The notes under the pieces: model-generated
Database searches by the model: none
What the model was told of the DNA's origin: nothing
The model's input: the letters and a program-made list of their open reading frames with translations, nothing else
Translations under genes and position numbers: made by a program
In this document: one piece after another, positions 1 to 64,000 of the stretch
How the letters are laid out: every line of letters starts with the position of its first letter
Position numbering within the stretch: position 1 is the stretch's first letter
Source: Escherichia coli
GTDB taxonomy: Bacteria > Pseudomonadota > Gammaproteobacteria > Enterobacterales > Enterobacteriaceae
Length of the DNA: 64,000 bases
Direction: 5' to 3' (one strand)
NCBI RefSeq assembly: GCF_003334255.1
Contig: NZ_QOWU01000001.1

Positions 1-170
1 AGCTACCGTTTCCAGTAGTTATCCCCCTCCATCAGGCAGTTTCCCAGACATTACTCACCCGTCCGCCACTCGTCAGCAAAGAAGCAAGCTTCTTCCTGTT
101 ACCGTTCGACTTGCATGTGTTAGGCCTGCCGCCAGCGTTCAATCTGAGCCATGATCAAACTCTTCAATTT
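1..170 (-). rRNA. rrsH: 16S ribosomal RNA, 5' end only (gene continues beyond window start)
   Basis: Reverse complement of 1-170 reads AAATTGAAGAGTTTGATCATGGCTCAGATTGAACGCTGGCGGCAGGCCTAACACATGCAAGTCGAACGG..., the canonical enterobacterial 16S 5' end. The rrsH copy is inferred from the flanking gmhB and metNIQ genes. Confidence 0.93.
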
Positions 171-294
171 AAAAGTTTGATGCTCAAAGAATTAAACTTC
201 GTAATGAATTACGTGTTCACTCTTGAGACTTGGTATTCATTTTTCGTCTTGCGACGTTAAGAATCCGTATCTTCGAGTGCCCACACAGATTGTC

Positions 295-314
295 TGATAA
301 ATTGTTAAAGAGCA
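295..314 (-). promoter_or_regulatory. rrn leader boxA antitermination element
   Basis: Minus strand reads TGCTCTTTAACAATTTATCA, the rrn boxA motif, inside the 16S leader. Confidence 0.8.
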
Positions 315-354
315 GTTGCGACGCGGCTTTCAGCTCACTGTCGCGAGGTGGCGT

Positions 355-382
355 ATATTACGCTTTCCTCTTTCAGAGTCAA
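355..382 (-). promoter_or_regulatory. rrnH P2 promoter (-35 TTGACT, 16-nt spacer, -10 TAATAT)
   Basis: Minus strand reads TTGACTctgaaagaggaaagcgTAATATacgcc, a sigma-70 hexamer pair with a GC-rich discriminator typical of rrn P2. Confidence 0.75.
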
Positions 383-464
383 CCCTGAATTTCAGGATTT
401 TTCTCTTCAACCGAACCGGCTGTTTGTGTGAAGTGATTCACATCCGCCGTGTCGATGGAGGCGC

Positions 465-520
465 ATTATAGGGAGTCGGCTCAGGAAGACAAGCGGAAAA
501 ATGCATTTTTATTTCAACCG
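465..520 (-). promoter_or_regulatory. rrnH P1 promoter with A/T-rich UP element
   Basis: Minus strand reads gaaataaaaatgcatttttccgcTTGTCTtcctgagccgactcccTATAATgcgcc: -35 TTGTCT, 16-nt spacer, -10 TATAAT, GCGC discriminator, and an A/T-rich block upstream. Confidence 0.8.
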
Positions 521-532
521 CTCATCTTTTAA

Positions 533-1108
533 TCATTGTGCCGGTTTTTGCTGCTTTTTTATCGCTTGCGGCAGGTCTGCCAGGCTATTTAACACCCAAT
601 CCGCCGCGTTTTCTGCTTCAGGCGTAATAGGTTTACCCGTACGCACCAGCACTTTTGTTCCCACGTTCGCCGCAACCGCTGCCTGCATATCTTCTAATTT
701 ATCGCCCACCATATAAGAAGCGGCCATATCAATATGCAAATAATCGCGTGCTGACAAAAGCATCCCCGGATGTGGTTTGCGGCAATCGCAGACCTGGCGA
801 AACTCTTCAACACTACCCTGCGGATGATGCGGGCAATAATAGATACCATCCAGATCGACATCTCGGTCCGCCAGCGACCAGTCCATCCACTCGGTCAGCG
901 TTTCAAACTGTGCTTCGGTAAATTTACCGCGAGCAATGCCAGACTGGTTGGTTACTACCACCAGCGCAAAGCCCATTTTTTTTAGCTCGCGCATGGCGTC
1001 AATAACACCGTCGATAAATTCAAAGTTGTCGATCTCATGGACATAGCCGTGATCGACATTAATGGTGCCATCACGGTCAAGAAAAATTGCGGGTACGCTC
1101 TTCGCCAC
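533..1108 (-). CDS. gmhB: D,D-heptose 1,7-bisphosphate phosphatase (HAD family)
   Basis: 191-aa ORF. DRDGT HAD motif near the N-terminus ([12 protein letters not shown]). Protein recognised as GmhB. Confidence 0.93.
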
Positions 1109-1197
1109 CTTTTATAGCTCCTTAATAAGGCATGTGACGCTAGTATCGCATGTTTCGACCTGCAAGAAAGTGCTCTTCGCATAAACCTGATTGATTT

Positions 1198-1229
1198 AGA
1201 CGTCTGGATGCCTTAACATCCATTTCATT
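1198..1229 (+). promoter_or_regulatory. Tandem MetJ boxes in the metN promoter
   Basis: AGACGTCT followed by GGATGCCT, TAACATCC and ATTTCATT: one perfect and three degenerate 8-bp met boxes upstream of metN. Confidence 0.5.
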
Positions 1230-1295
1230 GACGGCGTTGCCCGTTTCAGGCATTCGAGATGCCACGACTAACTTAATGACGATAATAAATAATCA

Positions 1296-2327
1296 ATGAT
1301 AAAACTTTCGAATATCACCAAAGTGTTCCACCAGGGCACCCGCACCATCCAGGCGTTGAACAACGTCAGCCTGCATGTGCCAGCTGGACAAATTTATGGC
1401 GTTATCGGTGCCTCAGGCGCGGGTAAGAGTACGCTTATACGTTGTGTAAACCTGCTGGAGCGCCCAACCGAGGGTAGCGTGCTGGTCGATGGCCAGGAAC
1501 TGACCACGCTGTCAGAATCCGAGTTGACCAAAGCTCGCCGCCAGATTGGTATGATTTTCCAGCATTTTAACCTGCTCTCTTCGCGTACTGTTTTTGGCAA
1601 CGTGGCTCTGCCGCTGGAGCTGGACAACACACCGAAAGACGAGGTCAAACGTCGCGTGACGGAATTGCTGTCATTGGTTGGTCTTGGCGATAAGCATGAT
1701 AGCTACCCGTCGAATCTTTCCGGTGGGCAGAAACAACGTGTGGCAATTGCCCGTGCGTTAGCCAGCAATCCCAAAGTATTGCTGTGTGATGAAGCCACCA
1801 GCGCGCTGGACCCGGCAACGACACGTTCTATTCTCGAACTGCTGAAAGACATCAACCGCCGTCTGGGGTTGACGATTCTGTTGATCACCCACGAAATGGA
1901 CGTTGTGAAGCGCATTTGTGATTGCGTGGCGGTCATCAGCAATGGAGAACTGATCGAGCAGGACACGGTAAGTGAAGTGTTCTCGCATCCGAAAACGCCG
2001 CTGGCGCAGAAGTTTATTCAGTCGACCCTGCATCTGGATATCCCGGAAGATTACCAGGAACGTCTGCAAGCGGAGCCATTTACTGACTGCGTGCCGATGC
2101 TGCGTCTGGAGTTTACCGGTCAATCGGTCGATGCCCCACTGCTTTCTGAAACCGCGCGTCGTTTCAACGTCAACAACAACATTATTAGCGCGCAGATGGA
2201 TTACGCCGGTGGCGTTAAGTTCGGCATCATGCTGACTGAAATGCACGGCACACAACAAGATACGCAAGCCGCCATTGCCTGGCTGCAGGAACACCATGTA
2301 AAAGTAGAGGTACTGGGTTATGTCTGA
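1296..2327 (+). CDS. metN: Methionine ABC transporter, ATP-binding subunit
   Basis: 343-aa ORF with Walker [13 protein letters not shown] signature LSGGQKQRV and Walker [12 protein letters not shown]. Overlaps metI by 8 nt. Confidence 0.95.
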
Positions 2328-2973
2328 GCCGATGATGTGGCTGCTGGTTCGTGGCGTATGGGAAACGCTGGCAATGACCTTCGTATCCGGTTTTTTTGGC
2401 TTTGTGATTGGTCTGCCGGTTGGCGTTCTGCTTTATGTCACGCGTCCGGGGCAAATTATTGCTAACGCGAAGCTGTATCGTACCGTTTCTGCGATTGTGA
2501 ACATTTTCCGTTCCATCCCGTTCATTATCTTGCTTGTATGGATGATTCCGTTTACCCGCGTTATTGTCGGTACATCGATTGGTTTGCAGGCAGCGATTGT
2601 TCCGTTAACCGTTGGTGCAGCACCGTTTATTGCCCGTATGGTCGAGAACGCTCTGCTGGAGATCCCAACCGGGTTAATTGAAGCTTCCCGCGCAATGGGT
2701 GCCACGCCGATGCAGATCGTCCGTAAGGTGCTGTTACCGGAAGCGCTGCCGGGTCTGGTGAATGCGGCAACTATCACCCTGATTACCCTGGTCGGTTATT
2801 CCGCGATGGGTGGTGCAGTCGGTGCCGGTGGTTTAGGTCAGATTGGCTATCAGTATGGCTACATCGGCTATAACGCGACGGTGATGAATACGGTACTGGT
2901 ATTGCTGGTCATTCTGGTTTATTTAATTCAGTTCGCAGGCGACCGCATCGTCCGGGCTGTCACTCGCAAGTAA
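2320..2973 (+). CDS. metI: Methionine ABC transporter permease
   Basis: 217-aa hydrophobic ORF immediately downstream of and overlapping metN. Confidence 0.95.
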
Positions 2974-3012
2974 CGTTCAACACAACATAAATAATTGAAG
3001 AAGGAATAAGGT

Positions 3013-3828
3013 ATGGCGTTCAAATTCAAAACCTTTGCGGCAGTGGGAGCCCTGATCGGATCACTGGCACTGGTAGGCTGCGGTCAGGATGAAAAAGATC
3101 CAAACCACATTAAAGTCGGCGTGATTGTTGGTGCCGAACAGCAGGTTGCAGAAGTCGCGCAGAAAGTTGCGAAAGACAAATATGGCCTGGACGTTGAGCT
3201 GGTAACCTTCAACGACTATGTTCTGCCAAACGAAGCATTGAGCAAAGGCGATATCGACGCCAACGCCTTCCAGCATAAACCGTACCTTGATCAGCAACTG
3301 AAAGATCGTGGCTACAAACTGGTCGCAGTAGGCAACACTTTTGTTTATCCGATTGCTGGTTACTCCAAGAAAATCAAATCACTGGATGAACTGCAGGATG
3401 GTTCGCAGGTTGCCGTGCCAAACGACCCAACTAACCTTGGTCGTTCACTGCTGCTGCTGCAAAAAGTGGGCTTGATCAAACTGAAAGATGGCGTTGGCCT
3501 GCTGCCGACCGTTCTTGATGTTGTTGAGAACCCCAAAAATCTGAAAATTGTTGAACTGGAAGCACCGCAACTGCCGCGTTCTCTGGACGACGCGCAAATC
3601 GCTCTGGCAGTTATCAATACCACCTATGCCAGCCAGATTGGCCTGACTCCGGCGAAAGACGGTATCTTTGTTGAAGATAAAGAGTCCCCGTACGTAAACC
3701 TGATCGTGACGCGTGAAGATAACAAAGACGCCGAGAACGTGAAGAAATTCGTCCAGGCTTATCAGTCTGACGAAGTTTACGAAGCAGCAAACAAAGTGTT
3801 TAACGGCGGAGCTGTTAAAGGCTGGTAA
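3013..3828 (+). CDS. metQ: Methionine-binding lipoprotein
   Basis: 271-aa ORF with a lipoprotein signal (LALVGC). Third gene of the metNIQ operon. Confidence 0.95.
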   Translation: MAFKFKTFAAVGALIGSLALVGCGQDEKDPNHIKVGVIVGAEQQVAEVAQKVAKDKYGLDVELVTFNDYVLPNEALSKGDIDANAFQHKPYLDQQLKDRGYKLVAVGNTFVYPIAGYSKKIKSLDELQDGSQVAVPNDPTNLGRSLLLLQKVGLIKLKDGVGLLPTVLDVVENPKNLKIVELEAPQLPRSLDDAQIALAVINTTYASQIGLTPAKDGIFVEDKESPYVNLIVTREDNKDAENVKKFVQAYQSDEVYEAANKVFNGGAVKGW

Positions 3829-3865
3829 TTTTTAGGCTGTTTCCACAATTTGTAATATCATTCAG

Positions 3866-3895
3866 GACGGGCGCTTGCCCGTCTTGTCATTTTTA
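3866..3895 (+). terminator. Intrinsic terminator after metQ
   Basis: GACGGGCgcttGCCCGTC hairpin followed by a T-rich tract (ttgtcattttt). Confidence 0.6.
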
Positions 3896-3945
3896 CAAGC
3901 TCCTGATTCAATATTGACGTTTTGATCATACATTGAGGAAATACT

Positions 3946-4350
3946 ATGCGTGCTTTACCGATCTGTTTAGTAGCACTCATGCTAAGCGGCTGTTCCATGT
4001 TAAGCAGATCCCCTGTCGAACCCGTTCAAAGCACTGCACCCCAGCCGAAAGCGGAGCCTGCAAAACCGAAAGCGCCGCGCGCCACGCCGGTCCGAATTTA
4101 TACCAATGCAGAAGAATTAGTCGGCAAACCGTTCCGCGATCTCGGTGAAGTCAGTGGCGACTCTTGCCAGGCCTCTAATCAGGACTCTCCGCCGAGCATT
4201 CCAACCGCACGTAAGCGGATGCAAATCAACGCCTCTAAAATGAAAGCCAATGCTGTATTACTGCATAGCTGCGAAGTCACCAGCGGTACGCCAGGCTGCT
4301 ATCGTCAGGCTGTATGTATCGGTTCTGCGCTTAACATTACGGCGAAATGA
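3946..4350 (+). CDS. rcsF: Outer-membrane lipoprotein sensor of the Rcs phosphorelay
   Basis: 134-aa ORF with lipobox LMLSGCS and a Pro/Lys-rich linker. Recognised as RcsF. Confidence 0.93.
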   Translation: MRALPICLVALMLSGCSMLSRSPVEPVQSTAPQPKAEPAKPKAPRATPVRIYTNAEELVGKPFRDLGEVSGDSCQASNQDSPPSIPTARKRMQINASKMKANAVLLHSCEVTSGTPGCYRQAVCIGSALNITAK

Positions 4351-5054
4351 GCAGTTTCCAGTTCGAGCAAATAGGCGTTATTCGCTCGCCCTATAAAGAA
4401 AAGTTCGCCGTTCCGCGCCAGCCAGGTCTGGTAAAAAGCGCCAACGGCGAACTGCATCTCATTGCTCCCTACAACCAGGCCGACGCCGTTCGCGGCCTGG
4501 AAGCGTTCAGCCATTTATGGATCCTTTTCGTCTTTCATCAAACGATGGAAGGCGGCTGGCGTCCGACTGTGCGTCCACCGCGCCTCGGCGGTAACGCCAG
4601 AATGGGGGTTTTCGCAACACGCTCTACTTTCCGCCCTAACCCAATTGGCATGTCGCTGGTAGAGCTGAAAGAGGTTGTTTGCCATAAAGACAGCGTGATT
4701 CTGAAGCTCGGCAGTCTGGATCTGGTCGATGGTACGCCGGTAGTGGATATCAAACCGTATCTCCCCTTTGCCGAATCGCTTCCCGATGCCAGTGCCAGCT
4801 ATGCGCAAAGTGCGCCAGCTGCAGAGATGGCGGTGAGTTTTACCGCAGAGGTCGAAAAGCAGCTTTTGACGCTGGAGAAGCGTTATCCGCAGTTAACGCT
4901 GTTTATCCGCGAAGTACTGGCGCAGGACCCGCGCCCGGCCTATCGTAAAGGTGAGGAAACGGGCAAAACCTATGCCGTCTGGCTACATGATTTTAACGTT
5001 CGCTGGCGCGTCACCGACGCAGGTTTTGAAGTCTTTGCGCTGGAACCGCGTTAA
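4347..5054 (+). CDS. tsaA: tRNA (adenine37-N6)-methyltransferase TsaA/YaeB
   Basis: 235-aa ORF. Start overlaps the rcsF stop (ATGA). Confidence 0.9.
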   Translation: MSSFQFEQIGVIRSPYKEKFAVPRQPGLVKSANGELHLIAPYNQADAVRGLEAFSHLWILFVFHQTMEGGWRPTVRPPRLGGNARMGVFATRSTFRPNPIGMSLVELKEVVCHKDSVILKLGSLDLVDGTPVVDIKPYLPFAESLPDASASYAQSAPAAEMAVSFTAEVEKQLLTLEKRYPQLTLFIREVLAQDPRPAYRKGEETGKTYAVWLHDFNVRWRVTDAGFEVFALEPR

Positions 5055-5165
5055 ATTCACGCCCTTCTCTTTTGACATTTCTTTTGCACTGGTAAACTAA
5101 ATCACTTTTTTTTGTCCCAGGCTCGCCTTGAGCCTGTTCTACCTTCCAACTGGAACCGTAACAAC

Positions 5166-6884
5166 ATGCGTACTAGCCAATACCTGCTCTCCACTCTCAA
5201 GGAGACACCTGCCGACGCCGAGGTGATCAGCCATCAGCTGATGCTGCGCGCCGGGATGATCCGCAAGCTGGCCTCCGGGTTATATACCTGGCTGCCGACC
5301 GGCGTGCGCGTTCTGAAAAAAGTCGAAAACATCGTGCGTGAAGAGATGAACAACTCCGGTGCGATCGAGGTGTCGATGCCGGTGGTTCAGCCAGCCGATT
5401 TGTGGCAAGAGAGTGGTCGTTGGGAACAGTACGGTCCGGAACTGCTGCGTTTTGTTGACCGTGGCGAGCGTCCGTTCGTACTCGGCCCAACTCATGAAGA
5501 AGTTATCACTGACCTGATTCGTAACGAGCTTAGCTCTTACAAACAGCTGCCGCTGAACTTCTATCAGATCCAGACCAAGTTCCGCGACGAAGTGCGTCCG
5601 CGTTTCGGCGTCATGCGTTCCCGCGAATTCCTGATGAAAGATGCTTACTCTTTCCATACTTCTCAGGAATCCCTGCAGGAAACCTACGATGCAATGTATG
5701 CGGCCTACAGCAAAATCTTCAGCCGCATGGGGCTGGATTTCCGCGCCGTACAAGCCGACACCGGTTCTATCGGCGGCAGCGCCTCTCACGAATTCCAGGT
5801 GCTGGCGCAGAGCGGTGAAGACGATGTGGTCTTCTCCGACACCTCTGACTATGCAGCGAACATTGAACTGGCAGAAGCTATCGCGCCGAAAGAACCGCGC
5901 GCTGCTGCTACCCAGGAAATGACGCTGGTTGATACGCCGAACGCGAAAACCATCGCGGAACTGGTTGAACAGTTCAATCTGCCGATTGAGAAAACGGTTA
6001 AGACTCTGCTGGTTAAAGCGGTTGAAGGCAGCAGCTTCCCGCTGGTTGCGCTGCTGGTGCGCGGTGATCACGAGCTGAACGAAGTTAAAGCAGAAAAACT
6101 GCCGCAGGTTGCAAGCCCGCTGACTTTCGCGACCGAAGAAGAAATTCGTGCCGTGGTTAAAGCCGGTCCGGGTTCACTGGGTCCGGTAAACATGCCGATT
6201 CCGGTGGTGATTGACCGTACCGTTGCGGCGATGAGTGATTTCGCTGCTGGTGCTAACATCGATGGTAAACACTACTTCGGCATCAACTGGGATCGCGATG
6301 TCGCTACCCCGGAAGTTGCAGATATCCGTAACGTGGTGGCTGGCGATCCAAGCCCGGATGGCCAGGGTACGCTGCTGATCAAACGTGGTATCGAAGTTGG
6401 TCACATCTTCCAGCTGGGTACCAAGTACTCCGAAGCACTGAAAGCCTCCGTACAGGGTGAAGATGGCCGTAACCAAATCCTGACGATGGGTTGCTACGGT
6501 ATCGGGGTAACGCGTGTGGTAGCTGCGGCGATTGAGCAGAACTACGACGAACGAGGCATCGTATGGCCTGACGCTATCGCGCCGTTCCAGGTGGCGATTC
6601 TGCCGATGAACATGCACAAATCCTTCCGCGTACAAGAGCTTGCTGAGAAACTGTACAGCGAACTGCGTGCACAAGGTATCGAAGTGCTGCTGGATGACCG
6701 CAAAGAGCGTCCGGGCGTGATGTTTGCTGATATGGAACTGATCGGTATTCCGCACACTATTGTGCTGGGCGACCGTAACCTCGACAACGACGATATCGAA
6801 TATAAATATCGTCGCAACGGCGAGAAACAGTTAATTAAGACTGGTGACATCGTCGAATATCTGGTGAAACAGATTAAAGGCTGA
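5166..6884 (+). CDS. proS: Prolyl-tRNA synthetase
   Basis: 572-aa product starting [13 protein letters not shown]. The track ORF begins 18 codons earlier in frame at an alternative start. Confidence 0.95.
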
Positions 6885-6890
6885 TGCCAG

Positions 6891-6921
6891 AAAGGGTCCT
6901 GAATTTCAGGGCCCTTTTTTT
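6891..6921 (+). terminator. Intrinsic terminator after proS
   Basis: AGGGTCCTGAatttCAGGGCCCT hairpin followed by seven T residues. Confidence 0.75.
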
Positions 6922-6937
6922 ACATGGATTGTATAAA

Positions 6938-7762
6938 ATGGATAAACCAAAGGCGTACTGCCGCCTGTTTCTCCCCAGCTTTCTTTTACTTTCGGCTTGT
7001 ACCGTTGATATCAGCCAGCCAGACCCATCAGCCACAGCAGTAGATGCCGAGGCAAAAACATGGGCTGTCAAATTCCAGCATCAAAGCTCTTTCACCGAAC
7101 AATCAATAAAAGAAATAACGGCACCTGATCTCAAACCCGGCGATTTGCTGTTCTCCTCAAGCCTTGGGGTAACCTCATTTGGAATCCGCGTCTTCAGCAC
7201 TTCCTCTGTGAGTCACGTTGCAATCTTTCTGGGTGATAATAACGTTGCAGAAGCGACAGGCGCTGGCGTCCAGATCGTTTCCCTTAAAAAAGCGATGAAG
7301 CATAGTGATAAGCTTTTCGTCTTACGAGTCCCGGATCTTACCCCGCAACAAGCCACAGATATCACCGCGTTTGCCAATAAAATCAAAGATAGCGGTTATA
7401 ACTATCGCGGCATTGTCGAATTTATTCCCTTTATGGTGACTCGCCAGATGTGCTCACTGAATCCGTTCTCCGAGGATTTTCGCCAACAGTGCGTCAGCGG
7501 CCTGGCGAAAGCGCAGTTAAGCAGTGTGGGCGAAGGAGACAAAAAGTCGTGGTTTTGTTCGGAATTTGTCACGGATGCCTTTGCCAAAGCCGGGCATCCA
7601 CTTACACTGGCGCAATCGGGCTGGATTAGCCCTGCCGATCTGATGCATATGCGTATTGGTGATGTCTCTGCGTTTAAGCCAGAAACGCAGTTACAGTATG
7701 TTGGGCACCTGAAGCCTGGGATTTATATCAAGGCGGGTCGCTTTGTTGGTTTGACCCGGTGA
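6938..7762 (+). CDS. yaeF: Putative NlpC/P60-type lipoprotein
   Basis: 274-aa product starting MDKPKAYCRLF with lipobox LLSAC. The track ORF extends 18 codons upstream. Confidence 0.85.
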   Translation: MDKPKAYCRLFLPSFLLLSACTVDISQPDPSATAVDAEAKTWAVKFQHQSSFTEQSIKEITAPDLKPGDLLFSSSLGVTSFGIRVFSTSSVSHVAIFLGDNNVAEATGAGVQIVSLKKAMKHSDKLFVLRVPDLTPQQATDITAFANKIKDSGYNYRGIVEFIPFMVTRQMCSLNPFSEDFRQQCVSGLAKAQLSSVGEGDKKSWFCSEFVTDAFAKAGHPLTLAQSGWISPADLMHMRIGDVSAFKPETQLQYVGHLKPGIYIKAGRFVGLTR

Positions 7763-7770
7763 TAAAGTAA

Positions 7771-7886
<116 letters not shown>

Positions 7887-7961
7887 AAAAAACGTGCAAA
7901 TTCAAAATGTTGAAATATATCCTTCTGGCCTGTTTTGCGTTTGTTTCTGTCTCAAGACGGG

Positions 7962-8672
7962 TTACTGCCCCAAACTACTGCAATCCTGGTTGGGGTAAAA
8001 TTTCCCTGCCGTATCGGGTGCCAATACTTTAGTCGGCGCACCGGTATCCGGATTACCCTCAAGCGTAAAGTGACCTTCTACTGACAGTAACACCGGTTTT
8101 TCACTGTGACCGCGCGCAGCCAGGTAGCTACGCTCCAGCTCTGCGTTATTCGCTACCATGAAACGTTTTCCGGTCGCGCAATCAGTGAAGGTCGCCGCAT
8201 CAGCCATATAAAAATACATGCCCCGCAGGGTCATCGGCGTCATAGGTAAACTGGATTGTGCCGCTTCCAGCGTATAGTTGAACTGCGATTCAATCGGATT
8301 GCCTTCACGATCGAGCATCTCCAGCGCATCGCCTTTCGCCCGATAATATGACTTTTCACCTTTGCTGTCGGTTAATACCAGCTTGTCAGCGGTTCGCGCC
8401 CATGTACCGTAGGAAGCGAAGGAGGAAGGTTCTTCACGAGCACCGAGATAACGCTCATTCATCACCCATGTTCCGTCTTTTTCGAGGAACAGAGAGGTTT
8501 CGATTCCTTCGCAATCGGCACACGGCAGCACGCCGCGCCAACTTTGCGGCATCGGTTTCAGTTCGGCAGCCTGCGCCGGAGAAAGCGTATCGACTTCGGC
8601 CCGATTATTACATCCCATCAGAGTAAAGAGGCTGATTACAGCCATCGCTGTCACTATCGCTTTTTTCACCAT
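7962..8672 (-). CDS. nlpE: Outer-membrane lipoprotein NlpE (Cpx pathway activator)
   Basis: 236-aa ORF with lipobox LMGC and a CxxC motif. Recognised as NlpE/CutF. Confidence 0.93.
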   Translation of the reverse strand: MVKKAIVTAMAVISLFTLMGCNNRAEVDTLSPAQAAELKPMPQSWRGVLPCADCEGIETSLFLEKDGTWVMNERYLGAREEPSSFASYGTWARTADKLVLTDSKGEKSYYRAKGDALEMLDREGNPIESQFNYTLEAAQSSLPMTPMTLRGMYFYMADAATFTDCATGKRFMVANNAELERSYLAARGHSEKPVLLSVEGHFTLEGNPDTGAPTKVLAPDTAGKFYPNQDCSSLGQ

Positions 8673-8685
8673 CCATTCCTTCTTT

Positions 8686-9108
8686 TTATTCCCGACCGCT
8701 GCGCACTTTGCCGCGCATCGCCTTCACGCTTGATTTTTGTGCTTTCGATGCCAGCCTGCGCTCTTTCGATGCACGGGTGGGCCGCGTGGGTCGTCGGGCT
8801 TTTTTTTCTGTTGTTAATTCTTTAATCATAGCCACCAGCCGGGCCAGAGCTGCTTCGCGGTTCAGTTCCTGACTGCGGTATTCCTGTGCCTTAATGACAA
8901 TCACGCCATCACTGCTGATCAAATGATGGCTGGCGGCGAGCAGACGCTCTTTGTAATACTCTGGCAGGCTGGACGCCCGAATGTCAAAACGCAGATGAAT
9001 AGCCGTTGAGGTCTTATTAACATGCTGCCCGCCCGCGCCCTGCGCACGAATGGCGGTGATCTCAAGCTCACCATCGGGAATAGCAACATGTCGGGAAATC
9101 ACAATCAT
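8686..9108 (-). CDS. arfB: Peptidyl-tRNA hydrolase ArfB (alternative ribosome rescue factor B)
   Basis: 140-aa ORF with GGQ motif ([10 protein letters not shown]) and a basic C-terminal tail. Confidence 0.93.
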
Positions 9109-9650
9109 GAAGGTTGTTGCCAGGCGGTTAAGTTCACTTCCAGATTATTCTTATCATCCGATAACCAGATCACGCCATCCTGAATCGTTGCCTGCAGCGT
9201 CATGGTACGATCGGCAAAGGCGCTTACTTTCGCCAGTTGTTCATCGTCCAGATACCAGACGGAAAGATTGGCAAACTGCACACATTTGCTCTGATTTTGC
9301 TGCCACCAGATTTGCGCCGCCCGACTATTATAGGTAAACAGCGCCACTTCTGCGGCCTGGGTGCAGGCTTTCTTAATCCGCCGCTCATCCGGCAGCCCCA
9401 GCTCAATCCACAAATCAATGCCCAGGTGATCGTTACGCAGCCACGCTTCCGGCTCATCATCGGCACACAAACCACGGGTAAATTGCAGACGTTCATCAGC
9501 ATATTTCAGCCACGCCAGCAAGCGCAGCATCATACGCTCCTGGGTTTCTGAAGGATGGCGCGCCAGCGTCAGAGAGGCATCGAGAAACTGGTTGCGGTCG
9601 AGATCGGCCACATTAACCGTCGCTTTATAAATTGTCGCTTTAAGCGCCAT
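9105..9650 (-). CDS. yaeQ: YaeQ family protein
   Basis: 181-aa ORF. Stop overlaps the arfB start by 4 nt. Confidence 0.9.
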
Positions 9651-9815
9651 AAGAAAACTCCTTTCGAATCAGGAGGCCATTGTAACGGAATACGTGCAGT
9701 TGCGGCGCTGATATTGCAGAAATGAGTGTGGTATAGTCACCTTGCGAAACAGAGTTTATCTTCGTAGGCTTAGACTTGCATCCACGGTTAAGTCAGAGTG
9801 CTGACAGGAGGGCAT

Positions 9816-10016
9816 GTGGAAAAATATTGTGAGTTAATACGCAAGCGGTACGCGGAAATCGCCAGCGGAGACTTAGGATACGTTCCGGACGCGCTGGGCT
9901 GCGTTTTGAAAGTGCTGAATGAAATGGCTGCCGACGACGCCCTTTCTGAGGCTGTCAGGGAAAAAGCAGCATACGCTGCGGCAAACTTACTGGTGAGCGA
10001 TTATGTCAATGAATGA
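9816..10016 (+). CDS. yaeP: Small protein YaeP (UPF0253)
   Basis: 66-aa product from a GTG start ([12 protein letters not shown]...) with a GGAGGG Shine-Dalgarno sequence just upstream. The track ORF starts 6 codons earlier. Confidence 0.8.
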
Positions 10017-10263
10017 TACGTATCAACCAATCAATTGTGATGATTACGATAATCTTGAGCTCGCCTGCCAGCATCATTTAATGCTGACACTTGAGCTGAA
10101 AGATGGCGAAAAATTGCAGGCAAAAGCCAGTGATTTAGTCTCCCGCAAAAATGTGGAGTACCTGGTCGTCGAGGCCGCTGGCGAAACCCGCGAGCTGCGT
10201 CTGGATAAAATTACCAGCTTTAGCCACCCGGAAATCGGTACGGTGGTGGTAAGCGAATCCTGA
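10009..10263 (+). CDS. rof: Rho-binding antiterminator Rof
   Basis: 84-aa product [20 protein letters not shown].... Overlaps the yaeP 3' end by 8 nt. Confidence 0.9.
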
Positions 10264-10272
10264 TTGACTTTC

Positions 10273-10305
10273 GCCGGATGCGACGTTTGATGCGTCTTAT
10301 CCGGC
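10273..10305. repeat. Single REP unit between convergent rof and tilS
   Basis: GCCGGATGCGACGtttgatgCGTCTTATCCGGC, REP-type imperfect palindrome. Confidence 0.7.
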
Positions 10306-10311
10306 TTTCAC

Positions 10312-11610
10312 TTAACTAAGCGTTTTCTGCCAGACAAAACTTACGCCATTCTCACCTTCAGCCACACCTTCTTGCGTCACAAATACCCCTGCCGCCGCAA
10401 TCAGCGTTTCGCCATAAAACAGCAGTGGCGTGGTGTCACGTAGCCACGGCGGCACGCCCAGCTCTTGCCAGATTTTCTTTAGCTTACGTCCGCCGTTACG
10501 CCCGACAATATGCAGCAATCCTGGCGCTTTGAAACGCACGCTGACCGCTTCGTCTGCACGCGGAGGGCGAATATCGCCTCCCGCATTAAGCTGTACACTT
10601 CCCAGCCCCGCCGGTAATTCCAGCGGTTGAAGCCACGTCTGCCACGGCACAATGTTTTCGCTTTGCCCGGTGACGGATTTAATCCACCACAGTTGCGACT
10701 GATAGCGTCGGATTTCAAACGCGCCCAAACGTAAACAGGGTGAGGCATCTTCCCGCGCCAGCGCCACTTCCTGCCAGATCCTCACCAACGCGTCGCGGGA
10801 AGGCATCGGTGCATTCTGCCCTGCCAGCCAGCGGCGGATAATCGCCGCGCGGCGGGCATCACTCATCGCCAGCATTGGCACAATCTGCAGCGTCCCCTGC
10901 GGCGATTGACAGTGTGCTAAATCATCTGCCAGCAGTTCATCCAGCAGGCTCTCTTGTTCAGCACAAAGTGCGGCGCTGCGGGCCGTTGCTTCGGCAAAAT
11001 GCGGCCAACGCTGCTGCAATAACGGCACTACGCGCAGGCGCAGAAAGTTACGATCGTATGAGTCGTCCTGATTACTTTCGTCTTCAATCCAGCGTAAATC
11101 ATACTGACGCGCCCACTGCACCAGTTCCCCCCGCGTGCGGGCGAGCAACGGGCGAATAAGCCGCGTTCCGGCAAACTCCGAGACTTCCGCCATAGCCGAA
11201 AGCCCGGCAGGGCCACTGCCGCGTTTTAGCGCCAGCAGAAAGGTTTCACATTGATCGTCGAGATGTTGCGCGGTGACCAGCACTTCACCGGGCAACAAGG
11301 TGCGGGCAAATGCCTGATAACGTGCCTGCCGCGCCTGGGCCTCAATGCCCAGTCCTTCTTGCGCAAGTTGTACGCGTTCGACCACCAGCGGCACCTGCCA
11401 CTGTTGGCAGACGTTTTCGCAATGCGTAACCCAGGCATCGGCATTGGCACTTAAACCGTGATGCACATGAATAGCGCGCAGAGCGACACCCGGATTTTCC
11501 GTCCGCCACTGCACCAACTGATGCAGCAGAACGGTGGAGTCAAGCCCGCCGCTAAAGGCCACCAGAATCTGGCGTGAGGTGAGAAGTTGTCTATTGAGCG
11601 TGAGTGTCAT
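10312..11610 (-). CDS. tilS: tRNA(Ile)-lysidine synthetase
   Basis: 432-aa ORF with PP-loop motif SGGLDS near the N-terminus. Confidence 0.95.
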
Positions 11611-11674
11611 GATGGTGCGATTTTACAGTAGCAATGCCCGGCACGTTACCGGGCAAATGCGGCGATGACAAGCC

Positions 11675-12064
11675 TTACTGCTCATACAGTTCCAACGGCA
11701 GCCCGTCCGGATCGTTAAAGAAGGTGAAGCGTTTTTGCGTGTATGGATCGACACGGATGGTTTCACACTTCACGTTATGGCTTTCAAGGTGCGCCACTGC
11801 CGCATCGATGTCATCAACGCTAAAAGCCAGATGACGCAGACCGCAAGCTTCCGGTCGGCTGGGTCGTTCCGGCGGGAACGGAAATGAGAAAAGCTCAATC
11901 ACATATTGCCCATTAAGCGCCAAATCCCCTTTCCATGAGTCGCGCGCTTCGCGATAGACTTCGCTTTGCAGCGTGAAACCAAGAATATCGCAGTAGAAAG
12001 CTTTGCTCACCGCATAATCCGTCGCAATAATCGCAATATGGTGAACCTGTTTTAAACCCAGCAT
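11675..12064 (-). CDS. yaeR: VOC/glyoxalase-family protein
   Basis: 129-aa product starting MLGLKQVHHIAI. The track ORF extends 9 codons upstream. Confidence 0.85.
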   Translation of the reverse strand: MLGLKQVHHIAIIATDYAVSKAFYCDILGFTLQSEVYREARDSWKGDLALNGQYVIELFSFPFPPERPSRPEACGLRHLAFSVDDIDAAVAHLESHNVKCETIRVDPYTQKRFTFFNDPDGLPLELYEQ

Positions 12065-12120
12065 AACGTCTCCTTTATTTGTTAACAGCACGTTACTCGC
12101 CCGGAAGCCGCTCTGGCAAG

Positions 12121-14262
12121 TTATCCCGCCATTTTTAGGACTCGTACGCGGTAAACGCCGTCTTCGTCCTGTTTCGCGCCGTGAATATCCGTTTCAAAAC
12201 CGGGGTAATGTTGCCCGACGGAACAAAGCATCAGTAGAAAATCGAGTACTGTGCGGCTCTCTTTGGTCAGCATTTCTCCAGGCATCAACAGCGGTACGCC
12301 CGGTGGATAAGGCAGGATCATATTTGCCGATACTCTACCGACCAGTTGTTCCAGCGCAATGGTTTCTACTTCGCCTTTAATTTGTCGTTGCCATGCCTGA
12401 TGTGGCGTCATGATCATCTCCGGCAAAGTATCGAATGCCCGCAACATCAAACCGGGAAGATCGTGTTTACGAATCAGCTTATGGATCCCTTGTGCCAGAT
12501 CCTGAATACGCACATTGCGGTAGAAATCGGGATCTTCTGCATAGAGATCGGGTAGCATATTTTTGATCCGCAGGTTGAGATCGTAAGAGCGTTTGAATTC
12601 CGTCAACCCACGCAATAATCCCATTGCTTTGGTTTTATCGATGCCAATACTAAAGAGAAACAGCAGGTTATAAGGGCCGGTTTTCTCTACTACGATCCCA
12701 CGTTCGTCGAGGAATTTTGCTACCAGCGCCGCCGGGATCCCCTCCTCGCTCATATTGCCCTGCTCGTCCATCCCCGGTGTCAAAATAGTGACTTTAACCG
12801 GATCGAGAAACATATGATCGGCATCCGCATCGTTAAAGCCGTGCCACTGTTCGCCAGGCGCAACGGGCCAGCATTCGGCTTCATCCACCTGCGGCGGTTG
12901 CCAGATATCGAAAAACCAACCGTCAGACTCTTCCCGCAGCCGCTGGACCTCTTTGCGAAAATGCAGAGCTCGTTCTACTGAACGGTTAATCAGCCGTTTG
13001 CCCGGATTACCACGCAGCATCGCCGCCGCCGTCTCAACCGAAGCAACAATGGGATAACTGGGCGAGGTGGTGGTATGCATCATAAAGGCTTCGTTAAAGG
13101 CCTCTTCGTCATACTCGCCTTTAATGTGGATCAGCGAAGCCTGCGATAACGCCGCCAGCATTTTGTGGGTCGATTGCGTTTCGAAGATCACTTTTCCCGC
13201 AACACGCTCGCCGCTCATACCACTTTTACCCTGGTAGATCGGATGAAAATGGGTGTACGGCACCCAGGCAGAATCGAAGTGAATCGACGGGACATCCAGC
13301 GTCTGTTTGATCCAGTCGGTGTTGTAGAGCAAGCCATCATAGGTGGAGTTGGTGATCACCGCATGAACCGGCCATTGTGCTTGCGTGGTAGCAGCGACTT
13401 TCTCTTCGATGCTGTCGCGAGTAAATTCACGGCGCGGGATCCCACCAAGAATCCCCAACGCATTACGCGTCGGTTTCAGCCAGACTGGCACTACATCGTT
13501 CATCATCAACAGATGCGCCAGCGATTTATGACAATTGCGGTCGATCAACAGCGTACTGCCGGATGGCGCGGCGTACATACCCACAATTTTGTTCGACGTC
13601 GATGTTCCGTTGGTAACGATATAACTCTGTTCCGCGCCAAAAGTCCGCGCGATGTACTCTTCCGCTTCCAGGTGTGGCCCGGTGTGGTCGAGCAACGAAC
13701 CAAGCTCGGTGACCGAAATAGAGACATCAGCCTTAAGAGTATTCCCGCCGAAAAAATCATAAAACAGACAGCCAACCGGGCTTTTTTGATATGCGGTGCC
13801 GCCCATATGCCCCGGCGTACAAAAGGTGTACTTCCGCTCTTTGACGTAGGTAAACAAGGCTTTCGTGAACGGCGGTGTAATGTTATCAAGATATTCGTCG
13901 GTGTACTGACGCATACGAATGGCGATATCTTCCGCCTGCCCCAGCGCATATTCAAAAAACCAGAGCGCCATCCGCATATCCTGCACGCTGACATCCATCG
14001 TCGAGTGGGTGTTGATGAAGGCATAAAGCGGGAGATATTCATTAAGCTGATTGATATCGCTACATAAATCGAGACTGTACTCATCCCAGTCAAAAATCAC
14101 GCCGCAAATTCGAGGGTTATGTTCGATAAATTTCAGCAAATCAACGCTGTTTTGTGGCCAGATAATCTGAAAGCCTTGCGCCACCAGCGCCGACTCCAGT
14201 TCTTTGATGGGCTCATCTTTATAAAAGACGCCATGCGGTCCCATAATGGCAATGATGTTCAT
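12121..14262 (-). CDS. ldcC: Lysine decarboxylase, constitutive
   Basis: 713-aa ORF with a fold-III PLP decarboxylase lysine region (SxHK). Recognised as LdcC. Confidence 0.93.
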   Translation of the reverse strand: MNIIAIMGPHGVFYKDEPIKELESALVAQGFQIIWPQNSVDLLKFIEHNPRICGVIFDWDEYSLDLCSDINQLNEYLPLYAFINTHSTMDVSVQDMRMALWFFEYALGQAEDIAIRMRQYTDEYLDNITPPFTKALFTYVKERKYTFCTPGHMGGTAYQKSPVGCLFYDFFGGNTLKADVSISVTELGSLLDHTGPHLEAEEYIARTFGAEQSYIVTNGTSTSNKIVGMYAAPSGSTLLIDRNCHKSLAHLLMMNDVVPVWLKPTRNALGILGGIPRREFTRDSIEEKVAATTQAQWPVHAVITNSTYDGLLYNTDWIKQTLDVPSIHFDSAWVPYTHFHPIYQGKSGMSGERVAGKVIFETQSTHKMLAALSQASLIHIKGEYDEEAFNEAFMMHTTTSPSYPIVASVETAAAMLRGNPGKRLINRSVERALHFRKEVQRLREESDGWFFDIWQPPQVDEAECWPVAPGEQWHGFNDADADHMFLDPVKVTILTPGMDEQGNMSEEGIPAALVAKFLDERGIVVEKTGPYNLLFLFSIGIDKTKAMGLLRGLTEFKRSYDLNLRIKNMLPDLYAEDPDFYRNVRIQDLAQGIHKLIRKHDLPGLMLRAFDTLPEMIMTPHQAWQRQIKGEVETIALEQLVGRVSANMILPYPPGVPLLMPGEMLTKESRTVLDFLLMLCSVGQHYPGFETDIHGAKQDEDGVYRVRVLKMAG

Positions 14263-14313
14263 GTGTTCCTCCTGGAAAATCCTTCCTTAATCATAGCCTG
14301 CTCAAACCGTGGC

Positions 14314-14346
14314 GATAAAAAAGGGCCACCGAAGTGACCCTTTTTC
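14314..14346 (-). terminator. Hairpin with flanking A/T runs after accA
   Basis: Plus strand reads aaaaaaGGGCCACcgaaGTGACCCttttt: a stem flanked by an A run and a T run, so it could terminate in either direction. Confidence 0.55.
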
Positions 14347-14360
14347 AGAACTTTTGCGAA

Positions 14361-15320
14361 TTACGCGTAACCGTAGCTCATCAGGCGCTGATAACGACGA
14401 TTTTTTAAATCTTCAGTGCTTAACACGTCGAGATCGGCCAGATCCGCCAGCAGTTGCGCTTTCAACGATGCCGCCATCGCTTCCGGGTTACGGTGAGCAC
14501 CACCCAGTGGTTCCGGGATGATGGAGTCGATCAGTTTCAGTTCTTTCAGACGCGGAGCAATGATACCCATCGCTTCAGCCGCCAGCGGCGCTTTGTCGGC
14601 GCTCTTCCACAGAATGGACGCACAACCTTCCGGCGAGATAACGGAATAGGTGCTGTATTGCAGCATATTCACTTTATCGCCCACGCCAATCGCCAGCGCA
14701 CCGCCAGAACCACCTTCACCGATAACCGTACAAACTACCGGTACGCCGAGGCGAGACATTTCACGCAGGTTGCGTGCAATGGCTTCAGACTGACCACGCT
14801 CTTCTGCGCCCACGCCAGGATAAGCCCCCGGGGTGTCGATAAAGGTGATGATAGGCATCTTAAAGCGTTCAGCCATTTGCATCAGACGCAGTGCTTTGCG
14901 GTAACCTTCTGGCGCTGGCATACCAAAGTTACGGCGAATTTTTTCTTTGGTTTCACGACCTTTTTGATGACCAATGATCATCACCGGACGACCATCGAGA
15001 CGGGCGATACCACCGACGATAGCTTTATCGTCTGCATACGCGCGGTCGCCAGCCAGTTCGTCAAATTCATCAAATGCCAGGCGAACGTAATCCAGGGTAT
15101 AAGGACGCTGTGGATGGCGTGCCAGTTGCGCAATCTGCCATGCACCGAGATCGGCGAAGATTTTACGTGTCAGTTCTACGCTTTTTTCACGCAGACGATG
15201 CACTTCTTCATCGATGTTAATATCCAGTTTCTCATCCTGACGGCTAACCGCAGTCAGAGAATCGATTTTCGCTTCCAGCTCTGCAATCGGCTGTTCAAAA
15301 TCAAGGAAATTCAGACTCAT
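14361..15320 (-). CDS. accA: Acetyl-CoA carboxylase carboxyltransferase alpha subunit
   Basis: 319-aa ORF starting [20 protein letters not shown]. Confidence 0.96.
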
Positions 15321-15332
15321 AGTATTCCTGTA

Positions 15333-18300
15333 TTAGTCAAACTCCAGTTCCACCTGCTCCGAACCAATGAGGCCACGGAGATCGTTTAATAAACGATCGC
15401 TCGGAGAGACACGCCACGTCGCGCCAAAACGCAACCGCGCGCGTGCATCCGCCCTCTGATAGTAGAGATGTACTGGAATTGTCCCAGAGCGGTGGGGTTC
15501 CAGAGACTGACGGAGTCGGTTTAAAAGCTGGTCATCAATTTGCCTGTCCGTCAGCGAGATAGCAAGCCCGCGAGCATATTTTTCCCGGGCTTCGTCAATA
15601 TCCATCACTTCGCGAGCGGTCATTTTAAGCCCACCGCTGAAGTCATCAAAGCTGACCTGTCCGCTGACGATAAGTATGCGGTCTTTTTCCAGCAATTGCT
15701 GGTATTTATCCAGGGCGTCAGTAAACAACATCACTTCCAGCCGCCCGGAACGGTCATCCAGCGTGCAGATACCGATACGATTGCCGCGCTTGGTGACCAT
15801 AACCCGCGCGGCAACAACGAGCCCCGCAGCCGTGATGACTTTACCACGTTCTGTCGGGTGCATGTCTTTCAGCCTTACGCCTCCGACATAACGCTCAATC
15901 TCTTTTAAATACTGGTTGATAGGGTGTCCGGTCAGGTACAGGCCTAACGTTTCACGTTCCCCATCTAATACCACCTGCTCCGGCCACGGTTGGCAGCTGG
16001 CGTAGGATTGTTCAATTTGTTCCGGCTCTTCGGCCAGCACGCCGAACATATCGGCCTGACCGATAGCTTCCGCTTTCGCGTGTTGATCTGCCGCTTTTAA
16101 CGCATCGCCCAGCGAGTTCATCAGCGCTGCGCGATGTGGCCCAAGACGGTCAAACGCCCCGGACATGATCAGTTTTTCCAGCACGCGACGGTTCAACTTT
16201 TTGGTGTCGGTACGGGCGCAGAGATCAAACAGTTCGCGGAAGTAGCCGCCTTTATTACGGGCTTCGATGATGGCCTCAATCGGACCTTCACCGACCCCTT
16301 TGATCGCGCCAATACCATACACGATTTCGCCGTCGTCGTTGACGTGGAAATGGTAAAGACCGGAGTTTATATCTGGTGGCAGGATTTTCAGCCCCATCCG
16401 CCAGCACTCATCCACCAGACCCACCACCTTCTCGGTGTTGTCCATATCGGCGGTCATTACCGCCGCCATAAACTCCGCAGGATAGTGCGCTTTCAGCCAT
16501 AACGTTTGATATGACACCAAAGCATAGGCCGCAGAGTGCGATTTGTTAAATCCGTAACCAGCGAATTTCTCCACCAGGTCGAAGATTTTCATCGCCAGTT
16601 CAGCGTTGATTCCGTTCTTTTCTGCACCTTCAGCAAATACAGAACGTTGCTTAGCCATCTCTTCCGGCTTTTTCTTACCCATCGCACGACGCAGCATATC
16701 CGCGCCACCGAGGGTATAACCAGAAAGCACCTGCGCAATCTGCATGACCTGTTCCTGATACAGGATAATGCCGTAGGTTGGCTCCAGTACCGGTTTCAGG
16801 CTTTCATGCTGCCACTGTACGTCCGGATAGGAGATCTCTTCACGACCATGTTTACGGTCGATAAAGTTATCCACCATCCCTGATTGCAACGGACCGGGGC
16901 GGAACAGTGCCACTAGGGCGATCATATCTTCGAAGCAGTCAGGTTGTAGACGCTTGATCAGGTCCTTCATGCCGCGCGATTCAAGCTGGAATACCGCCGT
17001 GGTTTCCGAGCGTTGCAGCATGTCGAAGCTTTTCTTATCATCCAGCGGGATCGCAGCGATATCCAGCGGCGGCTCGCCATTCTTCGCCCGCCGCTTGTTG
17101 ATCATCTCCAGCGCCCAGTTGATGATGGTGAGCGTACGCAAACCAAGGAAGTCGAACTTCACCAGTCCGGCGTATTCAACGTCGCTTTTATCAAACTGGG
17201 TGACCGGATGTTTGCCCTCTTCATCGCAGTAAAGCGGCGCAAAATCGGTAATTTTGGTCGGCGCGATAACCACCCCACCGGCGTGCTTACCGGCGTTACG
17301 GGTGACCCCTTCCAGTTTGCGCGCCATGTCGATCAGCGCCTTAACTTCTTCATCCGCTTCGTAGATTTCCGGCAGCTGCGGCTCGGCTTCAAACGCTTTC
17401 GCCAGCGTCATCCCCGGATCGGGCGGGATCAGTTTCGAGATACGATCGACAAAGCCGTACGGATGCCCCAGCACGCGGCCTACGTCGCGGATCACCGCTT
17501 TCGCCGCCATTGTACCGAAGGTGATGATCTGCGATACCGCATCACGACCGTACATGTCCGCTACGTGCTCGATAACCTGATCGCGTTTCTCCATACAGAA
17601 GTCAACGTCGAAGTCAGGCATGGAGACACGTTCCGGGTTAAGGAAACGTTCGAACAGCAGGTCAAATTCCAGCGGATCGAGGTCGGTGATTTTCAGCGCG
17701 TAGGCCACCAGTGAACCCGCACCGGAGCCACGGCCTGGCCCTACCGGTACGCCGTTATCTTTCGACCACTGGATAAATTCCATAACGATGAGGAAGTAGC
17801 CCGGGAAGCCCATCTGGTTGATAACCTGAAGTTCAGTCTCCAGACGTTCGTCATATTCCGGGCGGCGCTTAAGACGTTCTTCCTCATCAGGGAATAAAAA
17901 GGCCAGACGCTCTTCCAGGCCCTCTTTTGCACGCTTGACCAGATAATCTTCGGTGCTCATGTCCCCGGTCGGGAACTGCGGCAGGAAGTATTCACCAAGA
18001 CGCACGGTTACGTTACAGCGTTTGGCGATCTCAACGGTGTTGGCAAGGGCTTCGGGGATGTCGGCAAACAGCTCACACATCTCCTCTTCGCTACGCATAT
18101 ATTGCTGCGGCGAATAGTTACGCGGGCGTTTAGGATCGTCGAGGGTAAAGCCGTCGTGGATCGCGACGCGGATTTCGTGTGCGTCAAAGTCGCTGCTGTC
18201 GATAAAGCGCACGTCGTTGGTCGCCACGACGGGCAAACCGCGCGCTTCCGCCAGTTCCACCGCCGCGTGCAGATAGCTTTCTTCATCCGGCCTGCCGGTG

Positions 18301-18815
18301 CGGATCAGCTCGAGAAAATAGCGATCCGGGAAGTGTTCTTCATAAAACGCGACACACTCATCTACCAGCGCGCTGTTACCACGCAAAAGACTGCGTCCGA
18401 CGTCGCCCATGCGTCCGCCGGAAAGAAGGATCAACCCTTCGTTTAATTCGATAAGCCAGTCGCGATCGATGATCGGCCCGGCGGCACCGTACCCGCGCTG
18501 ATACGCTTTTGAGATCAGCAACGTCAGATTCTGATAGCCGGTATTGTTCGCCGCCAGTACCGTCAGGTGGGTTAACTCATCACCCAGCAGGTCGCACTGG
18601 ACGTTAAAATCTGCCCCGACGATAGGCTTAATCCCTGCGCCATGTCCCGCTCCGTAGAACTTCACCAGACCACAAAGGTTGGTGAAATCGGTGATCGCCA
18701 GTGCTGGCATACCCAACGCCGCCGCCTTTTTTACCAACGGTGCGGTTTTGGCCAGGCCATCGATCATCGAGTAGTCGCTGTGCACCCGCAGGTGTACGAA
18801 ACGTGGTTCAGACAT
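15333..18815 (-). CDS. dnaE: DNA polymerase III alpha subunit
   Basis: 1160-aa ORF with an N-terminal PHP domain ([12 protein letters not shown]). Confidence 0.97.
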
Positions 18816-18851
18816 CTTCAGATTCCGGTTTACTTAATCTCGACACAAGAA

Positions 18852-19448
18852 TCAGGACGCAAGTCCCAGTGCGCGTTTGACAGGCCCAAAGCTGCGCCGA
18901 TGGTGTTCGGTCGCGCCGTGTTCAGCCAGTTTTTCCAGATGAAAAGCGGTTGGGTACCCTTTGTGTTGGGCAAAACCATATTGCGGGAAAACAATATCCA
19001 GCGCCGCCATTTCGGCGTCACGCGTCACTTTCGCCAGGATAGACGCGGCACTGATTTCCGGTACGCGGCTATCGCCTTTCACCACAGCCATCGCAGGCAT
19101 CGGTAATTTCGGGCAGCGGTTACCATCAATCAACACATATTCCGGCGCAATATGCAGCCCAGCGACGGCACGCTGCATCGCCAGCATGGTCGCATGAAGA
19201 ATGTTCAGCTCGTCGATTTCGTGGGGTTCCGCGCGGCCCAGACTCCAGCTCAACGCTTTCTCTTTGATCTCTTCATAGAGCGCCAGACGGCGTTTTTCGC
19301 TCAGCTTTTTGGAATCATTCAGCCCGGCAATCGGGCGCGCCGGGTCAAGGATCACCGCAGCGGTGACGACCGCGCCAACTAACGGCCCGCGTCCGACTTC
19401 ATCCACACCCGCAACCAGCTGCGTGTGCGGATAAACAAATTCGATCAT
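18852..19448 (-). CDS. rnhB: Ribonuclease HII
   Basis: 198-aa ORF with catalytic motif [10 protein letters not shown]. Confidence 0.95.
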
Positions 19449-20593
19449 TGTGCTAACTCCAGAACGGCTTGTGCCGCCTGCTCATCGGCATTGCAGCGGA
19501 TCTGCTGATGCAGTTCACGGAAGGTATCGTGCATCGCGTGGCTGGTTTTCCCGTTCGCCAACAGCGGTAACAGCGCCGCAGCCAGTTTTTGCGGCTCACA
19601 CTCTTCCTGCAATAATTCTTTGACTAACTCTCTGCCCGCCAGCAGATTTGGCAGCGAGACATAATCAGTTTTCACCAGCCGCTTCGCCAACCAGAAGGTA
19701 AAAGGCTTCATGCGATATCCCACCACCATCGGGCATTTCGCCAGCATACACTCCAGGGCTGCCGTACCCGACGCCAGTAGCGCCGCATCGCTGGCGACCA
19801 TCGCCTCACGGCCCATCCCATCCAGCAAATGAACTGAAAGGTCTGGCGCGACTTCAGCTTTGATGCGTTCAAACTGCTCGCGGCGTTTGGCATTCACCAG
19901 TGGCACCACGATTTCGAGATCCGGATATGTCTGGCGCAAAAGCTGGGCCGTTTTCAGGAAATCGGCACTAAGCATTTCAACTTCTGCACCACGGCTCCCC
20001 GGTAGCAACGCCAGGCAGTGGGCATCGTGAGGGATCCCCAGCACATCACGGGCGGCATTTTTATCTGGATCTAATGGCATGGCATCAGCCATGGTATGAC
20101 CGATAAAGCGGCACGGTACGTTGTATTTGTCATAAAACGCTTTTTCGAAAGGCAGAAATGCGAGCACCAGATCGGTGGCTCTGCCTATTTTGAAAACACG
20201 TTTCTGTCGCCACGCCCAGACTGACGGACTGACGTAATGAATGGTTTTGATACCCTGCTTTTTGAGGTTACCTTCAAGAGTAATATTGAAGTCAGGCGCA
20301 TCAATACCAACAAAAACATCTGGCTTCAGTTCGCCAAAACGCTTTGTCAGATCGGCACGAATATGCAGTAAGCGACGCAGACGACCGAGCACTTCAACAA
20401 TGCCCATCACCGCCAGTTCTTCCATTTCGTACCAGGCTTCGCAGCCTTCAGCCTGCATTCGTGGCCCGGCAACACCAACAAAGCGGGCGTTGGGCACATG
20501 TTCTTTCAGAGCGCGGATTAAACCGGCCCCCAGGATATCGCCGGAGGTTTCTCCGGCGACCAGGGCAATCGTTAATGGACGCTGTTCAGTCAT
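19445..20593 (-). CDS. lpxB: Lipid-A-disaccharide synthase
   Basis: 382-aa ORF. Its stop overlaps the rnhB start by 4 nt. Confidence 0.95.
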
Positions 20594-21381
20594 TAACGAA
20601 TCAGACCGCGCGTTGAGCGTGCAAAGAAATCGGTAAAGGCTTTCACTTCCGGATATGTTTCCGCCAGTTCAGCAATTTCCGGTTTCACTTCATCGAGCGT
20701 TTTACCGCTACGATAAATCAGCTTATACGCATTGCGGATAGCGGTAATCGCCTCACGGCTGAATCCGCGGCGCTTCAGCCCTTCGATATTGACACCGAAC
20801 GGCGTTGCGTGGTTACCCTGCGCAATGACATAAGGAGGGACGTCCTGCGCCACACCGGAGCAGCCGCCAACCATCACGTGCGCACCAATGATGCAGAACT
20901 GATGGACTGCGGTCATGCCGCCGATGATCGCGAAGTCGTCAACCGATACGTGACCCGCCAGCGTTGCGTTGTTGGCGAGAATACAGCGGTTACCTACCGT
21001 ACAATCGTGCGCAATGTGCGCGTTGATCATCAGTAAGTTGTCGCTGCCCACCTTCGTCAATCCACCGCCCTGGACTGTGCCACGATGAATGGTGACGCTT
21101 TCGCGAATGCGGTTACGATCGCCGATTTCCACACGGGTCGGTTCGCCAGCATATTTCAGATCCTGGTTAACTTCGCCGATGGAGGCGAACTGATAAATCT
21201 CATTATCGCGGCCAATTTTAGTATGACCATTCACGACAACGTGAGATTTCAGTACGGTACCCTCACCAATTTCGACATGGGGTCCAACGATACAAAAAGG
21301 ACCAATGTGTGCGTTCGCGCCAATTGACGCGCCCTCTTCCACAATGGCGGTTGGATGCACAAAGGCGGATTTATCAATCAC
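20593..21381 (-). CDS. lpxA: UDP-N-acetylglucosamine acyltransferase
   Basis: 262-aa ORF with hexapeptide repeats. Its stop overlaps the lpxB start by 1 nt. Confidence 0.95.
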
Positions 21382-21384
21382 GTA

Positions 21385-21840
21385 TCAGGCCTCCCGGCTA
21401 CGAGCACACATCATCGTTGCTTCGCAAACTACTTTACCATCGACCAGAGCAACCCCTTTAAAACGGGTCAGGCCGCGGCGCGTTTTTTCGAAAGTGACTT
21501 CCATGATCATTTGATCGCCAGGCACGACCGGGCGCTTGAAGCGCGCTTCGTCAATACCAGCGAAGTAGTACAGCTCACCCGGTTCCAGTTTTCCTACGCT
21601 TTTAAACGCCAGAATACCTGTTGCCTGTGCCATTGCTTCCAGAATCAGCACACCCGGGAAAATCGGTTTTCCAGGGAAATGGCCCTGGAAGAATGGCTCA
21701 TTGACAGAGACATTTTTTACTGCGCGCAGAAAACGACCTTCTTCAAAATCCAGCACGCGATCCACCAGTAAGAACGGGAAACGGTGCGGCAGAAGTTCTA
21801 AAATCTCTTCAATCTGCAGAGTATGAGTGTTAGTAGTCAA
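21385..21840 (-). CDS. fabZ: 3-hydroxyacyl-ACP dehydratase FabZ
   Basis: 151-aa product from a TTG start ([26 protein letters not shown]). The track ORF extends upstream to a different start. Confidence 0.9.
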
Positions 21841-21944
21841 GATACTCTTCCTGTCAAAATATAAGAAACGACAATAATAACACGGCCTGCCGCAATCGTA
21901 AGAATGAGACAGGCCGTAAAGTTTGGCGAACAAAAGATGGAACG

Positions 21945-22970
21945 TTAGTCTTGTTGATTAACCTTGCGCTCAAGCGATTTCAGACGCTTGCTCATGTCAT
22001 CAATGTTCATCACCAGTGCAGCGGTTTTGCGCCAGACTTTGTTGGGTTGCAGCGGAATGCCTGAGGAATAGACGCCTGGTTCAGTGATGGGACGCATCAC
22101 CATACCCATGCCCGTAACCGTCACTTTGTCGCATATTTCCATATGCCCGTTGATTACGCTGGCTCCGCCGATCATGCAGTAACGACCAATTTTCAGGCTG
22201 CCCGCCATAATGACGCCACCGGCAACCGCCGTATTGTCGCCAATCACGACGTTATGTGCAATCTGGCACTGGTTATCAATGATCACGCCATTGCCAATAA
22301 TAGTGTCATCCAGCGCGCCGCGATCGATGGTTGTGCAGGCACCGATCTCCACGCGATCGCCAATAATTACGCGACCAATCTGTGGGATCTTCACCCAGTT
22401 ACCACGATCGTTGGCATAACCAAAGCCGTCTGCGCCTACCACTGTTCCGGACTGGATCAGGCAATTCTGACCGATCTGGATCTCATGGTAAATGGTTACG
22501 TTCGCCCAGAGACGCGAACCTGCACCGATTTTGCTGTTTTTACCTACGAAGCAACCGGCACCGATAATCACGTTATCGCCCAGTTCAACGCCGGACTCAA
22601 TCACCGCGTTAGCGCCAATCGATACGTTGTTACCCAGCTTCGCCGTCGCGTCGATCACCGCACTGGGTGCAATGTTCTGCGCGGGCTGCGGCGTGGTATC
22701 TAAAATTTGCGCCATGCGCGCGTAAGTCAGGTAGGGATTCTTCACTACCAGTGCGGCACTTTTCGCGAAAGGAAGATCGTCCTGGGTCATGACAACCGCG
22801 GACGCCTGGCACAAGCCTAAATGCTCACGGTATTTTGGGTTAACCATGAACGTAATGTGACCTGTTTGTGCAGATTGCATGGACGCAACGCCGGTGATGA
22901 CGATATCGCCATCACCGTGTAGTTCTGCATCCAACTGCTGCGCTAAATCAGCCAGTCGAATTGAAGGCAT
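21945..22970 (-). CDS. lpxD: UDP-3-O-(3-hydroxymyristoyl)glucosamine N-acyltransferase
   Basis: 341-aa ORF starting [13 protein letters not shown], with extensive hexapeptide repeats. Confidence 0.95.
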
Positions 22971-22973
22971 TAC

Positions 22974-23459
22974 TTATTTAACCTGTTTCAGTACGTCGGC
23001 AGTGATGTCTTTTACATCGCTGCTGTTGTAAGCAACGGCGTTTGCATCAACAACCAGATCGATATCCTGGCTGTTGGCAACGGATTTCACAGCAGTCTGG
23101 ATACGAGTAACCAGTTTGCCGCGTTCTTCGTTGGAACGACGTGCGCGATCCTGCTCAAAAGCCTGCGCTTTCTGAGCAAAAGTCTGGCGCTGAGCCATCA
23201 CGTCTTTTTCCAGCTTAGTGCGATCGCTGCCCGCTTTCATGGACTGCAGCTTTTTCATTTTAGCCTGCAGATCGGTTTCCATACGCTGCAGTTCGCTGGC
23301 ACGGCCTTTGAACTCATTTTCCAGCGTGTTAGAAACACCGGTTTTCTGCGCTACCTGCTGGAACAGGCTGCCCATGTTGACGATTGCAATTTTGTCAGCC
23401 GCCTGAGCAGAAGTTGCCAGTGCTAAACCGAGACCTGCAGCTAATAACCACTTTTTCAC
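22974..23459 (-). CDS. skp: Periplasmic chaperone Skp
   Basis: 161-aa ORF with a signal peptide and a basic coiled-coil body. Confidence 0.95.
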
Positions 23460-23580
23460 AATAAACTCCTTACCATCCCATTTGCACCGGAGGGTGCAGT
23501 TCTTTGCGTGGCCCGGCGATCTTATATTGATCGCCTAAAGTCATCGCTACACTACCACTACATTCCTTTGTGGAGAACAC

Positions 23581-26031
<2,451 letters not shown>

Positions 26032-26042
26032 CTAACTAACTC

Positions 26043-41631: not shown

Positions 41632-43056
41632 TTACTGCATTAACAGGTAGATGGTGCTGTCGCCGCGCTGAATGTTGAGTGCCAGCACAGACGGTTTGCT
41701 GTCGAGAACTTTACGCAGTTCAGCGATGTTTTTCACTGCCTGCTGGTTCGCGCCAATAATCACATCACCTTTCTTCAGGCCGATCTGCGCAGCCGGAGTG
41801 CCCGTTTTCACGTTGTTCACTACCACGCCCTGATCTTTGCCTTTGTTGCTCATCTCAGCGCCTTCAATGCCGTTGAAGATGGAGCTGGAATCAACCTGAT
41901 TCTGGCTGCTCTGCTGCAGTTCCAGGTTCACGTTAACCTGCTTACCGTCGCGCAGTAAGCCCAGGGTCAGTTTGCTGCCTACCGGCATAGTACCCACCTG
42001 AGCACGCAGTGCGGCAAAGCTGCTGATCGGCTTACCGTTCAGTGAGGTGATCACATCACCCGCTTTAATGCCCGCTTTTGCAGCGGAGGAATTAGGCAGA
42101 ACCTGGCTTACGAAAGCACCGCGCTGGGCGTCAACTTTCATCGCTTTCGCCAGTTCGGAGTTCAGCTCAGTCCCCATAATACCCAGCTCACCGCGTTTCA
42201 CCTGGCCGTATTCCACCATCTGCGAGGTCAGGTTTTTCACCATGTTACTCGGGATAGCAAAACCGATACCGATGTTGCCGCCGTCCGGTGCGAGGATCGC
42301 GGTGTTGATACCGATCAGTTCGCCGTTCAGGTTAACCAGCGCACCACCGGAGTTACCACGGTTGATCGCTGCATCGGTCTGGATGAAGTTTTCGTAGTTT
42401 TCGGCATTCAGGCCGCTACGCCCCAGCGCAGAGACAATCCCGGAAGTTACCGTCTCGCCCAGACCAAACGGGTTACCAATCGCTACGGTGTAATCACCCA
42501 CGCGCAGTGCATCAGAATCCGCCATCTTAATTGCGGTCAGGTTTTTCGGGTTCTGGATTTGGATCAGCGCGATATCAGAGCGCGGATCTTTGCCAACCAT
42601 CTTCGCGTCGAACTTACGGCCATCGCTCAGTTGAACTTTAATGACCGTCGCGTTATCAACAACGTGGTTGTTGGTGACGACATAGCCTTTATCGGCATCA
42701 ATGATGACGCCGGAACCCAGCGCCATGAATTTCTGTTGCTGGCCGCCACCATTACCGCCCTGGCCACCCTGGCAGAACGGAGAGCTCTGGAACGGAGAAC
42801 CTTCCTGGCAGAACGGAGAATCATCACCGAAGAACTGCTGGAAATTACGCGGCATACGCGGCGTATTAACGGTTGTGCTACCTTCTACGTTAATGCTGAC
42901 CACTGAAGGCATCACCTTTTCGAGCATCGGTGCAAGGCTTGGCATCTGCTGGGCTGTCGTTGCTGAAGAAGTCTCAGCCGCCGTTGCAGAGAGCGGAGAT
43001 AACGCCAAACCTAAACTCAGAGCCAGTGCACTCAGTGCTAATGTGGTTTTTTTCAT
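41632..43056 (-). CDS. degP: Periplasmic serine endoprotease/chaperone DegP (HtrA)
   Basis: 474-aa ORF with a signal peptide, catalytic GNSGGAL motif and two PDZ domains. Confidence 0.96.
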   Translation of the reverse strand: MKKTTLALSALALSLGLALSPLSATAAETSSATTAQQMPSLAPMLEKVMPSVVSINVEGSTTVNTPRMPRNFQQFFGDDSPFCQEGSPFQSSPFCQGGQGGNGGGQQQKFMALGSGVIIDADKGYVVTNNHVVDNATVIKVQLSDGRKFDAKMVGKDPRSDIALIQIQNPKNLTAIKMADSDALRVGDYTVAIGNPFGLGETVTSGIVSALGRSGLNAENYENFIQTDAAINRGNSGGALVNLNGELIGINTAILAPDGGNIGIGFAIPSNMVKNLTSQMVEYGQVKRGELGIMGTELNSELAKAMKVDAQRGAFVSQVLPNSSAAKAGIKAGDVITSLNGKPISSFAALRAQVGTMPVGSKLTLGLLRDGKQVNVNLELQQSSQNQVDSSSIFNGIEGAEMSNKGKDQGVVVNNVKTGTPAAQIGLKKGDVIIGANQQAVKNIAELRKVLDSKPSVLALNIQRGDSTIYLLMQ

Positions 43057-43099
43057 GTATTTCAGTCTCGATTAACAGATAACGCAAAATTGCTGTGTT

Positions 43100-43130
43100 C
43101 TTCAGATTCGTTTTATAGCCTGAAGTTCCG
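43100..43130 (-). promoter_or_regulatory. Sigma-E-type promoter of degP
   Basis: Minus strand reads cGGAACTTcaggctataaaacgaaTCTGAag: -35 GGAACTT, 16-nt spacer, -10 TCTGA, about 45 nt upstream of the degP start. Confidence 0.6.
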
Positions 43131-43185
43131 AACTAAAGTTTCTGCAAAAGGTAAAAATTTATTGTTCGTCTTTACAAAAGCCTGG

Positions 43186-44693
43186 TTATTGTTCTACGGC
43201 CATCAGACGTCGGTATTCATCCCACGCATAGAGGTCGGTCATACCGCTGATATAATCCTGCAGCAGGCGGCAACGGTAATAATATTCCCATAGCGGAAAC
43301 TCAGGAGAATCTGACGGTAATTTACTGACAGCCTCGACATAGGCCAGCCGATGGCGCGTCGAGAGTTTGTGGAATAAGCGCGATTCAATAGGGAAACGTT
43401 TCACCCGTTCTTTTTCTACCAGTTCAGTAAAGTCTGATAACGACAGGCTTAATAAAGGACGATAAATCTCTAATAATCCGCTAATGACCCGATAGCCCTG
43501 CAATTCAAGCTGCTCGACATCTGGATGGCTAAACACATGTTTTACAGCGACATTTTTATATAGCTTAAGAAGATCGCTGCATTCGCTGGCATCTTCCAAT
43601 AATGCATGATTAAACGTTCCGGCGAAAATCGCAGGCAGATTATCAATAAATCGTTGTGCCGCGTAGGGTACCAGTTTATTTAGGGTGTTTACCCGTAAAT
43701 ACATAAAAAACTGATCTTCCGTACTGCGGCTTAAACTATTTGAGCGTGATTTTTCCCAGGCATTTTCAACCACCAGCGAAAAGAGCGAACCTTTCTCATG
43801 CTGGCCCCACGCTTCGTGCAAATGATGATAAAGCTGCTCAACGGTAAATATACCGCATCTTCAAGGTCTGCCACACAATAGGAGATGTCGTCGGCAGCTT
43901 CCATAATCCACGTTAATGGAAAACGACTGTAAAGCGCCAAATTAAGTTCTTTACGCAACCGGGCAATATAGGCTTCTTCAGAAAGATAATAACCCGGCTT
44001 TTTCATTAAATAGTGATGTGTCTCAGGCGTTTCGCCACGCCACCACGCCGGACGGGTATATTTTAAAATACCGCCAACCTGTGCCCAGGTGAGATTCATC
44101 CGCATCAATGTATGCACCAGGCGAATGCCTTGTGCATTCCCCTCAAAATGACATAAGTCCTGACGAATCTTGCGCCGCAGCTCGTTAAGCGGTTCTTCCC
44201 CGTCCCGTAAACGTAGTGCCGCCACGCTGCAGCGATCGTCAGTCAGAGGCTGGCTTTCGGCATCTTCCGGGTGCAAACGTTGGCGAAACCAGTCATTTAT
44301 CGCCGCTTCGCCAAAATGACCAAACGGCGGATTGCCGATATCGTGCATCAGGCATGACATCTCAACAATGCTTTCAAAGGGACCGGTCAGTTCATCCAGG
44401 CCGTATGCTTCCAGTAATTTAAGCTCTTTCAGACGGCTTAAAATTTCTTTGGCGATGTAGCGCCCCACCTGCTGGACTTCCATCGAGTGGGTAAGACGCG
44501 TGCGCACGGCGGCATTGCGCTCCAGTGGAAAAACCTGGGTCTTTTGTTGCAGACGACGAATTGCCGGAGAGTTGATGATACGCCCGCGATCGCTCTCGAA
44601 GATCCGCAGGATCTCATGTTCGGTTTTAACGCCCTGCGGTGAACGGTAACGACGATGCCAGTTTATTTTTTTTCGGAAATCAATCTGTGCCAT
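43186..44693 (-). pseudogene. dgt: dGTP triphosphohydrolase gene, reading frame disrupted by a frameshift
   Basis: The track shows two overlapping ORFs in different frames instead of one 505-codon gene: 43731..44693 (native residues 1-281 plus a 39-aa aberrant tail) and 43186..43821 (native C-terminal part). The span is 1508 nt, against 1518 expected. Confidence 0.8.
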
Positions 44694-44776
44694 GTCCTCT
44701 CCCGCGTGAGAAATACGCTTCCCCGTAAGCGCATGGTAAACTATGCCTTCAAATCGGGCTTATCGCGAGTAAATCT

Positions 44777-45475
44777 ATGAAAATCGGCATCATTGGTGCA
44801 ATGGAAGAAGAAGTTACGCTGCTGCGTGACAAAATCGAAAACCGTCAAACTATCAGTCTCGGCGGTTGCGAAATCTATACCGGCCAACTGAATGGAACCG
44901 AGGTTGCGCTTCTGAAATCGGGCATCGGTAAAGTCGCTGCGGCGCTGGGTGCCACTTTGCTGTTGGAACACTGCAAGCCAGATGTGATTATTAACACCGG
45001 TTCTGCCGGTGGCCTGGCACCAACGTTGAAAGTGGGCGATATCGTTGTCTCGGACGAAGCACGTTATCACGACGCGGATGTCACGGCATTTGGTTATGAA
45101 TACGGTCAGTTACCAGGCTGTCCGGCAGGCTTTAAAGCTGACGATAAACTGATCGCTGCCGCTGAGGCCTGCATTGCCGAACTGAATCTTAACGCTGTAC
45201 GTGGCCTGATTGTTAGCGGCGACGCTTTCATCAACGGTTCTGTTGGTCTGGCGAAAATCCGCCACAACTTCCCACAGGCCATTGCTGTAGAGATGGAAGC
45301 GACGGCAATCGCCCATGTCTGCCACAATTTCAACGTCCCGTTTGTTGTCGTACGCGCCATCTCCGACGTGGCCGATCAACAGTCTCATCTTAGCTTCGAT
45401 GAGTTCCTGGCTGTTGCCGCTAAACAGTCCAGCCTGATGGTTGAGTCACTGGTGCAGAAACTTGCACATGGCTAA
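44777..45475 (+). CDS. mtnN: 5'-methylthioadenosine/S-adenosylhomocysteine nucleosidase
   Basis: 232-aa ORF starting [24 protein letters not shown]. Confidence 0.95.
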
Positions 45476-46268
45476 GTCACTGTTCAGGGCGCTGGTCGCC
45501 CTGTCTTTTCTTGCGCCACTGTGGCTCAACGCCGCGCCGCGCGTCATCACGCTTTCTCCCGCCAACACTGAACTTGCCTTTGCCGCCGGGATCACGCCGG
45601 TTGGGGTCAGCAGCTATTCCGACTATCCTCCACAAGCGCAAAAGATTGAGCAGGTTTCCACCTGGCAGGGGATGAATCTGGAACGCATTGTCGCGCTGAA
45701 ACCCGATCTGGTGATTGCCTGGCGTGGAGGTAATGCCGAGCGGCAGGTTGACCAGCTGGCTTCGCTGGGAATAAAAGTGATGTGGGTCGATGCGACAAGC
45801 ATTGAACAAATTGCCAATGCGTTACGTCAACTGGCCCCCTGGAGTCCGCAACCAGACAAGGCCGAACAAGCCGCGCAATCCCTGCTGGATCAGTACGCGC
45901 AATTGAAAGCGCAATATGCTGATAAACCTAAAAAACGTGTTTTTCTGCAATTCGGCATTAATCCGCCATTTACCAGTGGAAAAGAGTCGATTCAGAACCA
46001 GGTACTCGAAGTTTGTGGCGGAGAAAACATCTTTAAAGACAGCCGGGTTCCCTGGCCGCAAGTTAGCCGCGAACAGGTGTTAGCACGCTCGCCACAGGCG
46101 ATTGTCATTACAGGCGGACCGGACCAAATTCCTAAAATCAAACAATACTGGGGTGAACAGCTCAAAATTCCCGTTATTCCTCTCACGAGTGACTGGTTTG
46201 AACGTGCAAGCCCACGTATTATCCTCGCTGCACAACAGCTCTGTAATGCGCTTTCACAGGTAGATTAG
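45468..46268 (+). CDS. btuF: Periplasmic vitamin B12-binding protein
   Basis: 266-aa product starting [22 protein letters not shown] (signal peptide). Overlaps the mtnN 3' end by 8 nt. Confidence 0.92.
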
Positions 46269-46305
46269 CGCCTGACCTTTTCAGGTGCTCAGTGGGGATT
46301 GAACA

Positions 46306-46929
46306 ATGCTCGTCTATTGGCTGGATATAGTCGGCACAGCGGTATTTGCCATCTCCGGCGTTTTGTTAGCCGGAAAATTGCGTATGGACCCTTTTGGTGT
46401 TCTGGTACTGGGCGTGGTAACCGCAGTAGGCGGCGGGACAATTCGCGACATGGCGCTGGATCACGGCCCGGTATTTTGGGTGAAAGATCCCACCGATCTG
46501 GTCGTTGCAATGGTCACCAGCATGCTGACCATCGTGCTGGTGCGCCAGCCAAGACGCTTACCAAAATGGATGTTGCCGGTGCTGGACGCCGTTGGTCTGG
46601 CGGTGTTTGTCGGCATTGGCGTGAATAAAGCCTTTAATGCGGAAGCCGGTCCGTTAATCGCGGTTTGTATGGGCGTCATTACTGGCGTTGGCGGCGGGAT
46701 CATTCGTGATGTTCTGGCCCGCGAAATCCCCATGATTTTACGTACAGAAATCTACGCAACTGCCTGTATTATCGGCGGTATTGTCCACGCTACGGCTTAT
46801 TACACATTTTCCGTACCACTGGAAACAGCCAGTATGATGGGCATGGTCGTGACGCTATTGATTCGGCTGGCGGCTATTCGTTGGCATCTTAAGCTACCGA
46901 CGTTTGCGCTGGATGAGAATGGGCGTTGA
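46306..46929 (+). CDS. yadS: Inner-membrane protein YadS (UPF0126)
   Basis: 207-aa hydrophobic ORF with a duplicated G-rich motif (GGGTIRD, GGGIIRD). Confidence 0.88.
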   Translation: MLVYWLDIVGTAVFAISGVLLAGKLRMDPFGVLVLGVVTAVGGGTIRDMALDHGPVFWVKDPTDLVVAMVTSMLTIVLVRQPRRLPKWMLPVLDAVGLAVFVGIGVNKAFNAEAGPLIAVCMGVITGVGGGIIRDVLAREIPMILRTEIYATACIIGGIVHATAYYTFSVPLETASMMGMVVTLLIRLAAIRWHLKLPTFALDENGR

Positions 46930-46975
46930 AGAGAGAAGATGTGCCGGATAGTTTATCCGGCACATGAACAACAGA

Positions 46976-47320
46976 TTAGATACTAAAGGAAGAACCGCAA
47001 CCGCAGGTGCTTTTCGCGTTCGGGTTGGTCACGATGAAACGAGAACCTTCCAGACCTTCGGTATAATCAACGGAACCGCCGACCAGATATTGCAGGCTCA
47101 TCGGATCAACCACCAGGCCAACGCCCTGTTTTTCGATGGTCATATCGCCTTCGTTCACCTGATCATCAAAGGTGAAACCATACTGGAAGCCGCTGCAACC
47201 GCCACCGGTGATATACACGCGTAATTTCAGATTCGGGTTATCTTCGTCAGCGATCAGGCTTTTAACTTTGTTGGCTGCTGCGTCGGTAAACTCCAGCGGC
47301 AGTGCTACGTCATCACTCAT
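46976..47320 (-). CDS. erpA: Iron-sulfur cluster insertion protein ErpA
   Basis: 114-aa product starting [19 protein letters not shown] and ending CGCGSSFSI. The track ORF extends 11 codons upstream. Confidence 0.93.
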
Positions 47321-47401
47321 ATTTTGCTCCAAACGACATCGGCAATTGGGCAAATTCTAACCCAATAATAATCGCCATTATCTAATACCCTGGTATTTCG
47401 T

Positions 47402-48841
<1,440 letters not shown>

Positions 48842-49047
48842 TCATACAAATAAGATGACGGCATTTTACTCGCACGTTCCATGAAAATCCTTTGCAAAGC
48901 GTAATGTTTCAAATGCACAAAACTTTTATACTCTAAGAAATCAGGATTGCACCAGTACAAGCAGCCTGATGTTTGACGAGTATTTAACTTGTTATGAATA
49001 ACATAGAATAGCAGCCATTCACTTTTTCTACGAATCAGGAACCCTCC

Positions 49048-50328
49048 ATGAGTAAGTCTGAAAATCTTTACAGCGCAGCGCGCGAGCTGATCCCTGGCGG
49101 TGTGAACTCCCCTGTTCGCGCCTTTACTGGCGTGGGCGGCACTCCACTGTTTATCGAAAAAGCGGACGGCGCTTATCTGTACGATGTTGATGGCAAAGCC
49201 TATATCGATTATGTCGGTTCCTGGGGGCCGATGGTGCTGGGCCATAACCATCCGGCAATCCGCAATGCCGTGATTGAAGCCGCCGAGCGTGGTTTAAGCT
49301 TTGGTGCACCAACCGAAATGGAAGTGAAAATGGCGCAACTGGTGACCGAACTGGTCCCGACCATGGATATGGTGCGCATGGTGAACTCCGGCACTGAAGC
49401 GACCATGAGCGCCATCCGCCTGGCCCGTGGTTTTACCGGTCGCGACAAAATTATTAAATTTGAAGGGTGTTACCATGGTCACGCTGACTGCCTGCTGGTG
49501 AAAGCCGGTTCTGGCGCACTCACGTTAGGCCAGCCAAACTCGCCGGGCGTTCCGGCAGATTTCGCCAAACATACCTTAACCTGTACTTATAATGATCTGG
49601 CTTCTGTACGCGCCGCATTTGAGCAATACCCGCAAGAGATTGCCTGTATTATCGTCGAGCCGGTGGCAGGCAATATGAACTGTGTTCCGCCGCTGCCAGA
49701 GTTCCTGCCAGGTCTGCGCGCGCTGTGCGACGAATTTGGCGCGTTGCTGATCATCGATGAAGTGATGACCGGTTTCCGCGTAGCGCTAGCTGGCGCACAG
49801 GATTATTACGGCGTAGTGCCAGATTTAACCTGCCTCGGCAAAATCATCGGCGGTGGAATGCCGGTAGGCGCATTCGGTGGTCGTCGTGATGTAATGGATG
49901 CGCTGGCCCCGACGGGTCCGGTCTATCAGGCGGGTACGCTTTCCGGTAACCCGATTGCGATGGCAGCGGGTTTCGCCTGTCTGAATGAAGTCGCGCAGCC
50001 GGGCGTTCACGAAACGCTGGATGAGCTGACAACACGTCTGGCAGAAGGTCTGCTGGAAGCGGCAGAAGAAGCCGGAATTCCGCTGGTCGTTAACCACGTT
50101 GGCGGCATGTTCGGTATTTTCTTTACCGACGCCGAGTCCGTGACGTGCTATCAGGATGTGATGGCCTGTGACGTGGAACGCTTTAAGCGTTTCTTCCATA
50201 TGATGCTGGACGAAGGTGTTTACCTGGCACCGTCAGCGTTTGAAGCGGGCTTTATGTCCGTGGCGCACAGCATGGAAGATATCAATAACACCATCGATGC
50301 TGCACGTCGGGTGTTTGCGAAGTTGTGA
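49048..50328 (+). CDS. hemL: Glutamate-1-semialdehyde 2,1-aminomutase
   Basis: 426-aa ORF starting [26 protein letters not shown]. Confidence 0.96.
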
Positions 50329-50337
50329 TCCAGCATG

Positions 50338-50466
<129 letters not shown>

Positions 50467-50485
50467 GGGCCGTTATATGGAAAAA

Positions 50486-52468
50486 TTAACGGCTCTGCTT
50501 TCTCAACAAATAGATAAAATATGGCGCGCCGATAAAGGTTGACAGCAGCCCCGCCGGGATCTGGAATGGAAACAGCACCATCCGCCCACACCAGTCAGCG
50601 AACACCAGCAGTAAACCACCCACCAGCGCCGAAATTACGATGTGTGGCATCGTCCGTCGAAAGCCCATCATCCGCGCAATATGCGGTGCCATTAAACCAA
50701 CAAAACTCAACGGTCCAATAGTCATCGTCGCGGTCGCCGTCAGGCAAGCCGCTAACAGCAGCAGCGCAATTCGCGTCGGCGTCAGCGCCATTCCTACGGC
50801 TCGGGCGGTATCACCACCCAGCGGTAAAATGGTCAGCCAGCGGCGGCACAGCGGGGTAATCGCCAGCAAAATCACCATCACAATTCCGGTGCGCCAGACC
50901 TGCGCATCGGTCGCGTTGTAGGTCGAACCGGAAATCCAGGTCAGCACTTGCGCCATTCGCGGGTCACCACTTGCCTGCAACATCATCAAAAGCATGGTGA
51001 ACGCGGTGCTTAACGCCATCCCCGCCAGTAACATACGGTGTGGGGAAAATCCACCGCGGCCGGCGGCGATCATAATGATCAACAGCGTCACCGCCGCGCC
51101 GAGACTGCCTGCAGGTAACAGCCAGCCAAAGGCATTACCCGGCACCAGAAACAGCATCAACACCACGCCAAACGCCGCGCCGGAGCTAATCCCCAGCACT
51201 TCCGGGCTTGCCATCGGGTTTCCGGTCAGTCGCTGAATAATACAGCCCGCCACCGCCAGCATGACGCCCGCAAACAGCGCCGCCATAATTCGCGGCCAGC
51301 GCCAGGGCATTAAATCCTCGAGCAACGCCCCGCTCGCCCACGTCCAGCCGTGCGCATCACGACCAAACGACAGCGCCACCACCACAGCCATCAACAGCAG
51401 CACGCCGCCCGCGAGGGCAAACGCCAGCACATGTTGGCGTTCAGCCGCGACACGATCGTTGACCTTCATATCCGGCGCGCTAATGCTGCGTAAACGCGGC
51501 AACAGCCACAGTAGCAGCGGCGCACCGATCAACGCAGTGACCGAACCGGTGGACACTTCCATCCACACGCGAGTCAGCCAGAGGATGATTTGATCGGAAA
51601 GCCAGAGGATCAGCGCACCAATCAACGACGCCAGCATCAGTCGTGGCAGCAGACGCCGCGCCCCCAGCATTTTTGCCAGCAGCGGCGCGAACAACCCGAT
51701 AAAGCCGATAATCCCCACAGCGTTCACCAGCAGCGCACTGATGACAATCGCCAGCGACAGCGCCGCCAGACGCGCAAGCGACAAGGCCAGCCCGAGATTG
51801 CGCGCCACGCCATCATCAAGCCCCATCAGGGTTAACGGACGAAGTAGCAGCAACGTCAGCATCACACCGCCCAGCAGCTGCGGCCATAAACGCTCAACGC
51901 CGCCCCAGTCGGTTTGCGTCAGCGTTCCAGTGCTCCACAGAAACATGCTTTGCAGTTGGTCATGATGGAAGATAACCAGTAACTGATTGATTGCGCCGCA
52001 ATAAAGGCTCACTACCAACCCCGCGAGAATCAGCGTTACCGGCGACAGCCGTTTCCCCCACGCGACGCCAAAGACAATTAAGCCAACAACACAAGCCCCT
52101 GCCAGCGCAGCAAACTGGCTCGCCATCGCACCAGGGATCGCCCAGAGCGTAGTGACGGTAATCCCCAGTTGCGCGCCTGTAGCAACGCCAAGCGTCGTCG
52201 GCTCCGCCAGCGGGTTACGCAGCACTTGCTGAAACAGCACGCCCACCAGCCCCAGACCCGCGCCCACCAGCAGCGAAATCGCCAGACGCGGCAACAAGCT
52301 GTAGTGAAAAATCATCTGCTCGATGACGTCAATATCCGGCGACCAGGCAGCCTGCGCCCACTGGCTACGCGGCAGCGCCTGCGAGAAGTTCATCCAGGTG
52401 AGCGCCGTAGCGACAATCACTAACAGCGCCAGCAATAACGCCGGGAAAAGCGCAATTCGTTTACTCAC
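50486..52468 (-). CDS. fhuB: Ferric hydroxamate ABC transporter permease
   Basis: 660-aa duplicated-permease ORF. Its start overlaps the fhuD stop by 4 nt. Confidence 0.95.
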   Translation of the reverse strand: MSKRIALFPALLLALLVIVATALTWMNFSQALPRSQWAQAAWSPDIDVIEQMIFHYSLLPRLAISLLVGAGLGLVGVLFQQVLRNPLAEPTTLGVATGAQLGITVTTLWAIPGAMASQFAALAGACVVGLIVFGVAWGKRLSPVTLILAGLVVSLYCGAINQLLVIFHHDQLQSMFLWSTGTLTQTDWGGVERLWPQLLGGVMLTLLLLRPLTLMGLDDGVARNLGLALSLARLAALSLAIVISALLVNAVGIIGFIGLFAPLLAKMLGARRLLPRLMLASLIGALILWLSDQIILWLTRVWMEVSTGSVTALIGAPLLLWLLPRLRSISAPDMKVNDRVAAERQHVLAFALAGGVLLLMAVVVALSFGRDAHGWTWASGALLEDLMPWRWPRIMAALFAGVMLAVAGCIIQRLTGNPMASPEVLGISSGAAFGVVLMLFLVPGNAFGWLLPAGSLGAAVTLLIIMIAAGRGGFSPHRMLLAGMALSTAFTMLLMMLQASGDPRMAQVLTWISGSTYNATDAQVWRTGIVMVILLAITPLCRRWLTILPLGGDTARAVGMALTPTRIALLLLAACLTATATMTIGPLSFVGLMAPHIARMMGFRRTMPHIVISALVGGLLLVFADWCGRMVLFPFQIPAGLLSTFIGAPYFIYLLRKQSR

Positions 52469-53355
52469 GCTTTACCTCCGATGGCGTTATCCAGAACGCG
52501 CACAAAGTGCATTGCCGAGAGCGTCGCACCATAAAACCAGACTGCAGGTACGCGCTGAAAGCGTCCGGCGCGGACAAACGGCATGGCCTGCCACAGCGGC
52601 GTTGCCATTAGCGCATCCATGTCTTTGCTGTTGTCGTGATCAAAACAGAGCACATCAACGTCTTTATACGCCGCCAGACGATCGATACTGACGGCGGTAC
52701 TGCCCCAGAAGTTGGTTTCCCCTTGCCAGGCATTTGGGATGCCGTACTCATCAAGAATTTCCTGGAACAAGCTGTTTGGACCGAAGACCAGCATATGGCG
52801 CGGATCGATAAGCGTCGTCAGCAATAACGGACGCGCACCACGCTTCACAAAGCGGGGTTTCATGCTGCGGATAAAGTCTTCATATTGCGCTAAATGCGTT
52901 TCCGCTGCGCTTTGCAGGTTAAGTAAATCTGCCATTTCCGTCAGCGATTTACGCGCCATCGCCAACGGCTGTTTGCCGTCACTGAAGTTAAATCCGCGAC
53001 CCGGCGCAATACGAGCCAGCATTTCTGGTGAAGGGCCATATCCTGCCGACCAGACCATAAACGATGGTTTCATTTCGGTCAGCAGTTCAAGGTTAGGTTC
53101 TGTGCGCAAACCGACGTCGATCACTGAGTCCGGCAATGGTGGTTCGCTGACCCACAGGCGATAGTTGATGGTATCCGCCACGCCGTAAGGCACGATGCCG
53201 AGCGCCAGCAGTAATTCCACCGGCAACCACTCCAGCGCCACAATACGATTGGGATCAATAGCCGCCGCGTGGGCGGTATTCATCTGCCATAACAACGGAG
53301 AAAGCGCCATCGCCGTTAACAGTCGACGGCGCGAAATAAGAGGTAAGCCGCTCAT
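52465..53355 (-). CDS. fhuD: Ferric hydroxamate periplasmic binding protein
   Basis: 296-aa product starting MSGLPLISRRRLLTAMAL (Tat-like signal). The track ORF has one extra N-terminal Met. Confidence 0.93.
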   Translation of the reverse strand: MSGLPLISRRRLLTAMALSPLLWQMNTAHAAAIDPNRIVALEWLPVELLLALGIVPYGVADTINYRLWVSEPPLPDSVIDVGLRTEPNLELLTEMKPSFMVWSAGYGPSPEMLARIAPGRGFNFSDGKQPLAMARKSLTEMADLLNLQSAAETHLAQYEDFIRSMKPRFVKRGARPLLLTTLIDPRHMLVFGPNSLFQEILDEYGIPNAWQGETNFWGSTAVSIDRLAAYKDVDVLCFDHDNSKDMDALMATPLWQAMPFVRAGRFQRVPAVWFYGATLSAMHFVRVLDNAIGGKA

Positions 53356-54152
53356 CAATAAACAAAACTCACAGGTGCAGCACCCGCCGGATGCGGCAAA
53401 ATACCCATCGGGATGCCATAAATCATTTCGAGGGTTTCGCCGCGCATAATTTCCGCAGGCGTTCCCTGAGCAATCATTTCACCGCCGCGCAGGGCGACCA
53501 GATAATCACAGTAGCGTGCCGCCATATTGATATCGTGCAACACGGCAATGACCGTCAGGCCACGCTCCTGACTTAAACGGTGCACCAGCGACAGCACATC
53601 AACCTGGTGGGCGATATCCAGCGCCGAGGTCGGTTCGTCGAGCAACAGACAACGGCTATCCTGCGCCACCAGCATGGCGATCCACGCCCGCTGACGTTCG
53701 CCGCCAGAGAGACTATCGACCAGCCGATGCGCCAGCGGTTTTAAGCCAACCAGCGAGATAGCTTCCTCGACTTTTTCGCGATCTGCCGCCCCAAAGCGCC
53801 CCAGCGCGCCATGCCACGGGTAACGACCAATCGCCACCAGTTCACGCACGGTCATCCCTTCTGCCGGAGGAAGCTGCTGCGGCAAATAAGCCACTTTGCG
53901 GGCAAACGCTTTGCTGCTCCAGCTTTCCAGCGGTTGGGCATCAAGAAGAATCTCCCCTTCCGACGGCGGCTGATGACGGCCAAGCATTTTGAGCAGAGTG
54001 GATTTACCAGAACCGTTGTGACCAATCAGACCGGTCACTTTCCCGGCAGGAAAGGTTAACGACAGCGGATGCAAAAGCGTGCGCCCGGGCACACGAAAGG
54101 AGATATTACGCAGTGCAAAAGTGGTATCGGAATGATTCGTGTATTCCTGCAT
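53355..54152 (-). CDS. fhuC: Ferric hydroxamate ABC transporter ATPase
   Basis: 265-aa product with Walker A GHNGSGKST, signature LSGGERQRA and Walker B LLLDEPTSALD. The track ORF extends 14 codons upstream. Confidence 0.94.
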   Translation of the reverse strand: MQEYTNHSDTTFALRNISFRVPGRTLLHPLSLTFPAGKVTGLIGHNGSGKSTLLKMLGRHQPPSEGEILLDAQPLESWSSKAFARKVAYLPQQLPPAEGMTVRELVAIGRYPWHGALGRFGAADREKVEEAISLVGLKPLAHRLVDSLSGGERQRAWIAMLVAQDSRCLLLDEPTSALDIAHQVDVLSLVHRLSQERGLTVIAVLHDINMAARYCDYLVALRGGEMIAQGTPAEIMRGETLEMIYGIPMGILPHPAGAAPVSFVY

Positions 54153-54202
54153 AACAGCCAACTTGTGAAATGGGCACGGAAATCCGTGCCCCAAAAGAGA
54201 AA

Positions 54203-56446
54203 TTAGAAACGGAAGGTTGCGGTTGCAACGACCTGACGTTCTGCGCCCCAGAAGCAGCCATAAGTGTTAAAGCAGCTGGCGACGTATTCACGATCGAACA
54301 GGTTGTTAACATGCAGCGCCACGTTGGAGCCAGCCATGCCGACTCGCGCCAGATCATAACGTACTAACGCATCCACGACCGTATAACTTCCCACTTTAAA
54401 GGAGTTAGCCGGATCACCATAACTGGAGCCAGTATAACGACCACCGGTGCCCAGCGTCAGACCTGAAAGCGGACCGTCAAAGAAGGTGTAGTCAGCCCAC
54501 AACGAAGCCATGTGTTTTGGCACCTGTGCAGGCGTATTGCCTTTATAGGTAGTATCGGTGGTGTATTCCGCATCGGTGTAAGTATAAGAACCGACTACGT
54601 TAACACTCGCCGACAGCGCCGCTTTCGCTTCGATTTCTACGCCACGTGCGCGGATCTCGCCACCTTCAACCGAGAAGAAGGAACCCTCAGGGTCCGCCAT
54701 CAGGTTGTTGGTTTTAGTGAGATTATACACGGCACCAGTAACTACAATCGGACGATCTTCCGGTACATATTTCACGCCGACTTCATACTGCTTACCTTTA
54801 GACGGTGCGAAAATATTACCATCCTTCCCAACTTGCGAAGAAGGTTCAAACGATTCGCTATAGCTGAAGTAAGGTGTTACACCATTATCAAACAGGTAGT
54901 TAACACCACCACGCCAGGTAAACTGTTTGTCATCACGTTTATCGGTCGTCCCGGCAACGCGGTTAAGAGATTCTTGATCTGCCCAGTCATAACGACCGCC
55001 TAGGGTGACCAGCACTTTATCCCACTGCGCCTGATCCTGAACATAAACGCCCGTTTGTTTCTGTTTATTCAGAATGCGGTAAGGGCCGGAGTTTGCCGGA
55101 TCTTTGGCATTGAAGTCGAAATCGGTATTCACCGGATTGTACAGATTGAGCAGTGGCACAGAGTCGTCGTAACCAAACCAGGCGTTGATGTCATTACGCA
55201 TACGCATAAAGTCGACACCGGTCAGCAGGGTGTGGTCGATATCGCCAGTGGCAAACTTGCTCTGCAACTGGGTATCAACGGAGAAGTTTTGCAGCTTCTC
55301 ATCATCAACGACGTATTTACGTGCCAGATAATGGCCTTTATCCGCTGGCGCTAATGCCGCACACTGTTTGCTGTAAGCATTCGCCGGATCGGAGCAGACG
55401 CCGTAACCATAAACGCTGTTTTGCGAGGTTTTGTTTTCAGCAAAGCGCAGGTTCTGACGCACAGTAAAGGTGTCGTTAAATTCGTGATCGAAGCTGTAGC
55501 CGACCATCTTCTCATTACGAGAATAGGTGTTGTTCTTCGCCCCTTCATTAAAGTCTGTCGGCAGACGCTTACCGTTCGGCAGCGGCTCAACGGTTCCCTC
55601 TTTCGGCAACCAGCCGTAATAACCGGTTTCCGGCTCGTTCTGGAAGTAAGAAAGGAAGGTAAAATTGGTTTTATCATCCGGACGCCAGGTGAACGCCGGT
55701 GCAATAGCATAACGCTGCTCTTCTGACCCTTTCTGCTGGGCATTGGCAGAACGCGCAAGACCGGTCAGGCGATAAGAGTAAACACCGTCATCATCCAACG
55801 AATCGCTAAAGTCAAAACCAGTCTGGAACAGGCTGTCAGTACCGGCTTTAAACTGAACTTCTTTCAGCGGTTCGGTGGTCGGACGCTTGCTGACCATATT
55901 CAACAGGCCGCCAGGACTGCTTTTACCGTAAAGCACGGAAACCGGGCCACGCATAATTTCAGCGCGTTCCAGCATATACGGGTCAATGACCGCATCGTTA
56001 TAGAAGTTGCCCTGCAACTTCAGGCCATTCAGATAGTTATTCTGGCTTTGGCCTTCTGCCGCAAAGCCGCGAATGATCAGGTGGTCATAGGTGTTGGATG
56101 CGCCACGCGTACCAACAGAGACACCCGGCGTGTAGCTAAGCGCTTCTTTTACCGACTTCGGCTGATGCAGCGCCATCTCTTCGGCGGTCACAACAGAAAT
56201 AGACTGTGGCACTTTTTGAATCGGCGTATCGGTTTTAGTGCCGGTAGCAGACTGTCGCGCCGCAATAGTTGCAGCAGGCCCCCATGCGCTTTCTTGCGGC
56301 GCAGGTGCAGCGGTAACGGTGATAGTGTCTTCTTTCGGTTCAACCGCTGCCTGTGCATAAACAGACATGCCGCTAACCGCTGTGGCTACTACAACTGCGA
56401 TTTTACGCAGTGAGTGTTTTGGCTGAGCAGTTTTGGAACGCGCCAT
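54203..56446 (-). CDS. fhuA: TonB-dependent ferrichrome outer-membrane receptor
   Basis: 747-aa ORF with a signal peptide, TonB box and terminal aromatic residue (...TATFRF). Confidence 0.96.
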   Translation of the reverse strand: MARSKTAQPKHSLRKIAVVVATAVSGMSVYAQAAVEPKEDTITVTAAPAPQESAWGPAATIAARQSATGTKTDTPIQKVPQSISVVTAEEMALHQPKSVKEALSYTPGVSVGTRGASNTYDHLIIRGFAAEGQSQNNYLNGLKLQGNFYNDAVIDPYMLERAEIMRGPVSVLYGKSSPGGLLNMVSKRPTTEPLKEVQFKAGTDSLFQTGFDFSDSLDDDGVYSYRLTGLARSANAQQKGSEEQRYAIAPAFTWRPDDKTNFTFLSYFQNEPETGYYGWLPKEGTVEPLPNGKRLPTDFNEGAKNNTYSRNEKMVGYSFDHEFNDTFTVRQNLRFAENKTSQNSVYGYGVCSDPANAYSKQCAALAPADKGHYLARKYVVDDEKLQNFSVDTQLQSKFATGDIDHTLLTGVDFMRMRNDINAWFGYDDSVPLLNLYNPVNTDFDFNAKDPANSGPYRILNKQKQTGVYVQDQAQWDKVLVTLGGRYDWADQESLNRVAGTTDKRDDKQFTWRGGVNYLFDNGVTPYFSYSESFEPSSQVGKDGNIFAPSKGKQYEVGVKYVPEDRPIVVTGAVYNLTKTNNLMADPEGSFFSVEGGEIRARGVEIEAKAALSASVNVVGSYTYTDAEYTTDTTYKGNTPAQVPKHMASLWADYTFFDGPLSGLTLGTGGRYTGSSYGDPANSFKVGSYTVVDALVRYDLARVGMAGSNVALHVNNLFDREYVASCFNTYGCFWGAERQVVATATFRF

Positions 56447-56475
56447 TGGTATATCTCTGATGTAAAGTGAATGAT

Positions 56476-56500
56476 AACGTAAACGAGAATGATTATTATA
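56476..56500 (-). promoter_or_regulatory. Putative Fur box in the fhuA promoter
   Basis: Minus strand reads ttaTAATAATCATTCTCgtt, resembling the GATAATGATAATCATTATC consensus, with further GATAA-like hexamers alongside. Confidence 0.4.
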
Positions 56501-56665
56501 AAGATAAGATAATATTCGAAACGCTGGCGGGTTCGCAAGCGGTACGCAATCTGAGCGTTCCTGAAGGGTTAATAAACAACCAGATGAAAAGAAAGGGTTA
56601 ATATCTTAGATGGGATGTTATTTTACCGGATGGCAACTCGCCATCCGGTATTTCACGCTTAGATG

Positions 56666-59200
56666 TTAATTACTACCAAACATATCCTTGATCCAACCGG
56701 CTACACCGTCGCTGTCTTTCTGCTCTTGCTGAGCAGGTTGCTGTTGCGGCTGTTGCTGCGGCTGAGAAGACTGATCAAACGGATTGCCTGACGGCTGCTG
56801 CTGCATCTCGCTCTGCTGGCACAGCGATTGCGGATCGCTGGTCCAGACCGGCAAGATACGCATGCCACCGCTGCAAACAAAGTTGCCGTCGTAGTCCACG
56901 CCCATATCTGCAATATCTTCTGGCGGAACAAGATTCAGCGGCGTTGGCGTCTGGTTAGCCAGATAACGCTGATAAATCGACATTGCCCCGCTGGCACCAT
57001 ACAGTTTGGTCGGCTGGTTGTTATCACGGCCGACCCAGGTGATGGTCACCGTGCTGCCGTCAATGCCCGCAAACCAGGTATCTACGTTATTGTTGGTAGT
57101 CCCTGTTTTCCCTGCCAGATGCAGGTTCGGGTATTTCGCCCCAAGCTGACGACCCGTACCGCGTTGTACCACCTGCTGCATGGTCCATAGTGTCAGATAC
57201 GCCGCCTGCGCCGGAACAGCGCGTTCCGCCTGCGGGAAGCTCTGATACAGCACTTTGCCATCTTCCGCGATTACCGAACGCAGCGCAGAAAGCGGTGCAC
57301 GGTTACCACCGCTGGCGATGGTCTGGAATGCCTGCGCCACTTCGATTGGCGTTAAGTTCAACGCCCCCAGCAGCATTGCCGGAACCGGATGCAACTGATC
57401 TTTCGGTACGCCCAGTTTAATCCAGGTCTCCGTAACCGCAGGCAGCCCCAGCGCCATCCCCAGATTTACCGTCGGCACGTTCATCGAACGGGTCAACGCA
57501 TCCACCAGCATCACTCTGCCGCTTTCGCTATAACGACGGTCATCATTCTGCGGTGACCAGACCTGGCCATTCGGCTGACGCAGCGCAATTGGCGCATCCG
57601 CAATCCACGTATTCAGACGATAGATTTTCGGCTGGCTTAAGGCCGTCAGATAAGTCGCTGGTTTTGCAAGGGAACCAATCGAACGACGCGCCTGCATCGC
57701 ACGGTTGTAGCCCGCAAACTGCGGCTCAGAACCTCCGACCATCGCACGAACTTCACCACTAAAGCGGTCGACGACCACAATCGCAGTTTCAAGATCGCTC
57801 AACTTACGCTGTTTCTTCAGTGCCGGAATGCCTTCCACGGCGGCTTTTTCTGCCGCGTCCTGGGCCACCGAGTCAAAGGTAGTGAAGATCTTCACGCCGG
57901 AGAGATCTTTTACCTTATCGCCCAGTTTTGCCTGCAGCTCCTGACGCACCAGTTGCATAAAGGCTGGCTGAGGAGAGATCACCCCACCGCGCGGCTGAAC
58001 CCCCAGCGGACGGGCACTCAACATGTCATAGAGTTCTTGATCAATAATCTGTTGCTGTTGCAGCAGACGCAGCACCAGATTACGTCGCTCCAGCGCCAGT
58101 TTTGGGTTACGCCACGGGTTGTAGATGGACGCCCCTTTCACCATACCGACTAACAGCGCCTGCTGGTCGAGGCTTAGCTCTTCTACCGGGCGACCAAAGT
58201 AATACAAGCTTGCCAGCGGGAAGCCGCGGATTTCGTTGTCGCCGCTCTGACCGAGATACACCTCGTTCATATACAGCTCAAGAATACGGTCTTTGCTGTA
58301 ACGCGCGTCCATGATCAGCGCCATGTAAGCTTCGTTCGCTTTACGCCAGTAAGAACGCTCGCTGGAGAGGAACAGGTTTTTCACCAGCTGTTGCGTCAGC
58401 GTACTCGCACCCTGTACCGTGCGTCCGGCGGTCAGGTTTGCCAGCACCGCACGTCCGATTGAGTAGAGACTGATTCCATCATGCTCGTAAAAATGACGGT
58501 CTTCTGTCGCCAGCAAAGTATCCACCAGCAAATCCGGGAAACCACTGCGCGGCACAAACAGACGCTGCTCACCGTTTGGCGAAGAGATCATGGTGATCAG
58601 ACGCGGATCAAGACGGAAGAAACCGAACTGACGGTTGTTCTCCATATTGACGATCGTCGCCAGATGATCGCCATCAAAGGTCAGACGCGCGCGCACCTGT
58701 CCTTCTTTACTGTCCGGGAAATCAAACGGACGGCGAATCATCTCAATGCTGTTGGCCTGCACGGTAAATTCGCCAGGACGGGTCATTTTCGACACCTGAC
58801 GATACTGGGTCGCCTCCAGCAGCTTCACCATCTCGTTCTTGCTGATGGTCATGTCTGGCTCAAGATTGACCATTCGGCCATAAACTGCCGCAGGCAGTTG
58901 CCAGACCTTGCCATCAATACGGCTACGAATTTTTTGATCGAGATAAACGCCGTAAATGGCGATCAGCACGGCAAAAACGATAGCCAGTTTTAGCAGTAGC
59001 CATAGCCAGCCGCGTTTGCCACGAGGCTTACGCCCTTTGCCTTTGCCCTTACCTTTGCGCGGCATCGGTTCTTCATCCTCATAGTCATCATAATCGTCGT
59101 AATCATCGTCATCTTCGTAACGACGACGGCTTACCTTTTGTTTGACCGGACGCGTCGGTTTCCCTTTGCGTCCAATTGGCTCGCGGTCATTCCCGGCCAT
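56666..59200 (-). CDS. mrcB: Penicillin-binding protein 1B (bifunctional glycosyltransferase/transpeptidase)
   Basis: 844-aa product starting [18 protein letters not shown], with an acidic [15 protein letters not shown] stretch and a C-terminal Gln/Pro-rich tail. The track ORF extends 5 codons upstream. Confidence 0.95.
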
Positions 59201-59297
59201 GCTTTTTCTCCGCAATATTCAGGCGCAAAAGCCCGATTTTCTGTTCTTCTGTTACAAGACAGAAGAAGATATCTCTCAAAATTTGTGCTCGATCGGT

Positions 59298-59383
59298 CCC
59301 CTCTCCCTTGAGGGAGAGGGTTAGGGTGAGGGTGAACGTGCGCGCTGATGCCCTCACCCCGGCCCTCTCCCACAGGGAGAGGG
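59298..59383. repeat. 86-bp GC-rich composite palindrome (three stem-loops) between hrpB and mrcB
   Basis: CCCTCTCCCttgaGGGAGAGGG, then GGGTGAGGG-18 nt-CCCTCACCC, then CCCTCTCCCacaGGGAGAGGG. I cannot assign a repeat family by eye. Confidence 0.7.
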
Positions 59384-59395
59384 AGAAAACCAACC

Positions 59396-61825
59396 TTACG
59401 AATACTTTTTCGTCCGTCGCGTCGGTGCAGTATTTGCCGGGTCGTCCGGCCAGACATGTTTGGGATAACGCCCTTTCATCTCTTTTTGCACCTCACGGTA
59501 CGCTCCTTTCCAGAAGGCGCTCAAATCTCGTGTGATTTGTAATGGCCTTTGGGCAGGTGAAAGCAACTCCAGCACCAGCGGCACGCGCCCCTGGGCGATC
59601 GTCGGATTGGTGGCCTCGCCAAACATCTCTTGCATTCTCACCGCCAGCGCGGGCGGGTTATCTTCATGATAACGAATGGCGATCCGGCTTCCCGTCGGCA
59701 CAGTGTAATGCGCAGGCAATTCACTATCCAGACGTTGCTGCATTCCCCAATCAAGTAATCCGCGTAGTGCCTGATAAATGTCGAGTGATTTCAGGCCGCG
59801 TAGTGAATGTACGCCAGTCATATGTGGCAGCAGCCACGTTTCCAGCGCTGCCAATAAACTTTCATCATCAACCGCTGGCCAGTCATATTCCGGCAACCAC
59901 TTTGCGGCGCATAACAAACGCAAGCGTAGCTGTTCCGCTTCCGCCGTCCAGTTGAGCACGCTTAAACCTTTATCACGGATGCCATTAAGCATCGCCTGAT
60001 GCAACTCGTCTTCTGACGGTTTCGCCAGCGGCTGCATTTTCACCGTCAACTGACCGATTTGTAGCCGACGCCAGGCTTTCAGCGTACCTTGCGCGTCATC
60101 CCACTCCACAGTGTCAGACTGCTGTACCAGCTGCGGGCAGCGTTGTACTAACTCATCAATATCGACCAGCAGCGCCAGTAAAATCCGCGCATCCGGCGAG
60201 GCGCTGCCCTGCAATAATAACGGTGCGATCAACCATTCGTGGCGGCTTAGCGCGTCGTTGGCATCGAGCATCGCTCCCATGCCGTTTGCCAGTTGATAGC
60301 GTCCATCTTGCCCACGGCGACGAGCAATGCGATCGGCAAACGCCCCGGCAAGTAGCGGCGCGATAAGCGAACTGTCTGCCTCACCGCCACGTACGTTTAA
60401 GCGTTTTAACAGTTGCTGACTACGTTGCTGCCAGGCTGGTTGATTGCGCGAAAACGCCACGCCCAGGTCACTATTGCCCATCCGTGGCGGCTCTTCGAGA
60501 ATGGCGGCAATTTTTGCCGCGGTAGCAGCTTCGTCGTCGTTCTTCGCGCTAACCAGCATTGCCGCTAAACGCGGATCGTTACCCAGCGCTGCCATTTTTT
60601 GCCCTTGCGCACTAAGCCGTTCACCCTCCAGTGCCCCCAGCATTTGTAACAGACGTTTCGCGGCCAGTAGATTCACTACTGGCGGTTGATCCAGCCAGCT
60701 CATCTGCGCCGGATCGCTGCATCCCCATTGCAGTAATTCCATCAGCAAACCGGAAAGATCGCTTTGTAAGATCTCCGGTTCACTTTGCGCCGCGGCGCGT
60801 TCTGCTTGTTCTTTGGCGATTAAATGCAGGCTGATACCCGGCTCCAGACGCCCGGCGCGCCCGGCACGCTGCGTCATGGATGCCTGGCTAACGCGTTGAG
60901 TAATCAGTCGCGTAAGCCCCGTGCGCGGATCAAAACGCGCCACACGCTCCTGGGCACAATCCACCACCAGACGAATACCTTCAATGGTTAAACTGGTTTC
61001 AGCAATATTGGTCGCCAGCACCACTTTGCGCATCCCTTGCGGTGCCGGGAGGATCGCTTTTCGCTGATCGTTCAGCGACAACGCGCCATACAGCGGGCAG
61101 AGCAATACATCACTGCCGATGCGCGAAGCCAGTTGTTCCTGCACACGCTGAATTTCTCCGACGCCAGGTAAAAATAACAGTAATGATCCGCTTTCCTGAC
61201 GCAGCATTTCAGCGGTGGCTACCGCAACGGCATCGTCAAAACGCTGATGCGCGGGCAGCGGTAAATAACGGCGTTCAACCGGAAACGAGCGCCCTTCTGA
61301 GATGACGACAGGCGCTTCTGGCAGCATTTGCTGCAAGCGGTCGTTGTCCAGGGTAGCCGACATAATCAGCAGTTTAAGGTCATCACGCAGACCTTGTTGC
61401 ACATCGAGTAACAGCGCCAACGCCAAATCCGCCTGCAAGCTGCGCTCATGAAATTCATCAAGGATCACCAGTCCAACACCGCTCAGTTCCGGGTCACGCT
61501 GGATCATGCGCGTCAGCACGCCTTCGGTAACCACTTCCAGGCGGGTATTCGGCCCGACGCAGTTTTGCGCACGCATCCGGTAGCCAACGGTATCGCCTGG
61601 CTTTTCGTTAAGCAGCTCCGCCAGCCGTTGCGCGACGTTACGCGCCGCCAGACGACGCGGCTCCAGCAGGATAATTTTCCCGTTAATGCCGGGATGCGCC
61701 AGCAGTTGCAGCGGCAGCCAGGTTGATTTCCCGGCCCCGGTCGGCGCACTTAATAATACCTGCGGCGCACAATCGAGAGCGGTAAGTAATTCAGGTAAGA
61801 CGGCAGCAACGGGCAACGACGACAC
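59396..61825 (-). CDS. hrpB: ATP-dependent RNA helicase HrpB (DEAH-box)
   Basis: 809-aa product from a GTG start (SSLPVAAVLPELL) with Walker A APTGAGKST and DEFH motif. An in-frame ATG 15 codons upstream at 61870 is an alternative start. Confidence 0.9.
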   Translation of the reverse strand: MSSLPVAAVLPELLTALDCAPQVLLSAPTGAGKSTWLPLQLLAHPGINGKIILLEPRRLAARNVAQRLAELLNEKPGDTVGYRMRAQNCVGPNTRLEVVTEGVLTRMIQRDPELSGVGLVILDEFHERSLQADLALALLLDVQQGLRDDLKLLIMSATLDNDRLQQMLPEAPVVISEGRSFPVERRYLPLPAHQRFDDAVAVATAEMLRQESGSLLLFLPGVGEIQRVQEQLASRIGSDVLLCPLYGALSLNDQRKAILPAPQGMRKVVLATNIAETSLTIEGIRLVVDCAQERVARFDPRTGLTRLITQRVSQASMTQRAGRAGRLEPGISLHLIAKEQAERAAAQSEPEILQSDLSGLLMELLQWGCSDPAQMSWLDQPPVVNLLAAKRLLQMLGALEGERLSAQGQKMAALGNDPRLAAMLVSAKNDDEAATAAKIAAILEEPPRMGNSDLGVAFSRNQPAWQQRSQQLLKRLNVRGGEADSSLIAPLLAGAFADRIARRRGQDGRYQLANGMGAMLDANDALSRHEWLIAPLLLQGSASPDARILLALLVDIDELVQRCPQLVQQSDTVEWDDAQGTLKAWRRLQIGQLTVKMQPLAKPSEDELHQAMLNGIRDKGLSVLNWTAEAEQLRLRLLCAAKWLPEYDWPAVDDESLLAALETWLLPHMTGVHSLRGLKSLDIYQALRGLLDWGMQQRLDSELPAHYTVPTGSRIAIRYHEDNPPALAVRMQEMFGEATNPTIAQGRVPLVLELLSPAQRPLQITRDLSAFWKGAYREVQKEMKGRYPKHVWPDDPANTAPTRRTKKYS

Positions 61826-61898
61826 AAAACGCTCCAGAGGGTTAACATTCTTCGCGCCACATTGTAGCATCGCGGTAATTCATAACCGAGTGCCTCAC

Positions 61899-63148
<1,250 letters not shown>

Positions 63149-63325
63149 TAAAGTAAGTAACTGGTTAATTTACATTCTGGTCGCGTGCACAAATACGCTT
63201 TTCCTCACACAGTTGTCAAGTGTTACGTTTAGATAATTGCTATCCGGAAAAGCATCTGCTATTTATAGCGGCCTCATTTTTCCCCCGAACATGGGGATCG
63301 ATAGTGCGTGTTAAGGAGAAGCAAC

Positions 63326-63781
63326 ATGCAAGAAGGGCAAAACCGTAAAACATCGTCCCTGAGTATTCTCGCCATCGCTGGGGTGGAACCATATCAGGAG
63401 AAGCCGGGCGAAGAGTATATGAATGAAGCCCAGCTGGCGCACTTCCGTCGTATTCTGGAAGCATGGCGTAATCAACTCAGGGATGAAGTCGATCGCACCG
63501 TTACACATATGCAGGATGAAGCAGCCAACTTCCCGGACCCGGTAGACCGTGCAGCCCAGGAAGAAGAGTTCAGCCTCGAACTGCGTAACCGCGATCGCGA
63601 GCGTAAGCTGATCAAAAAGATCGAGAAGACGCTGAAAAAAGTGGAAGACGAAGATTTCGGCTACTGCGAATCCTGCGGTGTTGAAATTGGTATTCGCCGT
63701 CTGGAAGCGCGCCCGACAGCCGATCTGTGCATCGACTGCAAAACGCTGGCTGAAATTCGCGAAAAACAGATGGCTGGCTAA
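63326..63781 (+). CDS. dksA: RNA polymerase-binding transcription factor DksA
   Basis: 151-aa product starting [19 protein letters not shown], with a C4 zinc finger (CESCG...CIDC). The track ORF extends 6 codons upstream. Confidence 0.96.
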
Positions 63782-63809
63782 TTACAGCCGTTCCATCACG
63801 TTTACCACA

Positions 63810-63838
63810 GGCGGGAAATGCTCCCGCCTTATTTTTTG
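63810..63838 (+). terminator. Intrinsic terminator after dksA
   Basis: GGCGGGAaatgcTCCCGCC hairpin followed by TTATTTTTT. Confidence 0.8.
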
Positions 63839-63847
63839 TTCAAAGAG

Positions 63848-64000
63848 ATGACAGACACACAGTATATTGGCCGCTTCGCCCCCTCTCCTTCCGGCGAGCT
63901 TCATTTTGGCTCTCTGATCGCCGCGCTCGGCAGCTATTTGCAGGCTCGCGCCCGGCAAGGTCGCTGGCTGGTACGCATAGAAGATATCGACCCGCCTCGT
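63848..64000 (+). CDS. gluQ: Glutamyl-Q tRNA(Asp) synthetase, N-terminal part (continues beyond window end)
   Basis: Translation begins [30 protein letters not shown], a class-I synthetase HIGH-type motif. The ORF runs off the window. Confidence 0.9.

Follow-up and report, generated by a model that had tools for sequence, protein, structure and literature searches.

In the 64,000-nt stretch of Escherichia coli DNA analysed here (the window), the small genes yaeP and rof overlap, and this overlap is real and strongly conserved. Judged by comparison across species, the arrangement is far beyond chance, and rof is probably translated mainly by coupling, through reinitiation by ribosomes that have translated yaeP, within a bicistronic operon (probability about 0.6).

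The region from ~9500 to 10700 was 100% identical to that in E. coli K-12 MG1655, and 5425 of 5426 complete E. coli genomes carry the locus at ≥95% identity, in the annotated order yaeQ, yaeP and rof, tilS. The yaeP gene (coordinates 9816 to 10016, plus strand), identified as an open reading frame and in the RefSeq annotation, starts with GTG 9816, ends with TGA 10014-10016 and encodes a 66 amino acid (aa) protein. A Shine-Dalgarno (SD) sequence, AGGAGGG (coordinates 9806 to 9812, plus strand), is located 3-4 nt before the GTG and forms a duplex of -10.8 kcal/mol with the 16S 3' end. An earlier reading of the same DNA, made from the sequence only, had described yaeP as a 66-codon gene with a GTG start and a strong SD, and both the coordinates and the SD match the sequence. 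The rof gene (coordinates 10003 to 10263, plus strand), an open reading frame with a RefSeq start at 10003, ends with TGA 10261-10263 and lies in the +1 reading frame relative to yaeP. Two ATG codons in the rof frame are candidate starts. The first, ATG 10003 (ATG-1), gives 86 codons and a 14-nt overlap with yaeP, and the second, ATG 10009 (ATG-2), gives 84 codons and an 8-nt overlap (10009-10016). They are located 11 and 5 nt, respectively, upstream of the yaeP stop codon on the same strand. A second candidate coupled pair was observed on the divergent strand of the same locus, where yaeQ and arfB overlap by 4 nt (ATGA; coordinates 9105 to 9108, minus strand).

A one-genome-per-species scan recovered at least 471 genomes encoding a YaeP relative, and the best 80 of these were all Enterobacteriaceae. 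Across 81 species (the window and the best 80 of at least 471 relatives), the GGAGG of the yaeP SD was invariant, and GTG was the yaeP start in 79. The start context is AUGUG, and an out-of-frame ATG at 9814 opens a 7-codon reading frame (MWKNIVS followed by a stop; coordinates 9814 to 9837). No start ambiguity is predicted for the AUGUG context at yaeP, for which the published DtoStart is 12/14, the SD spacing being optimal for the GTG and not for ATG 9814 (PMC9841429). ATG 9814 was also not conserved, and CGTGTG was found in several species.

The product of rof matched Pfam family PF07073 (Rof/YaeO; E = 1.2e-28) and belongs to the NCBIfam equivalog NF008636 (181.5 bits, cutoff 117, profile positions 1-86 of 86). 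It was identical to the chains in PDB 1SG5 and in the Rho–Rof cryo-EM entries 8PTM-8PTP and 8W8D. Rof binds and inhibits Rho (PMC11018626, PMC11018607). The gene identities given in the sequence-only reading, and its naming of Rof as a Rho inhibitor, are correct, the rof sequence of the window being that of the Rho–Rof chains in 8PTM and 8W8D.

The rof gene was found after yaeP with identical geometry in all of the 81 species (the window and the best 80 of at least 471 relatives), and Serratia also retains the 14-nt overlap. When metagenomes were scanned with a degenerate pattern, 24 more distant Enterobacterales-like rof loci were found, with YaeP 64-88% identical. All 24 have rof overlapping yaeP, by 14 nt in 20, 17 nt in two and 23 nt in two when counted from ATG-1, and GGTGAGCGAnn precedes ATG-1 in each. 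The overlap with the yaeP stop codon is therefore present in 106/106 Enterobacterales loci (81 Enterobacteriaceae, comprising the window and the best 80 of at least 471, together with Serratia and the 24 distant metagenome loci), and is 14 nt in 102 of them and 17 or 23 nt in four. Co-occurrence of the two genes had been proposed as a check, and in other lineages yaeP was found with no adjacent rof. One metagenome contig (L164), which carries a yaeP with 66% identity, keeps the relic GGTGAGCGACCATG with rof absent downstream (ATG TTG ATA ATT AGC TAA); the gene seems to have been lost here, which is rare.

The two candidate starts differ in their conservation. ATG-1 was kept in all 106 loci and ATG-2 in 93, having been lost in 13, and ATG-2 was replaced by ACG in 2/81 Enterobacteriaceae (the window and the best 80 of at least 471) and in 11 of the 24 distant loci. 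A silent choice between GAT and GAC, or between AAT and AAC, in yaeP toggles ATG-2 freely, and the silent TAT to TAC change that would abolish ATG-1 was never seen in the 106 loci. As ATG-1 is present in every locus and ATG-2 is lost in 13, the 14-nt overlap is the conserved geometry. The 86-aa start is used by RefSeq/PGAP, by the NCBIfam Rof model in its length and by PDB 1SG5, and the 84-aa form is used by UniProt and PDB 8W8D. The sequence-only reading had likewise taken rof as an 84-codon gene with an 8-nt overlap; ATG 10009 is indeed present, but the conserved start of rof, from its retention in all 106 loci, is the 86-codon ATG 10003.

The last 30 nt of yaeP, TTACTGGTGAGCGATTATGTCAATGAATGA (coordinates 9987 to 10016, plus strand), contain GGUGA (9992-9996), ATG-1, ATG-2 and the yaeP stop codon. 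This junction block was essentially nucleotide-invariant in the 81 species (the window and the best 80 of at least 471), synonymous sites included, and GGTGAGCGAnnATG was kept in Serratia and in the 24 distant loci. The third-position entropy of yaeP codons 58-66 was ~0, compared with a gene mean of 0.80 bits. In permutation tests, the invariant run of 9 third positions was obtained in 1/200,000, and the 5-codon run upstream of ATG-1, which is outside the overlap, in 830/200,000. As these five invariant codons lie outside the overlap, dual coding does not explain them, and as the rof frame is shut by TGA 9994-9996, the constraint on the junction is at the nucleotide level. The same TGA means that there is no coding in the rof frame upstream of ATT 10000, and an N-terminal extension of rof was rejected because the frame is closed there.

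The GGUGA is an SD-like element 6 nt upstream of ATG 10003, and its pairing to the 16S 3' end (-7.6 kcal/mol, compared with -10.8 for the yaeP SD) was within the top ~10% of random positions. With the DtoStart metric (PMC9841429) set against the published yaeP value of 12/14, the spacing was computed as ~19 for ATG-1 and ~25 for ATG-2, against an optimum of 13-14. The rof gene would accordingly be described as having a weak, long-spaced SD rather than as lacking one completely. The invariant block would fit a rof initiation region embedded in yaeP, together with coupled (reinitiating) translation. A programmed +1 frameshift from YaeP into Rof was also considered and rejected; on inspection of the sequence, the codons leading to the UGA (AAU GAA UGA) are not slippery, and such a fusion is further disfavoured by the position of the SD-like element, which is 14 nt upstream compared with ~3 nt in prfB.

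Folding of the RNA from 9950 to 10060 gave an ordinary energy (z = -0.56), with no significant structure masking the rof start. A masking structure was rejected on this value and on the 3' arm of the predicted hairpin, which was not conserved, and an 'unmasking' form of coupling is therefore without support. An exposed start is equally what would be expected if rof were translated mainly by de novo ribosome binding at GGUGA and ATG 10003, with the overlap reflecting genome compaction. The invariance and pairing energy of the GGUGA are consistent with such independent initiation, and the 16 nt before ATG-1 would likewise be invariant in an autonomous initiation region. However, the aligned spacing of ~19 is well outside the optimum, the SD is far weaker than that of yaeP, and rof was judged to have no SD by Said et al. 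(PMC11018626). In addition, the overlap was kept in every one of the 106 loci though synonymous changes could easily have separated the genes. Independent initiation as the main route is thus a possibility to be taken seriously but one that we do not favour. As the GGUGA is present upstream of ATG 10003, some independent initiation is possible alongside coupling. The translational coupling proposed in the sequence-only reading therefore gains from the fixed junction geometry and the invariant 30-nt block, but its strong form, in which Rof synthesis depends on YaeP translation, is weakened by the GGUGA and the 86-codon start.

The yaeP and rof genes have been termed an operon (PMC11018626, PMC9765468). 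In a consensus scan of the plus strand, no credible promoter-like or terminator-like site was found between yaeP and rof, and the only promoter-like matches, at 9801-9830, were weak and overlapped the yaeP start. Further upstream, the scan identified a putative promoter (coordinates 9708 to 9737, plus strand) made up of a -35-like CTGATA (9708-9713), an 18-nt spacer and an extended -10 element, TGgTATAGT (9729-9737). TGnTATAGT and CTGAT or CTAAT were conserved in 80 Enterobacteriaceae (the best 80 of at least 471) and in the upstream regions of 20 diverse Enterobacterales, and the extended -10 element at 9708-9737 is probably the yaeP-rof promoter.

The 5' leader of yaeP includes a conserved motif, AGAGTTTATCTTCGTAGGCTTA (coordinates 9750 to 9773, plus strand), that was ≥95% conserved at most positions in the Enterobacteriaceae. 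It was also present in some more distant clades and was absent in a short-leader clade. RNAalifold analysis of 27 leaders gave -0.85 kcal/mol with UCUUC:GAGGG as the sole pairing and no convincing conserved structure, while folding of 9744-9860 gave z = -0.87 and a search of this leader against Rfam gave no credible match. A structured 5' leader or riboswitch is unsupported by these values. The motif could be an operator, a site for an sRNA or a protein, or part of the divergent yaeQ promoter.

The proposed route to Rof can be set out as follows. A single bicistronic mRNA carrying yaeP and rof would be transcribed from the extended -10 promoter ~80-110 nt upstream of yaeP. Ribosomes would be loaded efficiently at the strong AGGAGG SD and would initiate at the conserved, and perhaps deliberately weak, yaeP GTG. 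On terminating at the yaeP UGA (10014-10016), they would not leave the mRNA but would begin again at AUG 10003 of rof, 11 nt upstream, to make the 86-aa product, with the weak, sub-optimally spaced GGUGA assisting or holding the restarting ribosomes. ATG 10009, 5 nt upstream of the stop codon, may serve as a minor start in E. coli. Rof output would then be a fixed, probably small fraction of YaeP synthesis, and reinitiation would therefore keep the potentially toxic Rof at a fixed low ratio to YaeP. In E. coli, the REP hairpin that begins 9 nt beyond the end of rof would close the transcript, and a REP element ≤15 nt from a stop codon would probably lower Rof output further. The gene identities, the geometry of the overlap and its conservation, the invariant junction, the SD-like element and the REP are all seen in the sequences, and we infer reinitiation as the main route together with its quantitative consequences. 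A literature search found no experiment measuring rof translation with a yaeP nonsense or start-codon mutant.

The spacer between the convergent rof and tilS genes is 48 nt (coordinates 10264 to 10311), the tilS stop being at 10312. A REP hairpin immediately after rof had been noted in the sequence-only reading, and it was found in this spacer as a consensus pattern match, GCCGGATGCGACG...CGTCTTATCCGGC (coordinates 10273 to 10305, plus strand), beginning 9 nt past the rof stop codon. The predicted hairpin has an energy of -22 kcal/mol (z = -4.5). The REP consensus GCCGGATGCG..CGCATCCGGC occurs in two copies in the window compared with none expected, and both its match to this consensus and its extragenic position identify the element as a REP. 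A sub-threshold match to naRNA4, a REP-derived Rfam family, was also obtained. The second copy (coordinates 7853 to 7882) is located downstream of nlpE, and a REP element therefore flanks the five-gene yae locus on each side, as noted by Said et al. (PMC11018626).

Among the 81 species (the window and the best 80 of at least 471), Escherichia alone carries the REP after rof. In most other genera the rof-tilS spacer contains a hairpin resembling an intrinsic terminator, ACGGGCAGC..GCTGCCCGTTTT, and different palindromic repeats occur in Citrobacter and Salmonella. Since no other genus has kept it, the REP is not integral to the yaeP-rof unit, and on this distribution it is a genus-specific replacement of the 3' hairpin. 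A REP element is reported to reduce the expression of the gene before it when located ≤15 nt from the stop codon (Liang, Rudd & Deutscher 2015, cited in PMC12306157). As far as that citation describes the genes down-regulated in this way, rof resembles them in having its REP, at 9 nt after the stop codon, within the ≤15 nt class, but differs in that its REP is Escherichia-specific, with a terminator-like hairpin in other genera.

YaeP matched Pfam PF06786 (UPF0253/YaeP; E = 8.3e-34, residues 1-65 of 65) and, with 137.4 bits against a cutoff of 99, is a member of the NCBIfam equivalog family NF003436. Its crystal structure was solved under the name Shigella Sf173 (PDB 5H1N), and the protein is described, in the work cited as reference 45 in PMC11018626, as a dimeric helical bundle. 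The AF2 model of YaeP (pLDDT 90.8) has a fold of three helices and superposes on 5H1N; when the model was compared with other structures, 5H1N was the only significant match. As the only significant superposition is with 5H1N, the fold gives no functional lead, and the statement in the sequence-only reading that YaeP has no assigned function still holds. The family is tiny and, in a set of 1.84 billion representatives, makes up 36 clusters at 50% identity. Some database entries for YaeP (clusters P0112, P0134 and P0135) are extended at the C- or N-terminus, one of them a 90-aa form that reads through into the rof region, and these are probably frameshifted or mis-called genes and not real variants.

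The entropies at the three codon positions, computed for the 81 species (the window and the best 80 of at least 471), were 0.29/0.09/0.94 for yaeP and 0.32/0.17/1.08 for rof, and both proteins are therefore under purifying selection. This bears on whether yaeP could be a leader open reading frame only, such that its translation matters and the peptide does not. The gene is short, the initiation region of rof lies at its 3' end, and overexpression gave no phenotype (PMC9765468), all of which would suit a leader. However, the strong selection on the amino acid sequence does not, and YaeP is a stably folded, crystallised protein (5H1N) with a reported abundance of 94.5 ppm (PMC9841429). YaeP is thus a real, folded and abundant protein. 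As the family is conserved in lineages in which yaeP has no adjacent rof, YaeP is more than a leader for rof, and the pattern of conservation together with the crystal structure in effect refutes the leader-only explanation, which is extremely improbable.

The yaeP genes found outside the Enterobacterales have other neighbours. In Vibrio alfacsensis and 38 Vibrio-like metagenome loci (Vibrio-type loci L084:4001-4398 and L103-L178, the latter 38 loci), the next gene after yaeP, on the same strand, encodes a DUF4250 protein (PF14056, 63 aa). In 35 of the 38 Vibrio-like loci the two genes are separated by -4 to +5 nt, TAATG or TGATG was found in 17, and an SD-like GAGGA is present within the last yaeP codons of the Vibrio-type loci. 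A search for literature on DUF4250 found none. Rof and DUF4250 were considered as possible homologues, but no alignment between them was found and this was rejected. In Utexia and various metagenome contigs the yaeP neighbours are varied, and an intrinsic terminator often overlaps the yaeP stop codon. On this distribution, YaeP is an autonomous protein and the linkage to rof an Enterobacterales arrangement, and the exchange of the downstream partner, Rof in Enterobacterales for DUF4250 in Vibrio, may be a small new observation.

The tight junction of the Vibrio-type yaeP with the DUF4250 gene would also be expected if YaeP worked with a small downstream partner. YaeP and Rof could then form a complex, or YaeP could modulate Rof or Rho, with coupling serving stoichiometry, and the partners in complexes are often encoded by tightly coupled small genes. 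However, the absence of sequence similarity between Rof and DUF4250, and the many lineages with a partnerless yaeP that has its own terminator, both argue against a protein partnership. In V. cholerae, yaeP and rof are located on different chromosomes (PMC11018626), and neither termination read-through nor growth changed on overexpression of YaeP, in contrast to Rof (PMC9765468). An AF2 prediction for a YaeP-(G4S)6-Rof fusion with 43 paired rows, a weak test that provided neither PAE nor coordinates, gave a pTM of 0.46 and no sign of a defined interface, and the YaeP part had a lower pLDDT than YaeP alone. A partnership between the two proteins is therefore improbable.

A broader and speculative reading, which we regard as rather unlikely, is that yaeP is a conserved 'upstream partner' gene whose 3' end would host the initiation region of a small downstream gene, the partner having been exchanged in evolution. 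It would be Rof in Enterobacterales, with a 14-nt overlap and the invariant GGUGAGCGAnnAUG, and DUF4250 in Vibrionaceae, with other Gammaproteobacteria having none. If so, YaeP, through its translation or as a protein, would gate the output of small regulators, and the physiologically relevant Rof would be the 86-residue form produced by reinitiation.

The locus has an earlier literature. Pichoff is said in reviews to have described the yaeP-rof locus in 1998. Morita et al. (mBio 2022, PMC9765468) suggested from the overlap that yaeP modulates rof expression, and Said et al. (Nat Commun 2024, PMC11018626) described the locus with an 8-nt overlap, rof without a canonical SD, REP elements and two alternative starts, the overlap being universal in Enterobacteriaceae and absent in Vibrionaceae. 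Nothing on the structure of the rof operon was found in Zhang et al. 2024 (PMC11018607), and nothing further about YaeP is given in a 2025 review of Rho. Because Morita 2022 (PMC9765468) and Said 2024 (PMC11018626) had already published the overlap, the idea of coupling and the linkage specific to Enterobacteriaceae, the finding is ordinary. The additions made here are refinements, namely the conserved 86-codon start, the invariant GGUGA junction, the conserved promoter and leader, the restriction of the REP to Escherichia and the DUF4250 partner in Vibrio.

Compared with the E. coli yaeP-rof pair as published by Morita and Said, the genes, the overlap, the idea of modulation, the bracketing REP elements and the taxonomic spread are the same. 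However, those papers quote an 8-nt overlap, whereas the 86-codon ATG, with a 14-nt overlap, was found here to be universally conserved, and they deny rof an SD, whereas an invariant GGUGA within a 30-nt invariant block was found here. The gene downstream of the Vibrio yaeP, encoding DUF4250, was not reported there. The corrections are modest; the overlap is 14 nt, the 30-nt junction with its GGUGA defines the key element, and the link between YaeP and rof is lineage-specific.

Rho is an essential terminator, and Rof, which inhibits it globally, is toxic in excess. If Rof is made only by ribosomes finishing yaeP, the control of yaeP would be the control point for Rho inhibition, and the relevant control elements would be the conserved promoter, the leader motif and the GTG start. 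Coupled overlapping gene pairs are known in E. coli, including trpE-trpD, trpB-trpA and galT-galK, for which the expected mechanism is termination-reinitiation. The yaeP-rof pair resembles these, and also yaeQ-arfB, in that both genes are on the same strand, the downstream start is near the upstream stop codon and the downstream SD is weak. It differs from them in having a longer overlap, of 14 or 8 nt compared with 1 or 4 nt, and two candidate restart codons.

Follow-up and report, generated by a model that had tools for sequence, protein, structure and literature searches.

The genes dgt and degP (htrA) lie side by side on the minus strand of the window, i.e., the 64-kb stretch of Escherichia coli DNA that was analysed here, and a 129-bp spacer (43185-43057) separates the dgt stop codon from the ATG of degP. 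The features of the locus are compiled in Table 1. A Shigella origin was considered but set aside: over its 64 kb the window shows 99.97% identity to E. coli KL53, and no IS elements were found within it. The range to which the earlier note had drawn attention (42960-43200) also covers 97 nt at the start of the coding sequence of degP and 15 nt at the end of dgt.

Table 1. Features of the dgt-degP locus, listed in the direction of transcription (positions refer to the window).
Feature	Position	Strand	Remark
dgt, normal extent	44693-43186	-	stop codon TAA at 43188-43186
Truncated dgt frame, 320 aa	44693-43731	-	premature TAA at 43733-43731; ORF list
Out-of-frame 3' part of dgt, 545 nt	43730-43186	-	untranslated from the dgt start
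CpxR site degP2, curated, GTAAATTACCGTCAG	43325-43311	-	15/15 match, Table S1 of PMC9600279
CpxR site degP1, curated, GTAAAGACGAACAAT	43175-43161	-	15/15 match, Table S1 of PMC9600279
First GTAAA pentamer	43175-43171	-	start of degP1
Second GTAAA, inverted (TTTAC on the gene strand)	43150-43154	+	in the conserved A/T block CAATAAATTTTTAC
Sigma-E -35, GGAACTT	43129-43123	-	7/7 consensus positions (consensus: PMC1312014)
TATAAA within the sigma-E spacer	43117-43112	-	possible sigma-70-type -10 by analogy, start would be near 43103
Sigma-E -10, TCTGA	43106-43102	-	16 nt from the -35
5' UTR of degP, inferred, 40 nt	43096-43057	-	+1 = A at 43096
Shine-Dalgarno sequence of degP, GAGA	43069-43066	-	
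degP (htrA) coding sequence, intact, 474 aa	43056-41632	-	ORF list; annotated degP in matching genomes

The lesion in dgt is a 10-bp deletion of AGAGAAAAGA between 43852 and 43851 (alignment to K-12 and to strain 300709). It places a stop codon 545 nt upstream of the normal one, in line with the distance of about 550 nt given in the earlier note. Downstream of the premature stop an in-frame ATG (43704-43702) opens a remnant ORF of 172 aa, and gene callers call a gene there. The deletion is a genuine allele. At least 23 public contigs contain it, public runs with the allele include ERR9882047 and ERR1948968, and an exact copy of the 320-aa truncated product is present in public collections. A sequencing artefact was rejected as its source, as five independent assemblies carry the identical junction; none of 5425 complete E. 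coli genomes contains it. Over the 1901 bases of dgt-degP, the deletion and a SNP at 43511 are the sole differences from K-12, and the promoters of dgt and degP are therefore wild type. The SNP is described as a synonymous-region change.

The promoter of degP lies in the spacer. For sigma-E the consensus reads GGAACTT-16-TCAAA, followed by a discriminator of 5/6 nt (PMC1312014), where a spacing of 15-19 nt is allowed and 16 nt is strongly preferred. The sigma-E-type promoter that the earlier note had described from the sequence is present exactly as GGAACTT and TCTGA, spaced by 16 nt, with the -10 element agreeing with TCAAA in only 3/5 positions (the leading T and C and the last A). DegP is a member of the core sigma-E regulon (PMC1312014), and its promoter belongs to the sigma-E promoters that are active basally (PMC3326320). 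The dependence of degP transcription on sigma-E and on CpxR is taken here from published work, and so are the start sites.

The whole regulatory region is strongly conserved. Of 5425 E. coli genomes, 5343 carry a 301-bp fragment comprising it with an identity of at least 99%, the identity reaches 100% in K-12-type strains, and the order dgt-degP is found in all 79 Enterobacteriaceae species (79/79) with an upstream flank. The arrangement of -35, 16 nt and -10 is present in 71/79 species. Of the other eight, three have a 17-nt spacing, three (Buttiauxella) keep GGAACTT and have no TCTNA at 16 nt, and in the remaining two the region was shortened by the choice of start codon in the analysis. Among the 71 species the -35 element reads GGAACTT (53), GGAACTA (12) or TGAACTT (6), and the -10 element TCTGA (61), TCTTA (7) or TCTCA (3), which corresponds to the pattern TCTNA, always at 16-nt spacing. 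TATAAA is found in the sigma-E spacer of 56/71 species.

That the motifs are chance matches without promoter function is hardly conceivable. Short motifs do recur in general, and if one mismatch is allowed the pattern is found five times where 3.1 matches are expected. The exact GGAACTT-16-TCTGA, on the contrary, is found only once in 64 kb against an expectation of 0.01 (a match occurred in 1/100 shuffles), it lies at the right distance from degP, and its sequence and spacing are kept over the 79 species whereas the flanking bases of the spacer vary. Together with the documented sigma-E promoter of degP, the uniqueness of the exact motif and its conservation across species effectively refute a chance origin.

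Sigma-E promoters start at a purine 5/6 nt past the -10, with 25-28 nt between the -35 and +1. The A at 43096, 5 nt past TCTGA and 26 nt past GGAACTT, has this geometry and would yield a leader of 40 nt. By tagRNA-seq, E. coli 5' ends responsive to the induction of sigma-E were located at K-12 positions 180840/42 (PMC7075262). These correspond to 43100/43098 of the window, i.e., 2-4 nt upstream of the inferred +1, and E. coli degP 5' ends have been reported across 43100-43095. The previously mapped degP start was classed as a processing site in the same tagRNA-seq study (PMC7075262). The fold of the leader is weak (minimum free energy -3 kcal/mol, z 0.69), and RNAalifold on 40 sequences gave no consensus pairs and no covariation for the leader.

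The closest parallel outside E. coli is htrA of Salmonella. In S. enterica subsp. arizonae dgt likewise lies upstream at a distance of 129 nt, 37/40 positions of the 40-nt leader are identical (counted by hand from the sequences), and Salmonella htrA has the same GTAAA...TTTAC block, GGAACTT-16-TCTGA and TATAAA as found here. Salmonella htrA is transcribed with leaders of 40 nt and 47 nt and with a long leader whose start lies within dgt; the 40-nt leader acts as an RNA thermometer, in which a hairpin occludes the Shine-Dalgarno sequence, and Salmonella is the only species for which the additional starts and the thermometer are documented (PMC5602114). The E. coli hexamers TATAAA and TATTAT are placed right for the starts of the 47-nt and 215-nt Salmonella leaders. 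By analogy with the 47-nt 5' UTR, TATAAA probably gives rise to a second nearby degP start.

Upstream of the promoter the earlier note had seen GTAAA-containing repeats that may be CpxR sites. Both pentamers are present, but they form an inverted pair 15 nt apart and are not tandem repeats. The curated site degP1 begins with the first pentamer. Counted from the inferred +1, this site extends from -79 to -65, in agreement with its stated position of -105 from the ATG. The second curated site, degP2, falls inside the coding region of dgt at -255 from the ATG of degP, and the second half of degP2 shows poor conservation between genera. The curated sites are credited to De Wulf 2002 (PMC9600279). 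A search for tandem GTAAA-N5-GTAAA with up to two mismatches gave no match in the dgt-degP spacer; compared with the tandem consensus, degP1 has three mismatches in its second half and degP2 two mismatches overall. Because the tandem consensus is absent from the spacer, the assignment to CpxR rests on the curated sites and on conservation. Induction of degP by Cpx amounts to 26.6-fold in cpxA24 and 32.4-fold upon NlpE overproduction (PMC9600279).

The inverted GTAAA in CAATAAATTTTTAC could be a CpxR half-site and/or part of an UP-element. Conceivably, CAATAAATTTTTAC serves mainly as an A/T-tract UP-element for the alpha subunit of RNA polymerase and only the first GTAAA belongs to CpxR, a reading we consider rather unlikely. 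It is favored by the position of the block, which covers -67 to -54, as the A/T-rich elements of sigma-E promoters lie near -48/-49 and -57/-58 (PMC1312014). Moreover, UP-effects are predicted by the counts of A- and T-tracts, with degP among the active basal promoters (PMC3326320), and ACAAT, the second half of degP1, poorly resembles GTAAA. Beyond mere A/T richness, however, the pentamer TTTAC itself is invariant: GTAAA-15 nt-TTTAC is found in 79/79 species without any change in the gap, and both the invariant pentamer and the invariant gap therefore make it look more like a protein-specific site. TGTAAAG at degP1 is likewise invariant in the 79 species, and TTTAC keeps a fixed distance of 20-21 nt to the -35 across species. 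The UP-element and the CpxR half-site can both hold at the same time.

The exact motif, the identity to K-12, the identity to the curated sites and the conservation in 79 species thus support a degP promoter of the sigma-E type that is preceded by CpxR sites, and the observation of the degP promoter in the earlier note is confirmed. In all likelihood the region is the canonical wild-type degP (htrA) sigma-E/CpxR regulatory region, and the dgt lesion is without consequence for it. Points against this reading are the partial match of the -10 element, the lack of a tandem CpxR consensus in the spacer, and the scatter of the reported 5' ends together with the classification of the earlier start as a processing site. 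Sigma-E RNA polymerase would recognise GGAACTT (-33 to -27) and TCTGA (-10 to -6) and start at about 43096 to give the 40-nt degP leader. CpxR-P would bind the GTAAA block (-79 to about -54) and the second site in the 3' end of dgt, adding an input from Cpx envelope stress. As in Salmonella, the sigma-70-type -10 TATAAA overlapping the sigma-E spacer would give a second nearby start. The deletion in dgt leaves all elements of the degP promoter intact and could at most trim minor read-through into degP from a dgt promoter that is presumably weak.

The degP promoter with its sigma-E and CpxR control is already known from textbooks. E. coli K-12 degPp is identical to the present one in the 301-bp region, the -35, the -10, their spacing, degP1, degP2, the 129-bp spacer and the flanking genes; the promoter is the same, and the differences are the 10-bp dgt deletion about 700 bp upstream and the SNP at 43511. 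As a founding target of both sigma-E and Cpx that is unchanged here, it represents an ordinary regulatory region. Whatever interest the locus has lies in the dgt deletion, with its loss of dGTPase, rather than in degP.

An influence of the dgt lesion on degP via Rho, as proposed in the earlier note, is mechanistically possible but finds little support in the sequence. Ribosomes would stop 545 nt early, Rho would load on the naked dgt RNA and end read-through, and degP expression would be measurably altered; we regard this outcome as very unlikely. Translation from the dgt start is indeed lacking over 674 nt (43730-43057). On the gene strand of E. coli no intrinsic terminator was found between dgt and degP, and weak candidates are present in only 7/79 species; the fold of the spacer region contains just a stem of 4 bp and a loop of 15 nt. 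Without an intrinsic terminator read-through from dgt into degP is possible, and dgt transcripts may therefore normally reach degP. Consistent with this, the Term-seq supplement (PMC7815308) lists for the wild type the 3' end of degP but none within or past dgt, and Salmonella transcripts starting inside dgt do reach htrA (PMC5602114). A rut site is expected to span some 80 nt or more of RNA that is untranslated, C-rich and G-poor. Also in favor of Rho is a modest C-rich patch at 43393-43303 (C/G 1.56, 13-14 YC dimers); the best 78-nt window of the 674-nt stretch, with C/G 1.56, lies at about the 90th percentile of the window background. The stretch as a whole, in contrast, contains 21% C and 22% G, and C exceeds G in 37% of its 78-nt windows compared with 47% in the background.

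Further observations argue against an effect of this kind. The ATG at 43704, 27 nt past the stop and preceded by the Shine-Dalgarno-like GGAAGA, may permit re-initiation, so that the RNA stays occupied by ribosomes. The dgt promoter region has the K-12 sequence, and we take this promoter to be weak. The regulated promoters of degP itself are unchanged, and transcripts from promoters within dgt downstream of the lesion would be unaffected. Data supporting co-transcription of dgt and degP in E. coli were not found in the accessible literature datasets, and the SMRT-Cappable-seq supplement has no entries for dgt or degP. At this locus polarity could remove only a read-through component of degP expression, and we infer that the lesion affects degP to a negligible extent. 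The situation resembles the classical Rho polarity of lac, gal and trp in the early stop, the long untranslated stretch, the co-oriented downstream gene and the missing intrinsic terminator. It differs in that degP has strong regulated promoters of its own and is not a known operon partner of dgt, and in the weak rut-like composition and the close restart codon. If true, polarity would be a small effect of the classical type. More broadly, the lost translation of the dgt 3' part in the deletion lineage might alter degP regulation by a Rho-dependent loss of read-through or by relieved transcriptional interference, a proposal that appears even less probable. It would couple a dGTPase lesion to the level of an envelope-stress protease; in the interference variant, fewer polymerases would pass over the sigma-E promoter and the CpxR sites.

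As read from its sequence, the feature upstream of degP is the known sigma-E/CpxR promoter in wild-type form, and its regulatory block is a deeply conserved module of fixed geometry; both have already been described. The earlier note had placed a sigma-E-type promoter in the dgt-degP spacer, and both elements were found there with the 16-nt gap. GGAACTT-16 nt-TCTGA gives a single match in the window, with 0.01 expected from shuffled sequences. When the pattern was relaxed (TCNNA, one mismatch) five matches were obtained versus 3.1 expected, the degP site being the sole perfect one. A one-mismatch motif, GGAACTA-16 nt-TCGAA, lies at 26922-26949 (minus strand) inside rseP and upstream of bamA, and may be the known sigma-E promoter of bamA.

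Features of the dgt-degP region
Feature	Position	Strand	Remarks
dgt	44693 to 43186	minus	
dgt-degP spacer	43185-43057	minus	129 bp
degP	43056 to 41632	minus	474 aa, intact
CpxR site degP2, GTAAATTACCGTCAG	43325-43311	minus	inside dgt coding sequence; curated, PMC9600279 Table S1
TATTAT	43284-43279	minus	inside dgt
CpxR site degP1, GTAAAGACGAACAAT	43175-43161	minus	exact 15-mer match; curated, PMC9600279 Table S1
GTAAA	43175-43171	minus	
Second GTAAA	43150-43154	plus	
sigma-E -35, GGAACTT	43129-43123	minus	16 nt before TCTGA
TATAAA	43117-43112	minus	within sigma-E spacer; kept in 56/71 species
sigma-E -10, TCTGA	43106-43102	minus	

Across 28 mapped sigma-E promoters the consensus reads GGAACTT-16 nt-TCAAA; the discriminator is 5/6 nt, the -35 lies 25-28 nt from +1, and the region upstream is rich in A/T (PMC1312014). 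The same paper counts DegP as a member of the core sigma-E regulon. The degP promoter is also among those active at basal sigma-E levels (PMC3326320). Applying the consensus geometry puts +1 at A 43096, 5 nt past TCTGA and 26 nt past GGAACTT, with a degP leader of 40 nt; the leader of the stress-induced htrA transcript of Salmonella is likewise 40 nt (PMC5602114). The degP starts predicted from E. coli tagRNA-seq with controlled sigma-E induction, K-12 180840/42 (PMC7075262), correspond to window 43100/43098.

Salmonella htrA has two further leaders, of 47 nt and of 215 nt, the latter beginning inside dgt (PMC5602114). From its position, TATAAA is a candidate -10 of the sigma-70 type that would serve a start at about 43103, the counterpart of the 47-nt leader, and TATTAT is placed as a candidate -10 for a 215-nt-leader start, with degP2 27-41 nt upstream of it. 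The leader of S. enterica subsp. arizonae is identical to that of the window at 37/40 positions (manual count). Folding of the degP leader is weak (-3 kcal/mol, z 0.69), and RNAalifold returned no consensus pairs on the leader alignment.

The GTAAA-containing repeats that had been suggested as possible CpxR sites are present, inverted relative to each other across a 15-nt gap rather than directly repeated, and the tandem consensus GTAAA-N5-GTAAA has no match in the spacer at two or fewer mismatches. The first pentamer begins the exact degP1 match. Table S1 of PMC9600279 credits degP1 and degP2 to De Wulf et al. 2002, and Cpx activation raises degP 26- to 32-fold (PMC9600279). The degP2 site falls outside the interval given by the earlier note.

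Of 5425 complete E. coli genomes, 5343 match the 301-bp stretch 43340-43040 at 99% identity or more, and K-12-type strains match it at 100%. A cross-species scan with one genome per species returned 80 Enterobacteriaceae loci, 79 of them with upstream flank; dgt lies immediately upstream of degP in all 79, and the spacer mostly measures 129-143 nt. The bases directly after the dgt stop vary freely, whereas conservation runs at 80-100% in TGTAAAG, CAATAAATTTTTAC, GGAACT, CTATAAA, TCTGA and a large part of the leader. All 79 species have GTAAA-15 nt-TTTAC with no variation in the gap, and the distance between TTTAC and the -35 is always 20-21 nt; the second half of degP2 is without conservation across genera. 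The conserved A/T block could also be an UP-element, a reading compatible with a CpxR half-site there. [G/T]GAACTN-16 nt-TCTNA was found in 71/79 species. The eight exceptions are three species with 17-nt spacing, three Buttiauxella in which GGAACTT is retained but TCTNA is absent at the 16-nt position, and two sequences shortened by our choice of start codon. In Intestinirhabdus alba a G+C-rich insertion of about 85 nt, a candidate REP-like element or terminator, separates the dgt stop from the GTAAA block and brings the dgt-degP spacer to 214 nt; the regulatory block downstream of it is unchanged.

The window is E. coli sequence. Across its 64 kb, 10 SNPs, a single 1-bp indel and a 10-bp deletion set it apart from strain KL53, and several complete genomes are essentially identical to the interval 30000-54999. 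The indel lies at 35281 in the glnD-map intergenic region, where KL53 has an extra G and other close genomes appear to side with the window (match lengths 25010 vs 25011). From mtnN to degP, 1901 bases follow the K-12 sequence except for one SNP at 43511 and the dgt lesion. The lesion is a 10-bp deletion: compared with K-12 and with strain 300709, AGAGAAAAGA is missing at the junction 43852/43851. The premature stop, put about 550 nt before the normal one by the earlier note, lies at 43733-43731, 545 nt ahead of it. Since the motif, the GTAAA pentamers, the lesion and the stop were all confirmed, the descriptive statements of that note hold. The deletion is present in 0/5425 complete E. coli genomes, the best of which match at only 99.5% identity because of the deletion gap. 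However, public protein collections list the exact 320-aa truncated Dgt under two accessions and on 16 contigs, and at least 23 public contigs carry it. Five contigs examined, from independent assemblies, share the deletion junction and the promoter region; this rules out an artefact and, together with the public 320-aa product, shows the deletion to be a real allele. In one of them (L086, SRR31098083) the deletion sits among 11 SNPs spread across 3.9 kb (five in dgt, six in degP), a haplotype that recombination or recurrence could explain, as could a mixed assembly. In two complete E. coli genomes, NZ_CP043942.1 and NZ_CP104509.1, dgt is interrupted by insertion sequences of the IS903B and ISVsa5 families; therefore natural disruption of dgt upstream of degP also arises in other ways.

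Whether Rho-dependent polarity from the frameshifted dgt alters read-through into degP, as had been proposed, is a separate matter; such an effect is possible but unsupported, and expected to be small. The frameshift leaves 674 nt untranslated ahead of degP, and no intrinsic terminator was found between the two genes; across species a terminator candidate after dgt, weak at best, occurs in only 7/79, and Term-seq lists no dgt 3' end (PMC7815308). However, the 674-nt stretch is not C-rich (C 21%, G 22%): C exceeds G in just 37% of 78-nt windows versus 47% in the background, and the best window, 43393-43303, has a C/G of 1.56, at about the 90th percentile. In addition, 27 nt past the premature stop lies an in-frame ATG (43704-43702) with GGAAGA ahead of it (region 43702-43720); gene callers take this ATG as the start of a 172-aa C-terminal fragment of Dgt. 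Translation might restart there, and re-initiation of this kind could leave the RNA shielded by ribosomes.

The dgt promoter has the wild-type K-12 sequence and is, going by the optA1 literature, a weak one. The lesion would not affect transcripts that begin within dgt downstream of it, the promoters of degP itself are intact, and a search of accessible transcript sets for dgt-degP co-transcription in E. coli gave no data. The only 3' end listed by Term-seq for dgt/degP is that of degP at K-12 182347 (PMC7815308), corresponding to window 41593. At this end of degP (41593-41623) a hairpin, CCCCTTCC-loop-GGGAAGGGG, precedes a poor U-run, TTCTCCTT; a simple terminator scan leaves it unflagged.

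Follow-up and report, generated by a model that had tools for sequence, protein, structure and literature searches.

The housekeeping gene dgt, which encodes dGTP triphosphohydrolase, is not found as one continuous reading frame in the window, the 64,000-nt stretch of Escherichia coli DNA analysed here. The question is whether this split is a real mutation, how it arose and what it leaves of the enzyme. E. coli-type Dgt converts dGTP to deoxyguanosine and triphosphate. The list of open reading frames for 42800-45200 contains a minus-strand ORF that starts at ATG 44693 and runs to a stop codon ending at 43731. It encodes a product of 320 aa, composed of 281 native residues (...CVADLEDAV) and an out-of-frame tail of 39 residues. 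A second dgt frame is open from 43851 for 221 codons up to a stop at 43186. The gene occupies the orthologous position between mtnN and degP, and the order mtnN-dgt-degP is that of the annotated strains 300709 and G1/2. The elements of the locus are as follows.

43186..44693, minus strand: probable dgt pseudogene (dGTP triphosphohydrolase), 1508 nt against 1518 nt in the intact gene
43851..44693, minus strand: native dgt codons 1-281, carrying H69, H117, D118, D268, Y272 and D276
43851..43852, minus strand: deletion junction; 10 nt, AGAGAAAAGA, absent between the two bases; microhomology of 1 nt (A)
43731..43850, minus strand: out-of-frame tail of 39 codons (43850-43734) and premature TAA (43733-43731)
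43186..43851, minus strand: stranded native frame, codons 285-505 (221 codons and stop), encoding F391, E400, R433 and R442
TTG 43821 (position of M295) and ATG 43704 (M334), minus strand: candidate internal starts in the stranded frame
44777-45475: mtnN (ORF list)
41632-43056: degP (ORF list)

The minus strand of window positions 43150-44750 was searched by megablast against 5,426 complete RefSeq E. coli genomes. The top matches were full-length with an identity of 99.4%, in which 1611 bases of the record were aligned with 1601 bases of the query. One of these matches, strain 300709, has an intact dgt of 505 aa (WP_000057067.1) and was used as the alignment reference. All of the 1601 aligned bases were identical (1601/1601), and the sole difference was one 10-nt gap. 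The gap can be written as AGAGAAAAGA or as GAGAAAAGAA, since both ends share one A and the placement is ambiguous by 1 base. Strain 300709 reads GATGCGGT-AGAGAAAAGA-ATATTTACC and the window reads GATGCGGT-ATATTTACC. The deletion removes the codons of E282, K283 and R284 together with 1 nt, and the sum of 281, 3 and 221 codons restores the 505 of the intact protein. The PDB entries 4X9E, 4XDS, 6OI7 and 7U65 represent the same 505-aa Dgt. The intact E. coli enzyme and the window allele thus share the locus, the 1601 bases and the HD residues, but the intact chain has 505 aa against the 320 aa predicted from the window, which lacks the 10 nt after codon 281. The split dgt reflects one discrete lesion, the rest of the gene being identical, and not a chance pattern. 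A preliminary description of this DNA had reported two overlapping ORFs in different frames, an expected length of 505 aa, a 10-nt deletion after codon 281 and, tentatively, the missing residues E-K-R. The ORF list, the minus-strand sequence and the alignment agree with each of these points.

The window was compared with its closest complete genome, that of E. coli G1/2 (human faeces). Positions 1-18925 showed 3 substitutions and 0 gaps, and positions 18601-64000 showed 7 substitutions and one gap, the dgt deletion. None of the 10 substitutions in 64 kb makes or removes a stop codon in a long frame. With one indel and no nonsense change, dgt is the only gene of aberrant length in the window, as had been proposed. 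The exact 320-aa product, tail included, is present in a public protein collection (CAM2788586.1 and CUJ86495.1; 16 contigs), where it is labelled 'dGTPase [Escherichia coli]', and a contig index returned 23 contigs with the exact product. The carriers represent a minimum of 8 independent runs or assemblies, listed here.

GCA_965136505.1: carrier, NCBI assembly
ERZ19634436: carrier, ENA metagenome assembly
ERR1948968, ERR589767, ERR9882047, SRR29138354, SRR31098083 and SRR31312631: carriers, per-run Logan assemblies

Six of the eight carrier loci that were compared are identical to the window, and loci L002, L003, L004, L011, L014 and L015 match it at 100% over 2.6-21 kb, junction included. 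Except for one locus (L016), which is treated below, the carriers are 0-2 SNPs away from the window over 10-21 kb. It might be supposed that the organism does have the 10 nt and that the gap is an error of the source assembly. The deleted decamer is indeed purine-rich and of low complexity, and the allele is in no complete RefSeq genome. However, at least 8 runs or assemblies, which differ in project and assembler (Logan, a megahit metagenome contig and an NCBI assembly), independently yielded this junction. The intact parent protein is found on at least 1000 contigs; this is therefore a site that assemblers usually get right. The 64 kb hold no second indel against G1/2, so the sequence is not riddled with indel errors, and a loss of 10 nt is atypical for a homopolymer-type read error. 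An assembly error is accordingly regarded as very improbable, and the caveat of a sequence error that accompanied the first description is largely removed. The independent assemblies indicate that the deletion is real and that several samples, sequenced independently of one another, carry it.

The order of events can be read at window position 39779, in the intergenic region of yaeI and yaeH, where the window, L011 and L014 have one allele and L012, L013 and the intact G1/2 have the other. Both L012 and L013 carry the deletion and keep the G1/2 (ancestral) base there, and L012 has one more difference. Therefore, the deletion is older than this substitution and was transmitted by descent. The allele pattern indicates that the substitution at 39779 arose within the deletion-bearing lineage, after the deletion.

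To define how widespread the allele is, a 100-nt query centred on the junction was used. The junction was found in 0 of the 5,422 complete E. coli genomes that gave a match, all of which have the 10 nt, and the best identity among them was 90.9% (100/110). An exact-match scan with a 38-nt junction string gave 0 matches in the GTDB species-representative genomes and 0 matches in the JGI metagenome contigs. A literature search with the accessions of the carrier runs and proteins found no mention of them, and one with dgt and pseudogene found nothing relevant. Judged from the genome and contig searches, this is a rare allele, restricted to a small lineage with no representative among the complete RefSeq genomes.

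One carrier contig departs from this simple picture. L016 (SRR31098083, contig 57) encodes the exact 320-aa product, but 13 sites differ from the window in 7.5 kb, and five of the 13 are synonymous sites inside dgt. A carrier with the deletion on a different SNP background is what would be seen if the identical deletion were recurrent at a hotspot, or had spread by recombination, and did not mark one clone. The positions of two insertions described below, the IS1 of Shigella sonnei 9 nt away and the ISVsa5 of strain E2 at about nt 768, likewise give a hint of a fragile, AT-rich stretch. The 5' part of the L016 dgt most closely resembles that of B1-type strains, for example O39:NM F8704-2. In a three-way alignment, all 13 differences (13/13) were the B1 alleles of F8704-2, interleaved at short range with window alleles. 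This mosaic is as expected of a two-strain chimera, and none of the complete genomes is a closer match to L016 than the window-type haplotype is. L016 is probably a chimera, assembled from a sample in which two E. coli strains were mixed. As decisive evidence of a second origin it is ruled out by this fine-scale mosaic of two haplotypes. In addition, the microhomology at the junction is only 1 nt, which offers no obvious slippage mechanism, and the remaining carriers lie within 0-2 SNPs of the window. Recurrence or horizontal spread is therefore considered unlikely, and a single deletion inherited by one small lineage is the reading retained. Imprecise excision of an IS element was also considered as the origin of the deletion and found to be unsupported, as neither an IS remnant nor a target duplication is present at the junction.

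A split gene can still be functional when the ribosome changes frame or when separate fragments assemble. Ribosomes that slip by -1 at any point of the 39-codon overlap would return to the native frame. Moreover, ATG 43704 sits 27 nt past the premature stop, and a restart there could yield a C-terminal fragment of 172 aa; on other contigs, gene callers do call a downstream fragment of 172 aa or 211 aa. On the other hand, a slippery heptamer of the type X XXY YYZ was sought between codon 281 and the stop and none was found, and homopolymers in this interval do not exceed 5 nt (A5). None of the 5,422 complete E. coli genomes that matched shares the frame interruption. Because the interruption is missing from all of these genomes, it is a lesion rather than a conserved recoding site. 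Programmed -1 frameshifting of the dnaX kind was rejected on the same two grounds, the lack of a slippery heptamer and the lack of conservation. A product restored by a shift would be without E282-R284, and a split product would be without residues 282-333. A functional gene through programmed -1 frameshifting, or through assembly of separate N- and C-terminal fragments, is thus extremely improbable.

The residues known to form the active site allow the consequence for the protein to be described. The Pfam HD domain covers residues 66-146 of the intact Dgt, ahead of the frameshift. Residues 1-281 of the 320-aa product are identical to those of the intact protein, and the HD metal-binding motif (H69, H117, D118 and D268) is present in it. 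The contacts to sugar and phosphate (Q53, V54, N186, K211, Y212, K232, Y272 and D276) are also kept. In contrast, F391, E400, R433 and R442 are all past the frameshift and are encoded only in the stranded frame. According to PMC6511015, F391 stacks on the guanine and E400 reads the purine amine within the same monomer, and R433 and R442 reach into the active site of the neighbouring monomer and read the guanine keto group. The E. coli enzyme is a hexamer of 505-aa chains (PMC9478638). The window thus encodes no continuous chain of about 505 aa with the guanine-recognition residues. With the C-terminal 224 residues gone and 39 unrelated residues added, a functional dGTPase is very unlikely. The 320-aa product very probably has no dGTPase function, and the allele would be a null allele. 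The mapping on the reference numbering bears out the preliminary statement that the HD region is kept and about 220 C-terminal residues are lost.

It is highly probable that a spontaneous 10-bp deletion, inherited since, has made dgt a null pseudogene in a phylogroup-A-like lineage. The proposed course is simple. A spontaneous 10-bp deletion would have occurred in the chromosomal housekeeping dgt of a phylogroup-A-like E. coli lineage, and the reading frame would shift after codon 281. Translation would give 320 aa, that is, the native N-terminal part with the HD domain and 39 junk residues. Without the C-terminal 224 residues, dgt would be a pseudogene in this lineage. The expected state is that of a dgt-null strain, with no dGTPase activity, an approximately 2-fold dGTP level, a modest base-substitution mutator phenotype and no growth defect. 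In PMC9478638 and PMC4014421, deletion of dgt is described to raise dGTP about 2-fold and to act as a base-substitution mutator. Functional equivalence is expected with the laboratory deletion and insertion mutants of dgt (Quirk et al. 1990; Gawel, Hamilton and Schaaper 2008) to which the same two papers refer. Unlike the laboratory mutants, the window allele is natural and comes from wild or commensal samples, and its phenotype is predicted.

The relation of Dgt to bacteriophage T7 needs a correction. Plating of a T7 gene 1.2 mutant had been suggested as a test of the lesion. However, T7 needs gene 1.2 on optA1 hosts only, and these overproduce Dgt (PMC9478638). Therefore, a dgt-null strain would plate the gene 1.2 mutant like the wild type, and the test would not show the lesion. 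The optA1 allele is another variant of dgt, of natural or laboratory origin, and bears on the interaction with T7 gene 1.2. It is a promoter-up variant with up to 50-fold overexpression of Dgt (PMC4014421), and its effect is opposite to that of the window lesion. Upstream of dgt, the window sequence is the same as in wild-type strains, so the window is not an optA1 background. The dGTPase of PMC11728103 (ISME J 2024) belongs to an accessory anti-phage island and is not the housekeeping dgt.

The neighbouring gene degP has a leader of its own.

43051..43096, minus strand: thermometer in the 5' UTR of degP (htrA), Rfam RF02700, 77 bits (gathering score 52)

The dgt stop is consequently not expected to act on degP by polarity. 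The scan of 42950-44900 for promoters and terminators gave counts at chance level, and the Rfam search placed no RNA family over the dgt lesion. At window positions 43847-43874 on the minus strand, the junction creates TATATT 16 nt downstream of GTGGCA. The pair is a weak sigma-70-like match (9/12) facing the stranded 3' part of dgt, and such sites occur at chance level in the region.

Other natural losses of dgt were found among the matches. In S. sonnei (L005, CP032523, and L006, CP044191; approximately 4835-5603), an IS1 element is inserted in dgt after nt 834, codon 278. Its target duplication is the 9-bp GACCTTGAA, the site lies 9 nt upstream of the window deletion, and the tail read through from the IS1 end is GDAANLLI. 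This dgt::IS1 is an independent natural loss in a different lineage, by insertion in contrast to the small deletion of the window. The downstream ORF of 211 aa stranded in S. sonnei has the same amino-acid sequence as that of the window, and the IS1 disruption explains the stranded 211-aa ORF on 684 contigs. Two further independent disruptions are found in complete genomes. In E. coli AR216.2b (L009, 1649-2704), IS903B is located near codon 464 of dgt, and in E. coli E2 (L018, 5817-7144) an ISVsa5 (IS4-family, IS10-like) lies at approximately nt 768. Draft genomes also contain several 'partial' Dgt proteins that end at residues 275-294, a pattern suggestive of contigs broken where IS elements are inserted in this stretch. 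The lesions group around codons 256-285, and this may be coincidence.

The independent IS disruptions in S. sonnei, AR216.2b and E2 indicate that dgt is dispensable and sporadically lost. That dgt is inactivated repeatedly in host-associated Escherichia and Shigella (by the window deletion, IS1, ISVsa5 and IS903B) because its loss is adaptive, rather than by neutral decay, seems improbable. If it were true, the advantage may be a higher dGTP level, a mild mutator phenotype or protection against dGTP starvation under limiting purine salvage, and it would keep the deletion lineage in guts.

Beyond dgt, the window has the following structured RNAs above the Rfam gathering score.

1-170, minus strand: 5' end of 16S rRNA, cut by the window start
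7807-7883, minus strand: naRNA4/CssrE
33147-33256, minus strand: CssrA
34095-34181, minus strand: t44 RNA, upstream of rpsB

All five Rfam matches of the window, including the HtrA thermometer, are expected for this region of E. coli. The four missense differences from G1/2, with the G1/2 residue given first, are A/S in proS (5355), L/S in rseP (26581), C/Y in ispC/dxr (29801) and Q/R in fhuB (51657).

The window dgt is an ordinary lineage-specific pseudogene of a well-characterised non-essential gene, of a kind already known, and it has little weight beyond strain annotation. For annotation, the automated label 'dGTPase' on the truncated 320-aa product would mislead analyses of gene content. 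For biology, a natural dgt-null lineage that has been sampled repeatedly could be used as a ready-made natural experiment on the role of Dgt in the wild. It would cover the control of dNTP pools, the rate and spectrum of mutation, and baseline phage restriction and susceptibility.

Follow-up and report, generated by a model that had tools for sequence, protein, structure and literature searches.

In the course of about 30 years, BoxC repeats have received four names; triplex formation, G-quadruplex formation and a role as "instability source" are proposals for their function. In Escherichia coli MG1655, 23 intrastrand-triplex motifs were listed as TMECO, and the motif was equated with BoxC (Bergler 1992) and with the PIT element (Hoyne, Maher and co-workers 2000/2002) (Holder 2015, NAR, PMC4666352). 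According to an older repeat survey, the original GenBank record contained 33 BoxC features, each 51-59 bp long. Copies of the same family were also designated HPGQ and read as a G-quadruplex-hairpin-duplex switch (Kaplan 2016, NAR, PMC5100583), and the forms HPG1 and HPG2 of that work are the same repeat as BoxC, PIT and TMECO.

Other dispersed repeats of enterobacteria resemble BoxC to varying degrees. Like BoxC, the REP/BIME elements are short, GC-rich, palindromic and intergenic, both families often occur at the 3' ends of genes, and both can stabilize the upstream mRNA as 3' hairpins, but their consensus differs. REPs have a partner transposase (RAYT) and are bound by IHF, gyrase and Pol I; to our knowledge, neither a partner transposase nor binding proteins have been reported for BoxC. 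The MITE-like ERIC/IRU elements are comparable to a BoxC pair in size (approximately 110-128 bp with flanks), in being imperfect intergenic palindromes and in their presence/absence polymorphism; however, they display no sequence relationship to BoxC, for which mobility has never been demonstrated and, at the three loci considered here, no target-site duplication was found.

In this work, we analyzed a palindrome located between hrpB and mrcB in a 64,000-nt stretch of E. coli DNA (hereafter, the window), which a preliminary description had presented as a composite of three hairpins. Our results identify it as a head-to-head pair of BoxC repeats, one of type B and one of type A; it is thus an already known element, and this exact copy appears in two previous papers. 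We estimate a probability of about 85% that the locus is explained by a dispensable BoxC pair, probably a selfish or neutral insertion, carrying a hairpin that would stop exonucleases.

Structure and identity of the hrpB-mrcB palindrome

In the window, hrpB (59396-61825, minus strand; stop codon TAA at 59398-59396) and mrcB (56666-59200, minus strand; encoding PBP1b) are separated by a spacer of 195 bp. Inspection of the sequence and a repeat finder both placed three perfect 9-bp inverted repeats at 59299-59383 in this spacer. The first pairs CCCTCTCCC (59299-59307) with GGGAGAGGG (59312-59320) across the loop TTGA; the middle one pairs GGGTGAGGG (59324-59332) with CCCTCACCC (59351-59359) across an 18-nt loop containing GCGCGC; and the third again pairs CCCTCTCCC (59363-59371) with GGGAGAGGG (59375-59383), across the loop ACA. 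The stems, arms and loops of the preliminary description were therefore confirmed, and its 86-bp near-palindrome is real, although the paired core spans 85 bp (59299-59383) and base 59298 is unpaired. Furthermore, the repeat finder reported 27-nt inverted arms with 81% complementarity which, together with the perfect 9-mers, make the pair itself a long inverted repeat.

A BoxC unit consists of one pyrimidine block and two purine blocks, CCCTCTCCC-loop-GGGAGAGGG-loop-GGGTGAGGG. Units were searched with the pattern CCCTC(T/G)CCC - loop - GGG(A/T)GAGGG - loop - GGG(T/A)GAGGG, in which the second loop defines the type (TTA, type A; CCG, TCG or CTG, type B). Two exact matches were obtained, at 59299-59332 (plus strand, TTA) and 59383-59351 (minus strand, CCG), and the same regular expression recovered other MG1655 copies. 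The mrcB-side half of the palindrome is a type A unit (59299-59333, plus strand; CCCTCTCCC-TTGA-GGGAGAGGG-TTA-GGGTGAGGG-T, with blocks at 59299-59307, 59312-59320 and 59324-59332), and the hrpB-side half is a type B unit (59350-59383, minus strand; CCCTCTCCC-TGT-GGGAGAGGG-CCG-GGGTGAGGG-C, with blocks at 59383-59375, 59371-59363 and 59359-59351). Hence, the palindrome is not a composite specific to this locus but two opposed known units: the outer hairpins are the pyrimidine/purine stem of each unit, and the middle hairpin is formed by their third blocks (GGGTGAGGG). Two units opposed in this manner produce a near-perfect palindrome of approximately 85 bp.

Both units have been published individually. 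Table 1 of Holder 2015 (PMC4666352) lists as no. 1 the type B sequence CCCTCTCCCTGTGGGAGAGGGCCGGGGTGAGGGC (MG1655 164547-164580, plus strand) and as no. 2 the type A sequence CCCTCTCCCTTGAGGGAGAGGGTTAGGGTGAGGGT (164631-164597, minus strand); these are identical to positions 59383-59350 (minus strand) and 59299-59333 (plus strand) of the window, respectively, and their coordinates were verified on the MG1655 record. The same two copies are HPGQ 5 and 6, described as "hrpB >>> ... >>> mrcB" (Kaplan 2016, PMC5100583), and the pair analyzed here differs from them in nothing of kind. It agrees with the BoxC family in its three-block build, the inverted pairing of A with B, its intergenic site and its association with local sequence variability, and differs in that its units are perfect-stem variants (CCCTCTCCC, without the mismatch triplet). 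In both units, 9 of 9 positions form Watson-Crick pairs and 9 of 9 form allowed purine-motif triads (G·G, A·A or T·A), compatible with a class II triplex. Inverted pairs always combine types A and B, both here and in all four other MG1655 pairs (fepB/entC, ygfF/gcvP, alx/sstT and lldD/trmL), a rule also stated by Holder 2015 (PMC4666352).

The units are separated by a central spacer of 18 nt (TGAACGTGCGCGCTGATG, 59333-59350), compared with 28-29 nt for the homologous spacers of three other MG1655 pairs; at the orthologous site, the elements of Pseudocitrobacter and Lelliottia have the same spacer variant. Conservation within the family reaches past the published 34-37 nt. The type A unit is preceded by the 5' extension GTGCTCGATCGGTC (59285-59298, plus strand; family consensus roughly GYGCACNNACGGTC), a flank that, according to the alignment, also precedes the type A copies of 10 other MG1655 loci, and type A copies are followed on the 3' side by GAACAGGCCNGCAC. 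The type B unit is preceded by GGTTGGTTTTCT (59384-59395, minus strand), which begins immediately past the hrpB stop codon and so places the core 12 nt from it; the family consensus of this flank ends in TTTTCY, and the alignment likewise revealed it on the 5' side of type B copies elsewhere in MG1655. Counting both extensions, the element covers about 59285-59395.

The palindrome corresponded neither to REP nor to an Rfam family. As the preliminary description had noted, it does not match the REP consensus: a search for GCCKGATGCGRCGY-N4-RCGYCTTATCMGGCCTAC with up to 3 mismatches found matches in the window only at 7804-7839 and 50391-50426, and none in the hrpB-mrcB spacer. An Rfam scan of 58900-59800 (E <= 10) returned only sub-threshold eukaryotic miRNA-hairpin models, the best with 29.4 bits against a threshold of 74; these miRNA-precursor matches are expected of any long GC hairpin and were rejected as meaningless.

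Distribution of the family in Escherichia coli

The genome-wide search for copies proposed in the preliminary description did reveal a dispersed family. Of 5,426 complete E. coli genomes, 5,335 gave matches when the 113-bp element was used as blastn query; the matches amount to 59,712 places (median 11 per genome, range 1 to 26), of which only 43 were located on plasmids. All 12 MG1655 BoxC loci that were fetched sit between annotated genes. BoxC is a dispersed intergenic repeat family of Enterobacteriaceae.

Alleles and local instability in Escherichia coli

Allele frequencies at hrpB-mrcB in the 5,426 genomes were estimated from BLAST coverage thresholds rather than from per-genome alignment. 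On this basis, the full BoxC pair is carried by about 60% of the genomes, and about 35% have an empty spacer of 93 bp, i.e., 102 bp shorter than the filled allele. The empty allele lacks the stretch from just past the stop codon to AAATTTGAGAG, carries extra small indels, and retains the position of the hrpB stop, with TGA in place of TAA. Collapsed and partly deleted forms together account for about 5% of the genomes. These include an allele with a 12-bp deletion removing GGGAGAGGGTTA, and two distinct deletions of 63/64 bp which leave a single CCCTCTCCC-loop-GGGAGAGGG hairpin, one retaining the loop ACA and the other the loop TTGA. Strain Ecol_542 is an example of the empty allele, and DEC9B of the collapsed single hairpin.

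The deletion end points fall exactly at direct 9-mer repeats; the 12-, 63- and 64-bp deletions are products of recombination or slippage between these repeats, and the locus is locally unstable. The same collapse from a pair to a single hairpin was found at alx-sstT. Instability and a "palindrome effect" were reported for the TMECO motifs (Holder 2015, PMC4666352), and the hrpB-mrcB alleles reproduce both at a much larger scale. The BoxC pair is dispensable at this locus, where it probably behaves as a selfish or neutral insertion. Two open reading frames overlapping the repeat, 59142-59324 (plus strand) and 59187-59393 (minus strand), exist mechanically, as had been noted, and are most likely artefacts, because about 35% of genomes do not have this stretch, one of the deletion alleles shortens it by 64 bp, which is not a multiple of three, and the empty allele is shorter by 102 bp.

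The orthologous spacer in other genera and the possibility of mobility

The orthologous locus was fetched from 80 Enterobacteriaceae species with MrcB as query, and the end of hrpB was recognizable in 70 of them. The approximately 80 bp proximal to mrcB are conserved in all 70, and the stretch from there to the hrpB stop is hypervariable: it is occupied by BoxC, by REP-like palindromes or by terminators, or is empty. Complete BoxC units, one or more, are present in 16 species, with degenerate blocks in 13 more; REP-like palindromes occupy the spacer in Salmonella, most Citrobacter and Leclercia; and in Buttiauxella, Cedecea colo, Citrobacter youngae and Lelliottia nimipressuralis the variable stretch is practically reduced to zero, with total spacers of 78-83 bp. 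Among other members of Escherichia, the empty spacer of 93 bp is found in E. albertii and in Escherichia sp. MOD1-EC7003, and Escherichia sp. E1V33 has the collapsed hairpin with E. coli flanks. At the other extreme, the spacer of Pseudocitrobacter faecalis contains 2.5 tandem BoxC pairs, and that of enterobacterium RIT691, of 509 bp, contains five BoxC units. Between the hrpB stop codon and the conserved block upstream of mrcB lies the only permissive position of the spacer, and this is where the pair is located.

The E. coli element is identical at 101 of 108 positions to the Pseudocitrobacter unit, which has the same orientation, and at 96 of 106 to the pair of Lelliottia V86, which has the opposite one. 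Given these near-identical pairs, the element could be ancient, lost many times and inverted on the way, instead of a recent gain in E. coli; the alternative would be repeated insertion at a site that is permissive or preferred.

Recurrent insertion would be expected if the A-plus-B pair of approximately 110-128 bp were a non-autonomous mobile element of the MITE type, entering in either orientation just past stop codons, with solo units and single hairpins as its decay products. Several observations point in this direction: the type-specific conserved termini reach beyond the triplex blocks, E. coli and Lelliottia have nearly identical pairs at this junction, in opposite orientations, and both have empty relatives (E. 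albertii and Lelliottia nimipressuralis), Pseudocitrobacter faecalis carries tandem units, genomes differ in their number of copies (1 to 26), and collapses of pairs into single hairpins are observed. However, neither a target-site duplication nor a clean empty site was seen at the three BoxC loci inspected. The empty hrpB-mrcB allele, with its extra small indels, shows no direct repeat; at adk-hemH, the whole 155-nt cassette is replaced by an unrelated one of 51 nt; and at alx-sstT, one allele is collapsed to one hairpin and another is unrelated and long. In addition, a partner transposase is not known from the literature considered here, Holder 2015 (PMC4666352) found the motifs linked neither to transposons nor to phages or plasmids, the plasmid-borne places are only those 43 of 59,712, and a CGAGC outer-flank variant, common to the elements of E. 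coli, Pseudocitrobacter and Enterobacter kpr-6, is a hint of vertical descent. Mobility of this type is consequently a tentative and rather unlikely explanation. The more extensive proposal of a still-active MITE-like unit that prefers sites past stop codons, has landed recurrently at hrpB-mrcB and supplies an exonuclease-blocking 3' hairpin we consider doubtful; if true, it would give BoxC both a mechanism of spreading and a molecular phenotype.

Folding of the element and the 3' end of hrpB mRNA

The RNA of the hrpB-sense strand folds with -75.8 kcal/mol (z = -9.2), and folding of the single-stranded DNA gave z of about -5 for both strands. At minimum energy, both strands adopt a single long nested hairpin, with the outer arms paired to each other. 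The palindrome can therefore fold or extrude, as the preliminary description had proposed, but not as three stem-loops: a set of three independent hairpins was rejected.

Intrinsic (Rho-independent) termination was likewise rejected, as the stem is followed by GACCGATCGAGCAC, with no U-tract. No terminator-like site was detected on either strand of 59100-59500, and a promoter and terminator consensus scan of the spacer region found nothing. PIT elements were reported to lack both promoter and terminator activity and to leave RNA polymerase unaffected in vivo (Hoyne & Maher 2002, as summarized by Holder 2015, PMC4666352). The role of terminator for hrpB attributed to the palindrome in the preliminary description is thus contradicted by its sequence and, as far as that summary goes, by the published reporters.

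With regard to RNA stability, which had also been suggested, one published observation applies to this copy. The Term-seq catalog of Adams 2021 (eLife, PMC7815308; supplementary file 1, M63 0.4) contains a curated RNA 3' end at MG1655 164636 (plus strand), classified as 'orphan', with an average of 986.8 reads in M63-glucose cultures. Its printed flank, CCCTCAAGGGAGAGGGGACCG before the end and ATCGAGCACA after it, matches the window, where the end lies at 59294 (minus strand), 5 nt beyond the final paired G of the composite hairpin. It is a weak signal, detected in one of three growth conditions with low reads and absent in both LB conditions. No 3' ends are entered for six other BoxC loci (adk, tauD, zntA, alx, aaeR and lldD) in a lookup by 10-nt coordinate prefixes, which more distant ends would escape, and no Rho region is listed near 164.4-165.0 kb (PMC7815308).

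Steady-state 3' ends located just past very stable stem-loops without a U-tract have been described as the result of exonuclease trimming of Rho-terminated mRNAs (Dar & Sorek 2018). The hairpin beyond hrpB resembles these protective stem-loops in its high stability, its lack of a U-tract and a 3' end a few nucleotides downstream; unlike them, its 3' end is weak and confined to one condition, and has no listed Rho region nearby. By analogy, transcription of hrpB would allow a very stable, U-less 3' hairpin to form from the element, and this hairpin would stop 3'-5' exonucleases and so set the 3' end of hrpB mRNA. We infer such an exonuclease-blocking hairpin here, and, as a third of E. coli genomes do without the element, its effect on the 3' end is more likely an incidental result of a -76 kcal/mol hairpin in the 3' UTR than a selected function. 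The suggestion of an RNA-stability element therefore retains the single Term-seq end, weak and probably incidental as it is.

A selected terminator or mRNA-stability element of hrpB, insulating mrcB from read-through, would accommodate the position of the element 12 nt past the hrpB stop, the strength of its RNA hairpin, the curated end 5 nt downstream of the stem, the lack of any other terminator-like site in the E. coli spacer, and the precedent of U-less stable stem-loops defining the 3' ends of Rho-terminated mRNAs. Nevertheless, about 35% of E. coli and the sister Escherichia lack the element with the hrpB stop at the same position, and Enterobacter and Leclercia carry a separate canonical terminator hairpin after BoxC. 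To this are added the missing U-tract, the reporter assays cited above, in which terminator activity was not reported, and a 3' end that is weak, condition-specific and without counterparts listed at the six other loci. We regard selection for such a function as quite improbable, and favor the dispensable BoxC pair whose hairpin acts on the 3' end by accident. Four sets of data from this locus could assist in designing a decisive test, namely the allele frequencies in 5,426 genomes, the deletions located exactly at direct 9-mers, the repeated presence of BoxC at this junction across many genera in either orientation, and the Term-seq end at the base of the hairpin; none of them alters the classification.

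DNA structure and the mrcB promoter

Each purine arm of the pair reads GGG-N3-GGG-N3-GGG-N3-GGG, which is a canonical G-quadruplex motif. A single-stranded BoxC unit can form a 9-bp hairpin and, under in vitro conditions, also a purine-motif intrastrand triplex or a G-quadruplex. Triplex formation by type A and type B oligonucleotides was observed in vitro by CD and NMR; in vivo DMS footprinting revealed no triplex protection and a duplex-like reactivity (Holder 2015, PMC4666352), and non-B DNA at this locus in cells is therefore hypothetical.

A promoter of mrcB has been predicted by SELEX (Shimada 2014) on the minus strand, with TTGAGA at 59279-59274 and TGTAAC at 59256-59251, separated by 17 nt. 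Since this predicted promoter (59279-59251) lies downstream of the element, the latter is not expected to be part of the mrcB mRNA that would start there. The proximity of both features could still suggest that the element, as a DNA switch (G-quadruplex, hairpin, triplex or cruciform) or as a protein-binding site, regulates the mrcB promoter about 20 bp downstream: the predicted -35 hexamer is 6 bp from the start of the type A extension (59285) and approximately 20 bp from the end of the core (59299), the purine arms are canonical (G3N3)4 motifs, and oligonucleotides change topology in a K+-dependent manner as followed by CD (Kaplan 2016, PMC5100583). Against this, Holder 2015 (PMC4666352) found no association of the motifs with gene class, distance or orientation, the DMS reactivity in vivo is that of a duplex, a third of strains lack the element and the block upstream of mrcB is invariant either way, and no binding protein is known. 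We found no evidence for such control of mrcB, nor any for the protein-binding role that the preliminary description had offered, and a regulatory switch of this kind is very improbable.

A chance origin of the palindrome as an incidental product of the spacer, in favor of which only its short length speaks, is practically nil and was already refuted by the exact match to a published family with tens of thousands of copies across E. coli genomes, as well as by the three-block pattern, present 2 times in the window and 0 times in 100 shuffles, and the 9-mer GGGAGAGGG, with 4 occurrences in the window against 0.19 expected. The z values of the RNA and DNA folds likewise speak against chance.

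The conserved block upstream of mrcB

The mrcB-proximal block (59201-59283, minus strand), as defined by an alignment of 77 species, is conserved across Enterobacteriaceae and is not part of the repeat. Besides the predicted mrcB promoter, it contains a covarying hairpin with arms at 59267-59259 and 59252-59244, whose apical pairs differ between genera yet stay paired. In the alignment, 93.9% of cells are paired, double changes occur in 5 of 9 pairs, and doubly changed cells number 77, compared with 27 +/- 4 in shuffles and 5-42 in slid controls. The hairpin shares positions with the predicted -10 hexamer, and the hexamer lacks conservation in genera other than Escherichia. Either the assignment of the promoter or the question of whether the hairpin acts as DNA or as RNA should be re-examined, and the hairpin itself may deserve a study of its own.

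Conserved flanks and size of the BoxC unit

At the BoxC loci of MG1655 (L002-L012), the conserved flanks of the copies are type-specific and reach past the published triplex motif of 34-37 nt: type A units are bounded by GYGCACNNACGGTC on the 5' side and GAACAGGCCNGCAC on the 3' side, and the 5' flank of type B units ends in TTTTCY. Since these flanks lie outside the triplex motif, the real BoxC repeat unit is approximately 55-60 bp long, in agreement with the old BoxC annotation, and a full pair spans approximately 110-128 bp. The preliminary description had set the hrpB-mrcB element apart from the REP sequences found elsewhere in the window, and this distinction was borne out, with REP consensus matches located on the minus strand at 7804-7839 and 50391-50426 (1 and 2 mismatches).

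Variation of the hrpB-mrcB junction between genera

Among the orthologous hrpB-mrcB loci from Enterobacteriaceae species (L019-L098), the stretch from the hrpB stop codon to the conserved mrcB block (approximately positions 1100-1500) constitutes a hypervariable landing pad between genera. The spacer ranges from 78 to 509 bp. In some genomes the junction is empty; in others it carries between one and five BoxC units, in either orientation, or else palindromes resembling REP or terminator hairpins of canonical form. Tandem amplification of BoxC pairs at the orthologous site was observed in two genomes: the spacer upstream of position 1501 comprises 379 bp with 2.5 near-identical A+B pairs in Pseudocitrobacter faecalis (L052), and 509 bp with five BoxC units in Enterobacteriaceae bacterium RIT691 (L067).

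The Pseudocitrobacter unit is oriented as in E. coli, being identical to window 59285-59397 at 101 of 108 positions, and the pair of Lelliottia sp. V86 (L058) lies at the same junction in the opposite orientation, with 96 of 106 positions identical to the same segment. The E. coli and Lelliottia pairs have in common the loops TTGA, TTA, CGG and ACA, as well as the central GTGCGCGCTGATG.

A different, degenerate single hairpin was found at this site in L022, a contig titled E. coli SCPM-O-B-8794 whose genome is a separate GTDB species representative; it is arranged as gcacgggcagtc-CCCTCGGCCC-tatg-GGGAGAGGG-agaaagcac in the spacer upstream of position 1501. Its flanks run opposite to the E. coli orientation, which suggests an independent history for this hairpin. 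Regarding the alleles with and without the BoxC pair, the empty Escherichia allele has a 10-mer, AAACCAAACC, that is similar to the left flank of the filled allele, GGTTGGTTTT, when the latter is read as its reverse complement. Further, the hrpB stop codon (window 59396-59398, compared with L013 and L017) is TAA in genomes carrying the pair and TGA at the identical position in those with the empty spacer.

Alternative alleles at other BoxC loci

Two unrelated cassettes were observed 3' of adk, in the adk-hemH spacer, among E. coli genomes, namely a 155-nt block with a type A BoxC unit and a terminator hairpin, present in MG1655 (L009) and approximately 54% of genomes, and a 51-nt block, present in O157:H7 and an APEC strain (L099, L100), whose hairpin is a different one. 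The difference is a replacement of the whole cassette, not an insertion. At alx-sstT, two further alleles exist beside the MG1655 BoxC pair (L004 compared with L101 and L102): in one, a deletion between direct CCCTCTCCC 9-mers leaves the pair collapsed to a single hairpin; the other is approximately 217 bp longer, with unrelated GC-rich sequence replacing the pair.

A conserved hairpin block upstream of mrcB

Approximately 80 bp located 5' of the mrcB ATG (window 59201-59283, minus strand) are kept across the 77 aligned Enterobacteriaceae sequences. This block contains a 9-bp stem on the minus strand (59267-59259/59252-59244). Covariation from one genus to another affects the four or five pairs at its apex, as in CTGTC/GACAG, TCACC/GGTGG and CCTCC/GGAGG; 93.9% of the cells of the stem are paired, and 77 are doubly changed versus 27 in shuffled alignments. 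After it comes another small hairpin, CRGGC-N6-GCCTG, which is invariant. The covarying stem overlaps the SELEX-predicted mrcB -10, TGTAAC, which is not conserved beyond Escherichia, and no Rfam match was obtained for the block. This may represent a hitherto undescribed leader or operator structure of mrcB.

A contig titled Chryseobacterium sp. 18061 (L072) carries an MrcB of enterobacterial type, which shares 84% identity with the E. coli protein, and also displays an hrpB-mrcB arrangement and BoxC blocks; the probable cause is that the assembly is contaminated or mislabelled.
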